Source: Cyanophora paradoxa CCMP329
Taxonomy: Eukaryota > Plantae > Glaucophyta
Reading direction: 5' to 3'
Length of the DNA stretch: 64,000 nucleotides
Assembly: GCA_004431415.1 (NCBI GenBank)
Contig: QPMI01000017.1
Location: 496,001 to 560,000, forward strand
Shown: in pieces, positions 1 through 64,000 of the stretch
Position numbering within the stretch: position 1 is the first letter of the stretch
Layout: each line of letters opens with the position of its first letter
Notes under the pieces: generated by a model
Databases searched by the model: none
The model's input: only the letters and a program-made list of their open reading frames with translations
What the model was told of the DNA's origin: nothing
Program-made: the position numbers and the translations under genes

Positions 1-2295
1 AGGAATGGGAGGAGAAGCGGGTGCGGGAGGGCCGCCTCACGCCGCCGCCGGCGAGCGAGTGACGCGGGGGCGGCAGAGGGAGCGGGACCTGCAGAAGGCG
101 AAGGAGGCGGAGGAGGAGCAGATCCGGCGGCAGATCCTCGCCCAGGAGAAGTACGAGCAGGAGCGCAAGGAGGCCGAGAAGCGGCGCGCCGAGGAGGAGC
201 GCCGGCGCCGCGAGGCGCGCAAAGCCGAGGAGGAGAAGGCGCGGGCGGCCGACGAGGCGAAGCGCAAGGCGGAGGCGGCGGCGCTGGCGCAGCGGCGGGA
301 GGCGGAGGCGCGGCGGCGGGAGATGGAGGAGAAGGAGGAGCGGCGGCGGCAGGCGATCGAGGCGGCGAAGCAGAGGCGGGCGGCGGAGGCGGGGGAGAAG
401 CGGGCGGAGGCCGAGGCGCGGCTCTTCGACGTGAAGGCGGCGGTGGACGAGACGCTGCGCTCGCAGCGGGAGGCGATCGAGCGGAAGCAGGCGGAGATGG
501 AGTGGCGGCGGCAGCAGCAGGAGGCGGCGCGGCGCCTCGAGTCGGAGGAGCGGCGCAAGGCGAGCGACAAGTCGCGGCAGGTGGAGGAGGCCGTCGCGCG
601 CGCCGCGGAGCTCGAGCGGGAGCGCAAGGCGGAGCTGGTGGCGCGGGAGCAGAAGACGCACGAGCGGCTGCGGCAGCTCGCCGTCGAGAAGGAGGCCGAG
701 GCTCGGGCCCAGCGGCGCGACCTCGAGGCGAAGGAGCGGCAGCGGCGGGAGAAGCTCGAGGCGGCGAAGCGGCGCGAGGCGGAGCGCAAGGCGACGATCG
801 TGCGGGCGATCGAGGAGGTAGAGGGCGTGCTTGACAAGGCGCGCCTGCAGCAGCGCAAGTCGGCCGAGTTCCGCACGGAGGACCGGCGCCTCCGCATGAT
901 CGAGAAGGCGGAGAACGTGGAGCGCATGAAGCGCATCGAGGCGTACAAGCGGGAGAAGGCGCTCGAGAAGATCCGGCGGGAGGAGGAGCGGGTGGCGGCG
1001 CTGCGGGAGAAGCAGGCGGAGATGCTGAACCAGCGGAAGCGCTTCCGGGAGGCGAACGCGCTGATCCGGCAGCAGCTGACGGAGGCCGTCGAGAAGCTGC
1101 GCGCCAACAAGAAGCTCGAGAACGCCCCCGAGGAGCTCGCCAAGGTCCTCGCCGTCGCCCGCCGCGGGCCCGACTCGCCGCGCTCCTCCTCCGCCTCCCC
1201 CTCCGCCTCGCCCCCGCCCCGCCCCGCCACCGCCTCCTCCGCCGCCCCGGGCCCCTCCTCCTCCTCCTCCGCCCCCGCGACATCCGTCGCCTCCGCCCCG
1301 CCCACCGCTCCCGCGCCCGGCGGGAAGCCGCGGCGGCCGCTCATCCCGGAGGATGCGGAGGAGGAGGGGGAGCCGGCGGCGGCGGCCGAGCGGGCGCAGT
1401 CGCCCCCGCGGCGCAGCCAGAGCGACCCGGCGCTGCGGTCCCCGGCGGGCGGCCCCGGGGCCTCCTCGGGGGCAGCCTCCATGCGGGGGCCCCGGCCCCG
1501 GCCCGAGGAGGCGACCCCGGCCTCGCCCCGGGACCCGCGCCTGCTCCAGGCGGGGGGCGGCAGCCCCGGGCCGAGCCCCAAGCGGGAGCCCGTCCGCCGC
1601 TACGGCTCCGGCTCGCAGGCCCCGCAGGCGACGGGCCCGGGGGCCGGAGACGGGCCCACCCTCAACCCCTTCTTCACGCAGCGGAAGCCCCTCGAGAAGG
1701 CGAGCGGCCCGGCCCCGCGCCCTCCCTCGGGGCTGGCCGGCCTGAGGCGGGGCGCGCAGCTCGGGGTGCACAGGATGCCGCGGCGGGCGGGGCGGCGGGG
1801 CCACGCAGGCGGGGCCGACGGGGGCGACGGCGGGCTCGGGGGCATCCAGGGCGCGGTGCGCGGGGTCCGGGCGGCGGGGCGGGCTCCGCTGACGGGCGGG
1901 CAGGCGCGGGCGTACCTGGCGAGCACGGGGGCGGTGGGGAGCGGGCTCTTCGGGGGGCGCAAGGTGGACCTGGACACGCGGATACGGAACCAGATCGAGG
2001 AGACGCGGCGGCTGCAGAACGAGCAGCTGCTGGCGCTGCTGGAGGAGGAGCAGGCAGCCGAGACCGAGCGCGAGATGATGCTCGCCAGGTGCCCCGCCCC
2101 GCCCCCGCCCCCGCCCCCGCTCCCCAGGGCGCCGGGCGAGCGGGTGCGGGGCGGGGCAGCGTGCGGGACCCGGCGGAGCGGCGGCGGCTGGAGCGGATCT
2201 TCGGGGTGGAGCGGGCGCAGGCGTCGGAGCGGATCATCAGCACGACGATCGCCCACGAGCGCCTCCTCCAGGAGAAGCTCGACCTCCTCAAGTAG
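1..2295 (+). CDS. Long coiled-coil (E/R/K/A-rich) protein of unknown function; 5' end probably outside the window; multi-exon
   Basis: Strong GAG/AAG/CGG codon bias in the frame of ORF 5..2380. Short introns at 21-76 (GT-AG), 1700-1759 (GC-AG) and 2089-2159. The last exon reads VRDPAERRRLERIFGVERAQASERII...DLLK, stop TAG 2293-2295. Confidence 0.75.
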
Positions 2296-2936
2296 GCGGG
2301 GCGGGCCGCGGGGCGGCAGGGGCCCGCGCCCCCGAGCGCTCGAGACGCCGGCGCCCCTTGCGTGCATGAGCCTGCCATAAGCCTGACATGAGGACTGTGT
2401 GTTCCTTAATAGGGGCCCTCGACGGCCCCTCGTTCATGAGACTCTATCAAGACTATGATCACACAATTGACACTTATGAGTACCACTGTACCACTGTACC
2501 ACTGCAGAGGCTCACAATGGGCCCGACTCAAGCCCCCTTTTTTTCCATAGAGGTGAATGGCTTTTCGCGCTGCGGCGGGGCGCGAAGACGGACACTCGCG
2601 CGGAGGGAGCACACGACGGAGGCTCACGGAGCTCGAGCAGCGCCAGCGCACGAAGGTGCAAACGTGGCTCCTAGGCCTAGGCTTGCAGACTAAGCTTCTA
2701 GGCTTGCAACTTTTGCGCGTCGATTTCGGGATCATCAGGCGAAAGCCCCGCGCACACGCGAGCGAGCGCGCGCTGGTGTGGACGCCAGCTCAGCGGCTTT
2801 CGTCAGATATCCGAGAGCACGCCGCAGCTCGGCCAGCGCGTCCGCGCGCGCTATGAGAACGAGCTCCGGCTGACCAGGCCACAACTGCGCGCGCGCGCGC
2901 TGTCGGAAGGTACACGCTCCAGATCCAGCCGGTTCG

Positions 2937-5900
2937 ATGGCGACCACGCAATCCATCCCGGCCGCGGCGCCCGCACGGAAGGCGGCCGCGGCTGCTGGCG
3001 CGGGCGCTAGTGGCCGGCGGCTCAGCTGGAGCGGGCCAGCGCTAGCGCTCGTGCGGTCGGCATCGGTCAAAGTGGAGGCGGCGCGCCCCGACAAGGAGCC
3101 GAAGACGCCGACGCTGAGCCTCCTGAATGCGGTGGAGCGGCAGCAGCGGCGGCACCGGCGCGCCTCGCTGGCGCTCGGGAGCCTCGGGGCGCGGGCGGCG
3201 GCGGTCCGCGGCGGGCGCCCCGAGCTGCTCGACGAGCTCCGCGGATTCTACAAGGCCGAGGGCGTCGAGGAGGCCGCCCCCTGGCTCTACACCGACAAGG
3301 CGCTGCCCACCCCGCGCGCGCCCGGGCCTGGGCTGAAACCGCCCCTCGGGCGCAGGCGCTCCTGGAGCGGGAGTCGCTGCGCTTCGCGCCGCGCGTCGTC
3401 CTTTGGAGCGTCATCTTCTGGCGCGTCATCGACTCGAACAACGACAACGTGCGCCCGCCCGCCCGCCCGCCCGCCTCCGATCGATATCGAAGCGTTCGCG
3501 AGACGGTCCGTCGCGCGTCGCCAGACGCTGAGGCGGAACGAGTACCTCCCCTGGCTGGAAGTACTGTACCGGGGCCTCCACGAGGAGTGGGACGCCGCCA
3601 AGGCCGCCGCCGCCTGCGAGCAGGACTGGCGCGCCCCGAACCCCGCGCCCTCCCCCACCCCTCCCCCCTTCTCCGAATCCGAGCCGCGCCGCAGGGAGAT
3701 GGACCGGCGGGGGAAGCCCTACGTGCGGGGGGAGACCTTCTTCCTCTCCGTCTTCCAGCTCGCGGTGCCCCCTTTTTCCCCCGGCCGCGCCCCTCGGGCC
3801 GCCCCGCCTCACGCGTACCCCCAGGACACGTGGACGGAGGGGATCGACGCGGAGGAGATGGACCTCTTCCTCGAGGTACCCCCTGCGCTCCAACCCCCCC
3901 CCCCCTATCCCCCGCGTCCTCCCTTGGCCAGCTCCTTAGTTCTGGCGGTTAGCTTCGGCTCCTCGAGCTGCAGGGCAGCACCGCGCCGCCCGAGCCCGTC
4001 GGACGAGATGCCGAGCCGCGTGCCCCGCCCCGCCAACACCGGCGCGCGCCCCCTCGCGCAGGTTGTCTTCGCGGTGGTCACTCGCTGGGACCCCGCCCGT
4101 GGCTCCTTCGCCCTCCGGCCCCTCCACGGTGCCCGCCCTCCAGCTGGACCCCCTCTTTCGCTGAGGCCGGCCGGGCCCGGTCGGGCCCTGCGCAGAGGTC
4201 GAGCCGGGCGAGTGCCTGCGCGCGCTGGAGGCGGCCCGCGCCGCCGGCCGCGCGGGCGCCGCCGCGTCGGGCGCCGCGTGCCCGGGGCGCGCCCCGCCCT
4301 CCGCGGCCCGGTGCGCCCCGCGCCGCTCCCCGTCCCCGCGGCTCCGCTGAGGCGCGCCGGCGGGCGCTCGCGCAGGGGCTCGAGGCCCTGGGCTTTCTGC
4401 AGGGCGGCCCGGGCCCCTCCGGGGGGCGCCGGCGTCGGCGGGGGCCGGCGACTCTTCCGAGGATCCCGAGGAGGAGGAGGAGGAGGAGGAGGAGGAGGAG
4501 GAGGAGGAGGAGGAGGAGGAGGGGGACGAGGGCGAGGGGGCGGGGGAGGGCGAGTGGGGCGCGGGCGGGAGGGGCCGGCGCGGTGGGAGGAGCGGCTGAC
4601 GGCCCCCGAGGCGGCCCAGGCGATGCTGGAGGGCGCCCGCGAGGCCGCCCGTCGACTGCGCGGCAGAGCCGCCGGCGGCGGAGGAGGAGGAGGGGCGGGG
4701 GCGGGGCGGCAGGAGACGGCGAGGGCGCCGGCGGGCGGACCGCGCGGGGCGGCGGCGAAGGCGAGGGCGGCGGCGGCGTCCCGCGCGGTCCGCCCGCCGG
4801 CGGGGCGCGGAGCCTGCGCGGCAGCGTGGGGTTCTCGGGCTGCTGGGGGACGGCGGCGACTCCCGGCGCGGCGGGGGCGGCGGCGGGGGCGGCGGAGCGG
4901 AGTGGAGCGGCCCGGAGGGCGGTGGCGGCGAGGCCGGGGCGGGCGGCGGGGGCGCATCGCGGTCTCTGCCGCGCTCGGAGAGCATGCGGCGGGCGGCGGG
5001 GCGCGAGGGCGGCGGAGCGGGCTCGGGCTCGCGGCGGCGCTCGCAGCTGGCCTCCCTGGGCGACCCTGAGGCGGCGGGGGGCGCCCTGGGCCGCCGCAGC
5101 AGGAGCCACGGCCAGCTCCCAGACGGCGCCGGCTCCTTCCGGGGGCACCAGCAGGCCCGGACCGGCGCCAGGGCCGCGGGGGCCGGGGCCGCGGGGGCCG
5201 GGGGGGGAGAAGGGGACCGTTCGCCCACCTCGGCGGCCTCGAGCGAGGGGTCCGAGTGGTCCCTCTTCTGGGGGATGATGCGGGGCGGGCCCGGGGGCGG
5301 GGCCCAGGGCGGCCCCGACCCCGCCTCGGCGCGCCGCTACACCCTGCACCCCGTCGAGAGCAAGCCCCCGACCGAACCGACGGTGACTTCCTTTCACACG
5401 TAGTCTCGCACGCCCCTTTAACCTCCGCTCCTCTTCCCTCGAGCGCAGATCGCGCCGGACTTCTACGAGAGGCTCTGCTCGAAGCTGCGCGCCTCGTCGC
5501 TGCGGCGCCGCGCCTCGGCGCTCACGGACGACCCCGCGAGCTCCACGGACGGCGAGGCCTCCCCGCGCGGCCCCGGCCCCGGCTCCGCCCCCTCCTCCTC
5601 CTCCGCGCTCCTCTCCTCCTCGCCCTCCCTCCCCGCCCCCAACAGCGGCCGCGCGTCCGTCAGCTTCCGCGGGGCCTCCGCCTCCGCCGCCGCCGCCGCC
5701 GGGGCCCGCGCGGGGGGCGAGGCGGGGGCGGACTACGAGATGGAGCTGGCGCTGAGGGAGGTCGCGGCGCTGATGCCGGGCGCCGCCGGCCGCCTCCCGC
5801 GCTCCCGCTCCCGCTCTTCCCTGCGGGGCAACAGCCCGAGCCCGAGCGCCAGCCAGTCCCCGCGGAGCTCGCTGCGCCGCTCCATCGGGAGCAGCGGGAG

Positions 5901-6978
5901 CCTGCGGGGCAGCCTGCAGGCGGCCCGCGAGCTCGCCGGGGAGCTCTACGGCGCCCGCCCGCCCCCGCACCCCGAGCTCGCGGCGCCGGGGCCGGCCGGG
6001 GGCGAGGCCTCGGCCTCAGAGCCCGAGGCCTCCCCCGCCGCCTCGCCCACCGCCGCCTCGCCCACCGCCGCCTCCTCCTCCGGGGCCTCGCTGCAGGGCG
6101 GCGGGCGCGGCGGGCGCCGCTCGGCGCGCCCGAGCTTCGCGGGGCGGCCTCGGCCTCGCCCTCGGGGGCCCTCGCCGCCGCCCTCGCCCTCCTCGAGAGG
6201 GACTCCGCCGCCCCCGCGCCGGCCTCGCATCCGGCCTCGCCGGCCGCGGGGAGCCTCACGGGCCTCGCGGCCGCCCTCTCGCCCGGCCCGGGGGACCTCC
6301 CGACCCGACCCCCGAACCCCGCGCCGAGAGCCCCGTGGGCCCGCGGGCCCCGCCCCGGGGCCTCCCGGTCCCCGCCGCTCGTCCCCGCTCCAGCCCCCGC
6401 GCCGCTGCGCCCCGCCGGCTTCGCCTCGCTGCGTTTTTCCGAGGCGCCGGCGCCGCCCTCGCCTTCGGGCCTGTCCATAGGTCCTGAGGTACGGGCCCTT
6501 GGCGGCCGCTCCAGCCCCGCCCCCGCCCCCGCCCCGCCCGCGGCCGCGCCGGCTCCCCCTCGCCCCTGCCCGCCGCCCGCGCCCCTCCGCCCCGCGCTCG
6601 GGGGTCCTCTCGAGCTCCGACGAGAGCGCGGGGGCAGGCCTGGGCCCCGGCCTGCGCCCGCCGGCGTCGGCCCCGCCCCTCGCGCCGGCGCCGGGCCCCG
6701 CCCTCCGCCGCTCCCTCTCGCCTGCGCCCAGCGCCCCCGGCAGCTTCGGCCTCGGCGCCGGCGGCGGCGGCGGCTTCTCGTCCCTCGCGTCGGCGTCGGA
6801 GTCGGGGCGGCCCGCGGGGGCCGCCGGGCGCCTCGTCGCCCTTCGCGCGGCACGCCTCCCCGCAGCGCGCCCCGCGCAGCGTCTCCCCGCTCCCGCCCTC
6901 CCCCCCATCGCCCTCCCCCCCGTCCCCGCAGCCGCCGCCACCGCCACGGCCCTCTACTTGTATCCCAAGTTCTCCTAG
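2937..6978 (+). CDS. Multi-exon protein with an N-terminal EF-hand-like helical domain and a long low-complexity tail
   Basis: Spliced exons read IFWRVIDSNNDN|TLRRNEYLPWL...EQDW|EMDRRGK...FFLSVFQLA|DTWTEGIDAEEMDLFLE. A poly-Glu tract and Ser/Ala/Pro-rich exons follow, ending LYLYPKFS* at 6978. The exon structure of the tail is uncertain. Confidence 0.55.
4468..4521 (+). repeat. (GAG)18 trinucleotide microsatellite, most likely coding poly-Glu
   Basis: Perfect GAG run following GAC TCT TCC GAG GAT CCC (DSSEDP). Confidence 0.9.
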
Positions 6979-7916
6979 GCCCCATTGCCGGCCTTCTTTC
7001 CGTTTTCGCAGGCTTCAATATGCCGCTTTTTGTTTGTGTTGCCTTCAGCTAGCGTTACCGGTTCTTGGGTAGCCACCTCGCAATTGTTTTGCTGTCGCCA
7101 CTTCTAGATCTTCAAGCCGTTTCAACTTTTTGGATGCAGTATTTGCCGCTCAGCGGCTTTCAAGGCATATGCATTTTTTAGATATCGCCGAGTCGATTGA
7201 CTTATGAGCAGTGTGATTGAGAGTAGAATAGGCTGGACGTCCATGCCAGCTGATGGTCATATTCGACGGTCCATGGAGGGCCCAACTCGAGCTCTAGATA
7301 TAGCTCTAGATATAGATCATCACTGCGGATCATTGGATCTAGATCGATATCTGATCATGATCATGAGAGACCTTGCTGCAGCCTGGCAGCTGATCATGAG
7401 CTGCAGGCTCAGCGGCTCAGCGGCTGCTGACAGCCACGCGTACGACTCAGTGAGGCATCGTACTACGGTAGCACAGCGGCACGCATATGCGTATACGTAT
7501 GGGCGCCGGCCTCATACAGGGCCCGGGACCCGGGACTCCGGGACTCGGGAAGCGGGGCAATATAACGGCATGCGCAATTTGCGGCACAGCCTTGAAGCAT
7601 TTTAATATATAATATAAAGCTAGATCTTAGCTTATTGTGAGCCTTCAAGCCTTGATCATCGGATCATCATGCCATGAACTTGAACACTTCATGCATCATG
7701 GCATATGCATGCGCGTCTCAATGGCCTGAAGGATTTCGATTTCTGTAGCATAACTGACTAGCCTAGTAGATCAAGGCTACTTAGCATGGGCCGGCTAGCG
7801 CTACGCACGGGCCTGCTTGCGCCTTAGCTACGTCTACGAGAATCGACGTGAGTGGCGCAGCCTTGCGAGGCCCGGGATGGGCCCAGCAAGGGGAAAGGAA
7901 CAGCAGTCGGGCCGCC

Positions 7917-10497
7917 TCATATCTGGATCTCTGACGACATCTGAGGACAGGGGTCAGGTGAGGGAAGGGTGCGAGGGATAGGAATGCGCGTGCGCACGAA
8001 GTTCTCCACCTCGGCCTCGAGAGGGGGGTACCCGTCGGGGCGGAGGGCGGCGGGCCCCTCGAGGCGGCCCTCCTCCCCCTCGGAGGCGTCGGTACCCCCC
8101 GCGGCCTCCAGCTCCCCGTCCTCCTCGGAGCCGCCGCCGGGTACGCCGTCGGCGGCCTCGGCGGCGTAGGGCACGAGGGCGTCGAGGCGGCCCGCGGCGG
8201 GGACGCCCGAGAAGGGGGGCGGGGGCGGCGGGGGCGGGGGAGGGGGCGCGGGGGCGGCGGCGAGGGCGGAGAGGGCGGCCCAGTGGTAGAGGGAGTCCGG
8301 GTGGATGTCCGAGAGGGGCGGCGGGGGCGGCAGCGCCGGCGTCGGGAACTGGACGGGGGCCGGGGCGGGGGCGGGGCGGGGCGGGGGCCGGGGGCGGGGC
8401 GGACGTGGAAGGGGGTACCAGCGACGCCGATGATGGTAAGGGAAGCTTGAGAGGCACGGAGGAGGAGGGGGAGGAGAAGGGGAGGGAGGGGCGGGGCCGG
8501 GCGGAGGGCGAGGGCGGGCTTGGAGGGGCGGGGACGGCAGGGGCAGGGGCAGGGGCGGGGGCGGGCTTGGAGGGGCCGGGGGCGGGGGCGGGGGCAGGGG
8601 CGGGGTCCCCCTCCCCATCGTCGGCGACGTCGTCGATGACGTCATCGTCGCCGTCGCCGTCGTCGGCCCCCCCTTTTTCGGGGGCCGGCTTGGAAGGCTT
8701 GGCCGGCTTGGCGGGGGCCGGCTTGGCGGGGGCCGGCTTGGCGGGGGCCGTCGGCTTGGCGGGGGCGGGCGGGGCGGGGGGGTACAGGCCGGCGGCGAAG
8801 GCGAGGACCTTGCTGGCGGGTGTGGATCCGGAGGCGGAGGGGGCGGGCGCGGGGGCGCAGGCCGCGTGCCCGTCGCGGGCGGCGATAACAGCCTTGACCG
8901 CCTTCACGCCCCCCGGGGACTTGAGGAGGCCCAGCAGCGCCTCCGCAAGGTCCGGGGCCGGCCCCGAGGAGGAGGAGGAGGAGGGGGCCGCCGCCGCCGG
9001 GCACGCCGCCGGCTTGGGCGGGGCGGGGCAGGCGGCCGCCTCCGCCGCCTCCGCGAGGCGGGCGAGGAGGGCGGCGGGGCCGGCCTCGCCGCCGGCGCCG
9101 GCGCCGCCGCAGTGGCCGGCGGCGCAGAGGGCCGCTGCGCGCCCCGCCTCCTCGGCGAGCGACGCGGCGTCATCGCGCCCCGCGCGCCCGCCGGCCTCGC
9201 GCGCCGCGTCCACGGCGCCCATGGCGACGGCGGCGCCGGCCTCGCCGAAGCCGGCGCCGGAGAGCAGCAGCTTGGCCACGGCGGGGCGCAGGCCTGCGAG
9301 GCCCTTGAGCGCCCGCCCCGCCGCCTCGCCGAGGGGCGACCCGGCCCCGCGCGCCGCCGCCCGCGCCCCGCGCGCCGCCGCCGCCGCCTCCTGCTCGGCC
9401 TCCGCCCGGGCCTCGTCGCGCGAGGGCGGGGCGTCGGGGTACTCGGCGGCGAGGCGCTCGTCCCAGAGGCGGTCGATGATCTGGCGCACGTCGGGCGCCG
9501 TGCACTCCTCGTGCCGCTCCGCCCGCTGCTCCGCCAGCGCCTCCTTCACCGCCGCGCTCACACGCTCCTCGAACGCCGCCTTCTTCATCCACTCCGCCGC
9601 CTCGTGCGCCGCCGCCGCCGCCGCCTTCCCCGCCGCCGCCGCCGCCGCCTTCGCCTTCGCCTTCGCGCTAGCCTTGCCGCCGCCGCTGCCGCCCATCAGA
9701 AAGTCCACCTCGCTCGTCGCCGCGTGCTTCCCGTGGGCAGCGTGCGCATTGCCGCCCGCTTTGCTGTGCGCCGCGTGATGCGCGTGGTTCGCGTGGGCCT
9801 TGCCGCCCGCTTTGCTGTGCGCTGCGTGATGCGCGTGCTTCGCGTGGGCACCGCCGCCCGGTTTGCTGTGCGCTGCGTGATGCGCGTGGTTCGCGTGGGC
9901 ACCGCCGCCCGGTTTGCTGTGCGCCGCGTGATGCGCGTGGTTCGCGTGGGCCTTGCCGCCCGCTTCGCTGTGCGCCGCATGATGCGCGTGCTTCGCGTGG
10001 GCACTGCCGCCGTGCTTGGAGCTCGAGGCTGCCTTGGAGGCCCCGTGCTTCTCGCCGCCGCCCCGCCGCTCGCCGCGCGACGAGCCGCCGCCTCGCTCCT
10101 CCTCCCCGCCGCCGTCCTGCGGGGCCTCCTGCTGCCCGTCGTCCTGCCCGCTAGACTGCTGCTCGTCCTGTTGCCGCTCGTCCCGCCCACCGCGCTGCTG
10201 CTGCTGCTGCTGCTCGTCCGGGTCCTGCCAGCCGTCGCCGCTGCCGCCCTGGTCCGCCTGATCGGATTGCCCACCGCTCTGGTCGTTCTCGTTCGCTTGC
10301 GAGTCGTTGGCAGCCCCGTCGTTCGCGTCCTGCCCGCCTTGCTCATTGCCTCCGTCGTTACCGGAATCGCCGCGGTCGTCCTGGCCTGCTCGAAGGTTTC
10401 GGATTAGTGGCGAAAAGACTCGGCGAGGATCTGGCGGCTGCGCACCGCGTCGGGACGGGGAGCTGCTGCGCCGCCTGCCCCCGCCGCCGCGCGCCAT
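7917..10497 (-). CDS. Low-complexity protein with an acidic Q/D/G-rich N-terminus, His-Ala tandem repeats and a Pro/Ala/Lys-rich C-terminus
   Basis: ORF 7954..10497 with an in-frame 60-nt intron near the start (gtgcgc...CTAAT...cag). Terminal exon after an intron: AEVENF|MSSEIQI* at 7917. Confidence 0.6.
9720..10011 (-). repeat. 51-bp coding tandem repeat, 5 full copies plus a partial copy; unit GG(K/G/S)AHA(N/K)HAHHAAHS(K/E)(A/P)
   Basis: Periodicity is visible directly (gccgcccgctttgctgtgc recurs 51 nt apart). The translation gives 17-aa His-rich units. Confidence 0.95.
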
Positions 10498-10824
10498 GCT
10501 CGCTGGTTAAAGCTGGGGAAAGCTGACCCAGCGAGCACTTTCCACCGGCAAACTCTGCTGCCTGAGCGAGTTAGGCGGAGAGGTAGCTCTGGCGAGGGGT
10601 ACGCGTCGCTCCACAGTCCTGTACCCGGGCGCGGCTAGCAAATTCAGCAAAGCGCGGCCTGTTCGCTGACGCAGCGACCTCGCCAGCATTTCGAACTCAC
10701 GGCGCAACGAACTCGCCCTCTGGCGCATGCTTATCTAGCTATAGCTAAGCGCCCAGCCGCATGCCGCGGGTCGCCGAGCTCCGGTCGAGGGTGACCGGGA
10801 CGAGGCAAGGGTCTCCGGAGGAGA

Positions 10825-13445
10825 ATGAATCCGCCCCAGGCTCTCCGCGCTTCGAGAAGCTCAAGCGTCTTGCCGGTGCGCCCCGTCGCGCGCGCTGCCA
10901 GCGTAGCGGCCGCATCCGCTGAGCGCGGCCACGTAGAGGATGACAAGGTGATGTTGGAGGAGCTCAAGGGCAAGGTGCTCGAGCTCGAGAAGGAGCTGGA
11001 GAACCGCGGGGTGCGCTTGCGGGCGCCGCCGCGGGCCGCCGCGGGCCGCCCTCTCCGCGGGGCTCGCGCTGACGGGCGCGCGGCGCGTCCGATGTTCGCG
11101 CAGTTCACGATCCGTGCGATCCAGCGTAACTTCCAGGTGCTGAGCGAGAACTACACGCGGGACCATGCAGAGCTGGAGGACGCGCGGGCGCAGCTCGGCT
11201 CGCTGCGGGAGCGGAACGACGAGCAGCGCGCGGCGATCGTGTCGCTCGAGCAGCGGGCGGCCGGCCTGCAGCGCGAGCGCGACGAGAGCCGCGCCGAGGC
11301 CGACGCGCTCAAGCGGAGCCTGGAGAGCGCCGGCGGGGTCGCGAGCGCGCTGAAGGACGCGCAGGCGCGCGTCAAGGCGCTCGAGGGTGCGCCCCGCCCC
11401 GCCGCGTTAGCGGCCGAGCGCCGCGCCTCACGTGCGGGGGCGCGCGCAGCGGAGGCACGGGAGGTGCCGCCGCTGCGTGCGCGGCTCGCTGAGCGGGACA
11501 AGGAGCTCTCCGCGGCGCGCGGCGAGCTGGAAGCCGCCCGCCGGCGGGCCACCGAGCTGGAAGGTGGGCGACTCGCCTCGCGCCCGCCCCCGCCCCGCAG
11601 CCGCGACCGCGCCGGCTCAGCGCGGCGGCAGCGGCGCGCGGGAGCAGGAGGCGAGGGCGGGGGGCCTGGAGGGCGAGCTGAGGGCGGCGGCGGCGGCGCG
11701 CGCGGAGCAGGAGGCGGCGCAGGCGCGGGCGGGCAGGAGCTGGCGGACGCGCGGCGGCGCTGCGCGGCGCTCGAGGCGGAGCTGCGGGTGAGCCGCGAGG
11801 CGGCGGCGGCGGCCGCCGCCGCGCAGGGCTCCGCCTCGTCCGACCTGCAGCGCGCCGCGGCGGAGGCCGCGCGGCTCCGGGCGGAGCTCGAGCGGGCCTC
11901 GGCGGAGGGGCGGGAGGCGGCGGCGGCCGCCGGCGACCTGCGGGGCCGCCTGGCGGCCGCCGAGGCGTCCCTCGCAACGGAGCGGGCGGGGCGGGAGGCG
12001 GCGCGGCGGGAGCTTGCGGCGGCAGTCGCCGCGCGGGACGAGCTCGAGCGGCGGGCCCAGGAGCTCGGTGCGAGGTTTTCAGGCTCGCCTGGAACAGCTG
12101 GGGGTGGCGCTCATGGGCGGGCTCGTGCATGTAGGGCGGGAGGCGGCGGAGGCGCGGGAGGGCGGCTCGGGGCTCGAGGGGCGCCTGCGGGAGGCGGAGG
12201 CGGCGCTGTCGGCGGCCCGGCGGGAGCTCGAGGCGGCGCGGGGCGAGGCGGAGGAGGCGCGGAGGGAGGCGGGGGTCCTGCGCGGCGCCCGCGACGCCCT
12301 CGGCGCGCCCCTTTCCCACGCCTCTTCATCTTCCGTACCGCTCTGAGCGTCGCGGCAGAGGCGGAGGCGCGGGCGGCGGAGGGGCGGCACGCGGCGGCGC
12401 TGGAGGCGGCGTCCTTGCGAGCCGCCGCCGTGCCCGCCCCGCGCCCCGCGCCCCGCGCCCGCGGCCCCGCACGCCCTCAGCTTCCCGCAGGGCGAGCGGG
12501 CCCTGGCCGAGGCGAAGGACGAGCTCCAGGCGGCCGCAGCCGTGCGCTCCCTTCCAGCGCCTCTCTCTTTAGTTCTGGGAGGGACGTGGGGCGGGGCGGG
12601 CGTGGCAGCGGCAGGAGGCGGCGGAGCGGCGGGCGGCGCAGGCGGAGGCGGAGGCGCGGCGCCTGCAGGCGGCCGAGGCGGAGTCGCGGGCCCGGCTCGA
12701 GGGCTTTCAGGCCCGCGTGCAGGCAAGCGCCCGCCCGCGCCCCCGCCTCTTTCTTTCCCTCAGCTCAGGGCTGGGCGCGGTGCAGGAGCTGCAGGGGCGG
12801 GCGGCGGAGGCGGAGCGGGGGCGGGCGGCGGCGGTGCAGGCGGAGACGGCGATGCGGGGGCAGGTGGCGAGCCTCTCGGAGGAGCTCGCGCGGGCCACCC
12901 TCCGCGCCTCCGGTCCCCTCTCCCCTCCTCTGCTTCTGCACCTACCTCTACTCAGCTATCCTTCCGCCAGAGGGGGAGCAGGAGCTGGCGCAGCTGCGGG
13001 CGGAGCGCGGGGACGAGCGGCTGATGGGGAAGCTGCGCGCCGAGCTCGCCACCGTCGTCGCCAAGCTCGCCAACGTCACCGACGCCGAGGAGGCGCGCCC
13101 TCCCGCTCCCCTGCGCCCCCCGCACATTCCCTGCCTCCCTGAGACTCGGCCCGGCCGCGCCACACCGCGTCGCAGAGCGCGCTGACGTGCATGTCGTGCC
13201 TGTCGATCTTCGCGGCGCCGGTCGTGTGCGTGCCGTGCGGGCACGCCTACTGCTCGCGCTGCGTCTCGGAGGGCGGCTCGTGCAGCGAGTGCAGCGAGCA
13301 CGTCGAGCGGACCGTGCCCCTCCCCATCCTCGACCAGCTCTCCGGCAAGCAGACCTTCAAGAAGCAGGCCCTCGCCACCCTCCAGGCCTGGTCCAAGCAG
13401 CTCTTCGGCAGCGCCAGCTTCAAGCAGGCCGGCCCCGCCCCGTGA
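10825..13445 (+). CDS. Coiled-coil protein with a C-terminal C3HC4 RING finger (putative E3 ligase)
   Basis: Heptad-rich exons. The last exon, after GC-AG intron 13093-13175, reads SALTCMSCLSIFAAPVVCVPCGHAYCSRCVSEGGSCSEC; stop at 13445. Confidence 0.8.
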
Positions 13446-13782
13446 CCTCTGTACACGTCCGACGGTCCCGCCCGAGTGGCGCGCGGCCCCAGCCCCGGGG
13501 GCTGCGCTCACTTAGCGAGCTGCGCACTCCTCAGTGCATTTCTCTCACACACGATATCGAAAAGCTCGCAAAACTCATACTGCAGCTGCAGCTGCCTGCT
13601 GCACGAGGACGGGCGGGATCGAGACTGGCCTGGTTGAAAAAATGTTGAAAATCTAGCTGCTAGGCTACGAATACGCTAAGCATAGAGACCTGTGCACGGG
13701 TACCGAGGGGGGCTGGAGCGTAGAGGCATGGGGGCGGCGGGCTCGCCGGGGCCGGAGGATCGACCAGCTAGCTATAAATAGC

Positions 13783-16711
13783 TTAGTAGCTGGTGTACTC
13801 GGGCCGGGAGTCGCGCCGGGGGCCGCCGCGGCCGCCGCCACGGCCGCCGGAGCGCTCCGAGCGGCCGCCGTACGACGAGCCGCCGTACGAGGAGCCGCCC
13901 GAGTCGCCGCCGCGGGAGAAGCGGCTGCTGCTGCGCCGGCCCTCGCCCGAGCTCGCGAACGGGTCGAAGGTCTCGTAGCCGCCCTCGCGCGGGGCCCGCC
14001 GCGGCCGGTCGTCCCGGTCGCCGCCGTACCGGCGCCGCTCCCCGCCGTACCGGTCGCCGCCGCGCCCGCCGCGGCCGCCGCCGCCGCGGCGGTCACGGTC
14101 GCCGCGGCCGCCGCCGCGGTCGAAGCGGCCACGGCCGCCGCCGCGGCCCATCTCGTCGCGGGAGAGGAGGCGGGGGAGGGTCTCGGGGATCTCGAAGCTC
14201 AGGCTCCGCTCGTCGTGCTGGAGGCCCACCAGCTCCTTCGCCATGTCCGCCGGGAGGTCGCAGAGGCCGCCCTCGGCGCAGAGCTCCATGCGCCCGATGG
14301 CGCCCACCGCCTCCGGGAAGACCCGCCCGATGATCGCCTTGATGGCGCCCAGGGACATGGGCGCGTTGTTGCGGATGAGGACGCAGGTCATCCCCTCGAT
14401 GCTCGTGAGCGCCGAGCGGCGCTTGATGTGCGTGACGCCGGCGATGGCGGCGAGGGCCGCGGCCATGGCGCGGGGGCCCTGCTCCTCCAGCAGCCGGGTC
14501 GCCGACTCCTCGAAGAAGGGCAGCACCTCGTCCTTGACCTTGTCGATGGCCACGACGGTCTTGGCGGAGAGGGCGCGGAGGACGTCCTCGGGCATCGGCA
14601 CGGGCACGATCTCGAACTTGACGCCGATCTCGCGCTCCATCTGCCGCAGGGAGCGCTGCTCCTCGGGCGTGAAGAGGACGATGGCGGTGCCGTCGCGGCC
14701 GGCGCGGCCCGTGCGGCCCGAGCGGTGAATGTACGTCTCCGAGTCGAAGGGTAGCTCGTACTGGACGACGAGGTCGACGGCGGGGATGTCGATGCCGCGC
14801 GCCGCCACGTCCGTCGCGATGAGGACGCGGAAGCGGCCCTCGCGGAAGCGCCCGAGGGTCAGCTCCCGCTGGTACTGCGCGATGTCCCCGTGCAGCACTT
14901 GGCTCTCTGCGGCGCCGCGCGGGTCGGCCCGGGCCCGGGCGAGAAAACGAGGGCGGGCGGGCGGTCGAGCGGACCCTCGTGGATGTGGACGGCCAGGTCG
15001 TCGGCGTCCTTCTTCGTGCGCGTGAAGATGATCACGCGCTCCTGCGGGGCCGCGCCAGGCTCAGCCAGGCCAAGGCGGGCGGGGCGGGGCGGGGCGGGGC
15101 GGACCTTGCCGTAGACGGCGATAAGGTCGGAGAGGATGTCGGAGCGGGCCTTGGCGAAGACCTGCACCGCGATGTGCCGCACCGTCTCCGCCGCCTTCAT
15201 CACCGACGTCCCGATCGTGTCCACCTGCCGCCCGTCCGGATCCCCGCGGTCAGCCCGGCCCGGGGCGCCCCCTCTCCTCCTCCCTCGCCGGCAACCCGCA
15301 CGCACCGACAGGGGCTTGTCCATGTACTTCTTGGAGACCTTGTTGACCCACGAGGGGACCGTCGCCGAGAAGAGCAGCGACTGGCGCTCCTCCGGCAGCA
15401 TGCTGAAGATCTGCCGCGCCGAGATGAGGAAAGGAGAGGAAAGGAAGGAAAAGGAAAGGAGCGACGAGGGCGGACCCGCTCGACGTCGTCGGCGAACCCG
15501 ACGCGGAGCATCTCGTCGGCCTCGTCCAGGATGGCGACCTTGATCTCGCTGAAGTCGATGTCGCAGCGGTCCATCAGGTCCATCAGCCGCCCCGGCGTCG
15601 CCACCAGCACGTCGATGCCCCTCCGCAGCGCGTTCTCTGCGCCCCAGATCATCAGATTTAGATTCGATCGGGCCGGGCAAGCCCGAGGCGTGCGCGGGCT
15701 CGAGGGGCTTCCGGACCGCACCCTGGGGGACGTAAGAGGTGCCGCCGTAGATGGTCGCGACCTCGAGCTCCTTGCCGAGGAGCTCGAACTCGTGTGCGAC
15801 CTGCTTGCACAGCTCGCGTGTCGGCGTGAGGACCAAGCACTCCGGGCCGCGGCCGCGCGTCTTGCGGACGTTCTGCGGGTACGAAAGCTTGCGTTAAAAA
15901 CGATGCGACAAATGCAGCGGCGCCATGCAGCCCACCGTCTTCATACGCTCGACGATGGGGAGGGCGAATGCCATGGTCTTGCCCGTGCCAGTGCGGGACC
16001 GCCCGATCACATCGCGGCCGTCGTAGATAGCATCTGGGGGAAGACGTACGCCGTCAGATAGGCCGCAGCGCGCGCATACGAAAAGGCGTTTGCACCGAAA
16101 GTCTCGAACTGAATCGGAGTAAAGGCATTGATGCCGCGGCGGGCGAGGGTCTTGACGGCTTCCTCCGAGACGCGGAAGTCTGATATGCTGGGAGGCACCG
16201 GCTCCATGTCGCCGATCATGACCTGTGCGTACGCAGGGGTCAAAGGGGTCGAAACGCGGGCGTTGTACGGGGAACGCACGGGGACGGGGGAAATGCGGTC
16301 CTCGGAGGGCAATTTAATGTCCTCTTCCACGTATTCATCGTCCGCCAGCTCCTCGTCGAGAGCGAGCTCGTCGACCGGGACGAAATCTGCTAGCTTCCCC
16401 TCGATCGCGCGGTCATCAGCCTCCGCATCGAATGTAGGAGCTGCGGAAGCCACGGCAAGGCCGCGCGCGCCCTCCAAGGGGGCGGGGGCGATCCCCGCGA
16501 AGCGCACGCTGCTGCCGGTCACGCGGAAAGCTACGGGGGAGCCGAAGAAACCGCGGCGGCTCGATCCGAGGGTTATCCGCTGGAAGTGCAGCTTGTGGGC
16601 ACCAACAGCCGCGTGGTGGCGCGCGACCGCATTGTCGGGGGTCGCGGGATGTTGAACGGCTGAGCTGATGCTGAGTACGGGCCCGCAGAACGCAGGCGAC
16701 GTGTGATCCAT
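13783..16711 (-). CDS. DEAD-box RNA helicase of the DDX21/RH3-RH9 type with GUCT-like region and RGG tail, probably plastid-targeted
   Basis: Q motif (GINAFTPIQ), GRSRTGTGKT, PTRELCKQV, TPGRL, DEAD, SAT, ATDVAARGIDIP and HRSGRTGRAG. RGG-rich C-terminus. Ser/Ala/Arg-rich N-terminal extension MDHTSPAFCG... resembles a transit peptide. Confidence 0.93.
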
Positions 16712-16906
16712 GACGATAGGGGGCGAACGGGGCGTGCTGCAACCAGGGCGAACAAGCAGAATTCGGAAGATACTTGTGGGGCGGTCGTCCGGGTACGGCA
16801 AACGTGAGCGCAAAAAAAGGGGCGGTTCTTAGCCACGCTACGCCGGGCACGTACAACCTGTTAGAGTGATTAGCGAAGGAGAGGCCAGTCGATCCGGGCC
16901 GGCTCG

Positions 16907-18593
16907 ATGCCGGACCCCGCAGTCCTCACGGTCTGCCTGAACGGCGGTGCGCGGGCCCGAACGGCGGCCTCGCGTTCGTGCGCGCGCGTGTTCTGATCAG
17001 CCCCGCAGCGCTTGACGTGTCGGTGAACGCGGGTGTCTTTTGAGCCCCTGCGACGTGGCTGACATCTGGCACGCAGCTCACGCTTGACAAACCGCTGGAA
17101 GTGGGCGCCGTACATGTAGCAAGTGCGGCTGCGCCTCCGCCGCGCCGCCAGAAGCAGGCAGCGCATCGACCTCCGATCCCGCGGCAGAGGGGAAGCGGGT
17201 GTCGCCGGGCGGGAAGGCCAACAACACGGCGAAGGCGCTGGCGGCGCTGCAGGTGCCGGTGCTGGCGACGGGCTTCCAGGGCGGCGAGTCCGGCAAGCAG
17301 CTCATCCGCGGCCTGACCGAGAAGGGGGTCCGCACGCCCGCCCCGCCCCGCCCCGCCCCGCCCCGCCCCGCCCTCTCGTCGCCGCCTCGCGAGCGTGTGC
17401 ACGGACACGGGCGGGCAGGTGGCGTGCGACTTCGTGGAGACGAAGAACGGGACGCGGGCGTGCTACATGCTGGTGGCGGCGGGCCAGGGCCACACCGTCG
17501 TCAACGAGGAGGGGCCCGAGGTCTCCCCCGAGGAGCAGGCCGCCGCCCTCGCCAAGGTCGCCGCCCTCGCGCGGAGGTGCCAGGGCATGGTCCTCGCCGG
17601 GAGCCTGCCCCCCGGCTGCCCCAAGGAGACCTACGCGAGGATCATCGACGGCGTCCTTTCCGACGCCGGCTCCGAGTGCTCCTTCCTCATCCTCGGTCCG
17701 CGATCCCGACCTGAAAATTCCTTTGTACCCCCCTCGTTCCTGACCCCCGCCCGCAGACATCCACTCGGAGGCGCTGCTCCGGGTACACGACGTGCTGCGG
17801 GAGAAGTGGCGGGCCCTGCGCGCCGCCGACCCGCACCGCCGGCCCCGCCTCTTCCTCAAGCTCAACACCGACGAGCTCGGCTCCACCCTCCGCGCCCGCA
17901 GCGTACCCCTCGCCAACACCTCCCCCGTCCAGGTCGCCGAGCAGATGGCCCAGTGCGCGCCCCGCGCCCCCCGTCCCCCCCTCCCCCCTCCCCCGTTCGA
18001 AACCTGTACCCACGCCCCGGGGTGCAGGATAGCCGAAGAGTTCGGCCTCGACGGCGCCCTCATTACCAACGGCGCCCAGGTGCAGTGCCCCCGCCCCCGC
18101 CGGGCCGCCCTCGCGGCGACCGACCGCCCCGGCGTGCAGCCGGCGCACTGCTTCTCGTTCGGGGGCGTGCCGCCGGTGCACGCGTCGGTGCACGGGCACG
18201 CCGCCTCCGAGTCCTTCCACGAGGTCTTCCTCGCCCCGAAGCTCAAGGCCTTCGTCTCCGGCGTCGGCTCCGGCGACGCCTGCAAGTGCGCGGCCAAGCT
18301 CGCTCGCTTGCCCTGCGCATGCCTTGGCTTGGCTTGGCCTCCTGACGGGGGCGCGGGCAGCGCGGGGATCGCGGCGCGGCTGGCGTCGGGGACCTCGTGG
18401 CGCGAGGCCTGCATCTTCGGCATGGCCTGCGGCGCCGCCAACGCCGAGACCCTCGGTGCGCCCCGGCCCCTTCGCCCTCTCGCCCCCCCGCGCCGAGCCT
18501 ACCCGCTCAGAGCCGTGCGACTTCACGCGGATGCGGGCGGAGGAGCTGGCGGCGCAGATCAAGGCCGCCCTCTCCAAGAAGGGCGCCCCCTGA
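16907..18593 (+). CDS. PfkB/ribokinase-family sugar-phosphate kinase of the 1-phosphofructokinase (FruK/LacC) type
   Basis: Spliced: MPDPAVLTVCLNG|ALDVS|LTLDKPLEVGAVHVA|KGKRVSPGGKANNTAKALAAL...GFQGGESG...TRAC...VNEEGPEVS...LAGSLPPG...KLNTDEL...VSGVGSGDAC. Both PfkB signatures and the catalytic Asp are present. Confidence 0.88.
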
Positions 18594-18863
18594 CCCGGAT
18601 CTCCGGTCCCTCTAGATCTTGGCCTTAGCCAGTTTCTCAGAGTCTCGAAGGTCAGCGCTAGCCAGCTTGGCGCGCGAAGCTAGCCTAGTAGTAGGCTAGT
18701 ACTAGTAGGCTTAGTTTTACATGCAGTTTTATTGTTATTGTGCGCTTTCGAATCCGAATTCGCTTAAGCTTGCTCGGCCGCGGCCGGCGCGCGCGTGCGC
18801 CAGCCTCGAGAACGTGTATCCCCCCTCTTGCTGTCAAGGCTCCAAGTTGCTCGAACTTGAAGA

Positions 18864-20647
18864 ATGGCATTCGCCGTCCCCGCCCCGGTTCAGGTTAGCG
18901 TTCCCTCGGGCGTTCAACCAGCGCAGTCGGCGGCCTGCCAGCTGCGCCAGCGCTCGTTCTTCGGGGGCGCCCGGCGGCCCCGCGCGACCCGCTCCCAGCA
19001 GCGCGATGTCGCGTTCAGCGTCAGCGCCGTCTCGGCGCCTCCGAAGCCTGACTTCGAGATGCTGCGCGAGGGAATCAAGAAGCCGGGTGCGTGCGCGCCA
19101 ATGATGCGGGCCGGCGCTGGACCGGCGCGCGCCTGCGCCCCGCGCGCTCCGCTCACGTGCGCGCGCGCGTGCGCAGCGGCGGAGAGCATTCTGACGCCGC
19201 GCTTCTACACGACGGACTTCGAGGAGATGGCGCGGATGGACATCTCGTTCAACGCGGAGGAGCTCGAGGCGCTGAACGCCGAGTTCCGCGTGGACTACAA
19301 CCGCGACCACTTCGTGCGGGACGACGAGTTCAAGCAGGACTGGGACCGCATCGACGGCGAGACGCGCACCCTCTTCATCGAGTTCCTCGAGCGCTCCTGC
19401 ACCGCCGAGTTCTCCGGCTTCCTCCTCTACAAGGAGCTCGCGCGCCGCCTCAAGGACGTCAACCCCGTCCTCTGCGAGTCCTTCGACCTCATGTCCCGCG
19501 ACGAGGCCCGCCACGCCGGCTTCCTGAACAAGGCACGCGTACCCCCCACCCGCCCCTCCGCTGCTGTACCCCCTGACGCCCCGGCCCGCGGCAGGCCCTC
19601 TCGGACTTCAACCTGCAGCTCGACCTCGGGTTCCTGACCAAGAACCGCAGCTACACCTACTTCAAGGTCCGGCGGCTCCGGATTCGAGGTTTCGAACCCT
19701 GTACCCCCCGTCCGACCGTACCCCCGCGTCGCGCGCAGCCCAAGTTCATCTTCTACGCAACGTACCTCTCCGAGAAGATCGGCTACTGGCGCTACATCAC
19801 GATCTTCAAGGTACCCGGGTTCCACTCCCCCCCCCTCCCCCGGTCCCTCGCTCACTCGTACCCCCGCGTTCCGCAGCACCTTCAGGAGAACCCGGACGAC
19901 CGCATCTACCCCATCTTCAAGTATTTCGACAACTGGTGCCAGGTCCGCTTCGCACCCGAGTCCTGTACCCCGCCCCCTCTCTGGTCTGAACGGGTACCCG
20001 GCAGGACGAGAACCGGCACGGCGACTTCTTCGACGCGGTGCTGCGCGCCAACCCCCACATGATCTCCGACTGGCAGGTCCGCCCTCAGGGACTTCAATCA
20101 AAATTCTGTCCCTTCAACTTGATCCGACGAGCGCGTGTACCCCCCGCAGGGCCGCCTCTGGTCCCGCTTCTTCCTCCTCTCCGTCTTCGCCACCATGTAC
20201 CTCAACGACGTCCAGGTGCCGTACCCCCCCCGGAACCTGCCGTACCCCCCTCCCGCGCGCCCCTCACCCCCCTCGAATCCAGCGCGCGGGCTTCTACGCG
20301 TCGATCGGGCTGGACGCGCGGCAGTACGACCAGGCCGTCATCCTCAAGACCAACGACAACGCCGCCAAGGTACCCCCCGCCATTTCCCCCCCCCCCACCT
20401 CCCCTTTCGAGATGCGAACCGGCCCCCTCAGGTCTTCCCGTGCATCCTGGACGTGCAGCACCCGAAGTTCTTCCGGCTGCTGGACGCGGCGGCGGACAAG
20501 AACCTGGAGATGGCGGCGATCAAGGGGGAGGGCCTCGGGGCGAAGGCGAGGAAGACCGGCCTGGCGGCCGGCATCGCCGCGGACCTCCTCCAGGTCTTCC
20601 TCCTGCCCCCCGTCGAGGTCGCCCACAAGCAGGGCAAGCCCCTTTAA
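18864..20647 (+). CDS. CHL27: Mg-protoporphyrin IX monomethyl ester oxidative cyclase (di-iron), nucleus-encoded with a plastid transit peptide; 9 exons
   Basis: [75 protein letters not shown]. Introns: 19087-19176, 19533-19594 (GC), 19667-19738, 19811-19876, 19943-20004, 20077-20149, 20216-20282, 20370-20431. N-terminus MAFAVPAP. Confidence 0.97.
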
Positions 20648-22759
20648 TTATAAGCCCTTCGATCCCATTTCATTTCTTTCCTGTCTCCCTCCACCTCGAT
20701 CCCGCTGGAACCCTGCCAAATGCTTTAATTTCTACCTGGGCGGCCCAGCAACAGGCAGGCAGATCTAGATGTTAACGTTATCGTTGTAGAAATGTATTTT
20801 TATCTTAATATTATTTTGAGCACACTTAATTGTTTTGGTGAATTACCGGCCACAGTCTCTAGACACCAGCACTGCGGGGGCTGCCCAGGGGGCACAAAGA
20901 CAAAAAAGCAAAATAACTAAGGTATCTGTCCCCTAATACACTATAGCTATATATAGCTAGGGAAAACGAAATAAACCAGTCGACGTCTTTTCCGAAGTTC
21001 TAAAGCCTTGAAGAGCAGCCAGCGCGCGGAGCGGCAGCTGCGCATGCAGCTGTGGGGGGCCTTGTTGCAATTGAACCGAGCAGCTTTGGGGGCGCAGGCA
21101 GGCCCGCGATCCTCTAAATGAATTCGCACACACCGAGACAAATGGCTAGAGATATAACTGAGGTGTCCATCTGTGTCAAGTCGAGAGAGGCAGGCCCGCG
21201 ATCGCGACGCGGGCTGGGGCTTCAATGCATGCGGGACAGGCCTAGGGGTTTAGGCTTGCAATTGAAGAACGGGTAGCGCTCATGATCATGCAGGTCCCCA
21301 TGCCAGGGATCGGGGGACGACCGAGGGCAAGTTGTCGGCTTGGCAAGTTGCGAAACAGCCCGGCAGCCTTCGATAAACAGGCCTAGCTATCATGGCTATA
21401 GGAGGCCGAGGTGGCCGGACTCTGAGACTCCGGACTCGGTTCCGGAGCTCGAGGCCCGAATTATACAGCTATAGCTAGTATACGTACTGCCGCATGCACA
21501 GGCTGCTAGCGCTGGCCCGTGCTGGGCCGGCCGGTGCCAGGTCTAGCCAGCCTAACACGTACTGGTACACCCGGCCCGGCCCTAACTTACTGCCGAATTT
21601 CGAAGCCGGCCGGCGGCCGGGCAGGCCGGCGCGGTGGGCACGAATTCAAATTTGGCTCGAAGATTCGAAAAACGATCGCGACAATTACCGGATTCATTGC
21701 GAATTCAATTTTTCCCGCCGTGCTCTCAAAAAAATGTTTTCCCGACTTGATCCGTGTACGCGTGCACGTGGATCGCGGATTCGCGCCGATTCCGCGGATC
21801 TACCGATCGCGACTAATTCGCGCGCGATCGCGAGGGGGTACCAGACGCCTGAGCCGCTGAGCGTTAGCGCTTCCGGATCCGCGCGCTGAGCTGAGGACTT
21901 CAGCTGCAGCCTGCAGACGTCGACTGCAGTACGTACCGTAGAACTAGGGAGGAGCTGGCACAGCGGCTGCAGCGGCAGTGCAGCCTCGAGCTCCACTTTA
22001 GCTTGCGATCGCCCCGAGGGCCCGAGTCGCTGCGGCGCATGCGCAGTGCGGCTCGGCCAGGAATCGAAGTTGCAGGGATAGCTATATAGGACCGCAGCGT
22101 ACGGTACGTATACGCACGCCTCGCCGATCGCGATTCATCGTAGAGACCGATTAACACGCCCTTCACACGCGTACGCAGGAGAGCGGTTATAATTACACGC
22201 GTCTGCGCCAGCAGTTACGCAAGCTTCAAAGCTGCTGCAGCTGCCAGCACGCGTACGCAGCTGCCAGCAGTCGAGGAGGCGCTGGAGAGCGCCAGCCAGT
22301 TGCCACTCGCGATCGTCGATTCATCCTGCAGCTGGAGAATTAAGGCGCGATCGGTTCTCACCGACCGTTGCAGTTGCAGCGGGATCGATTTCCCGGAGCA
22401 AGCTCACGCAGCCCTCACCGGCCGACCGGTTCTCACGCAGCAAGCTCAAGGGAGCGGTTAACGTTACGCAAGCTAAAGCTTGCGGGCCGGGTTGGCCGAC
22501 TCGGCGAGGCCTCGAGCTCGCTCCTGTACATGTACCGGTCCGGGATCCGAGCGCTCGATGCATATATATGCCTAGGCCGATCGCTCCCAGCGCGCGCTAG
22601 CCCGCAAAGTAAAGCATACACGGTCTGACTTGCGATCGTGAACGCAGCTGTGCCGCATTCGCAGTGCAGCCGGCTGTCCCCAAGACGGACCTGACCAGCT
22701 GAGCCTAGGCCTCGAATCCCTTCAGATCTAGACCCCGAGGAGCTTATCCTCTGAATCCG

Positions 22760-25700
22760 ATGGAGGCGCTCTCTGTGGCTGACGCTGATCATGACGGCGA
22801 TCGCGACTCGGCGCCCCCTTTCCACGCCCTGCCGGGCGTCGTCCCCCTCGTCCACGTCTCAGCGGACCTGGAGCCCTCTAGGCCTAGGCCTCGATCTCCA
22901 GCGGTCATCGAGGACGTGGAACATGGGGCTGGCGCCAGCGCTGGGGCGAGCCCCTCCAGTCGCGCGACAGCGCGCGCAGCCCATGGGGGCCATGCGGACG
23001 ACGACGACGGCAGCGCCCACGAATCCGTACGTTCGGAAGCTCTAGAATATCGTGGCCCCCCAGGCCCGTCCCGGGCCCACTACTAAAACGGGCCCACTAC
23101 TAATATTAATTACGACCTGATTACGACCGAATGTTTTTGGTGAATTACTAATTGCAACCTATAGCTAATTGCGACCTAATATACTATATAATTAGATCCC
23201 AGCTGCAGTTCAGTCGGCCGACCGATTTATTACGGATCTTATTGCAATGAGATCGGAGTTAAACGCGTTAGGTCGGGGCCTGCGTCGCCTATAGCTATAG
23301 TTTATTCCTTAGCCCGCCCCCGGCCTATAGCCCGCCCCCACCCCCCCACCACCACCCCTCCCCCGCCCCCACCCCCCCCCTCCCCCCGCTCCGGCCCGTC
23401 CCCCGTCCCCCGTCCCCCCCCCCCCCCCCCCCCCCCCCCGCCCACCTCCGCCCCGATTGCAAGCTCATGCTCCTCATGCTCATGAGCACACGTGCACGCT
23501 CTTGATCCCCTGACTCGCGCCCCCTGCGGCGGCAGGCTTCTTTTGGAAGGCCAGGCCGGCGCGAGGTCACGTCCGGCCTGGACCCGTTGGAGGGCCTCGA
23601 CCCCGAGGCCGGCAGTGCTGGCGCCGGCGCTGCTTCGGTTGGAATCTCGGGGCCGGCGGCCCACCCGCCCGCGGCGCTTGCCGAGGCCCTCAGAGGCGCC
23701 AGCTGGGGCTACCCCCAGGCCTCGGCAGGGAAGGAAACGCTGCCAGACCCGCGACCCGACGTGCCCGTGGTTTACCGCGACGCGTGAGTCCCCGAACGGC
23801 ACGGCTCAGCGGCTCTTGCTTGACAGCCGTCCTTTAATTTGTTCTTCGTCATTTGAGTGCCGCCGCAGGGCGTTCAACTACTGCCGGGGCCAGGCGGAGG
23901 ACCTCGCGGCGGTCAAGGCCCTCATCGAGCTCTTCGGGTCCAAGGACATGGGCCTGTCCAAGGTACCGGTGTTGGCAGCTGCAGCCGGGCCAGGTCACGA
24001 CCCGCAGGTCTGATTCGCCTTGCAGACCTGGTTCGACGACGAGCCGCTGGCACCATCGGTCTTGAACAGAGCTGGGGTCATCGTCGATCACCTCCGGTGA
24101 GCCGGCGCTTGTCGTTCAAGCTCTTCAGTCTGCTGAATATTTCACGCTGCGTCTGCAGGCTAAAGCGGATATCGAGCGGACTCGTGGGAGCAAATGCCGT
24201 CGTGGTCGTCTTGACTGAGAGTGCGTGCGGCTTATGCCTCTTTTATATTTCTTTCTGCATGGATTCGGAGCTCATGCGTGCTTTGCAGGCTGGTTCCTTT
24301 CCGAGTAAATATTCTTGCATCTGCAAGGTCTGGCCATGAAGCGCCGTGACTGACGCGCTTGTTCCTTTCGCCCGCAGGCAATGCCTGCTCGAGCTGCAGC
24401 ACGCGCTGTGGCTGGGAAAGGCTGTCGCGACCGTCGTCCTCAGCAGCAAGTCCGAGACCGCGAACGACCTCGCCGACCGCGCGAAGAAGCGCTTGTGGGA
24501 AGCGGCGAATCCAAAGAAGAAGAGCGAACAAGGCGGCGATCCGTTGAAGGACGCGTACGGGAACGGAGAATTCAGCGAAGAAGAGCAGCAAAGAAGGCGG
24601 AAAGAAGAACAACGTGTCAAAGAAGAATTCGAAACCAGTGCGCGCTTGAATAAGTCACTGGCGTTTATTGTAGAGGCGCAAAAGGTGCCCATCGGTATCG
24701 AAATCCCCACTTGAGCCTCAGCTTTCGCATTGACTTTCGATTTTAGATCCTGGGAAAGAACGTGGACCAGAACTCGGAGATCAGAATGCCGAACAACCTC
24801 AGCACAAGTCCGCAATCCTTTTGCTCCGACTCATTTGCGGGTGAACATGTACATGTGTTGCAAATTGATGCCGCAAGCAGGGGCGCTGGCAGCCGATGAC
24901 GCGTTTTCTGCGGACTGCTTGCAAAGATGCCTGCAGCTCAGGCGCAAAATCTGGGTTGGTCCAGTTTGATTCGAAGACGATCTGATGAGTCTGAACGCAC
25001 CCGCAGTCGCCCTTGCCCAGACCGCGCAACGTTCCGAAAACCTATGCTGCGTACGCGCGCCGCATCCTTTTTGCTCGAATGTACAACGCTCAGAATTGGT
25101 GTGCTCGCAGTGCCTTCTGCTACTCGCGGACAAGCGATCGAGACACTCAGGCCATGCGGGTAATCCGGTCGGTCCTCGAGCCCCATCTCAACGACAGCCG
25201 TGAGAAACTCCTTAATTTTGAAGAGAAACTCCTTGAGGTGATCATGAGCTTGATTATGGCCAGATCTAGAGCATTAATATATTCTGAATACTCTTCATTG
25301 CCATCTTAGGTCTGGCCTGCACCGGAAGATGAAAAGCACCAAAGCAACAGCGAGATGGACGAGCTTGAAAGGTGCTTCCGCTCCTGACGTTGTTCGTATC
25401 GACAGGCTTAGCACCGCTCGCCCTTTTGTGCAGGCTACAGCGCGTCACAGCCGCAATCGCGGGTGCACACGCGCTGATCGTGGTCCTCACGGAGGGTCCG
25501 TCGAACCTTTTACCTTGAGCTAGATGTTCAGCTTCTCCGGACTTGACTGACTCGTGATCTTTTGTTCAGGTTGGTTCAAGTCTCAGTGCGTAGTTTGTGT
25601 TGAGTGCTGCTTCTGAGAAAAGAAAAGAGCTGATGTGTGCGGGGCGCAGGCGGTGCATGGAAGAGCTCGAGCACGCACGGATGCTGGAGAAGACCATTCT

Positions 25701-28700
25701 CGCCGTGGCTGCCGATTTTCAATCCGAGGATCAGCTTCTCGGGGGGCGATCGCAAACTGAGGACTCGGAACGTAAGAGACGAGAGAAGGTGCACGTGGGT
25801 CGACGCCTCTGTGCACGATTGGCGTGGCAGCTGATTCTAGTTGCATTCAACAGATCATCGAGGAACTCAAAAAACACCACCCAATTGTATTCATCTCTAA
25901 AATCTCGGAGATGTCTGCTGAAGACAAGTCGAGCTGCAGAGACCTTGCGCAAGCACTCATGGTGCAAGCTCGCTAAGTACTAGTGATCAGGGAATCATTC
26001 TCTTACCAACACTGCACGCAGCCGCCTCTTGGAAGGCCGCAAACGGTGCCCCGGCACTTTGACGCGTGAGTACTAGCGCCAGTCACCTGTAAGGCTCCTT
26101 TCTGTAATCTATAGCTAATCTGTTTTCAATGCTCGCAGAGCCTTCACGTACTGTCGCGGGTCGCCCACGGATCTGAGAATGGTGGAGGAACTGACACGGG
26201 CAATGAACGTGCACGGTTTTCAGGTGCTGTGTATTCGTTCAGAAACCTCCGCACTGTCTGAGCTGTAGTACCGTACCGCGATATCGATAGCTCTGGTTCG
26301 ATGCCACTCGAAGCGAGGCCGCTTGGAGCGACAAAGAGGCTAGCCGGTGCGGTGTTCCTGATTTGAAGGGATCCCTTCCCGAATTACGCGATCATCGGTT
26401 TGCAGGAAGACAGGATCTGCAGTTGCGCAAGCGTTCGAAGGCGCCAACGTGTGCGTCGCTGTCGTCACGGAAGGTAGCTGTAATTTTCCCCAAACGAACA
26501 AGCTGCGTCTCGTTAACGTTGACCTGTTGCGCTCGCGTGCGTGGAATCTTCAGCCTGGTTTCTCTCGAGGTGAGGCTTGTATACAATTGGATCCCCGGAG
26601 CGATGAGACAGACAAAAAGCCGGCTCTGTTGAGCGCGCTGCCGCAGGCAATGCCTCCTCGAGCTGCAGCACGCCCGGTGGCTGGCGATGGGCAAGGAGGA
26701 CGCCATAGTGGCCGTCGTCGTCGGACCGTCGTCTCTAGATACACTGGCGCACCGAGCGTGCGACCGCGTTCGCTCATCTCCAGAAACGCAAGCCTTTCCT
26801 ACCATCAATGAGATCGAGCAAGCCCGCCAAGTGCGCACGATCGCGACGGTCACTGCATGAGCTCGTCAGACGCGCTAACGTAAGTGGTTCTCAGCAACTG
26901 CAACTGTCGAAATACAAGATCGTTCAAGTACCTGAGCGTGTAGAAAGCTTAAGCGGCAAGCCGAGCTTCTTCTCACGCAAGAAAGCGGAGGAGGGTCGCG
27001 ATCGCGAGGGCTCCTTCGCAATCGCGTGCGAGAAGCTCATGCAAGCAATCCGGGTGCATATGGGTCTTGACCTCTCCAAGTTGCTGTCCTCGGCTGATGT
27101 TCGACCGCCAAGGTTGCGACGACATCGGTGGAAGAGGTGCATGGGCTTGATTTGACGTTTTGCGGGTATTCGTGTCTCATGCGAATTCCTTCAGCCGGGC
27201 AAAGAGATTCCGATTCCTCGATACGACGTGATGATCAGGTGCGCTTGCGCTACTTAGCTGTTAGCTGTAATTAAATTTTATGTAATTAGATGCTGTGAGC
27301 TACTTCTTTGATGTTAGATGCTCACGCTTGTCCTCTGCAGCTACCGAAGGATGCAGAAAGAGGGTCCGCTTGCAATTGCTCGCAGGAAGCCGATTGAAGC
27401 ATCTACTTAGATGTCCGCTCAGAGATGGAGGTGCTGCGGAAGCTGCTGCAGGAGAAGAATTCGACCGTCTGGTGCGACGTCATGCAGGGGGCGATCCCTG
27501 CGGGCGCAAAGTGGTGAGCTGCGCTTGATGGCGGCTGACGCAAACGTCGCTGATCTCGATTCGCACCTTCTTCTTACAGGGGGCAGACGATAGCTGCAGG
27601 TCCGCGCGCACATCTCATCTAGATCTCACCAACGTGCATATGCATTTGTTTAAATCCGACTCATATTCGTCATCAGCGATCAAGGGGGCGGACTATTTCC
27701 TGGCGCTTCTGACTCCCGGTGCGCGCGCGCGGCCTCGCGTGTAGGAGCTGTCGCGCAATGACTCACATGCTGCGGCAGAATACTTCGAGGTCAATCGATG
27801 ATATCCTTTGGAGCGCATCTCATATCCTCCCGCGCAGTCGGTCAACTGCCTGGACGAGTTCGAGTACGCCGTCTCGCACCAGAAGCGCATCGTTCCGGTC
27901 GAGTTGGAGTTTGTCCCGGAGTTCCCGCCATACCCACCGCCGGGCGCTAATGCCGCGGAGAGACTGTTCTTCTGGTTCATCGGTCCTTCCTCTGCTCTCT
28001 TCGAGCGCCGTCTGATTGTACGTGCAGGAGGAAGACGATGTGCCGAAAGCGAATTTACGCATGGTGCTTCTTGCAATTGCTAGCCTGTATCCCTGCCCTC
28101 GAGCTCCGATCCGCTGCGCATCCAACGCTATCACAGGCAATTCACAATGTTTCCCGAGCTCTTAGGACTTTCTCTAAACCGCGAGGAAGTGCTCAAGGAA
28201 AAGAGAGGCGATCCGGCTTCCGACAGCGATTTTAACAAGAAGCTCAGGGGACTCGTTGATGCGATCCAAGTGCGCCCCGTTGGAACCTTGGCCCCGGGAC
28301 TTTTCCCAGCGAATGATGTCTTCAAATTCCAGACCAACCCTGACGACGTCCGACTTCACACGCACCTCACGCTTCGCGCCGACAATTATAAGGAGGGTGC
28401 GCGCCGCCCGCGGCCGGATTCCGCCGTCTTGCGCTGCGTGACCTGAGCACTGCGGTAGCTCTGCAGCGCAAGACGGAAGAATCCGCGGCCGGCCGCGTCA
28501 CGCAGACCTCGAAGCGCTGGGTTTCGCTGTCCAGCGCACAGGAAGACATTCGCAATGTGTCCCGAGGCCGTTTCATTTGATCCCAAAGCTTGTCGTCTCA
28601 TGAACGTGCAGGCGCCGCGGGAGAACAGAACGAACGCAGAGGCATTCCTTCTGCAGGGCTACGCTCTGGAGCAGGCGCAGACATGGCTCAAGCAGGCCGG

Positions 28701-31700
28701 ATACTTGACTGGCGGCTCATCCATCCTCAGGAACCTGTTCAACCTTGGGCGCGCGTTCGACGTGGACTTCTCGCTGAAGGACACCCCCGGCACAGCCCTG
28801 CTTTCCTGGACACACACCGACTCTCGCACCTACGAATTCTTCCGGATCGAGAGAATACGCGGGGGAGGAGCGCTAGCGCCAAAACCCGAGCCGGGCGGCA
28901 TCATCCCAGTGGATCCGAAAACATCCGAGTACTCATTCAGAGTATCTGATCTCCAGGGCGACGGTTCGGAGGCGTTCAGAGTCGTCCCCGTCGACGTGGA
29001 AGGCAAGGACGGTCCCGCGTCTGCGCTCTGCCGGCTTTCGGAGTCAAATGCTTCGAATTCAGCGCCGAACGCGCCGTCGAACCTGAAGCTCAGGCCGCTT
29101 GACAGCGGAAAGTCAGCCACGCCCACAGCAGCCACTGCCGGATCCAGACGCGGGGTGCTGACGTGGACGTGCCCCAAGGCCGGCATTCCGCAGTCGTACC
29201 GCATCTATCGCAGCGAGAACTACAAGGCCAGCAGCCTGAACGATTTTACGTTTCTCACCAGCGTGCACGGAGATGCAACCAGCTACGAAGTCGCGAAACT
29301 GTCGAAGGGCCACCTTTTTTGCGTGACTGCGGTCTTTGCGGAGGCGGAGAGTCTCCCTTCCCCGCCGTGCAGCCTGGCCAGCGCCGTGAACGAAGGGGAC
29401 TTTGTCACGCCGATCGAGGACGGGTCGAGGAAGCCGTGGAACCTGCGGATCAAGGAGACGCAGGAGCCGCCCAAGGCGACCATCGAGCACCGGGTCCGCG
29501 TCTAAGCGATTAGACTATGACGCTCCTTTCCATCTGACTCCAACTTTGCAGGTCCTCGTAAAGTACAGCCTGGAGCATGCGCAGAAGAGAAAACGCCGGA
29601 TCGTGCTGATCACGATGATCATCGCAGCAGGTGCCTTATTGTAAGTGCAGGCGGGCCTAGGCGCACTATGCTCATCCATTGTGGCTGCAGCTCTTATCTC
29701 GGCGGCAATTGTGTCCGCCGTCTTTGCAGGTTCAAATCTGTCGCTCCTATTTGCGATTCAGCGTTCGTCTAAGCAAATATGCAGTCGACGCTGCGGACAA
29801 GAAGCGGGCGGCAGAGGAGAGCCTCAGGATCGCGACGGCTGCGCTTCAAGAGGCGACTGACCGGCAGACGATTTCCGCAGCCGTTCTTCGCAGCTCCAGC
29901 GATCCGGAGAGCGCTATGCTGTTTGCCCTTGAAGCGTACGCCAGCTCGAGCAGTTCAGCCAACCCCTCGGTGCAGCGCGCGGCCGAAATCACACTGCGTT
30001 CGGCCCTCGAGTCCAGCTCGTCTCGGTATCTGTACACGGGATCGGCCATCTCCGACTCTCCAACTGCTCGGCGCCGCACGCGCCAAACGCTTGAATCACA
30101 GCCATCACCGCACGCGCACGAGCGCACGCTGCTCGCGGCAGAGTCGCCGCTGAAAACGACAATCGCGGAATTCGTCGCCACAAACACTTTCTATGACTTC
30201 CAGGTGCATTCTCGTTTCTTAGCACGAGTGCGCTCCTCTAATCACACTTTGCGCAGACTTTTTCTGCGTTCTCTCCAAACGGGAAGTTCGTGCTCACCGC
30301 CGGCGCCGGCATTCTTGCTCCCACAAGCCCATTCACGTCGGCGATTCCTTCCACCATCGTCGATCCCACAGAAAGCTTTCAGGTCTGCATATGCATGTTC
30401 GAATTCAAGCGAATCGCCAAACGTCAAGGTCGCCGCTTCTGAAATTTCTTGTCGCCTGCCCCGCAGTTGAAATTGCTCGCGACGGTGTACGATACGGAAA
30501 TGAACCCTGTGTACAGTGTGCAGGATCTGCTGGTCGCGTCTCCAAACAAGACTAGGTCAGCACTTTCGCCTTCTACAATTGCAGGTCTCGAGCTCGTTTT
30601 CCTGATGCATCAGCAGCTATTGGGCGTACCACCTGGGCGCAATGCGCATGTTCGTCGATGACTACGCCAACATTCTTGTACGTGGGTTTCTGAGGGTCTC
30701 TAGATCTTTGTCAGAAGTAACGCAGCACTAGATCCATGTGAAGCGGCAAGGCCCGGAGGTTTCGGTCTGCAGCATTCCAACCTTTGTGTTTGGCCGCGGC
30801 TGCCTCCCTCGCACCACTGGGCTTCTGCTTCTGTACAGGCAGGATCGTCCTCAGCAGCGCGGATGCTTGAAGAAAGACCGGGACGGCGGCAGAGCTTATC
30901 TGCTCGACATCCATGACGTTTTTGTCGGTCCGCTCGCTATATTCGCTGTAGCCTGAATCCCATTCTTACAGAGGCGCGCTGCTCTCGCCGCAGGTCGGGG
31001 CTTTACGGCGGTGCTGATCGGAGAGAACTACGATCCATCCGGCCAAGGACTGGCGTGGAAAGGCTGGGAGAACCGGAACTTACACACGGACTTGTATTTA
31101 GATGCTTCGATTCGAATGAAGAGGCGCAATCGCATTGTTCTCAGAGTGTACAAGGGACCTGCCCAAGCTCTAGATGCACCTGTGTTAAACCAAGGCGAAT
31201 GTCACTTCTTCCATACACAGCAGACGCGCGCTCTAACCATTTGTCCGCAGGGTACCTGCCGAATTCACCGGAGCTGTGCCAGTTTTATTCCGACAGCTGG
31301 GGTAACGTCAATCTGGGAGGTTCGAGTCCCTTGGCCCAGCCCGCAATCATTGGCCATCCTAAACAGCATCTTTTCATGCAGACGACTTTGGCTTGGGGAA
31401 TACAGAACCTTGGCTGTCCGAGGACGGGTTTAGTACAAACACGGTCGCCGAGACTTTCCCATCTCCAAACAGCGCCGCCTTTTCGAGGCACGCTTGCATC
31501 AGCAGCGGCACTGAGTTCTTGTTCGCCAAAGCTATGACCGCCCCACCTGGATACGACGGGCATTACACTGAGCAAGGACAGCTTCTCAAAACGTTGGCCA
31601 TTCCTCTTCGGGCACTTTCAGAGTTCGTATCAGATCAGCAGCTGCTCGGCGAAACGAAGCAATGGTCTGCAAGCGTCGTACAGTTTGGTTCGAGTGGTTC

Positions 31701-34700
31701 GAACTATATGACGAATCATTCCAACAACTTGGCATTTGGCATCTCGGACTTTGATGTTTCACCCAACTGCACCGAGTTCGCTGGTATTCTGCGAATTCTT
31801 GGGACCATCAATGTGTACGGCACGTACAGCTTTGAACCTGTGGCTGGGCTTCCGATGGGGCACTTTTTCTTCTCTGGCCACAGCGAATCCAATCGTCACT
31901 ACATTGTTGGCCTCCCGACGTTCCTCGCTCCGAGCTCGAGAGTCCTCTCAACGAAATGGAACGACTTCGTCTCAACAGTGACCCGCAACCAGCTGCCGAA
32001 ATCCAACCTCGCGTCTCTCACCTGCTGGGATAGCAATCGGACGCTCCGGCGTCGTGAACTGGATCAGATGTACGACGGGGCCCCCTGCGAGTTCCAGAAG
32101 CGCACAAATCCTGACTTTGTGAGCGAAGCCAAAGGGAATCTGCAAGGGGGAGACCCAGGTGCGCCGGATCGATTTAAAGGGAACACAACCAAGAGCTTAG
32201 ACGCGACAGATCTGGTGTTGGTGGGCATCATTCCGGACCCGTTGCGTCGGCTGATGGGGCGGAACGCGGTGCGCTCTGCAGCAGAGGTTGCAATTGCTTG
32301 AGCTGTTGATAATGATGGCTCGCCGTCAGGCAAAGCCAGATGCGCGCGTTCAGGGAAATCACTCGCGAGGCCTGTTTGGCGCTCTGTTGCTTCGGAAAGC
32401 TGTCGCATCTGGCTCGGAGAGCGTCGGTTGCATCCGCAATCACTTGGTTTTCGTGCCCCATATTTTCGACAACGAGAACGTCTATGATCACAATTACGAG
32501 TGCGAAGACATTTCGCCTCTGAATATTAATATTAATGCAGTAGATCCTGCAATTGACAGCAGCTTGTTGCGAGCAGGACAGTTGCCGAGCTGGACTGCGG
32601 GGTTGACTACACGGGTAGCCCGCTGGACCTCCGCCGCAAGGCGATGGCGGTCAGTCGACGTTCGCTTAAGCTTGCTGAGGCGCTCACCAAAATGAGGCAT
32701 CGACTGAGAATTGGACTTGGGGGCAGATGTCGGTCAAAGCGGACGGAGCTGTCGTCGCAATCGGCGGGCTATCCGGCACAATCACAGCGCACGGCGTCAA
32801 CCTCGAGCAAGCAACCTTCGTGCGTGCATGCTTCTTCTCAATTTCAACAGACCGCGGTCGGCCCAATGCTCTCAGCAGAGAAGCACTGCCTCTCTTGCCG
32901 GAAACGTGCGATTCCTAGTTCAGATCCCATCAAGCTCTCTGTTTCTGGCCTCGGACGACAAAGGAAATTTTGCAAAAGTGGGGCTTGACTTGGACACAGT
33001 GTATCAGAACCAGGCATGCGCACGTCTGGAATCGCGTTTGTTCGGAATCTCTTGCGTCTCGCAGTTCTGATTATGAAGAACGCATGCGCAGGAAACCAGC
33101 GTAACGCAGCTTCAGGCAAAACTCGCCCAAAAGGACTCCAGCTCAGATTTCATGGCTCCGGGCCTGGACCTTACCAGGGTGTTCGACATACCGGCTTCCG
33201 TTCAAGGAGCACTTGGCCCCAACGGAGGCTTTTTCACCACTTGCCACCTGCTGGTTCTGGGCCAGAAGCGGGCGGTTTTCTGGGATGCTGACGGCAGTTT
33301 CTTCGCGGCGAGAAGGGTGCACCTGACGCAGATCAGCAAGCCGGTCGCCCTTGAGACTGTGCAGCACGCGTTGGACAGCTCTGTCAGGTGTGCACGCTTG
33401 TGGCCTGTAACTGCGCATGCTCGCCAGGTTGCAGTTTCCACAGTGACTGATGCTTGCGGCTCCTTTACTTCGACTAGATCCACGCAACTGCAAGAGCTCT
33501 GCGCCGATTGTAATGATGCCTCCAAGCGCTATCGATGTGATTTGATACCCCTTCAGCTTGATTATGATTCCGCTGGCGATTCCGCTGATTCCGCCGATTT
33601 CCTTGCAGTCTTCGGGATTCACGCGCCAACGGGGAACCTTATGGCTTTGCGGGCGGACGGAGGGGTGCTCTTCCAGACGGACAGCACCAGCGGAACATGC
33701 AAACACCAGTCGAGGCTAGTTCCTACCAAAACATGGTGCAAGCTTCCCCGAGATCGACCGAGGTCGATTTACAGAGCTAGTAATGATGGTTTGCAGGCAA
33801 TGGAAGAAATCGGAATCTGCACTGCCGTGGTCTCAGTCAGAAGCAAACGGGATCACATTATCTGCATCCTTCAACGCGTTTACGCAACTCGCAAGCACAC
33901 CTGACACCGAGGCTTTTCTTCGCATCCGGACTCGGACGAGACACGTTCCTGAATATCCAGACCCCTTTCCGTTGAACAGAATTGACGTGTTGCGGGATGC
34001 CCCTGCTTCGGGCGATTTCCGAACGCACTCGATGTTCTTCCCGAGCGCTCAAGAAAACGCGCGGCCACTGGCGTTCTTCCGCAGCTCGCTCGCAGCGATG
34101 GCCGGAGTCATCTACCCCCTCGTAGACGTGAGCCGTGCACGCCTAGGCCTGTTATTTCCCGAAGCTCAAGTTCGATCAGGGCATTCCGCAAGCTGACCAG
34201 GCGACCTCGATTTTTGAGCTGAGCCCTCTGAGCCGAGCGGCAATCTTTCCAGCTGCATCGGAGCACAGGCCATGGCGGAAGCCAGACTCTGCTCCTTTCG
34301 CTCTTATCTCCGGTCTGCTGTATTTCTCACATGCCAATGCCGTGCGTAATCTTCGAATTCTCGCTCCTGTTGCAGATTTCCAACATTCCAGTGGGTTTGA
34401 TGCTAACGGGCTGCGTTGCGCATTCTGCTTTTCAATGGTGCCGCATCCTGTAGTTCTTCGTAACGCTGCCTGCAGTTTGCTGACAATCGTGAACTCTGTA
34501 CCTGCAGTTCTACGTTGCATTCGAAAAAGAGCCCAAGTGGGCAGACGTTGTCTTCGGAAAGAGGACCCCGTACTACAGTGCGACAGATTACAGTTCGGTT
34601 TATATCGACGAAGGTCTCGGCACGTTTAAGCTCGGAATGGACACCGAATCGACCGAGCGCGTTGCTATATACCTGGCGGCAAGAAGCTCGGTGCGCGCAA

Positions 34701-37700
34701 CGTGAACAGCACTGCCCCCTCTGGGCCATGAACCGCAGTGCAGGTTTCATCCGCGTGGACGGCGAGCGCCGCTCCTCTCGTCCCTGCATGGCCGGGGGCG
34801 CCGCTGCGGGCCTGCCGCCGCACATTGTTTTGGAACAATGTAGCCATCGTCGACCTTCGCTCGTCCGTGCTCGCCGTTCCGATCAGCGGGGAGGGATTCG
34901 ATGCAAAGAACATGGTGCAAGTGCCCCAGATGACGAAAGCGCCAGCAGTGGATGCCACAATTCCAGATCAGTATTGTTCTAGTGGCGTCGTCGACGAGGC
35001 ATATCCGGATGGCTTTGTGCCTTTGGATCCTCCTTACCCACAATACTGCGTCCGCTACCGGCAAGCGCAGAACCGATTGATTAAGAACACGAGGAATGGT
35101 GTCGGCCAGCCGGATTGCTCGGTATACGTCACAGCGGCAACTCCTTCTATGCTGTGGATTGTCGATGCGACAGGGGCGCGCGGCTTTTCGTCGTTCACGT
35201 CCCTACAACGGTTTAATTGGAACGCGACCAGTAAACCTCTTTCGACCAGCAAGCCCGACGTTCTGATTCCGTTCAGCCGATACGCTCCCCGGGCCTCTGA
35301 AAGCGGTCGATTCGTCGCCGTCTGGATCAGCCTGACCTTGCTTGAGGTTTCTGCCTTTTAATTGAATCTAACGTAGGAGTTCTAGATCTTACTAGAGGTT
35401 CCGCTCTGACTCCGACCGTAGATCTACGACCTCGAGAACGGCGCGGGCGCCAAAGAGCTCGCGCGGCAGGTGCCCATTGAAGAGCAGTACGTCAATCAGA
35501 TTGCTTTGTTGCCTGCGTACGTAATGGTATCCAATGACGGGTAAGCATATGCATCTAAGAGAGGCTTTTCAGCGACGCTTTCGAATTCCGATCTCGCTCC
35601 GCGCATGCAGTCGCCACATTGCTCTCCGCTACCTGGACCAAAACGGGCACATGGCGCTGCGTGTCGTCGACCTCTCCAGGAGCGCGCTCGTTCAATCCAC
35701 GTGCTCCGTGATCAGCCGCGGCTTTGACAGAGACGAGCTGACGGCCGTCTACGGGGAGAGCTACAACCGCACCTCCAGACTGGAATCCGGAACTTGCCCG
35801 GCGTCATCGGGGGCTTTGCGCAAGCGGAAGCGCTCATCTTCGAGCGTCGCAGTCGTCCTCAAACCGTCGGCGCCGACCGTGCAAGTTCTATCTAATGGTC
35901 CGAGCAATCTCACCGTACGCGTCTACAACACCCGAAGCGGAGACGCGGTCCCCGCGACTGCTGCGGTCTCCTGCAGCCCGCCCGGAACCCAAGGGCCGGC
36001 CCTCGTCGGCGCCGGCGAGCTTCAGTACTCGATACATCCGCGGCTGGACGTGGATGCTTCCACCTGGAGTGTATACGACTTCTATTTCGAGGACAGCCAG
36101 CCGTCCTATGTGCTGGCCGAAGTTCGCCTCACCGGAGCCGCGGCCGACACGGAGTACACGTGCACATCCACGGTCACAAGCTCTGCGGGGAAGTCGCTCG
36201 CCGCCACTGGGATGGGACGCACGCGGCCGCTTGGCTACATCCCCGCGCCACACAGACGAGCGGCCCAGGAAGATCCACGCGAGTACTGTAAAATGGCTGC
36301 GCAGATCGGGCCTGCGTACGACTGCCGTTCTGAATTTCCTGATACTGATCCAGGTGCCTGTTTCGAATTGCAAATTGATCGTGCTCGCGGCTGCTGAAAC
36401 TCATCCCCTGCTCTTAGCTTCGTCCCCTTCTGCCGGCCTTGCGACCCCTGTGTCTTGCTCGTCGTCACCGTGCAGCCTGACGGCCGGCATGGGCTGGTTG
36501 GTTTTCGATGACGGGAGCGGGAGCTCGGACTACGCAAAGAACGTTCGCAATGCTTGGTAGGCCAACCAAGTCTTCACGGTGGTGCTCGTTCGCGCCAGTC
36601 TTCACGAGCTTGCGCAGGTTAATTACTTCCGGAGTTCCCGGGATGACCGCAATAGAGCTTGAGTTCCAGAGCTTTGAGACCGAGAGAAACTCCGACTGGG
36701 TTACGGTGAGACCTGCTTGATTAATATTGCTAGCTGTATAACAACTCATTTATAAGCTCCAGATTTATAACGGGCCAAACGGGGAAAGCGGCATCATCGC
36801 CAAGCTGTCTGGGCATCTTTCAATTTCAACAACTACGTACAAGAGCAGCGGGGGGATGTACATCGAGTTCTCGAGCGATGGAGGGATCAACGCACCGGGC
36901 TTCGAAGCTCGATTCAGGGCTACCAGCTCCTCGAGTGCGTTCCTTTGTACATGTTGTTTGACGCTGGTCCTGCAATCGTCGATCAGCTCATATCTCGGCC
37001 TTGCGTATTTCCGTTTCAGACTCGGTCGTGACGCCCGTGCCGCTCCCTCCGCCCGTCGACGTCCCCAACCCCCTGGTTAAGAACCTATTGGCCGGAATCG
37101 ATTGGTCCGCTCTAGAGGACAGCAGTGGAAGTGGTGACTACCAATACGTCTGGGAGCGGTGGTAGGCTTCTATCTTTAATTTTAAATTTGAGCTAAACAG
37201 TGCGAGACAAAAAACTTAGCATTCTTTAGCTCATGTCTCTCGCGATCGATGTTGACGCCGAGAAACAGGTTGATCACGGCGCCCAACGGGATGGGAGTGA
37301 AGATCGAGTTCACAAACATCTCCACGCAGATCGAGTTGGATTTCGTCACAGTGCGCCGAAAATATTAATCGAATTTTCTACATGCGCATGCGCAGCCGAT
37401 GACTGACGCAAGTCAGGTCTACGATGGGGCCGCGGACGACGCGGGGATGCTGGCGCGGCTCTCCGGGAGACCGCCGGTCCCCCGCTCATACACGAGCAGC
37501 TCCAGATTCATGTTCATCACGTTCTTGCCCGGGGACTATGACAGGAGTTACAGGACGTTCTACGGTTTCGAAGGCTTCCAGGCACGTTTTATGTCTGCAA
37601 CGCCTGCAGGTGCGTATGCAAATCTTCCTTGAGGTCCTCGAAGCCGCCTTGACATGTCCTTAACGTCCTTGGCAGCCTCTCCGCAGTACGTCCTGTGCCC

Positions 37701-39057
37701 AGAGACGCGCCCGTGCCATCTGAACGCGACGAGCAACTGGACACTCTTCGACGACGGAAGCGGCTCAGAACCTTATCAGAGCATCTATTTTCCATGGTGG
37801 TGTGGCCATGGGCGTGCGGCACCGCCTGCAGCTCTTGAGAACACTGATCGAGCGCTAGGCAGCTGGAGGCACCGGCCGGCATGCAGGTCCAGATCGTCTT
37901 CACGAGCTTCGACACCTTCTTCAAGAGCTTCAACGAGAGCTTTGATTCTGTCACGGTTAGCAACACTTGGCCCTTTCCCTCCACTTTGCCTTGGCCTTGG
38001 CCCTTGGCCCTTGGCCTTGGCCATTTGTACCCCCCCCCCCCCCAACACACACACACACCCCAAATAGAGGAATAGAATACATATGCTGAGCCGCTCGCCC
38101 CCGCCCCCCCCCCCCCCCCCCCCCCCCCCCACCCCTTCATCCACCCTCGCCGATGTAGATCTAGAGCCGTTGGACCGTTGGTATACCCCCGGCCCCTCTT
38201 TCTCTTTAAAACTCATCCAGATGTCCGCGGCCCAGGTTCGCGATGGAGACTCCGGGAGCGCCCCTTTACTTGGCTGGTTCTACGGCAGAGCCCTAGTCCC
38301 GTTCAACTTCACGAGCAGCGGGAGCGTAATGCACGTGAGGTTCTTCGCCAACTCGGCGAAAAGCCATCTCCAGTTCGGTGGATTCGAGGCCCGGTTCCGG
38401 TCTGTCGAGCTCGAGCGCGTCGGTGCGCGGCTTTAAATTTCCTTTACGCGCCGTTGCCGTCGCTGGCCATGGCTATCGAAACTCCCTGATCGAGCTTTCG
38501 GCTTCAGTTCTATCCGCAAACCCGGAATGGGCGACGTTCGATGACGGCAGCGGCCCATCCGCCAACTACACTGACCTGTTCATGCAAGTGTGGTGCGGGC
38601 AGCTGCTCATCGAATTCCATCTGCGCATGCCGCAGGTTTGGAATGTTTTCGCAGGCTGATCGCGGCTCCGCCTCGAGCAAGAGTGGAACTACAGTTCACA
38701 AGCTTTGAGACGGAGGCTGGCTATGATTGGGTCAAGGTGCGCAAATTACGCGTCGCCCAAGTTGGCCGCTGCGGTCTAGATCTGCCCTGACAGCTAAACC
38801 CGGACCCTAGGTGTACGACGGGCCTAACAATTCAGCGGCCCTGCTTGGGAAGATCACGGGGACCCCGGCGGTGCCTTTCTCGTACACGACAACCTCGAGC
38901 TACGTGTATATCCAGTTCCGAAGCGACAAATTTGTGAACGCCACGGGGTTTGAGGCGCGGTACCGGTCAGTTACGTAGTCTAGTATACGTATACGTAGAG
39001 CTCGAGCCGCCTAAAATGTCTAGCCTGTTCAAGCTCTGTGATCTCCGCAGAGCCTGA
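22760..39057 (+). CDS. Very large multi-exon type II membrane protein: 4xTIR - helical linker with inserted FN3 domains - TM - predicted beta-propeller - FN3 - 4xCUB (putative TIR immune/signalling receptor)
   Basis: Exon 1 (22760-23026) splices in frame over intron 23027-23535 to exon 2. I traced in-frame splicing through four TIRs, the linker and the TM into the start of the ectodomain; two junctions, near 24955 and 27975, are ambiguous. CUB exons lie at 36490-38966; stop TGA 39055-39057 (or read-through TAG near 38978). Ectodomain exons from about 30700 to 35500 were not all phased. Confidence 0.8.
23773..24440 (+). other. TIR domain 1 (spliced)
   Basis: YRDA|AFNYCRGQAEDLAAVKALIELFGSKDMGLSK|TWFDDEPL...LR|LKRISSGLVGANAVVVVLTE|SWFLSE|QCLLELQHALWLGKAVATVVL; Glu codon 24391-24393. 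Confidence 0.8.
25043..25720 (+). other. TIR domain 2 (spliced)
   Basis: YAA|AFCYSRTSDRDTQAMRVIRSVLE...LLE|VWPAPED...ER|LQRVTAAIAGAHALIVVLTE|GWFKSQ|RCMEELEHARMLEKTILAV; Glu codon 25663-25665. Confidence 0.78.
26058..26725 (+). other. TIR domain 3 (spliced)
   Basis: FDA|AFTYCRGSPTDLRMVEELTRAMNVHGFQ|LWFDATRSEAAW...R|KTGSAVAQAFEGANVCVAVVTE|AWFLSR|QCLLELQHARWLAMGKEDAIVAVVV; Glu codon 26660-26662. Confidence 0.8.
27222..27910 (+). other. TIR domain 4 (spliced; canonical TIR_2-like)
   Basis: YDVMIS|YRRMQKE|EMEVLRKLLQEKNSTVWCDVMQGAIPAGAKW|GQTIAA|AIKGADYFLALLTP|EYFE|SVNCLDEFEYAVSHQKRIVPV. Box-1 YDVxISY and SxxCxxE are both present; Glu codon 27856-27858. Confidence 0.9.
29585..29787 (+). other. Single transmembrane helix preceded by a basic cluster (type II signal-anchor)
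   Basis: KRKRR-IVLITMIIAA|ALISAAIVSAVFA|V across three exons. No N-terminal signal peptide in exon 1. Confidence 0.85.
36493..38966 (+). other. Four tandem CUB domains (about 36493-36925, 37103-37600, 37738-38406, 38527-38966)
   Basis: Each approximates W..FDDGSG...Y.....W|(L)I.AP....V.(I/L).F.SF.TE...D.V.|(V/I)YDG.......(L/I).G.........SS...M.I.F.SD......GF.ARF. Introns fall at equivalent positions. Confidence 0.88.
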
Positions 39058-40183
39058 GAGTCGACTCTGCAAGACCGAAGAGCCCTATAGCTATATCTGC
39101 ATCTATATATAGCTAGAATGTTTCGCAGAGCATCTAGATCTATATCCCCGTAGAAGGCTGACTGCAGCTGGGCCTCGTATACATATATAGACTTGCAAAT
39201 AGCATGCAGCTTCGATACCAATTATGGATCTTTGCGAGCAATTGGATCATTAAATATTGGATCACCGCGCGCTCTAGACCCGTTGTCCGACGGTCAGGAC
39301 AAGGGCCAGAGGGTGGCCCCCGCGGCCGCCCAGTACCTGGACGAGGATCAAGACTTGGCCCAGTGGCCAGCGGAAAAGGCCTAGGAAAGTTTAGCTCCAA
39401 CGTTAACTGAAGTTCAAGGCGTGCACGTGCACGTGCGGATCATGTCGAGGTCGAAGGCACAGCTAGTACAGGAAATTAAAGTCTTCATTGTGATCTTCCA
39501 GTATGTTTCTTGGCTGTCTTTCGCCTTGTTCTCTCTTTCTTCTGTATCGAACTCGCTCTACACCTGCGCCGCGGCGGACGCTGGAGGGGCGTACAGGGGC
39601 TGGGGTTCCGAAAACCCACTGGGCCAGCGCCTGCCCCTCATTGAGCCGTCCTTCTAAAAGAATGTTATGGGTAGCAAAGCAGATTTACTGAGGTTAACGA
39701 GCCGACTTTTTCGAGCCCCGATTTGCAGCCAAAACTTCAGATTCCGAATTTGATTCACGTACTACGGTAGTCAACTTGTACTGGTGTACCCATACGCGTT
39801 TTCGCAAACAAGCGCGGCGCCGGCGCCCGAGCCGCCTCATTTCGCGTTTTCCCGCCCACTCTGTCCCTTGAGGCGCCCAGAGGCCAGCACCCTCGTAGCT
39901 GTCGGTCTAGTCGTAGACCTATAGCTAGCCTCGTTTGCAGCCCCCTGATCGCTATATATATATTCAGGCATCCAATTGTAGTCAACTAGAGTGTACGCCA
40001 CTGTGCGGCGCCGGCCGGCAGTATATTCGAAAATCAGATATCTCCAGCATACGATCCTGATCCAGATCTCTGATCATGAGTCTCATCCACGCGAGAAATA
40101 AGTCAAGTGATTTAACTACGTATACCTGTGAAGCACCCTAATGAAACCGCTATCTCTTGACTCGCGCAAATCGAAGCGCCGCC

Positions 40184-42405
40184 CTACTGAACGTCGATGG
40201 ACCCCGTGTCGAAGACGGCGTACCCCTCGAGGCCCATGCCGAGGCGGTCCGTGTCGGCCGCGCGCGTACCCCTGTCCACCTGCACCGTACCCAGGTTCCC
40301 CGCCGCGACGGCCGCCCCGCCGCAGCCCTCGATCTCGTTCCGCGCGAGGGACGCCGCCCCTCCCGTGTGCACGTACACCCCTGCGGCCTCTCGGCGGGGG
40401 GTACGCAGCGAACGCGGGGGGTACCGCACCGTGGTGGCCCGAGTCCGAGATGCGGTTCTCCTCGAGGATCGCGAGGCCGTCCATGATCACCTGTACCCCA
40501 CTGCGGGGAGGGGTACGTCATGCGCGCGCTGGAGGGGAAAGGGGTACGCGGCGCACTGGAAGTCGTTCCCCTCGATGAAGTTCGCCTCGAGCACGGGGCG
40601 GCCCGCCGAGTGGACGAGTACCCCGGAGCGCGCGTTCCCCCTTATCTTGTTCCCCCTGCCACGCCGTCGGGTCCGGGGGGGGGGGCGGAGAGGGGTACGA
40701 AAATCACCGGAGGAAGGGCTCGGCGCCGCTGCGGACCAGGAAGCCGTTGCCGCGGTTCGAGTGCACGTTGTTCCCTGCGGAGTTCATCAACGAGAGGCCG
40801 GGGTGGCTGGAGGCGGGACGCACCCGCGAAGACGCCGCGCGCGTGGTCTGAGGGGAGAGGGCCTGAGAATTGGGGGGGGGGGGATCGAGGGGGGTACGCA
40901 CCGCTGACGAGGACGGCGTGCTCGAGGTCGCGGCACTCGAGGACCTCGTTCTCCGCGCAGAGGGGTACCGCCAGCATCGCCACGCACACTGCCGGCGGCG
41001 CTCGACCCGTCGAGGCGCGGCGGAAGAGCGGGGGCGCGGGGAGGGCACCGCCGGTGGCGCAGGCCTGGATGCGGTTCCTGCAGAATCGGCCACGGGCGCC
41101 CTCGCGGACCATCAGCCCGAACTCGCACGCCGAGATCTCGTTCTCCACCACCTGCGGGAGGAGGTCGGGCGGAGGGAGGGGGGGAGGGGGGAGGGGGGGA
41201 GGGCGGGCCTCGGGGTCGGCGTCCCCGGAGACGAGTACCCCCGTCGCGTCCTGCCCGTCCCCCCCAAAGCCCTCCACCCTCTGAGAAGGGAGAAGGTCGG
41301 TGTACGGAGATGATCTTGGGGGTACAGGGGAGGCGCGCGCGTTCTCGGAGACGCGGCCGACTGCATCGTCGGTGACGAAGATGGCGGTGCGGCAGCGGCG
41401 GAAGATGTTCTCCGATACGGAGGGCGCCGCCCCGCCCGCCAGCCAGCACCCGAAGCTGCCGGCCGGCTCTCCTTAGGCCTCCCTCCCGCCCCTCCTTAGG
41501 CTTCCATCGCACCGGCACTCGAGGAGGACGTTGGAGGAGAAGGCGCCGCCGGCCTCCGCGTAGTAGCAGGCCACCTCCAGGTCCCGGAACACTGCCAACG
41601 GCGGGCCGCGTCAACAAAGGGCGACCGTTAATCAAATGTTCGAACGCGGCGGACCGTTGCCCTCGATGGTCGCGTCGGCGCCGACGACCTCCACCCCCGA
41701 CTTGAGGAAGCCGAAGAACTCTGCACCGCGCGTTAGATTGGGCGCGGCGCGGCGGGGGCGCGGCGCGGGCGCACCGCAGTCCCGCACGGTGGCGCCGGGG
41801 GCGCGGACCTCGACGCCGGCGGCCACGCCGCCGTGCACGACGCAGCCGCGCAGCGTCGCGCCGGGCGCGCGGACGGCGACGCCCACGCACGCGGCGGCGA
41901 CGTCGCAGTCGAGCAGCTCCGCCGCCTCGGCGCCCGCGGCGAGCTCCACCGCGGCGCCCGGCAGCTGCGAGTCGTGCCCGATGGAGAGGCCCCGCACGAC
42001 GCACGGCGCCTCGGCCCGCAGCACGTGCGGCCCGTCGAAGGCGAGCAACACGGGCTTGGGCCCGCCCCCCGTCGCCCCGCGCAGGACGAGGCCCGGCTGC
42101 CCGCGCGGCCGGCCGCGGGGTGGGCGTCGCGGGCGGACGGCGCAGGGGAGATCGCGCACCACATTCAGCCGCACGGGGCCGGCGTACTCGCCCGGGTGCA
42201 CCTCAATCACCGCGTCCACGGCCGCCGCGTCCACAGCCTGAGTGTGCATGCCGCGCGGCGGTCAGCCACGGGAGCTACAAGCGGAGCGAGAGCGGCACGA
42301 ATCCACCTCCTGCAGGCTGTGGAACACAGGCCCCGCCGCGTCGTCCGCCTGCAGCTCGACGTCCGGCGGGCAGACGCGCAGAACCTTGCACTTCGGCTTC
42401 TCCAT
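40184..42405 (-). CDS. Right-handed parallel beta-helix repeat protein (FBXO11/NosD-like repeats, no F-box seen)
   Basis: MEKPKCKVLRV...SLQ|AVDAAAVDAVIEVHPGEY, then repeats such as VVENEISACEFGLMVREGARGRFCRNRI, NNVHSNRGNGFLV and RNEIEGCGGAAVAA; ends IDVQ* at 40184. Confidence 0.8.
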
Positions 42406-42892
42406 CGCGCCCGCCTCCCGGTGCCCTCGAGCTCGCGCGTGAGCGCTTCCGCTCCCGGCTGTGTGCTCCCGTCAGCGCGCGCGCAGCAGCAGGCTGCGCT
42501 CCGCCCACCTCTGAGCTAGTCACCTTCTTGCGGTCGCGGTGCTGCAGGCGTCAGACGTGGGAAGCGCTTCTGCAGCGCTGCAGTTTCTGGGAGCGGCGCT
42601 GGGCCAGATGGGCCGGGCTGATGGGGTACTGCGCATGCATGCGTAGTCGATAGCCCTCAACTTGCACCTGCATGAGAGCTCGGAGCGGTCTCATCTAACG
42701 AGAGAGCGTTAGCTCGTATCGCTCGGTGCACCGGCGCCGACTCGCCCTTACGCGCTCGAGGGGACCGCCGATACCAGTCGTCGCCAGGCATCCAGGACTC
42801 ACGCAGCGGACGTACGCGAGGCGGCTGCGGCGACGGCCCCGTGCCAGCGCCCCGCCAGCGGCGCGTATGCATGGCCAGCGCTCCCTGGCACG

Positions 42893-44350
42893 ATGAAGCC
42901 CGTATTCGCGCCCCTCCGCATACCGCTAGAGCGGCGCCTGCAGACTGCAGCGGTGGCCATCACGGAGAGCCTCGGCTTGGCATGCCTCTTCTCCTTCATT
43001 CTCGTCGCGGTTTTCTTCCCGCTCTTCTTTGCCGTCGTTCTCCTACCGTACCTCATCTGGTGCGCTTCGGCTCGGCGGGTCTATCGCCGCGCAGTGCTCA
43101 GGCCTTCTCATGCGCTGCGCAGGGCGCTGCGTGACCCGGCGCCGTGCAAGGGAGGCAGGACCCGGCCGGTGCGACCCGCGCGCCGCAACGCGCGACGTCG
43201 ACCGCGGCCCGCGGCCGCTGCCGCTGACCCCCGCCCCAGGGCGTCCGCCGCTCGGGCTTCTGGCGCCTGGTTCGGGACTTCTTCCCGATCAGCCTCGTCC
43301 GCTCCGCCCCGCCGGAGGCCTTCCCGAAGGACCGCTCCTACATCTTCGCCCTCCACCCGCACGTGAGCCGCGCGCCCCGCCCGGGCGCCCCGTACCCCCG
43401 TCCGAGCTTCTCCCCCAGGGCATCCTCTCGGTGGGCGCCTTCATCAATTTCTCGACGGAGGCGACGGGCTTCGGGGCCCTGTTCGGGGGCCTCGAGCCGC
43501 ACCTCGCCACCGTGCGCGCCAACTTCTGCGTACCCCTCTACCGGGAGCTCCTGCTGGCCCTGGGGCTCGTGGACGCCCGCAAGGAGTCCCTGCACGCCCT
43601 CCTGCGCCGCCCGGGTACAGCCGTCGGCCTCGTCGTGGGGGGCGCCGCCGAGGCCCTCGACTCGAACCCCGGTACCCCTCCCCCTGCCCCCGGCTTCTAC
43701 CCCCTCCCGAACTCTCCGCAGGGCAGTATCACCTGACGCTGAACCGCCGCAAGGGCTTCGTGCGCCTCGCCCTCGAGACGGGGTACGCTTCCTTCCTCCC
43801 GGCGCGGTACCCCACCCACTCACTCCGCCCCAGGGCGGCCCTCGTACCCGTCATCTCCTTCGGCGAGGTCGACATCTGGTCCCAGGCGCGCCCTGTACCC
43901 CCCGCCGCGCCCCCCCTTCAAGGCTTAGAGCTCCGCGCCCGCTCTGACTTCTGAGGCGCGGGCAGCTGCCGAACCCGCGGGGCTCCCTCCTGCGGCGCTT
44001 CCAGGAGGCCTGCATGCGGGCCCTGGGCTTCTCGGTGCCCTTCTTCTGGGGCCGCGGCGTCTTCCAGTACGCCTTCGGCCTCCTGCCCCGCCGCCGGCCC
44101 ATCACCACGGGTGCGCCCGACGCTGTCAAGCCGACCGCGCCCCCCGCTTCGAGCTGAGCGTCTGGATCTGCATGCAGTCGTGGGGCCCCCCGTGGAGCTC
44201 CCCCCGAGGCCGGGGGCGGGCGCGGGCCCCGAGGAGGCGGAGGCGTGGGTGGAGGCGGCCCACGGGCGCTACGCGGCAGCCCTGCGGGCCCTCTTCGAGG
44301 GGCACGCGGCGGCCCTCGCCCCCGGCGCCGACTTCCGCGTCGTCGCGTGA
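42893..44350 (+). CDS. DGAT2: Diacylglycerol/monoacylglycerol acyltransferase, DGAT2 family
   Basis: [14 protein letters not shown], hydrophobic TM segment, [12 protein letters not shown]|[27 protein letters not shown]|[22 protein letters not shown]|VVGPP. The start codon could lie further upstream. Confidence 0.92.
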
Positions 44351-44473
44351 GCCGCGAGCCGCGCGCGCCTTCGCCGTGAGAAGAGTTTTCGAATTGAAAG
44401 CCTGTCTAGCTAGGGTGTTCGGACGGGACCCCGCCGGGATGGGAGCGCGGCTCGTGGACTGGAGTGGGATCGA

Positions 44474-45662
44474 TTAGATCTTGTTGAAGGCGGCGATGTC
44501 GAAGGACTGGACGTAGTCCTCGAAGGCGACGATCTGCTCCTCGAGCTCGTCGGTCGAGACCTTGTCGTCCTCGATGACCGCGTTGATCTGCAGCTTCTTC
44601 ACGCCGAACGCGACCGGCACCAGCTTGCTCTGGCCCCACACGAGCCCGTCCATCTGGATGGTCCGCACGCATTCCTCCAGCTTCTTCATGTCTGCGGCGC
44701 GCCGGCGAGCGTGGGCGGCGGGCGGAGCGGAGCGGCGAGGCCGCGTAGCGGCGCGGGGGCGGCCGGGCGGACCAGTGGTGTCGTCCCACGGCTTGACGTC
44801 GATGAGGAGGGAGGACTTGGCGATGACCGCCTTCTTCACCTTCTTGTTCGCGTCCGCGATCGCCTTCAGCCGCGCCTCGCGCGCCGCCTCCTCCTCGGGG
44901 GTCTCGTCCGCTGCGCCCCGGCGGTCACGACGCGCGCGCCGCCGACCGCGCGGGGCGCCGCACCGAAGAGGTCGACGTCATCGTCGTCAGCGGCGGCCGG
45001 GGCCGGGGCGGGCTTGGCGGCCGGGGCGGGGGCGGCGGCCTTCGCGGGGGCGGCGGCCTTCGCGGGGGCAGCGGCAGCGCCGCCGATCCTGCGTGCCACA
45101 AAGAATGAGCGCGCTGGAAAGAGGAAAGCCAGCGCTTTGACGCGATCGGCAGAGGAGTGTGCCACGCACTTGGCGAGCTGGGCCGGGCGGAAGGAGGAAA
45201 TGTGCTGGTACCTGCGGGGCGGGGGAGGCAAGCCGCGTCAGTTCCCATCCGAGTAAAGTTCCGCTTGAACGAGGACGAGCGGACCAGCGAGCGGCGTGCG
45301 GGTACTTCGTGGCGCACGGCGCCTCCTTCACGGCCTTGTGGCACGCGACATCGGCGGCCGACACCTGGAAGCCCTGATGTAGCGAACGAGCTTCGAGATT
45401 AGCGCGTGTCTGCGAGCGTTGCGAGCGCCGCTGTGCACCTCCACGTAGGAGCGGGTCTTCAGATGGTCATTGAGCTGCGCGAGCGCATAACTCAAGTCAT
45501 TCGATGGCCATATGGGAATGCTTAGAGGTTGAAGCTGGTGCTGGACTCGCGTGGCGGGCCGCGGAATCTCGCCCGCGCGATCGACCGCCACGCGCCGCGC
45601 CCCCGCCGGCCAGTCGGTCGGGAACAGCTCACCTTGGCGACATCAGAGAAAGTGTAGACCAT
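44474..45662 (-). CDS. EEF1B: Translation elongation factor 1-beta (eEF1B guanine-nucleotide exchange subunit)
   Basis: [12 protein letters not shown]|[15 protein letters not shown]|[57 protein letters not shown]. Confidence 0.97.
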
Positions 45663-45813
45663 CTTGCCGGATTGAGAAGCGAGCGGATGCGAACGGGGGG
45701 GGGCGAACTGGGGGTACGCTGATTCAAAGTCATTCAAGCTCCGCGCTCTCAGCCACGCGCGTTCGACGCATGCCGCGCACGAATTCGAAGCGCTCGTGTT
45801 CAATTGCGTTGAA

Positions 45814-46625
45814 ATGAGCACGTGCCGCATCTGCTACGGCTCGGACAGCGAGTCAGCGCTGCTGAAGCCCTGCGCGTGCACTGAGAGCGTGCACGCGAGC
45901 TGCCTCCGCGTGTGGCTGCGTCTGCGGCGGCGCCCGACGTGCGAGGTGAGAACGCTAGCGCTCGCGCTTACGATGGCATTTCGCTTACGTCTCCGCCGCG
46001 GCCGGTCTTCGCCGTGAGTCTGAAAACACTTCAGGTATGCAGCAGGGTCTTCACGCTTCACAGCCTCTGCTCGATGTACGGGTGCACGCCGCGCTGGAGC
46101 GCGCCGTTATTTCCCTAGCAATTGCAATTGCAAAAAAATTGCAATCTCACACGCGCCAGTCCCGTCGTTCTCGGCGCGCTGGCGGCGTCGTTGAGCTTTG
46201 CGTTGCGCTTTTTTCCGCTGGCCCTCTTCTTCGTCGCCCAGGCAGTGCTCTTCCATATGGGCCTGAAGTTAGCAAGCGAGGTGCCCAAGACGCATGCGCA
46301 CCCCCGCCGGCCTTCACAGACGAGCGCGGCCGCAGACAAGCAACATCTGGCTCGCGGGCGGGATCTACGCGGCTACGACCCCGCTGGCCCGGCCCGCGCC
46401 GCCCGCCGGCGCCGCCCGGCCGCGCCCCGGGCCCGCCTCCCGCGGCACGCCGGAGCTGGTCGTCGCGCCGGACGCGGAGGGGCGCGCTGGCCGTGGCTGG
46501 CCCCGGCGCTGCTGCTCGCCGTGGGCGTCGCGTGCATCCTGTGCGGCCTCGCCCTCGCCCTCGACCCCCGGCGCGGCGACGCCCTGGGCATCCCCCAGGC
46601 CAGCCCCGGCTTCAGCTGCCTGTGA
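45814..46625 (+). CDS. RING-CH (RINGv/MARCH-type) E3 ligase with hydrophobic segments
   Basis: CRICYG...LLKPCAC...VHASCLRVW....TCE|VC, followed by hydrophobic stretches. The 3' exon structure is uncertain. Confidence 0.75.
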
Positions 46626-46677
46626 TCGAATTGAGCTGTTTTCTGATTGAAAAATACTATGTGGCACGGCCTCGTGG

Positions 46678-46988
46678 TCATTCCTCGCCGCTGCTCTCGG
46701 ATCCGCTGCTCGTGTCGCTGCTCGAGTCCGAGTCCGAGTCTGCGGGCGGGGCGTGAGGGCGAGCGGGGCGGCACGGCGGGGCCGGGGGCGGACCTGCTGC
46801 GGGCGCGGGCACGGGCGCGGGCGCGGGGGCAGGGGGCGGGGAGGGCGCCAAGGGCGCCGAGGGCGCCTTGGTGGCGGCGGGGGCTCTTGCGGCGGCCGCG
46901 GGTGCCTTGGAAGCCGCCGCGGGGGCCTTGGACGCGGCGGCGGGCGCCTTCTTGGCGGCCGCCGGCGCCTTGCTGGCGGCGGCGGGGC

Positions 46989-47021
<33 letters not shown>

Positions 47022-48318
47022 AAGGGGCGCCCTCGGCCTCCGAATCGGTGCCCGACGACGTGTCGCTGCTCGAGTCGCTGTCGTCCTCGGCGTCCTGCGC
47101 GCGGCTCGGTCGGGAGGGGGGGGGGCTGGAGGGGGTACCGCGCACCAGGAGGTCCACCTGCTGCGGCGCGGCGACGGGGGGGAGGAGAGGGCGGTGCGGG
47201 GTGCGCGGGGGGGAGGCGATGGGAGCCGGGGCGGCGGGGGCGGGGGACGCGCGGGCGCCGCGGGGCGGGCGGCGGGGCGGGGCGGGGCGGGACGGGGGCG
47301 GGCGGGCGGGCCGGCTGCGAGGGGGTAGCCTCCTCTTCCGAATCGTCGTCGGATTCGCTGGAGTCGGAATCGCTCCCAGCGGCGGCGGCCGCCGCCGCGA
47401 GCGACGCTGGGGATTGAGAGCTTTGTGGGAGCGGTGAAGGCGCGCCGCGGTTGGCGCCGAGGGAGGGGGGAATGGGCGAAGGGGCGGCGCGGGCCGCGGG
47501 GGACGGGGCGGAGACGAGAGTGGGGGACGGGGCTGAGAAAGGCACGGGCGACTCGCCGCGGGGACGCGGCCGGTCGCCGTTCGGAGGCCGCTTCTGCGCT
47601 CCGCGCGCGTTCAGCTCCGCTGTGCTCGCGCTCCGCTTGTCTGCGGCGCGCGGGTCGGTCGAGGCGCAACGGGGAACGGGAGCGCGGGAGAGACGCACTG
47701 GGCTGAGAAGAAGAAGGCTGAGAGAGCGGCTCGTCAACGGTTCCCTGCGACGCCGAAGGCTGCGACCCTGCGGCGGAGCGGCCTCGGTTCGCGCACCGCG
47801 GCCCGGCGAGCGCTGCGCGGGCGAACCCGACGGCGCGTCCTCGTCCCTGTCGTGTTTGAGGTTCTTCACCGCAGCGGCGAGGCGCTCCAGGCGGAATTGT
47901 GTGCCGTCGAAGATGAGAATGCAGTCCACCTCCGAGCAGGGGTCCACCCGGCCCTTCAGGTACACGCGGCCGGACCCCTGCGGCGCGGGAGGCGGTCGCG
48001 CGACGTCCCATGCGCTCCAGGAGCGCATCGCAGGCGGCTGGTGCGGCACCTTCTTCTCGAACTCCAGTGCCACTCCGCGCTCACCATCCGTCGAGCGCAG
48101 CGCCCCAGGCTGGCCCTCGTCTATGGAGGCTGGTTTGAAGTCGTCTGCACGCGAGCTTGCGTCAGCGTGGCGCAGGGCGGTCGGCCAGGCCAGCGCGCAC
48201 ATCGAAAAGTAACATGCGTCGCCTCGCTCGGCTCTCCCCGCGCGAGAGCAATCACCGAGTCTCCCACGATCACGGGGTGCGGCGCGCCGAGCGCCGCACC
48301 GGGCAGCTCGATGGCCAT
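46678..48318 (-). CDS. EAF: ELL-associated factor (EAF) family RNA polymerase II elongation factor
   Basis: HPVIVGDS...HVTFR|YDFKPASID...YLKG....EVDCILIFDGTQFRLERL...VKNLKH, then a Ser/Asp-rich acidic tail ending SESSGEE*. Confidence 0.88.
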
Positions 48319-48552
48319 GCTGCGGTTTGTCCCCCCCTACCCCCAAATCGAGGACTTCGTGCAAGGTGCTGCGGCCGGCAACACAGCGTGGCCGCGCGAG
48401 CAGCTTTGCGTTCGCGCACAGCTTAGTGTCATGCAGAGAGCGCAGCGACGCCAGCGGGCGCTCGCGTAGCGCCGCGTGGCACAACAAGCGAGGGAGCGCC
48501 GTGCAGCGAGATCGTGGGAGCGCCAAGGAGCGTTCAAGCAGCGTCCGAGCAC

Positions 48553-51500
48553 ATGGCGACTGCGGAGCTTGTGTCCCCGACGGGGGGAACTGCCCAGCTC
48601 TCGCCGTGGCGCACGGGACTAATACCGTCGGCGGGCGAGCTTAGCCACCTGCAGCTGCCAGTGAAGGCAAGCGATCTGGCGGCTGCAGGGGGACTGTTGG
48701 GGCACCTGGGGCCGGAGGAGGAAGTGCTCAGCCCGCCCCCGCGCTTCCACCAGCAGCGGCTCGCGCTCCTCTCGGCGGAGACGAGCTCGTTCCGCTCGAG
48801 CGCGGCGGAGACGGTGAGCTCGCCGGGTCGCGAGCACGATCTGCACGAGGCCACCGTTGGCGAGGAGGAGCCCGCGCAGCCGCCCGCCGCGGGCCCGGAG
48901 CCTCCCGCGGCCGACGCGTATCCCGAGCCGCCCGCGGCCGATGCGGACGCCGAGGCGCCCGCCGGCGACTCGGAGGCGCCCGCGGAGGAGCCGGGGGCTG
49001 GAGGGGACGAAGCGGGCGCGGAGCCGGCTGTGGAGGAGGAGGAGGAGGAGGAGGCCGGGGGCGATGCCGACGGCACGGGCGCGGGTCCCGCTGAAGAAGA
49101 GGAGGCGGAGGCGGATGGGGCGCCAGGCGCGGAAGAAGGCGGCGGCGGCGGCGGCGGCGATGGCGCGGTCGGAGAAGAGGCGGCGGCGCCGGGCGCGGAG
49201 GAGGGCGGCGGCGGCGAGGCGGGGGCAGATGGGGAGGCGGCGGTGGCAGCGGGGGCGGGGGCGGAGGCGGAGGAGGGCGGCAGCCCGGCGCCCGGCTCGG
49301 CGCACTCCCCGGAACTCGATCCGGCGGGGGCGGCCGAGTACGAGGCAGGGGCCGGCTCCCCACAGCCCGACCAGCCCGATCCGCCGGAGCGGCCGGCGGG
49401 GGAGGCGCAGCCCCCGCGGGCCGATCTGACCGTCGCGGAAGCCGCTCAGGCGGCGGCCGAAGCGCTCGCCGGGCAGCCGGAGAGCCCGCGGCGGCGGGCT
49501 GCGGAGGCGAAGGGCGGCGGGGCGGGGCAGCGGCGCGCCTCGCAGCGGCGCGTCTCGGTCGCGGCGGCGGCGGCGGAGCCTCCCGCGGGGCGGGCGGCTG
49601 CGCGCGAGCACGAGGGGCCGTCAAAGGCGGAGGCGGAGGAGGCGGAGGAGGAGGAGGAGGGCGCCGTGCCCGACACGCCCCTCTCGCGCCTCGCGGTCGC
49701 GCTCTTCGACGCTGCAGCAGCGGCGGCGGCGGCGGGGCGCGCGGGGCCGGCGGCGGGGGCCCCGCGGCTGGCGGCGGCGCTGCGGCGGGAGCTGGCGAGG
49801 CGCTGCGCGGGCTCGGAGGCGGCCCCCGGGGCGGCCCCCGACCTGGAGCGCTGCCGCGAGCTCGCCGAGGAGGCCGCGGGCCGCCCCCGCACGCGCCCCG
49901 CGCGCGGCGGCTGCGTGCGACGCTGGAGCGAAAGGCGGCGGAGGCGGCGGGGGCGCAGGGGCGGGGGCCGCCCCCTCGGGCCCCGTCCTCCTGGGCGACC
50001 TCGCGGACCTCGCCTGGCGCGCCCTCCTCGCCCTCGCCTCCGTGCGCGCAGCCGGCCCGCCGGCCTCCCCTGCTCTCCTCTGCTTCACTCTGACGGCGCG
50101 CAGGGCGAGGAGGTGGGCCCCGCGGCGCTCCTCCGCGCGGCGGAGGCGGCGCCGGCGCTGCGGCCGTGCGCGTGCCGCCCGCCGCTGCTCACGAGCCGCT
50201 CGCTGCGGGGCCCGCCGGCGGCCCAGCCGCTGGAGGAGGCGGCCATGCCGCACAGGCCCGAGGCCCCCGCCCGCTGCGACCGCTGCTCCGCCTCGTGAGC
50301 CTGCCCTGCCCGGAGCCCGCCTCGAGAGCAGAGCCCTTCTCGTCTGAGGGCCGCGCAGGGCCGTGGGGGCGCGGCGGGTGTCGGCGTTCCTCGCGGCGGA
50401 GCGCGCGCGGGCGGCGGCCGAGGCGGCGGGGCGGGCGGGGCGGCCCGGGCTGCCGGCCGCCCCCTCGCACAAGGACCTCGCCCTGCCGTGCGCCCCCCGC
50501 CCTGGCCAGAGGAGCGTTCGCCTCATTCCTCTCTCGCCCCGCAGGCCCGAGGTCGCCGGGGGCGCCTCGCTGGCGCCTGCGCCGCCCCCGCCCGCGGCCC
50601 CGCCCCTCTCCCACGCCCACTCGCCGCCGGAGGCCCTCCCCTCCCCGCGCGCCCGCTTCGAGAACGGCCCCATGCAGCCCCTCCTCCCCGCCTCCACGTG
50701 CAGCGTACCCCCTCCAAGGGCGTGCCCCCGAGCCCCGAGCCGCCCGCCTCCCCGCCCCCGGCGCCGCCCCCGCCCCCGCGCTGCGCCGTCTCCGCCCCGC
50801 GTGCTCCCACCCGCCCGCCCCGCCCTCCAGCCTCCCCGCCGCGCCCCAGCCGCCCGTCCCTCCTCCGGACGCTGCGGACGCGGGCCCGGCTCCGGAGCCC
50901 GAGGCCGGCCCGGAGGCTGGGGCGGGGCCGGAGGAGACGGCCGGCGAGCCCGCCGCGCCCCCGGGCCCGAGCCGCCGGCCCCGCCGACCTGGCGCGACTT
51001 CTACCCCTCCCCGGCGCACGCCCCCCTCCCCATCGTCGGGCTGGGCCCCGAGCCCCTCGCCCACCTCCCCTCCCCGCCCTCGCCCCGGGGCCTGAACGGG
51101 GCCGCCCCTCGCCCCCGCTACACCTTCTGGCGCCCGAAGCGGCCGCCCCCGCGGGCCGTCCTGCCGGAGCTCCCGCTGCCCCTCCCGCCCTTCCCTCGGC
51201 CCTGCGCTACCAGCGGCGCCGCGCCGGCGCCTCGACCGCGCGCGTCCCCGACCGGTGGCCCTGGGAGTCGGACGAGGAGTGGGGCGCAGGGGCCCCGCCC
51301 GCGCCCCGGAGCGCGCGGGCGGCGCTGCCCTCGCAGCCGCCGGCCGCGGCCCCCGACGGGCTCCACCGCGAGGCCTCCCGCCTCGTCGTCTTCCCCCTCA
51401 ACGTTCGCATCTCCCGCCTCTCTTCCTCCGCCCGGCCCCGCCCGGCTGAAAGCGTCGCAGGGCGGGAGGCCGCGGCGGGAGAAGGACGCGTGGCGGCCGC

Positions 51501-51706
51501 TAGCGCCGAAGCTGCCGCGGGCCTTCGCGCCGGGCGGGCCGCGGGAGGAGTCGGAGGCGGACGCGTGGTACGCGCGGCGGGAGGAGGAGCGGGCGACGCG
51601 GCGGGCGGCGCTGCACGCGGCGAAGGCGGGGCGGCCGCTGGGGCTCTTCCCCGCCGCCGTCTCCACCCTGCCCCTCCGCTCCCTCTTCGACCCCGCCTAC
51701 AGATAG
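48553..51706 (+). CDS. Uncharacterised Glu/Ala/Pro-rich multi-exon protein
   Basis: Long codon-biased first exon MATAELVSP... (acidic) and several short introns. The last exon ends SLFDPAYR*. Confidence 0.5.
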
Positions 51707-52140
51707 GCCCCGCCGCCCTCCCTTCTGCCCGACCCCTTCCCCGCCGCTCACCCTCGATCGATATCGGCCTCGAGCTCAAGCTTGGTTTTTTGTTTTTCAA
51801 AATCAGATGTACCCTGTTCGATCGAGCTCGAGGGTACCGGGTGCTCAGAGGGGGGGTACTCGCTCGGCAGTTGCCGCGAGTCTGGCAGCTAGTCCGGCCT
51901 GTCGTTTAGCCTCGCAGCGAGCCTTGAAGACGTGGACTTGGAGACGCGCGCGAGCAGCTGGCGTTCGCCTTCGCGCTGGCTGTCGGCCGGCGCCTGCATT
52001 CCCGCTCCCTCGGCGCGTCGGCGCCCCGCGCCCCGCAGCTGCAACCGTACTCTTCAGCTTCGGTCGCCTTCCTCGCCGGACTCGCCGGCGCCAGCCCGCT
52101 CGTACGCGCCCCCGCTAGAGGCGCGACGCCCGCAGCAACG

Positions 52141-53432
52141 ATGCCGCCGAAGCGCCGCGCGAAGCCGAAGAGCGAGAGCGAGAGCGACGCGTCCGGCGCG
52201 AGCGAAGAGGAGCGGCAGCCGAAGAAGCGCGCCGCCCGCGCGCGCGCCGCCCCGGCGGCGAAGCCGAAGGCGAAGGCCGCCGCGAAGGAGCGCGGCGCCG
52301 GTGCGGACGCCGGCGAGCCGAGCGGCCCTCGCTTCTTCCTCATGAAGTGCGCTGCCCAATCAGCGCGCGTGCGGCGCGCGCTGGCCGGCCCACCTCGTCT
52401 CACGGTACACGCGCACGCGCCCCGCGTCCAGGTCCGAGCCCGAGAGCCGCATCGAGGTGCGCGGGGCAGCCGCCCGTCTCGTCGCCGTCCGAGTCCGCCC
52501 GCCCACCCGCCCCGCCGGCCGCGGCGCGCAGGACGGACACGACGTGAAGTTCTCCCTGGAGGACCTGAAGGCGAAGGAGGGCCAGACGAGCTGCTGGGAC
52601 GGGGTCCGCAACTACCAGGCCCGCAACATCATGCGGGCGCGCTCCGGGCCCCGGCACTCCCCCGCCGCATCTCTCAGCCGCCGAGCCGCTGAGGCACTCG
52701 CTGTGCGCGCAGTCGATGCGAATTGGCGACCAGGCGTTCTGTGAGCCTGCTCGCTTTCCCTTCACCTTACATTCCTGATCAGAACGCCCCGCCCACAGTT
52801 TACCACTCAAATTGCAAGGAGCCCGGCTGCGTCGGCATCGGTACCCCCCTCCCCTCGCCCCTTCCCCTTCGTGATCCACCGATTGCGGTACCCCCTGCAG
52901 TGGAAGTCGTGAAGGAGGCGTACCCCGACCACACGCAGTTTGACCCCAAGAGCCCCTACTACGATGCCAAGAGCACGCGTGAGGATCCAAAGTGGTCAAT
53001 GGTGCGTACCCCCGCCCCGCTTCCTCCCCTTCCCCTCACTCGCGATCCACCCGCAGGTGGACGTGCGCGCATGTACCCCCTCCGCACCTTGCCGGCCAGC
53101 GCCCTCGCTGACCGCCGCCCGCTCACCCGCAGGTGAAGTTCGTGCGGGAGCTGAAGCGGTACCCCCCACACACACGTTTTCTGTCCCGTACCCCGCCGAC
53201 GAGCCCGCCGCAGCCTGGTGAGCCTGAAGGAGATCAAGGCCGACCCCGTGCGCCGCCCCGCCTCCCTCCGTCCTTAAAGGCCGGAGATCTAGATCTAGAG
53301 CGGCTGAGCCCAAGGCCTCCGCAGGAGCTGGCGAGCATGGAGCTGGTGGGGCGCGGCCGCCTCTCCGTGCAGCGCGTCGCCCCCGCCGAGTGGGCCCACG
53401 TCCTCGCCCTCTCCCAGCGGCCCGCCCCCTAG
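52141..53432 (+). CDS. THYN1: EVE-domain protein (thymocyte nuclear protein 1 homologue)
   Basis: FFLMK|SEPESRIE, KFSLEDL, CWDGVRNYQARNIMR|SMRIGDQAF, YHSNCKEPG, EAYPDHTQFDPKSPYYDAKS, WSM|VD|VKFVR, RLSVQRV. Confidence 0.95.
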
Positions 53433-53502
53433 CCCTCGCCCGCCCCGCCGGCCTCCGCCCCGCCGCCTGTGCGTACACGTATTCACAAACTGAACTCTAC
53501 GG

Positions 53503-55351
53503 TCAATCCTCGGGGGCTGCCAGCGCCGCCAGCGTCGGCATCGGGGGCCCGTGCGGGATCGCGATCGGGAGAGGCCGGCCCGGGGCCGCCGGGGGGCGGG
53601 CCTGGATGCGCGCCCGCACGCGGGCCGCCAGCGCCGAGCTCGGCTCGTTCGGCGCGCTCTGCGGGCCCGGGCTCACGATCAGCGGACGTCGCTGGCTCAG
53701 CGAGTCGCAATTTGAGGGCGGGAGGGGCGCGCCTCGACGCGGCGGGCGGCGAAGTGCGCGGCCAGCGCCGCCACCCGCACCACCGCCTCCTCCGGTATCC
53801 CCCGGTCGAACGCTGGGGGGTACGTCGATTTGAGATCAAAAGGGAGGGCAGAAGGGGCCCCGACCGGAGTCGATCCAGAGGACATCGGCGGCGAGGCCGT
53901 CGGGGAGCTCCTCGGGGGAGGGTACGTTGTCTGCTCCCAAGCGGTCAAGATCAAGAACCCTGGAGGGGTACGGGGCGGAATCGGATCAAATTCAAGGGGC
54001 GGGCCCTTGACGGTGTAGGGCCCGACGAGGGAGACGGCGGCGCAGGCGATGCGCTCGAGGCGGGGCACGCCGGCGAAGGGCGGCCCGAACGCCCGCCCCG
54101 ACGTCATGAACTGCCGCGGGCCGGGGCGGAGGCCTAGGGTCAGAAGCGCGGCTACGGAGGAATTCGAAGAGGCGGGGGGGGGGGGGGGGGGGTACGGCGG
54201 GCCTGGACGTCGCGTCGGACGGCGAGGTAGCGGATGGCGGGGAGCTCGCGGCAGTTCGAGGGCCAGCAGACGTACCTGGCCCCCGTACCCATCCAGATCA
54301 AATTGCGCGAGAAAAAGCGCGAAATTAATATCGGCGAAAATGAGATCGATATCGGCGCGCACGGGGGCAGGCTGGAGGCGGCGTCGCCGCGCTCCTCTCC
54401 CGCCTCCGGGCCCGGGGCGCGCACGCCGCCGTAGAGCGCAGGGCGGGGGGCCTCCTCGGGGTACAGCTCCTCCAGCGCCTGCGGGGCGCGAATCAAATTA
54501 TCTGCAGCCGGCGCGGCGAGGACGCATCGCGGCGGGGGCGGAGCGCGCGGAGAGGGAGCTGTGGCAGAATTCGACGAAGTGAAGTATCAAAACGCTCCAA
54601 TCCTCCCGTGAAGAGAGCGACCGGATCTGCAGCGAACAGATGAAATTTCAATTGATTTTCTTTCAAAATCGAGCGAAACTTAAATCGATGCCGGCTGGTT
54701 TGGCGGACGATGCGGAGGCGGCGCAGCGGCTGAGAGAAGGAGGAGACGGCCACGAGCGCCTGCGTCGTCGGGATGCAGTAGTTTGCGAGGCGCAGTGCCC
54801 GCGCCCCGCGAAAGCTACATCATATGTACGCGAAATCAGGATTAATGATCGATCGCAAGCCTTAGATAAAGCCAGAGCTTTAGTGTAAGCTCAAAAGAGC
54901 GAGCGCGCCTGCGGACGAAGTGGGAGAGCGCGGCCTCATCACGGACCGGAGGCCGGACGCCGGCGGACGCCGACCGCTCGATTTCGAAGCGGTAGGCCGC
55001 CGCCGCCGCCGCCGCAGGGTAGCCTCCGGGCGCGGGCGACTGGAGCGCGAGCGTCGCGCGGACGAGCTCGACGTCCACCGGGCGCTCGTCCGCGGGACTG
55101 TCGAGGACGACGGTCACTTCCTCCACCCACGACTCGATCACCTGCGCGAAAGAGGGATTAGAGCGCAAAACGCGCTTTTCGCAGCGCGTTTCGCGCCCCT
55201 CCGCCGATCGGACCTCTTTGAGTCGGAGGGAAACAAGGCGCGCTTTGGCGACCGCAACAAAATCCAGGCGCGCGAGGACGAGCTGCAGGATCTCGTCGGG
55301 GAGCGCGTCGAGGCACATACTCGCGGCGGGCGCGGCGGGTGACGCGGACAT
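53503..55351 (-). CDS. F-box protein
   Basis: N-terminal LDALPDEILQLVLARLDFVAVAKARLVSLRLKE|V, followed by multiple short introns. Probable stop after ...LAAPED at 53503. Confidence 0.7.
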
Positions 55352-55873
55352 CGCTGCTACTGCATGAAGCTAGCTGGTTGCTGACTCGCCAGTGCGAAAA
55401 TATCGCTTCTAGATATATAGCTCTCGAGCTCTTTCAACCCCCTCTAGATCTCTCCTTGGCCTCTCTAGATCTCCCCTCTCTGCCCCCTCTTTTTCTCTCC
55501 TTTAATTTCCTTCCTCTCATATCTAGCATGATCATGATCATGTGCATCGCGTGCCATCTCGCGATATATCGATCGGCGCCAGCGTTCTATACTAGTACTA
55601 TACACTCCGCGGGATCCTCGGAAATTAATATTCTGGAGTTCTCTAGATAGATCTCGACTCCTTAATTCTCCCTAACTAAGAGAACGTTGCAAATTGACAG
55701 CGCGATCTCTTTCGCGCCAAATCGGCTCCGACTGCTGCTCGTATACACTTCGAAATCTCAGCGGATATCGATCCGGAATGGCTTCAAATTCGGTGTGTAC
55801 GCGTGCACAGCGCGCGCTAGCCCCTGGAAAATCAAGGAATTGAGCTGATCATGAACTTATGGTGCGCTAGCGT

Positions 55874-57711
55874 ATGGAGTCGGCTTCTGGGGCGCCAGTA
55901 ACGGCGCTGCTGAAGAGCGCGAAGGTCTCGTGCGTTGTTTTAACTTTTGCAGGCCTCTGCAAATCTCACATGTACGTGATAAAATCTCGCGATATCGCAG
56001 CGTGTGGGGGGACCAGCGCAATGAGGAAACAGCCTCTCAGACTCGAAACAATGCGTACAGCCAATTTTCTGCTCCTGTGCATGTGGCGGACGCGAATGGC
56101 GGCGTCGGCCGCCATGCAGCGCACAGCACCTCCTCCGGCGATCGACGTCGACGTCGGCCTCGAGATTCTGACGACGAGCTCGAGGATGACAGCGAACGCG
56201 GCCCAAGGCGTCGTCTTGATGACGAACGCGAGCCTGAGCCTTTGTCAATTTATGGCGCTTCTTGCGTGCTTCGGCAGCCTCAACATCGCGCGCTGGAGCA
56301 TTTGCAGATCAAAGTATCCTTCCGACACGACGACGGAGACAACAACTGCTACATTGCAGACCTGTGGCAGCATCTCCCCCCGTCAGTTAAATCCCTGAAC
56401 GTCGTTTTCGAATCGTGCGATCCGGGCATCTACAAAAGCATCTTCTCACCTCCAATGCCAGCGGATGCGCTCGAAAAGCTTGACATCCTCGAGAAACCGC
56501 ATCCCGCTCTCGCCGAGCATGCCCCGCAGCTGCTGGAGCTGTGCGTTGCATATTCGCAGCTCTTCTTCGACAGCGTAAATGTTGAGAATCTGAGAGAACT
56601 GTTGCGCTATTTTACTCTCGCGTTTCTGGAATTTCATTTGTACTTATTCATGATCAGCATGAGCCCCGGGGCGACGGTGATGCCAGCCCTGGAGCGGTTG
56701 GGCCTCCCAATTCTCCTCGAGAGCGAGGACGATGTGACGGAGCTGAGAGGGCTTTTCCCCCGGCTTCGCGCTGTGCGCACTCTCGAGATCGAAGGCGCGG
56801 AAGACGCTGGCATTAGCTATTCTGCAATGGTCTCGCTCGCCCGCTCTGGCATTCGAGCTCACCAGCTCATCCTCTTCAATCTCGATTTCAACTTCCGTCC
56901 AGCGGCGTGCAATGACCTTAGCGAGCTCACAACTGCCATCGATTTTATCACCAGCTTCGCACCGGTCGCTGAGAATGACCTCTTCAACTCGACGCTCGGC
57001 TTTGGATACAGCGAGTATCCCCAAGTCCTGCTAACAGAGTGTATGCTGCCCGAAATTTGGCAAGCAAATATCTTCCGAGGGGCCAAGAGGCGCGCATGCT
57101 AAAGCAATTAAGTCTCGGTTGCTAGCGCGTATGCAGCTGACAGCGTCTACAGCTTCGCCATCTCGCTCCCGAAGTGCGAAATCATCCGCGAGATGCGTTT
57201 CTTTTCTTGGCTTGCCGGTGCTTTGCTCTTCTATTCATTTTATATTTCATGATCAGCATATGTACGCATAAATTGCAATTCTAAAATTTCCGCAGACGGA
57301 CCGCAATCATTTAGCAGAATTCATCTCGACCTCCCGCGCTTCAATCCAACCAAGCATACTCCACGCCAGCCGTCTACAAAACTAGTTGGTGGTGTGCAAT
57401 ATTTTTTTAATGTTATATGCACGCGTCAGTCAGCTCTTCAAAATCCGATAAGCTCTTACGCATGCGCAGACGTGCTTCCCGCTCTGGAACGGGCTGTTGA
57501 GCGTGGTGCCGTTGACGTGTGCCTCCGCATCTGGCCGAACTGGCCCGAAAAGGATCTGCGCGCCTTCTTCGCGGCCGTTGCGTCCCACCGAACGCTGCGA
57601 AATGTCGTCAAGATCGTTGGGGACAGGTTCGGGATCTACGAGCCCCGGGCTCACTTCGACGGGGCAGGCAAGGAGAGGGCTTACAAGACATTTCTGCGGC
57701 TGACAAATTAA
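55874..57711 (+). CDS. Uncharacterised lower-GC protein with LRR-like spacing
   Basis: ORF 55930-57102 (LPPSVKSLNV, PQLLELCV, MPALERLGL, FPRLRAVRTLEI) plus downstream exons ending FLRLTN* at 57711. The start is uncertain (55778 or 55874). Confidence 0.5.
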
Positions 57712-58578
57712 ACTCCGGATATCGATCACGATACGTCCACGTGCACGTTCGTGCGCGTGCAGAGCACACAATGCTCGAAACGTTAACTTGTAGCCGCCAA
57801 GCTGAAGCTGACTACAAACATGATATCGATCGTGATTTAGCACCAGTACTAGTAATAGTTCACATGTGAAAGCAACCAAATTCATCGATCGCTAGCGATC
57901 GGATTTTCGAAGATATCAATCGCGATGCTCGCGATGCATTGACGTCGACGCGCTGAAGGCTTGCAATTGCAATTCGTTTTGCCGTTGGAGACGACCCCTC
58001 CCCCCCCCTGCTCCCTCTGCCCCTCTAGATCTGCCCCTCCCTTCAAGATCTGCTCCCCCTGTCATGATCGCCCTCGCGGTTGAACGAGCTGAGCTGATCA
58101 TGATCATGAACTAGAAACTGCCAGCAATATTTTTTGCCAGCAATATTTTTCTCTAGACTATAGCTATAGTCACAGGAAGTGATCATGACTCGAAATGTGC
58201 CACGTCGAGCATTTGAAACCGACAATATAACTGTGAGCGTGAGATTCCGAATTCGAAAGCGTGAAATTTCGGGCAAGCTATTAGTCTGTGATGATCGTGA
58301 TAGGACAATGCCCATGATGCTATCATGCACTAAAATAAAGCGATTAGATGTCTAGAACAGTAAGCGCTGGTTTTTAAATCTAAGGTCTCAAGCCCCTCAC
58401 CGTGGCACGCGCCTCGCGCTCTTTCATTCCGTCTCATGAATTCCGAGTAACTTGTACGTATATGTAAGAAGACGCCGCAGTGGCATACGTAATTATAAGC
58501 AGAGGCAGCTTATTATGAGTAACATGATTAATCTGATACCAATGGGCTCTCATAGTCTCCTCGCGCATCGGCCCTCCC

Positions 58579-61500
58579 CTAAGAGCCGCGAAACAAGCGC
58601 TGGACGGTCTCGGCGAGGGTCTGCCGCCGGATCGGCTTCGTGAGGAAGTCGTCGGCCCCCAGCGAGAGCGCCTCGGCCCGGTCCTCGGGGAGGCTGTTGG
58701 CCGTCACGAAGACTGCGGGGTACGGGGTCAAAAGAGCGGGAGGGGGGTACGTGAAAGGGGGTGATCGGACCGATTGGGACGCGGGCGGCGAAGCCGCGGG
58801 CCTCGGCGGCGCGGATTCGGCGGCAGGCCTCCCTCCCGTCGCACACGGGCTGCGCGGCGCTCGGCGGGGGGCGAGCAGGGAGGGGGTACGCGCGCGCACC
58901 ATCTCGACGTCGAGTAGGATGATGCCGTACCCGCCGGGGTCCTCGGCGTGCCGCGCTGCGCCCCGTGTCGGAAGGGACCGAGGGCGGGCCCGGGCGGGCC
59001 GGCGCGGCGCTGGGCACCGCAGGCCTCCTCGCCGTTCTCGGCGGTGTCGACCCTGTACCCCAGCTGCTCCAGCATCCGCCTGGCGAGGAGGAGGTTCGTC
59101 CGTATGTCGTCCACGAGCAGCACCCGAAGCGCCGGGGGCGGCGCGGGGGGCGGCGGCGCGGCGGCGGGGGCGGGGGCCGCCGCCGGCGGGGCGGGACCAA
59201 GGGCCGGCCCGCCCCCCGGCCTGCGCGATCGCAGGGCGTCAAGCCGGGTACAGGGCAAGAGGAGGGGGGTACCCACCCGAGGGCCGCGGCGACGGCCTGG
59301 GCGAGGAGCGTGGGGCGAAGGGCGGCGCGGGGCTCGGCGAGGCTGGCGCAGCGGGGGAAGCCCTCGGGGCGGGGCCCGTCGGTGACGAGGAGCGGGGGCG
59401 GGCCGGGGCCGCCCAAGGGCGCGAGGCGGGCGCCCCACTGGCCCAGGTGGTACTCGACGAACGCCGCCAGCGACGGGGAGGAGGCGGACACGGCGCAGGG
59501 CTCCCCCGCCAGCGCCGGCCACTCCACGGGGCCGGCGCCCTCCTGCGCCCGGGGCCGGCGGCCTCGCGTCAGTCGAGCCGACTTCATAGCACAGCACAGC
59601 GTAGCGGCGGGCGCGCCTGGCGCTCGAGGGTGAAGGAGGCCCAGAAGTGGGAGCCGCGGCCCGGCTCGGAGAGGACGCCGGCGGCGCCGCCCATGTTCTC
59701 GGCGAGGCGGCGGACGATGGCGAGGCCGAGGCCGGTGCCCTGGAACATGCGCGTGTGCCCGCGGCCGTCCCGCGGCAGCTGCTGGTAGGGGATGAAGAGG
59801 AGGCGCTGCAGGTCCCGCGGGATGCCTGCCCCCGCGTCCACCACGCTCACCCGCACTCGCACGCAGCCGGCGGCGGCGGCGGCGGGGAGGGACCGCCGCC
59901 GCGCCGGCGCCGGCGCCGGGGGCGGGGCCTGCGGGTTGGGGCCCGGGCCCGGGGTCGGGTTCGAATCCAGGGCAGCCCGCAGCTCCACGCGACTTCCACG
60001 CGGGGAGAACTTCACGGCGTTGCTCAGGTAGCTGCGCGCGGGGCGGCGTGAGAAGATGTCGCGGTGGGAGAGGGAGGAGGGCGGGGGTAGGCACTTCATC
60101 GCGATGCGGCGCACGGCGGTCGGATCGCCGCGGACGGCTCGGGGCACGTCTCCGGCAATGCGAACCGCGAGCTCTGGGGTACGCGGCTCGAAAGAGGGAG
60201 GAACTGAGGGAAAGGTACGGGCCGCACCGATGCCGGCGTCGCGGGCCGTTCGCTCCACCAGCGCCGCCGTCTCTGCGGGGTACCGTTCAGTGCAAGTGGA
60301 CGAAGCGCGCCGGGGGGCGGGGGGGTACCCTCGAGGCAGGCGGCGAGGTCGAAGGGGGCTACCGCGCTCTCCCCGCCCTCTTCCCCCTCCTCGAGTTTCG
60401 AGTACTCCAGTATCTGGGGGTACAGGGCTCAGGAAAGCGGGAGAAGACGAAGGGTTCAAGGGCGCGCCTCGTTCATGAGGGAGAGGAGGACGTTCGAGGA
60501 GCTCCCGATGTGCTCCTGGGGTGCGCGTCGCTCGACCGCGAGCGGGCGGGCGGGGGGTACGGGGTTGCGCGCACGATGTACTCGCGCTGCTCGGCGGAGA
60601 AGGGCGTCTCCCCGTGCGAGTCCACGAGGAGCTGGTGCATGCCTGCCGGCCGGGGCGGGGGCGCGAGGTGAGATTTCGAGAGAAGCAAGGGCGGGGCGCG
60701 GGCACCGAGGATGCCGTTGACTGCTCGCGATCGCGCGCGACGGGCGGGGCGCGTCAGAGGCGCGGAGGCGGGCGAGGGGACGGCGGCGAAGGAGCGCACG
60801 CGGCGTGCGGAGGTCGTGCGTAATCTGAGACGGAAGCGAGCGCCGCGTCAGAGGGGCAGGGCGAGACAAGGAAGGTCAGCGGCTTCGGCGCGCGACTCAC
60901 CATCGCGAACCAGCGCCGGTGCACGCGCCGCAACTGCTCCTCCGCCTTCACGCGGGCCGACACGTCGCGGACTGTACCCGGCCCGGCCCGGCGGCATGAG
61001 CGGCGGGGTGCAGGGCCAAGCGCCGCGCATCGCACCGAAGACCGCGAAGCGGCGGCCGGGCGGCGCGGGCTTCTGACCGGCCTCGCCCGAGCCCGAGGGG
61101 GTACCGAGGGCGACTTCGGACCCCCCCGCGAGGGTCGTCACGCAGATCTCGACCTCCATGCGCCCCACCGACCCGTCCGCCTCGCTCGTGAGGGCGTACC
61201 CCCCGAACACGCGGTTCACCAGGTCCTCCCAGGAGCCCCAGCGGGGGGTACCGGTACCGGAGGCCGGGGACGCGGCGGGGGAGGAGCTGCGGGAGCGGAG
61301 GGCGGAGAGGGGTACGGGCCCGGCGGCCTCCTCGCCGGCGGGGGGGCAGAGGGAGAGGAGGTCCTCGAGGCGCTGGCCGGCGAGGGGCCGCCGCCAGAGG
61401 CGCTCGGCCGCCGGGTTCGCGCTCACGACGCTCAGCTGCGCCGGGGATGAGAGGGGGACGCAGGAAAGGGGGGTACTGAAAATACTGCGCACGTCTCCGT

Positions 61501-64000
61501 CGAGCGTGACGATGGCGTCGTGCGCTGCGCGGGGCGCGGCCGCGGGTCAGGACGATCGCAGCGGGGAAAGATTCATGAGGAGGAGGAGGCCGTCGGCCGG
61601 ACCGTTCGCTGCGAAATACGACGATCAGAACCTTCCTAGGAAGAAACGATCTAAAAGGCCGCGCAGCGCACCGAAGATGGCGCCGATTTCGTTGGCCTTA
61701 CGCTGCAGCGACTCGTACAGGCGCGCGTTCACGATCGAGATCGCCAGCTGCGGGGGGAGGGGGCTCGGGGCGGGCCGGGGCGGGCCGAGGAACTGGAGCC
61801 GGGGCGGGCGGGCGGGGGGGGTACCTGGCTGGAGAGGACGGTGAGGGTCTCGATGACGGCGGGCGTGAAGGCGCCGCGCAGGAGCCTGTTCTCGAGGTAG
61901 AGGCAGGCGATGGGGCGCCCCGCGTGGAGGATGGGGAGGGCGAGGAGGGCGAGGGGCCCCGCCCGGGCCACGTAGGGGTCCCGCCGCAGGTCGAGGCCCT
62001 CCTCCGAGGAGGCGGCGGAGGAGGGCGGCGACGAGGCGTCGTGCACGAGGGCGGGGCGCTCGGTGCAGAGCGCCCACTCGACGGCCCGCACGGAGAGGAG
62101 CGAGCCGGCGGCGCGGAGGGGCACGCCCTGCAGCGTCCGCAGGCGCATGGCGGGGGGCGCCGGCCCGGGGCCGGGGCCCGAGGGGGGGGCGGCCCCCTCC
62201 CCTTCGGGCTCCTCCACCTCGCCCGAGGCCTCCACGAGGAAGTCCCGCGTACCCCCCCGGGGCCCGGCCCCGGCCCCGGCCCCGTTCTCGGCGCCTTCGC
62301 GCTCCAGGACCTGCGGGCGCTAAGAAGGAGGGGGAACGGGGAGTGGGGGGAAGGCACGAGGAAGCCGCGCTGGGCGCCGGAGATCTCGATGCAGACGGCG
62401 ACGAGGCGCTCGAGGAGGCGCCCGAGCTCGATCTCCCTCGACAGCACCTGCGAGCACTGCGCGGCGCGGGGCGAGGGAGGCTCAGGAGAGGAGGGGCGGA
62501 CAAGTGGGCGGGCGGGCGGGCGGGCGGGGCGCCTGGACGAGGGCGCTCCAGTTGAGGGGGTCGTACCCGCCCTCGCCCCCGCCCGACGTGGAGCCGGGGC
62601 GGGCCCCCAGGCGGTCGGAGAAGGAGCTCGAGCGGCCGCCGCCGCCCACGCCGCCGCGGGCCCGCGACGACGACGAGAAGGACGCCCGCCGGCGCTCGCC
62701 CGCGGAGCCGGCGGCGCCGGCGGCGGCGGCCCCCGGGGCGTGCGGCGCCTCGTCCGCCGCGTGCTCGGAGGGGGCCGCAGAGCGGGGGCCTGCGCGCGGC
62801 GAGGCGCTGGTTGCGCTGCTCGTCGGCCCGCCGCTGCCGGCCCCGCCGCCGCCCGCCCCGGCGGCTCCGCCCCGCCCCCGGCCCCGCTCCCGCCCCGGCC
62901 GCAGACCAGGGAGAGGTCCAAGAGGGGGAGCGGCGCGGCGGTCGGCGCTGCGGCGGCCGCCGCTGCGGAGGGCGCGGAGCCGCGGCGAAGCCTGGCGGCG
63001 CCGCCGGGGGCGCCCCAGGCGTCGCAGGTCGCCGCCGCGGCCTCGCGGTACGCGCCGGCGGCGAGGCCCATGCCGCACTCGGCGGCGAGGCCCGCCGCGC
63101 GCTCCGCGCAGAGCGCAGAGACGAAGCGGACGCCGGCCGCCTCGGCCGCGGCGCGGGCGGCCTCGTAGGCGGCGAGGGCGGCGGGGCCGGCGCCGGCGGC
63201 GCGCTGGCGCTCGGCGAGGAGGAGGCGGTGCCAGCCGAGCCAGTTCTGGGGCCCCGTGGCGGCGTGCACGCCGGCGCGGGCCGCGTAGTACTCGAGGCGC
63301 GACTCGAGGCGCGCACGCTCGGCCGGCTCCAGGGGTGGCGCCCACGCCGGCCGGCCCTCCTCCTCCCCCGGCGAGAGCCGCTGCGGGGCGCTCGCTCGCT
63401 CGCTCGGGGCGGGAAGGTGGAGGGCGGGATCGAATTCAAAGCGCACGATGCCGAGGGCGAGGCCGAGGGCGAGGCAGGTCATCTGCTCGCAAGAGACCGC
63501 CTGCCGCACGTCGTACGCGTCCGCCGCGAGAGAATCGTACGCCTCCGCCACACGCCACGCCTGGCCAGAGATCAGGCCGTGAGGAGGGAGGGAGGGATGG
63601 AATGGGGCAGAGGCGGGCGGGCGGGCGGACCGCGGCGGGGTTGTTGCCGGCGAGGAACCGCATGATGGAGGCGAAGCAGTAGAAGCTCTTCGCCCTGGGG
63701 TACAGTGAGCTTTCCGAGGGCGGAGGGGAGGAAGGCGGGCGGACCAGTGGGGCGGCAGGGCGGCCACGTCGGCTTGGAGGCGAGCCGCGTCGAGCTCGAC
63801 GGCCAGCGGCTCGGCGGGGCTCGGAGCCGGGGCGAAGGGGCCCAGGCCCTCGTCGCAGGGGTGCCCCTGCGGCGCGGTCGGCCCGGGTTTCGGCCGGGGT
63901 GGGTTATGGGATTCGCACGCGGAGGGCGCGGGCGGTGGCGAGGAAGGGGCCCGTCACTTGGGCGAGCAGCGCCGACCGCGTCTGGCTGAAGAGCCGGACC
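58579..64000 (-). CDS. Hybrid sensor histidine kinase, 3' part: TPR-like helical region - GAF - PAS - HisKA - HATPase_c - degenerate REC - REC; resembles the Ser/Thr-kinase-AAA-GAF-HK family
   Basis: PQNWLGWHRLLLAE...AYEAA...WGA; GAF SQVLSREIELGRLL...LYLENRLLRGAFT...LSSQ|LAISIVNARLY; H-box ITHDLRTPLNGILG; YLSNAVKFS, DAGAGIP, GTGLGLAIV; REC VLLVDD...LLDVEM|PVCDG...TAN...GADDFLTKP. The 5' end runs beyond the window. Confidence 0.92.

Follow-up and report, generated by a model that had tools for sequence, protein, structure and literature searches.

The plus strand of a 64-kb window of Cyanophora paradoxa DNA, the whole stretch that was analysed, is predicted to contain a large receptor-like gene with four paralogous TIR-type domains in a single frame. 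The glutamate required for NADase activity in bacterial relatives is retained in every copy, and the aromatic residue linked to cyclisation was found in none of them. TIR domains have come to be regarded as immune enzymes of ancient origin that process NAD+, and the mapping of their roles in protists has only begun. The literature searched contained two-TIR proteins and none with more than two, and a single-chain glaucophyte receptor carrying four TIRs would have an unusual layout. Such a gene would be a naturally occurring test of the number of TIRs required for activity and of the residues required in addition to the glutamate. It would gain more than limited practical value only once both a transcript and an activity have been demonstrated.

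Gene model and domain organisation

A model with canonical GT..AG splicing was assembled on the plus strand, encompassing 27 exons and 1120 codons without a stop and leading from the first TIR unit into an FN3-like ORF; one further TIR1 exon was added after this model had been built. Twenty-one of the 26 introns in the 27-exon model measure 48-85 nt. The GC3 of the exons (0.715) exceeds both their GC2 (0.446) and the GC of the introns (0.536), which fits coding sequence. An in-frame, canonically spliced route connects TIR1 with the FN3 exon, and the putative membrane anchor at 29585-29641 lies beyond the modelled part.

All features described below are on the plus strand. The end of an upstream exon (23749-23783, phase 2, GTGAGT donor) encodes a Pro-rich lead-in to TIR1, ..PRPDVPVVYRD(A), a motif found again ahead of TIR2 and TIR3, and the linkers between the TIR units are likewise short and Pro-rich, with roughly 15-25 residues. 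The TIR1 unit (23869-24954), with GT..AG at all junctions and an open frame, was modelled with exons 23869-23962, 24026-24096, 24159-24220, 24289-24304 (16 nt), 24378-24694 and 24881-24954, and contains a charged, K/E-rich insert of ~70 aa between strands D and E. The TIR2 unit (25007-25961) begins with a linker exon at 25007-25050 (SPLPRPRNVPKTYA), followed by exons 25111-25237, 25310-25371, 25434-25495, 25570-25585 (16 nt), 25650-25771 and 25831-25961; its strand B reads VWPAP, with the Asp lost. The TIR3 unit (26022-27112) has the corresponding linker exon at 26022-26065 (PPLGRPQTVPRHFD) and exons 26139-26223, 26291-26346, 26406-26473, 26554-26569 (16 nt), 26647-26757 and 26813-27112, where the junction 26757|26813 is one choice out of two in-frame possibilities. 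The TIR4 unit (27400-28396), which carries the motif LLTPEYFESVNCLDEFEYA..RIVPV, comprises exons 27400-27513, 27580-27599, 27677-27718, 27779-27789 (11 nt), 27838-27982 and 28166-28396, and its N-terminus reads S-IYLDVRS in the best model, the start being uncertain. TIR1-3 are a derived triplication with intron positions common to all three, including that of the 16-nt micro-exon, and TIR4 is the most bacterial-like of the four units. Taken together, the spliced TIR1-4 stretch is predicted to be about 790 residues long.

A further stretch resembling a canonical TIR box 1 (FDVLRVFVSHANSFSRAKRF.., 27151-27228, reading ..RVFVSHANS..; compare DFFISHAKED of TcpC) falls within a 287-nt intron of the best model. 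It is bounded by stops, with an in-frame TGA directly upstream (27148-27150) and another TGA at 27229, and no AG acceptor was found upstream of it. As canonical splicing gives neither entry nor exit, it was rejected as a TIR4 exon, and it may be a relic exon.

A long exon or ORF with FN3-like repeats (28535-29502) lies 3' of TIR4, to which an in-frame join is possible. A phmmer search of 1.84 billion representative proteins with the 316-aa ORF returned the ORF itself and generic FN3 proteins, with no TIR relatives among the matches; the best of the multi-FN3 proteins, on which Pfam fn3 is present, scored 1.7e-22 and the others were weaker. Further downstream, the translation reads KRKRR and then a hydrophobic stretch (IVLITMIIAAGALL, 29585-29641), which is likely to be a membrane anchor with its basic side towards the TIRs; KRKRR ahead of the hydrophobic stretch would make the TIR side cytosolic. 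The stretch 3' of this putative anchor gave no match in a metagenome scan and word search. The contig search likewise returned no contig on record encoding the 316-aa ORF. Contigs of 23500-28300, introns included, occur only in 2012 DNA-type runs, and none was found in four RNA-type runs of Cyanophora paradoxa, an absence that is no proof of silence.

Assignment of the four units to the TIR family

The four joined units were compared by hhalign with a TcpC-family set of 120 TIRs (Pfam PF01582 and PF13676), yielding a match with a probability of 91.4% (P 8.9e-7, score 46.2, 103 columns). In 200 column shuffles the score had a mean of 11.8, a standard deviation of 2.2 and a maximum of 20.9, with a probability of at most 2.5%, and the reversed alignment scored 14.2 against the same family. 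Full-length units gave 83.5% (P 8.4e-6), and the ThsB-type family PF08937 (built from the CFT073 ThsB-type TIR-like protein), used as a negative control, gave 0.1%. When the units were aligned singly to the TcpC family with hhalign, P was 5.6e-4 for TIR1 and 1.1e-3 for TIR3, and TIR2 was not significant (P 0.17). Homology among the units was assessed with phmmer against 2000 shuffles, giving E values of 1.5e-15 for TIR1-TIR3, 9e-13 for TIR1-TIR2, 7e-6 for TIR2-TIR4 and 6e-4 for TIR3-TIR4; each real pair ranked above all 2000 shuffles, and pairwise identity among the four units was 23-36%.

For the joined units, profile-profile comparison was the sole approach giving a TcpC-family match, and TcpC alone or the TcpC HMM gave noise to weak signal. 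The TcpC-family HMM run against every six-frame fragment of the window gave noise, Pfam returned no match for single exons (5-105 aa; 15 stop-to-stop pieces), and an exon-only alignment could not be matched to the TcpC alignment in hhalign, where just five strand-D columns aligned. Neither a profile of the four last exons nor one TIR4 exon retrieved anything relevant from the PDB; TcpC itself matched AbTIR, TcpB, PdTIR, TLR1/2/6, ROQ1, L6 and RUN1 in the PDB. The nearest named ESM Atlas clusters to the TIR4 exon at 27838-27984 were TIR_2, TIR and ThsB_TIR (score 0.88), and a search of the same atlas with one TIR3 exon returned nothing. Searching plasmids with the TIR4 exon by tblastn also gave nothing, and one match in a bacterial-genome pattern scan was rejected as a chance occurrence and not a TIR. 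Since no single exon matches any TIR model or structure, the assignment rests on script-joined exons, which were picked partly for their TIR-like look. Taken on their sequences, the four units are assigned as TIR-type domains in one predicted reading frame.

Glutamate sites and active-site residues

A six-frame pattern scan of the 64-kb window located QCLLEL, RCMEEL, QCLLEL and NCLDEF, all on the plus strand, and the glutamate codons of the four TIR units occupy 24391-24393, 25663-25665, 26660-26662 and 27856-27858, exactly the positions given in the original prediction (24391, 25663, 26660 and 27856). The atypical box 1 that it described in TIR1-3 is equally present, as AFNYCR, AFCYSR and AFTYCR. 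Elsewhere in the 64-kb window, [SAQRNW]CxxE[LFIM]xxA is absent from all six frames. Every glutamate lies in the same repeated context, in which an exon ending in ..VV(V/L)LT(E/P) is followed by a predicted micro-exon (16 nt in TIR1-3 and 11 nt in TIR4, encoding WF(L/K)S or YFE) and then by the C-x-x-E-L exon, with all junctions around the sites being GT..AG and in frame. The four glutamate sites occupy the same place in a repeated unit and are not a chance occurrence.

In the family alignment the shared glutamate column of all four units corresponds to E244 of TcpC (E208 of AbTir) and is invariant in the 120 family members; NADase activity depends on both E244 and E208 (PMC11374754, PMC10641520). 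The other positions required in AbTir and TcpC differ among the units. The strand-A Ser (S140/S176) is C, S, C and V in TIR1-4, and is thus kept in one unit of the four; the helix-A Arg (R151/R187) is K, R, E and E; and the strand-B Asp (D167/D203) is D in TIR1, TIR3 and TIR4 and either E (MAFFT) or A (intron-guided) in TIR2. The Ser/Arg/Asp set, a requirement drawn from one bacterial subgroup only, is therefore mostly changed and was not found intact in the four units. The claim that the conserved glutamate is catalytic accordingly holds as far as its alignment with TcpC E244 and AbTir E208, but not for the remaining required residues, most of which are altered.

The position four residues before the glutamate (W204 of AbTir), which is ungapped between the strand-C and glutamate anchors, is Q, R, Q and N in TIR1-4, with no aromatic residue. 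Known TIRs that form cADPR isomers have W, Y or F at this position in 12 of 12 cases, and L6 W131A and ROQ1 W82A are inactive; the Trp of WxxxE is not needed in TcpC. Because all tested cyclase TIRs have an aromatic residue here and none of the four units does, the cyclic ADPR-type signal that had been proposed is disfavoured; the four units are predicted to be either inactive or to yield ADPR alone. The glutamate by itself is a weak predictor of TIR activity: TLR2, IL-1R9, IL-1R10 and Dictyostelium TirB and TirD retain it, yet neither NAD+ cleavage nor formation of cADPR was seen for them in the cited assays, and only 4 of 29 glutamate-bearing protist TIRs were active in one E. coli screen. 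TLR4 and many other eukaryote TIRs have been found catalytic.

Possible functions and comparison with known systems

The explanation that we prefer, to which we give an even chance of being correct, is that the four TIRs sit in the cytosol as the tail of a large receptor-like protein whose clustering drives association of the TIR arrays. The N-terminal, presumably cytosolic, tail would carry the four paralogous TIRs in one frame; bringing receptors together would let the arrays assemble in the head-to-tail manner of other TIRs, and TIR1-3 would most likely strengthen binding or act as scaffolds. An intramolecular tetramer formed in advance is unnecessary for this explanation and is not supported. 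A less probable, though still plausible, alternative is that the TIRs are non-catalytic scaffolds that recruit other TIR proteins in the manner of TLR and adaptor TIRs, the glutamate being structural or ancestral. The retention of the residue in TLR2, IL-1R9/10 and TirB/TirD, where neither NAD+ cleavage nor a cADPR product was detected, the small active fraction of protist TIRs in E. coli (just 4 of 29) and the change of several AbTir/TcpC-required residues in the four units are all consistent with such a role. However, the glutamate is invariant in four copies of only 23-36% mutual identity, which suggests selection on the glutamate itself, TLR4 and many further eukaryote TIRs have proved catalytic, and the Trp is dispensable in TcpC.

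A silent or decaying gene copy, in which expression was lost after a recent tandem expansion, is improbable. The lack of a contig in the four RNA-type runs, the box-1-like relic stranded before TIR4 in an unusually long intron, the lost strand-B Asp of TIR2 and the loose match of that unit to TIR profiles point in this direction, but no stop interrupts the 1120 codons of the 27 exons, their GT..AG sites are intact, their GC3 is of the coding type, rare transcripts drop out of contigs, and an immune-type receptor may need a challenge for induction. In the reading that follows the original prediction, the four TIRs of a single chain would assemble among themselves as in RPP1 and ROQ1, forming a tetramer whose active sites are composite, and receptor clustering would produce NAD+ depletion or a cyclic ADPR-type signal. 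Four glutamate-bearing TIRs in one frame with short linkers would suit such packing, given that the NADase sites of TIRs form between two TIRs and that in ROQ1 and SPARTA four TIRs come together in trans. Against it, none of the four units has the aromatic residue of known cyclase TIRs that L6 and ROQ1 need, three have Cys or Val in place of the strand-A Ser, an active tetramer assembled beforehand would be toxic in the absence of a gate, of which there is no sign, and expression was not seen in the four RNA-type runs; we consider it highly unlikely. The stronger form, in which a single polypeptide would be a complete TIR holoenzyme that folds back into a tetramer with two active sites, of the kind that plant resistosomes and SPARTA assemble out of four chains, and is kept inactive by its ectodomain until a ligand binds, is marginally less likely still.

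Among the closest known systems are the bacterial TIR NADases TcpC, AbTir, TcpB (BtpA) and PdTIR (TIR_2, PF13676), which by profile-profile alignment have the same domain, colinear from strand A to past strand D, and the same spacing round the catalytic glutamate, ..LS/T-x-x-F-x-x-S/K-x-x-x-x-x-E-L... They differ in having the Trp of WxxxE, replaced here by Q/R/Q/N, and the strand-A Ser-His, replaced here by Cys/Ser/Val-Arg, and in carrying one TIR after a coiled coil, whereas the Cyanophora gene has four in one intron-split eukaryotic chain. The plant TNL resistosomes RPP1 and ROQ1 likewise bring four glutamate-bearing TIRs close together, and their W-C-L-x-E-L motif is similar to the C-L-x-E-L of helix C in the Cyanophora units. 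However, the TIRs of RPP1 and ROQ1 come from four chains, are assembled by NB-ARC oligomerisation and need the Trp, whereas those of Cyanophora are in one chain, lack the Trp and belong to a putative membrane receptor. SARM1 is a TIR NADase that is active only when its TIRs are packed together, and its catalytic glutamate, E642, is at the equivalent place in helix C. It has one TIR per chain, packed by SAM octamers, and uses W638, whereas neither a SAM nor an ARM domain is present in the Cyanophora gene. Tandem TIRs in one eukaryotic protein, as here, are found in the mollusc Toll-2 family receptors (PMC4929906) and in Dictyostelium TirE, whose two TIRs are diverged (bioRxiv 10.64898/2026.04.30.722052), each with two copies compared with four. 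Mollusc Toll-2 is a single-pass receptor whose TIRs lie on the C-terminal side of the membrane helix (type I), whereas the TIRs of the predicted Cyanophora receptor would be N-terminal to it.

Gene model and repeat units

Exon models were built from the DNA with GT..AG required at every junction and the frame kept throughout. Stop-to-stop reading gave short coding pieces repeated four times on the + strand, and the resulting model of this intron-rich gene (23749-29502, +) comprises 27 exons and 1120 codons with zero stops; an extra TIR1 exon (24881-24954) was found after this model. Introns measured 48-85 nt in 21 of the 26 cases in the 27-exon model, and exon GC3 (0.715) exceeded both GC2 (0.446) and intron GC (0.536), as coding sequence should. 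When the four repeat units, TIR1 (23869-24954), TIR2 (25007-25961), TIR3 (26022-27112) and TIR4 (27400-28396), were searched against one another by phmmer in a set with 2000 shuffles, all real pairs ranked above all shuffles, with E-values from 1.5e-15 (TIR1-TIR3) to 0.03 (TIR1-TIR4) and pairwise identities of 23-36%. On these comparisons the units are homologous to one another.

All four units share an intron of phase 2 preceding strand A, another of phase 2 in the BB/helix-B region and one of phase 1 that follows strand C; in TIR1-3 an intron ahead of strand B is shared as well. These shared positions show that the array grew through duplication of a unit in which introns were already present. 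The next exon after the strand-C intron is a micro-exon in every unit; it has 16 nt and ends in phase 2 in TIR1-3, and has 11 nt and ends in phase 0 in TIR4. Each of TIR1-3 follows a conserved Pro-rich lead-in on the + strand, ..LP(D/R)PRxxVPxxY..A (23749-23783, 25007-25050 and 26022-26065), which forms its own 44-nt exon in TIR2 and TIR3 and could be a spacer or docking motif. In TIR1 alone, strands D and E are separated by a strongly charged, Lys/Glu-rich insert of ~70 residues (about 24440-24650).

A six-frame pattern scan of the 64-kb window found QCLLEL, RCMEEL, QCLLEL and NCLDEF, all on the + strand, with Glu codons at 24391, 25663, 26660 and 27856, exactly the sequences and positions of the original prediction, and no further match to the helix-C Glu pattern elsewhere in the window. 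The exon 5' of each site ends in ..GA(N/H/D)xxxxV(V/L)LT(E/P), the micro-exon encodes x-WF(L/K)S-x in TIR1-3 and E-YFE in TIR4, and the Glu exon begins (Q/R)C(L/M)xEL or SVNCLDEF and continues into a hydrophobic strand (AVATVVL, TILAVAA, AIVAVVV and RIVPVEL). In bacterial genomes, a scan with the helix-C pattern gave a single locus, in a Planctomycetota MAG contig (609-692, ..RRCLDEFEHAV..), which was rejected as a chance match with no TIR context.

Comparison with TIR families

Single-exon or stop-to-stop pieces gave zero Pfam matches, single-exon material gave no match in the PDB, the last exons of the units gave no match in profile comparison and an HMM scan of all six-frame window fragments returned noise only; the single-exon results say little, since the exons are only 5 to about 105 residues long. 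Domain comparisons were made with window exons joined by coordinates and then aligned to fetched sequences, the reference set being E. coli CFT073 TcpC, annotated as an NAD(+) hydrolase, and 120 relatives, all with Pfam PF01582 and PF13676. Downstream of tcpC in CFT073 (NC_004431, fetched-locus positions 2764-5301) lie a ThsB-type TIR-like gene (PF08937) and a macro-domain gene, so that three NAD/ADP-ribose-related genes stand side by side, adjoining mobQ and traD.

The four core units matched the TcpC family in hhalign with a probability of 91.4% (P 8.9e-7, score 46.2) over 103 columns that begin at strand A and extend past strand D, against a maximum probability of 2.5% in 200 column shuffles (score mean 11.8, sd 2.2, max 20.9) and a score of 14.2 for the reversed alignment. 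Full-length units gave 83.5% (P 8.4e-6), and the four units matched the ThsB-type family PF08937 at 0.1%. Taken alone, TIR1 (P 5.6e-4), TIR3 (P 1.1e-3) and TIR4 (P 0.017) matched the TcpC family; TIR2 matched weakly (P 0.17) but is placed with the other units through internal homology. In an ESM Atlas feature search, the named clusters closest to one 49-aa TIR4 exon were TIR_2, TIR and ThsB_TIR (score 0.88); one TIR3 exon returned nothing. We conclude from these alignments that the four units are TIR domains, with the caveat that exons were picked partly for their TIR-like look.

The original prediction had contrasted TIR1-3 with a canonical box 1. A stop-bounded, canonical-looking reading, FDVLRVFVSHANS.. 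(also cited as ..RVFVSHANSFSRAKRF..), is present at 27151-27228 (+) and resembles TcpC DFFISHAKED, but has no canonical splice route into TIR4. It was ruled out as a spliced part of TIR4, since it lacks an AG acceptor, follows directly on an in-frame TGA and has its frame closed at 27229. The sole in-frame canonical path joins ..SSADVRPP (phase-2 donor after 27112) with 27400 to read S-IYLDVRSEMEV..., and leaves the piece within a 287-nt intron, far above the usual 60-80 nt. A manual join of the piece to DVRSEMEV.. sets it at exactly the distance from the strand-B W-C-D that TcpC shows, and for this reason it may be what is left, stranded, of TIR4's original first exon. The alternative, an assembly error, is less likely than such a relic given that all sampled 31-mers of the stretch were present in a 2012 DNA-type run.

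Active-site residues and predicted activity

From strand C to the Glu, both the hhalign and the merged MAFFT alignments were ungapped (unit L-T-E-S-W-F-L-S-E-Q-C-L-L-E-L against TcpC L-S-H-N-F-L-N-K-K-W-T-Q-Y-E-L), and the Glu of all four units occupied the column of TcpC E244, invariant among the 120 relatives. PDB matches of the TcpC TIR were AbTIR, TcpB, PdTIR, TLR1/2/6, SNC1, L6, ROQ1 and RUN1. Since NAD+ cleavage needs E244 in TcpC and E208 in the bacterial TIR NADase AbTir (PMC11374754, PMC10641520), the catalytic position claimed for the four Glu is borne out.

Other active-site residues vary. Mutating the strand-A Ser, helix-A Arg or strand-B Asp inhibits both AbTir and TcpC; the Ser (AbTir S140/TcpC S176) is C, S, C and V in TIR1 to TIR4, the Arg (R151/R187) is K, R, E and E, and the Asp (D167/D203) is kept in TIR1, TIR3 and TIR4 and lost in TIR2 (VWPAP, intron-guided alignment). 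The BB-loop Gly is kept in TIR4 (..IPAGAKW.., by eye), and TIR1-3 have longer BB loops that do not resemble the reference. Four residues before the Glu, all 12 TIRs with cyclic-ADPR products carry an aromatic (W 9, Y 2, F 1; Manik et al., bioRxiv 10.1101/2022.05.07.491051); in the same study AbTir W204A lost most cyclisation, L6 W131A and ROQ1 W82A lost NADase activity and SARM1 W638A was weakened. In TcpC, ADPR is the sole product and W240 is dispensable. This aromatic (AbTir W204/TcpC W240) is replaced by Q, R, Q and N in TIR1 to TIR4, so that predicted cyclase activity, and with it the cyclic ADPR-type signal originally proposed, is disfavoured.

On its own the Glu predicts TIR activity poorly. 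TLR2, IL-1R9 and IL-1R10 keep it with activity undetectable in vitro, and it is present too in Dictyostelium TirB and TirD, which do not cleave NAD+. Among eukaryote TIRs with the Glu that were expressed in E. coli for a 2026 screen, 12/61 animal and 4/29 protist proteins made a cADPR isomer (bioRxiv 10.64898/2026.04.20.719644). The four copies have diverged elsewhere to 23-36% identity while the Glu is invariant, a hint that this residue itself is under selection. Predicted NADase activity of the units is possible.

Putative receptor context and tandem arrangement

From TIR4 the frame can be extended into a 316-aa ORF, whose relatives are generic multi-FN3 proteins, followed by KRKRR and a hydrophobic stretch (29585-29641, +) and, further on, by ORFs with CUB-like repeats. 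The basic residues lie towards the TIRs, in keeping with a predicted receptor oriented N-in, C-out. CUB-like signatures (..ELQFTSFETExxYDWVxV.. and ..GFEARFR..) were seen in several + strand ORF pieces at 36400-38800. The block that contains the putative receptor gene (20000-40000) has 54-60% GC against 68-82% in the flanking blocks (1-19000, 40000-54000 and 58000-64000), and the gene's exon GC3 of 0.715 compares with 0.82-0.95 for long flank ORFs; Pfam had no match for ten long ORFs within or near the GC-rich blocks. Four RNA-type runs, each from a different study of Cyanophora paradoxa, gave no contig on 23500-28300, and no RNA-labelled runs containing the TIR stretch were found; the missing contigs are absence of evidence only, because contigs lose rare transcripts.

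The linkers between units are Pro-rich and span about 15-25 residues from helix E to the next strand A, a spacing that would allow contact between neighbouring TIRs. Packing of the four TIRs within one chain as a ROQ1-like tetramer, as originally suggested, is speculation and most improbable: an active tetramer that is always packed would have to be gated, and the comparison with ROQ1 is weakened because ROQ1 requires for activity the Trp whose position here is Q, R, Q and N. In the literature searched, no paper linked Cyanophora with TIR domains, and "four TIR domains" always denoted four-chain assemblies. The tandem-TIR proteins found, the mollusc Toll-2 family (PMC4929906) and Dictyostelium TirE, carry two copies, whereas the gene described here would place four in one predicted chain.
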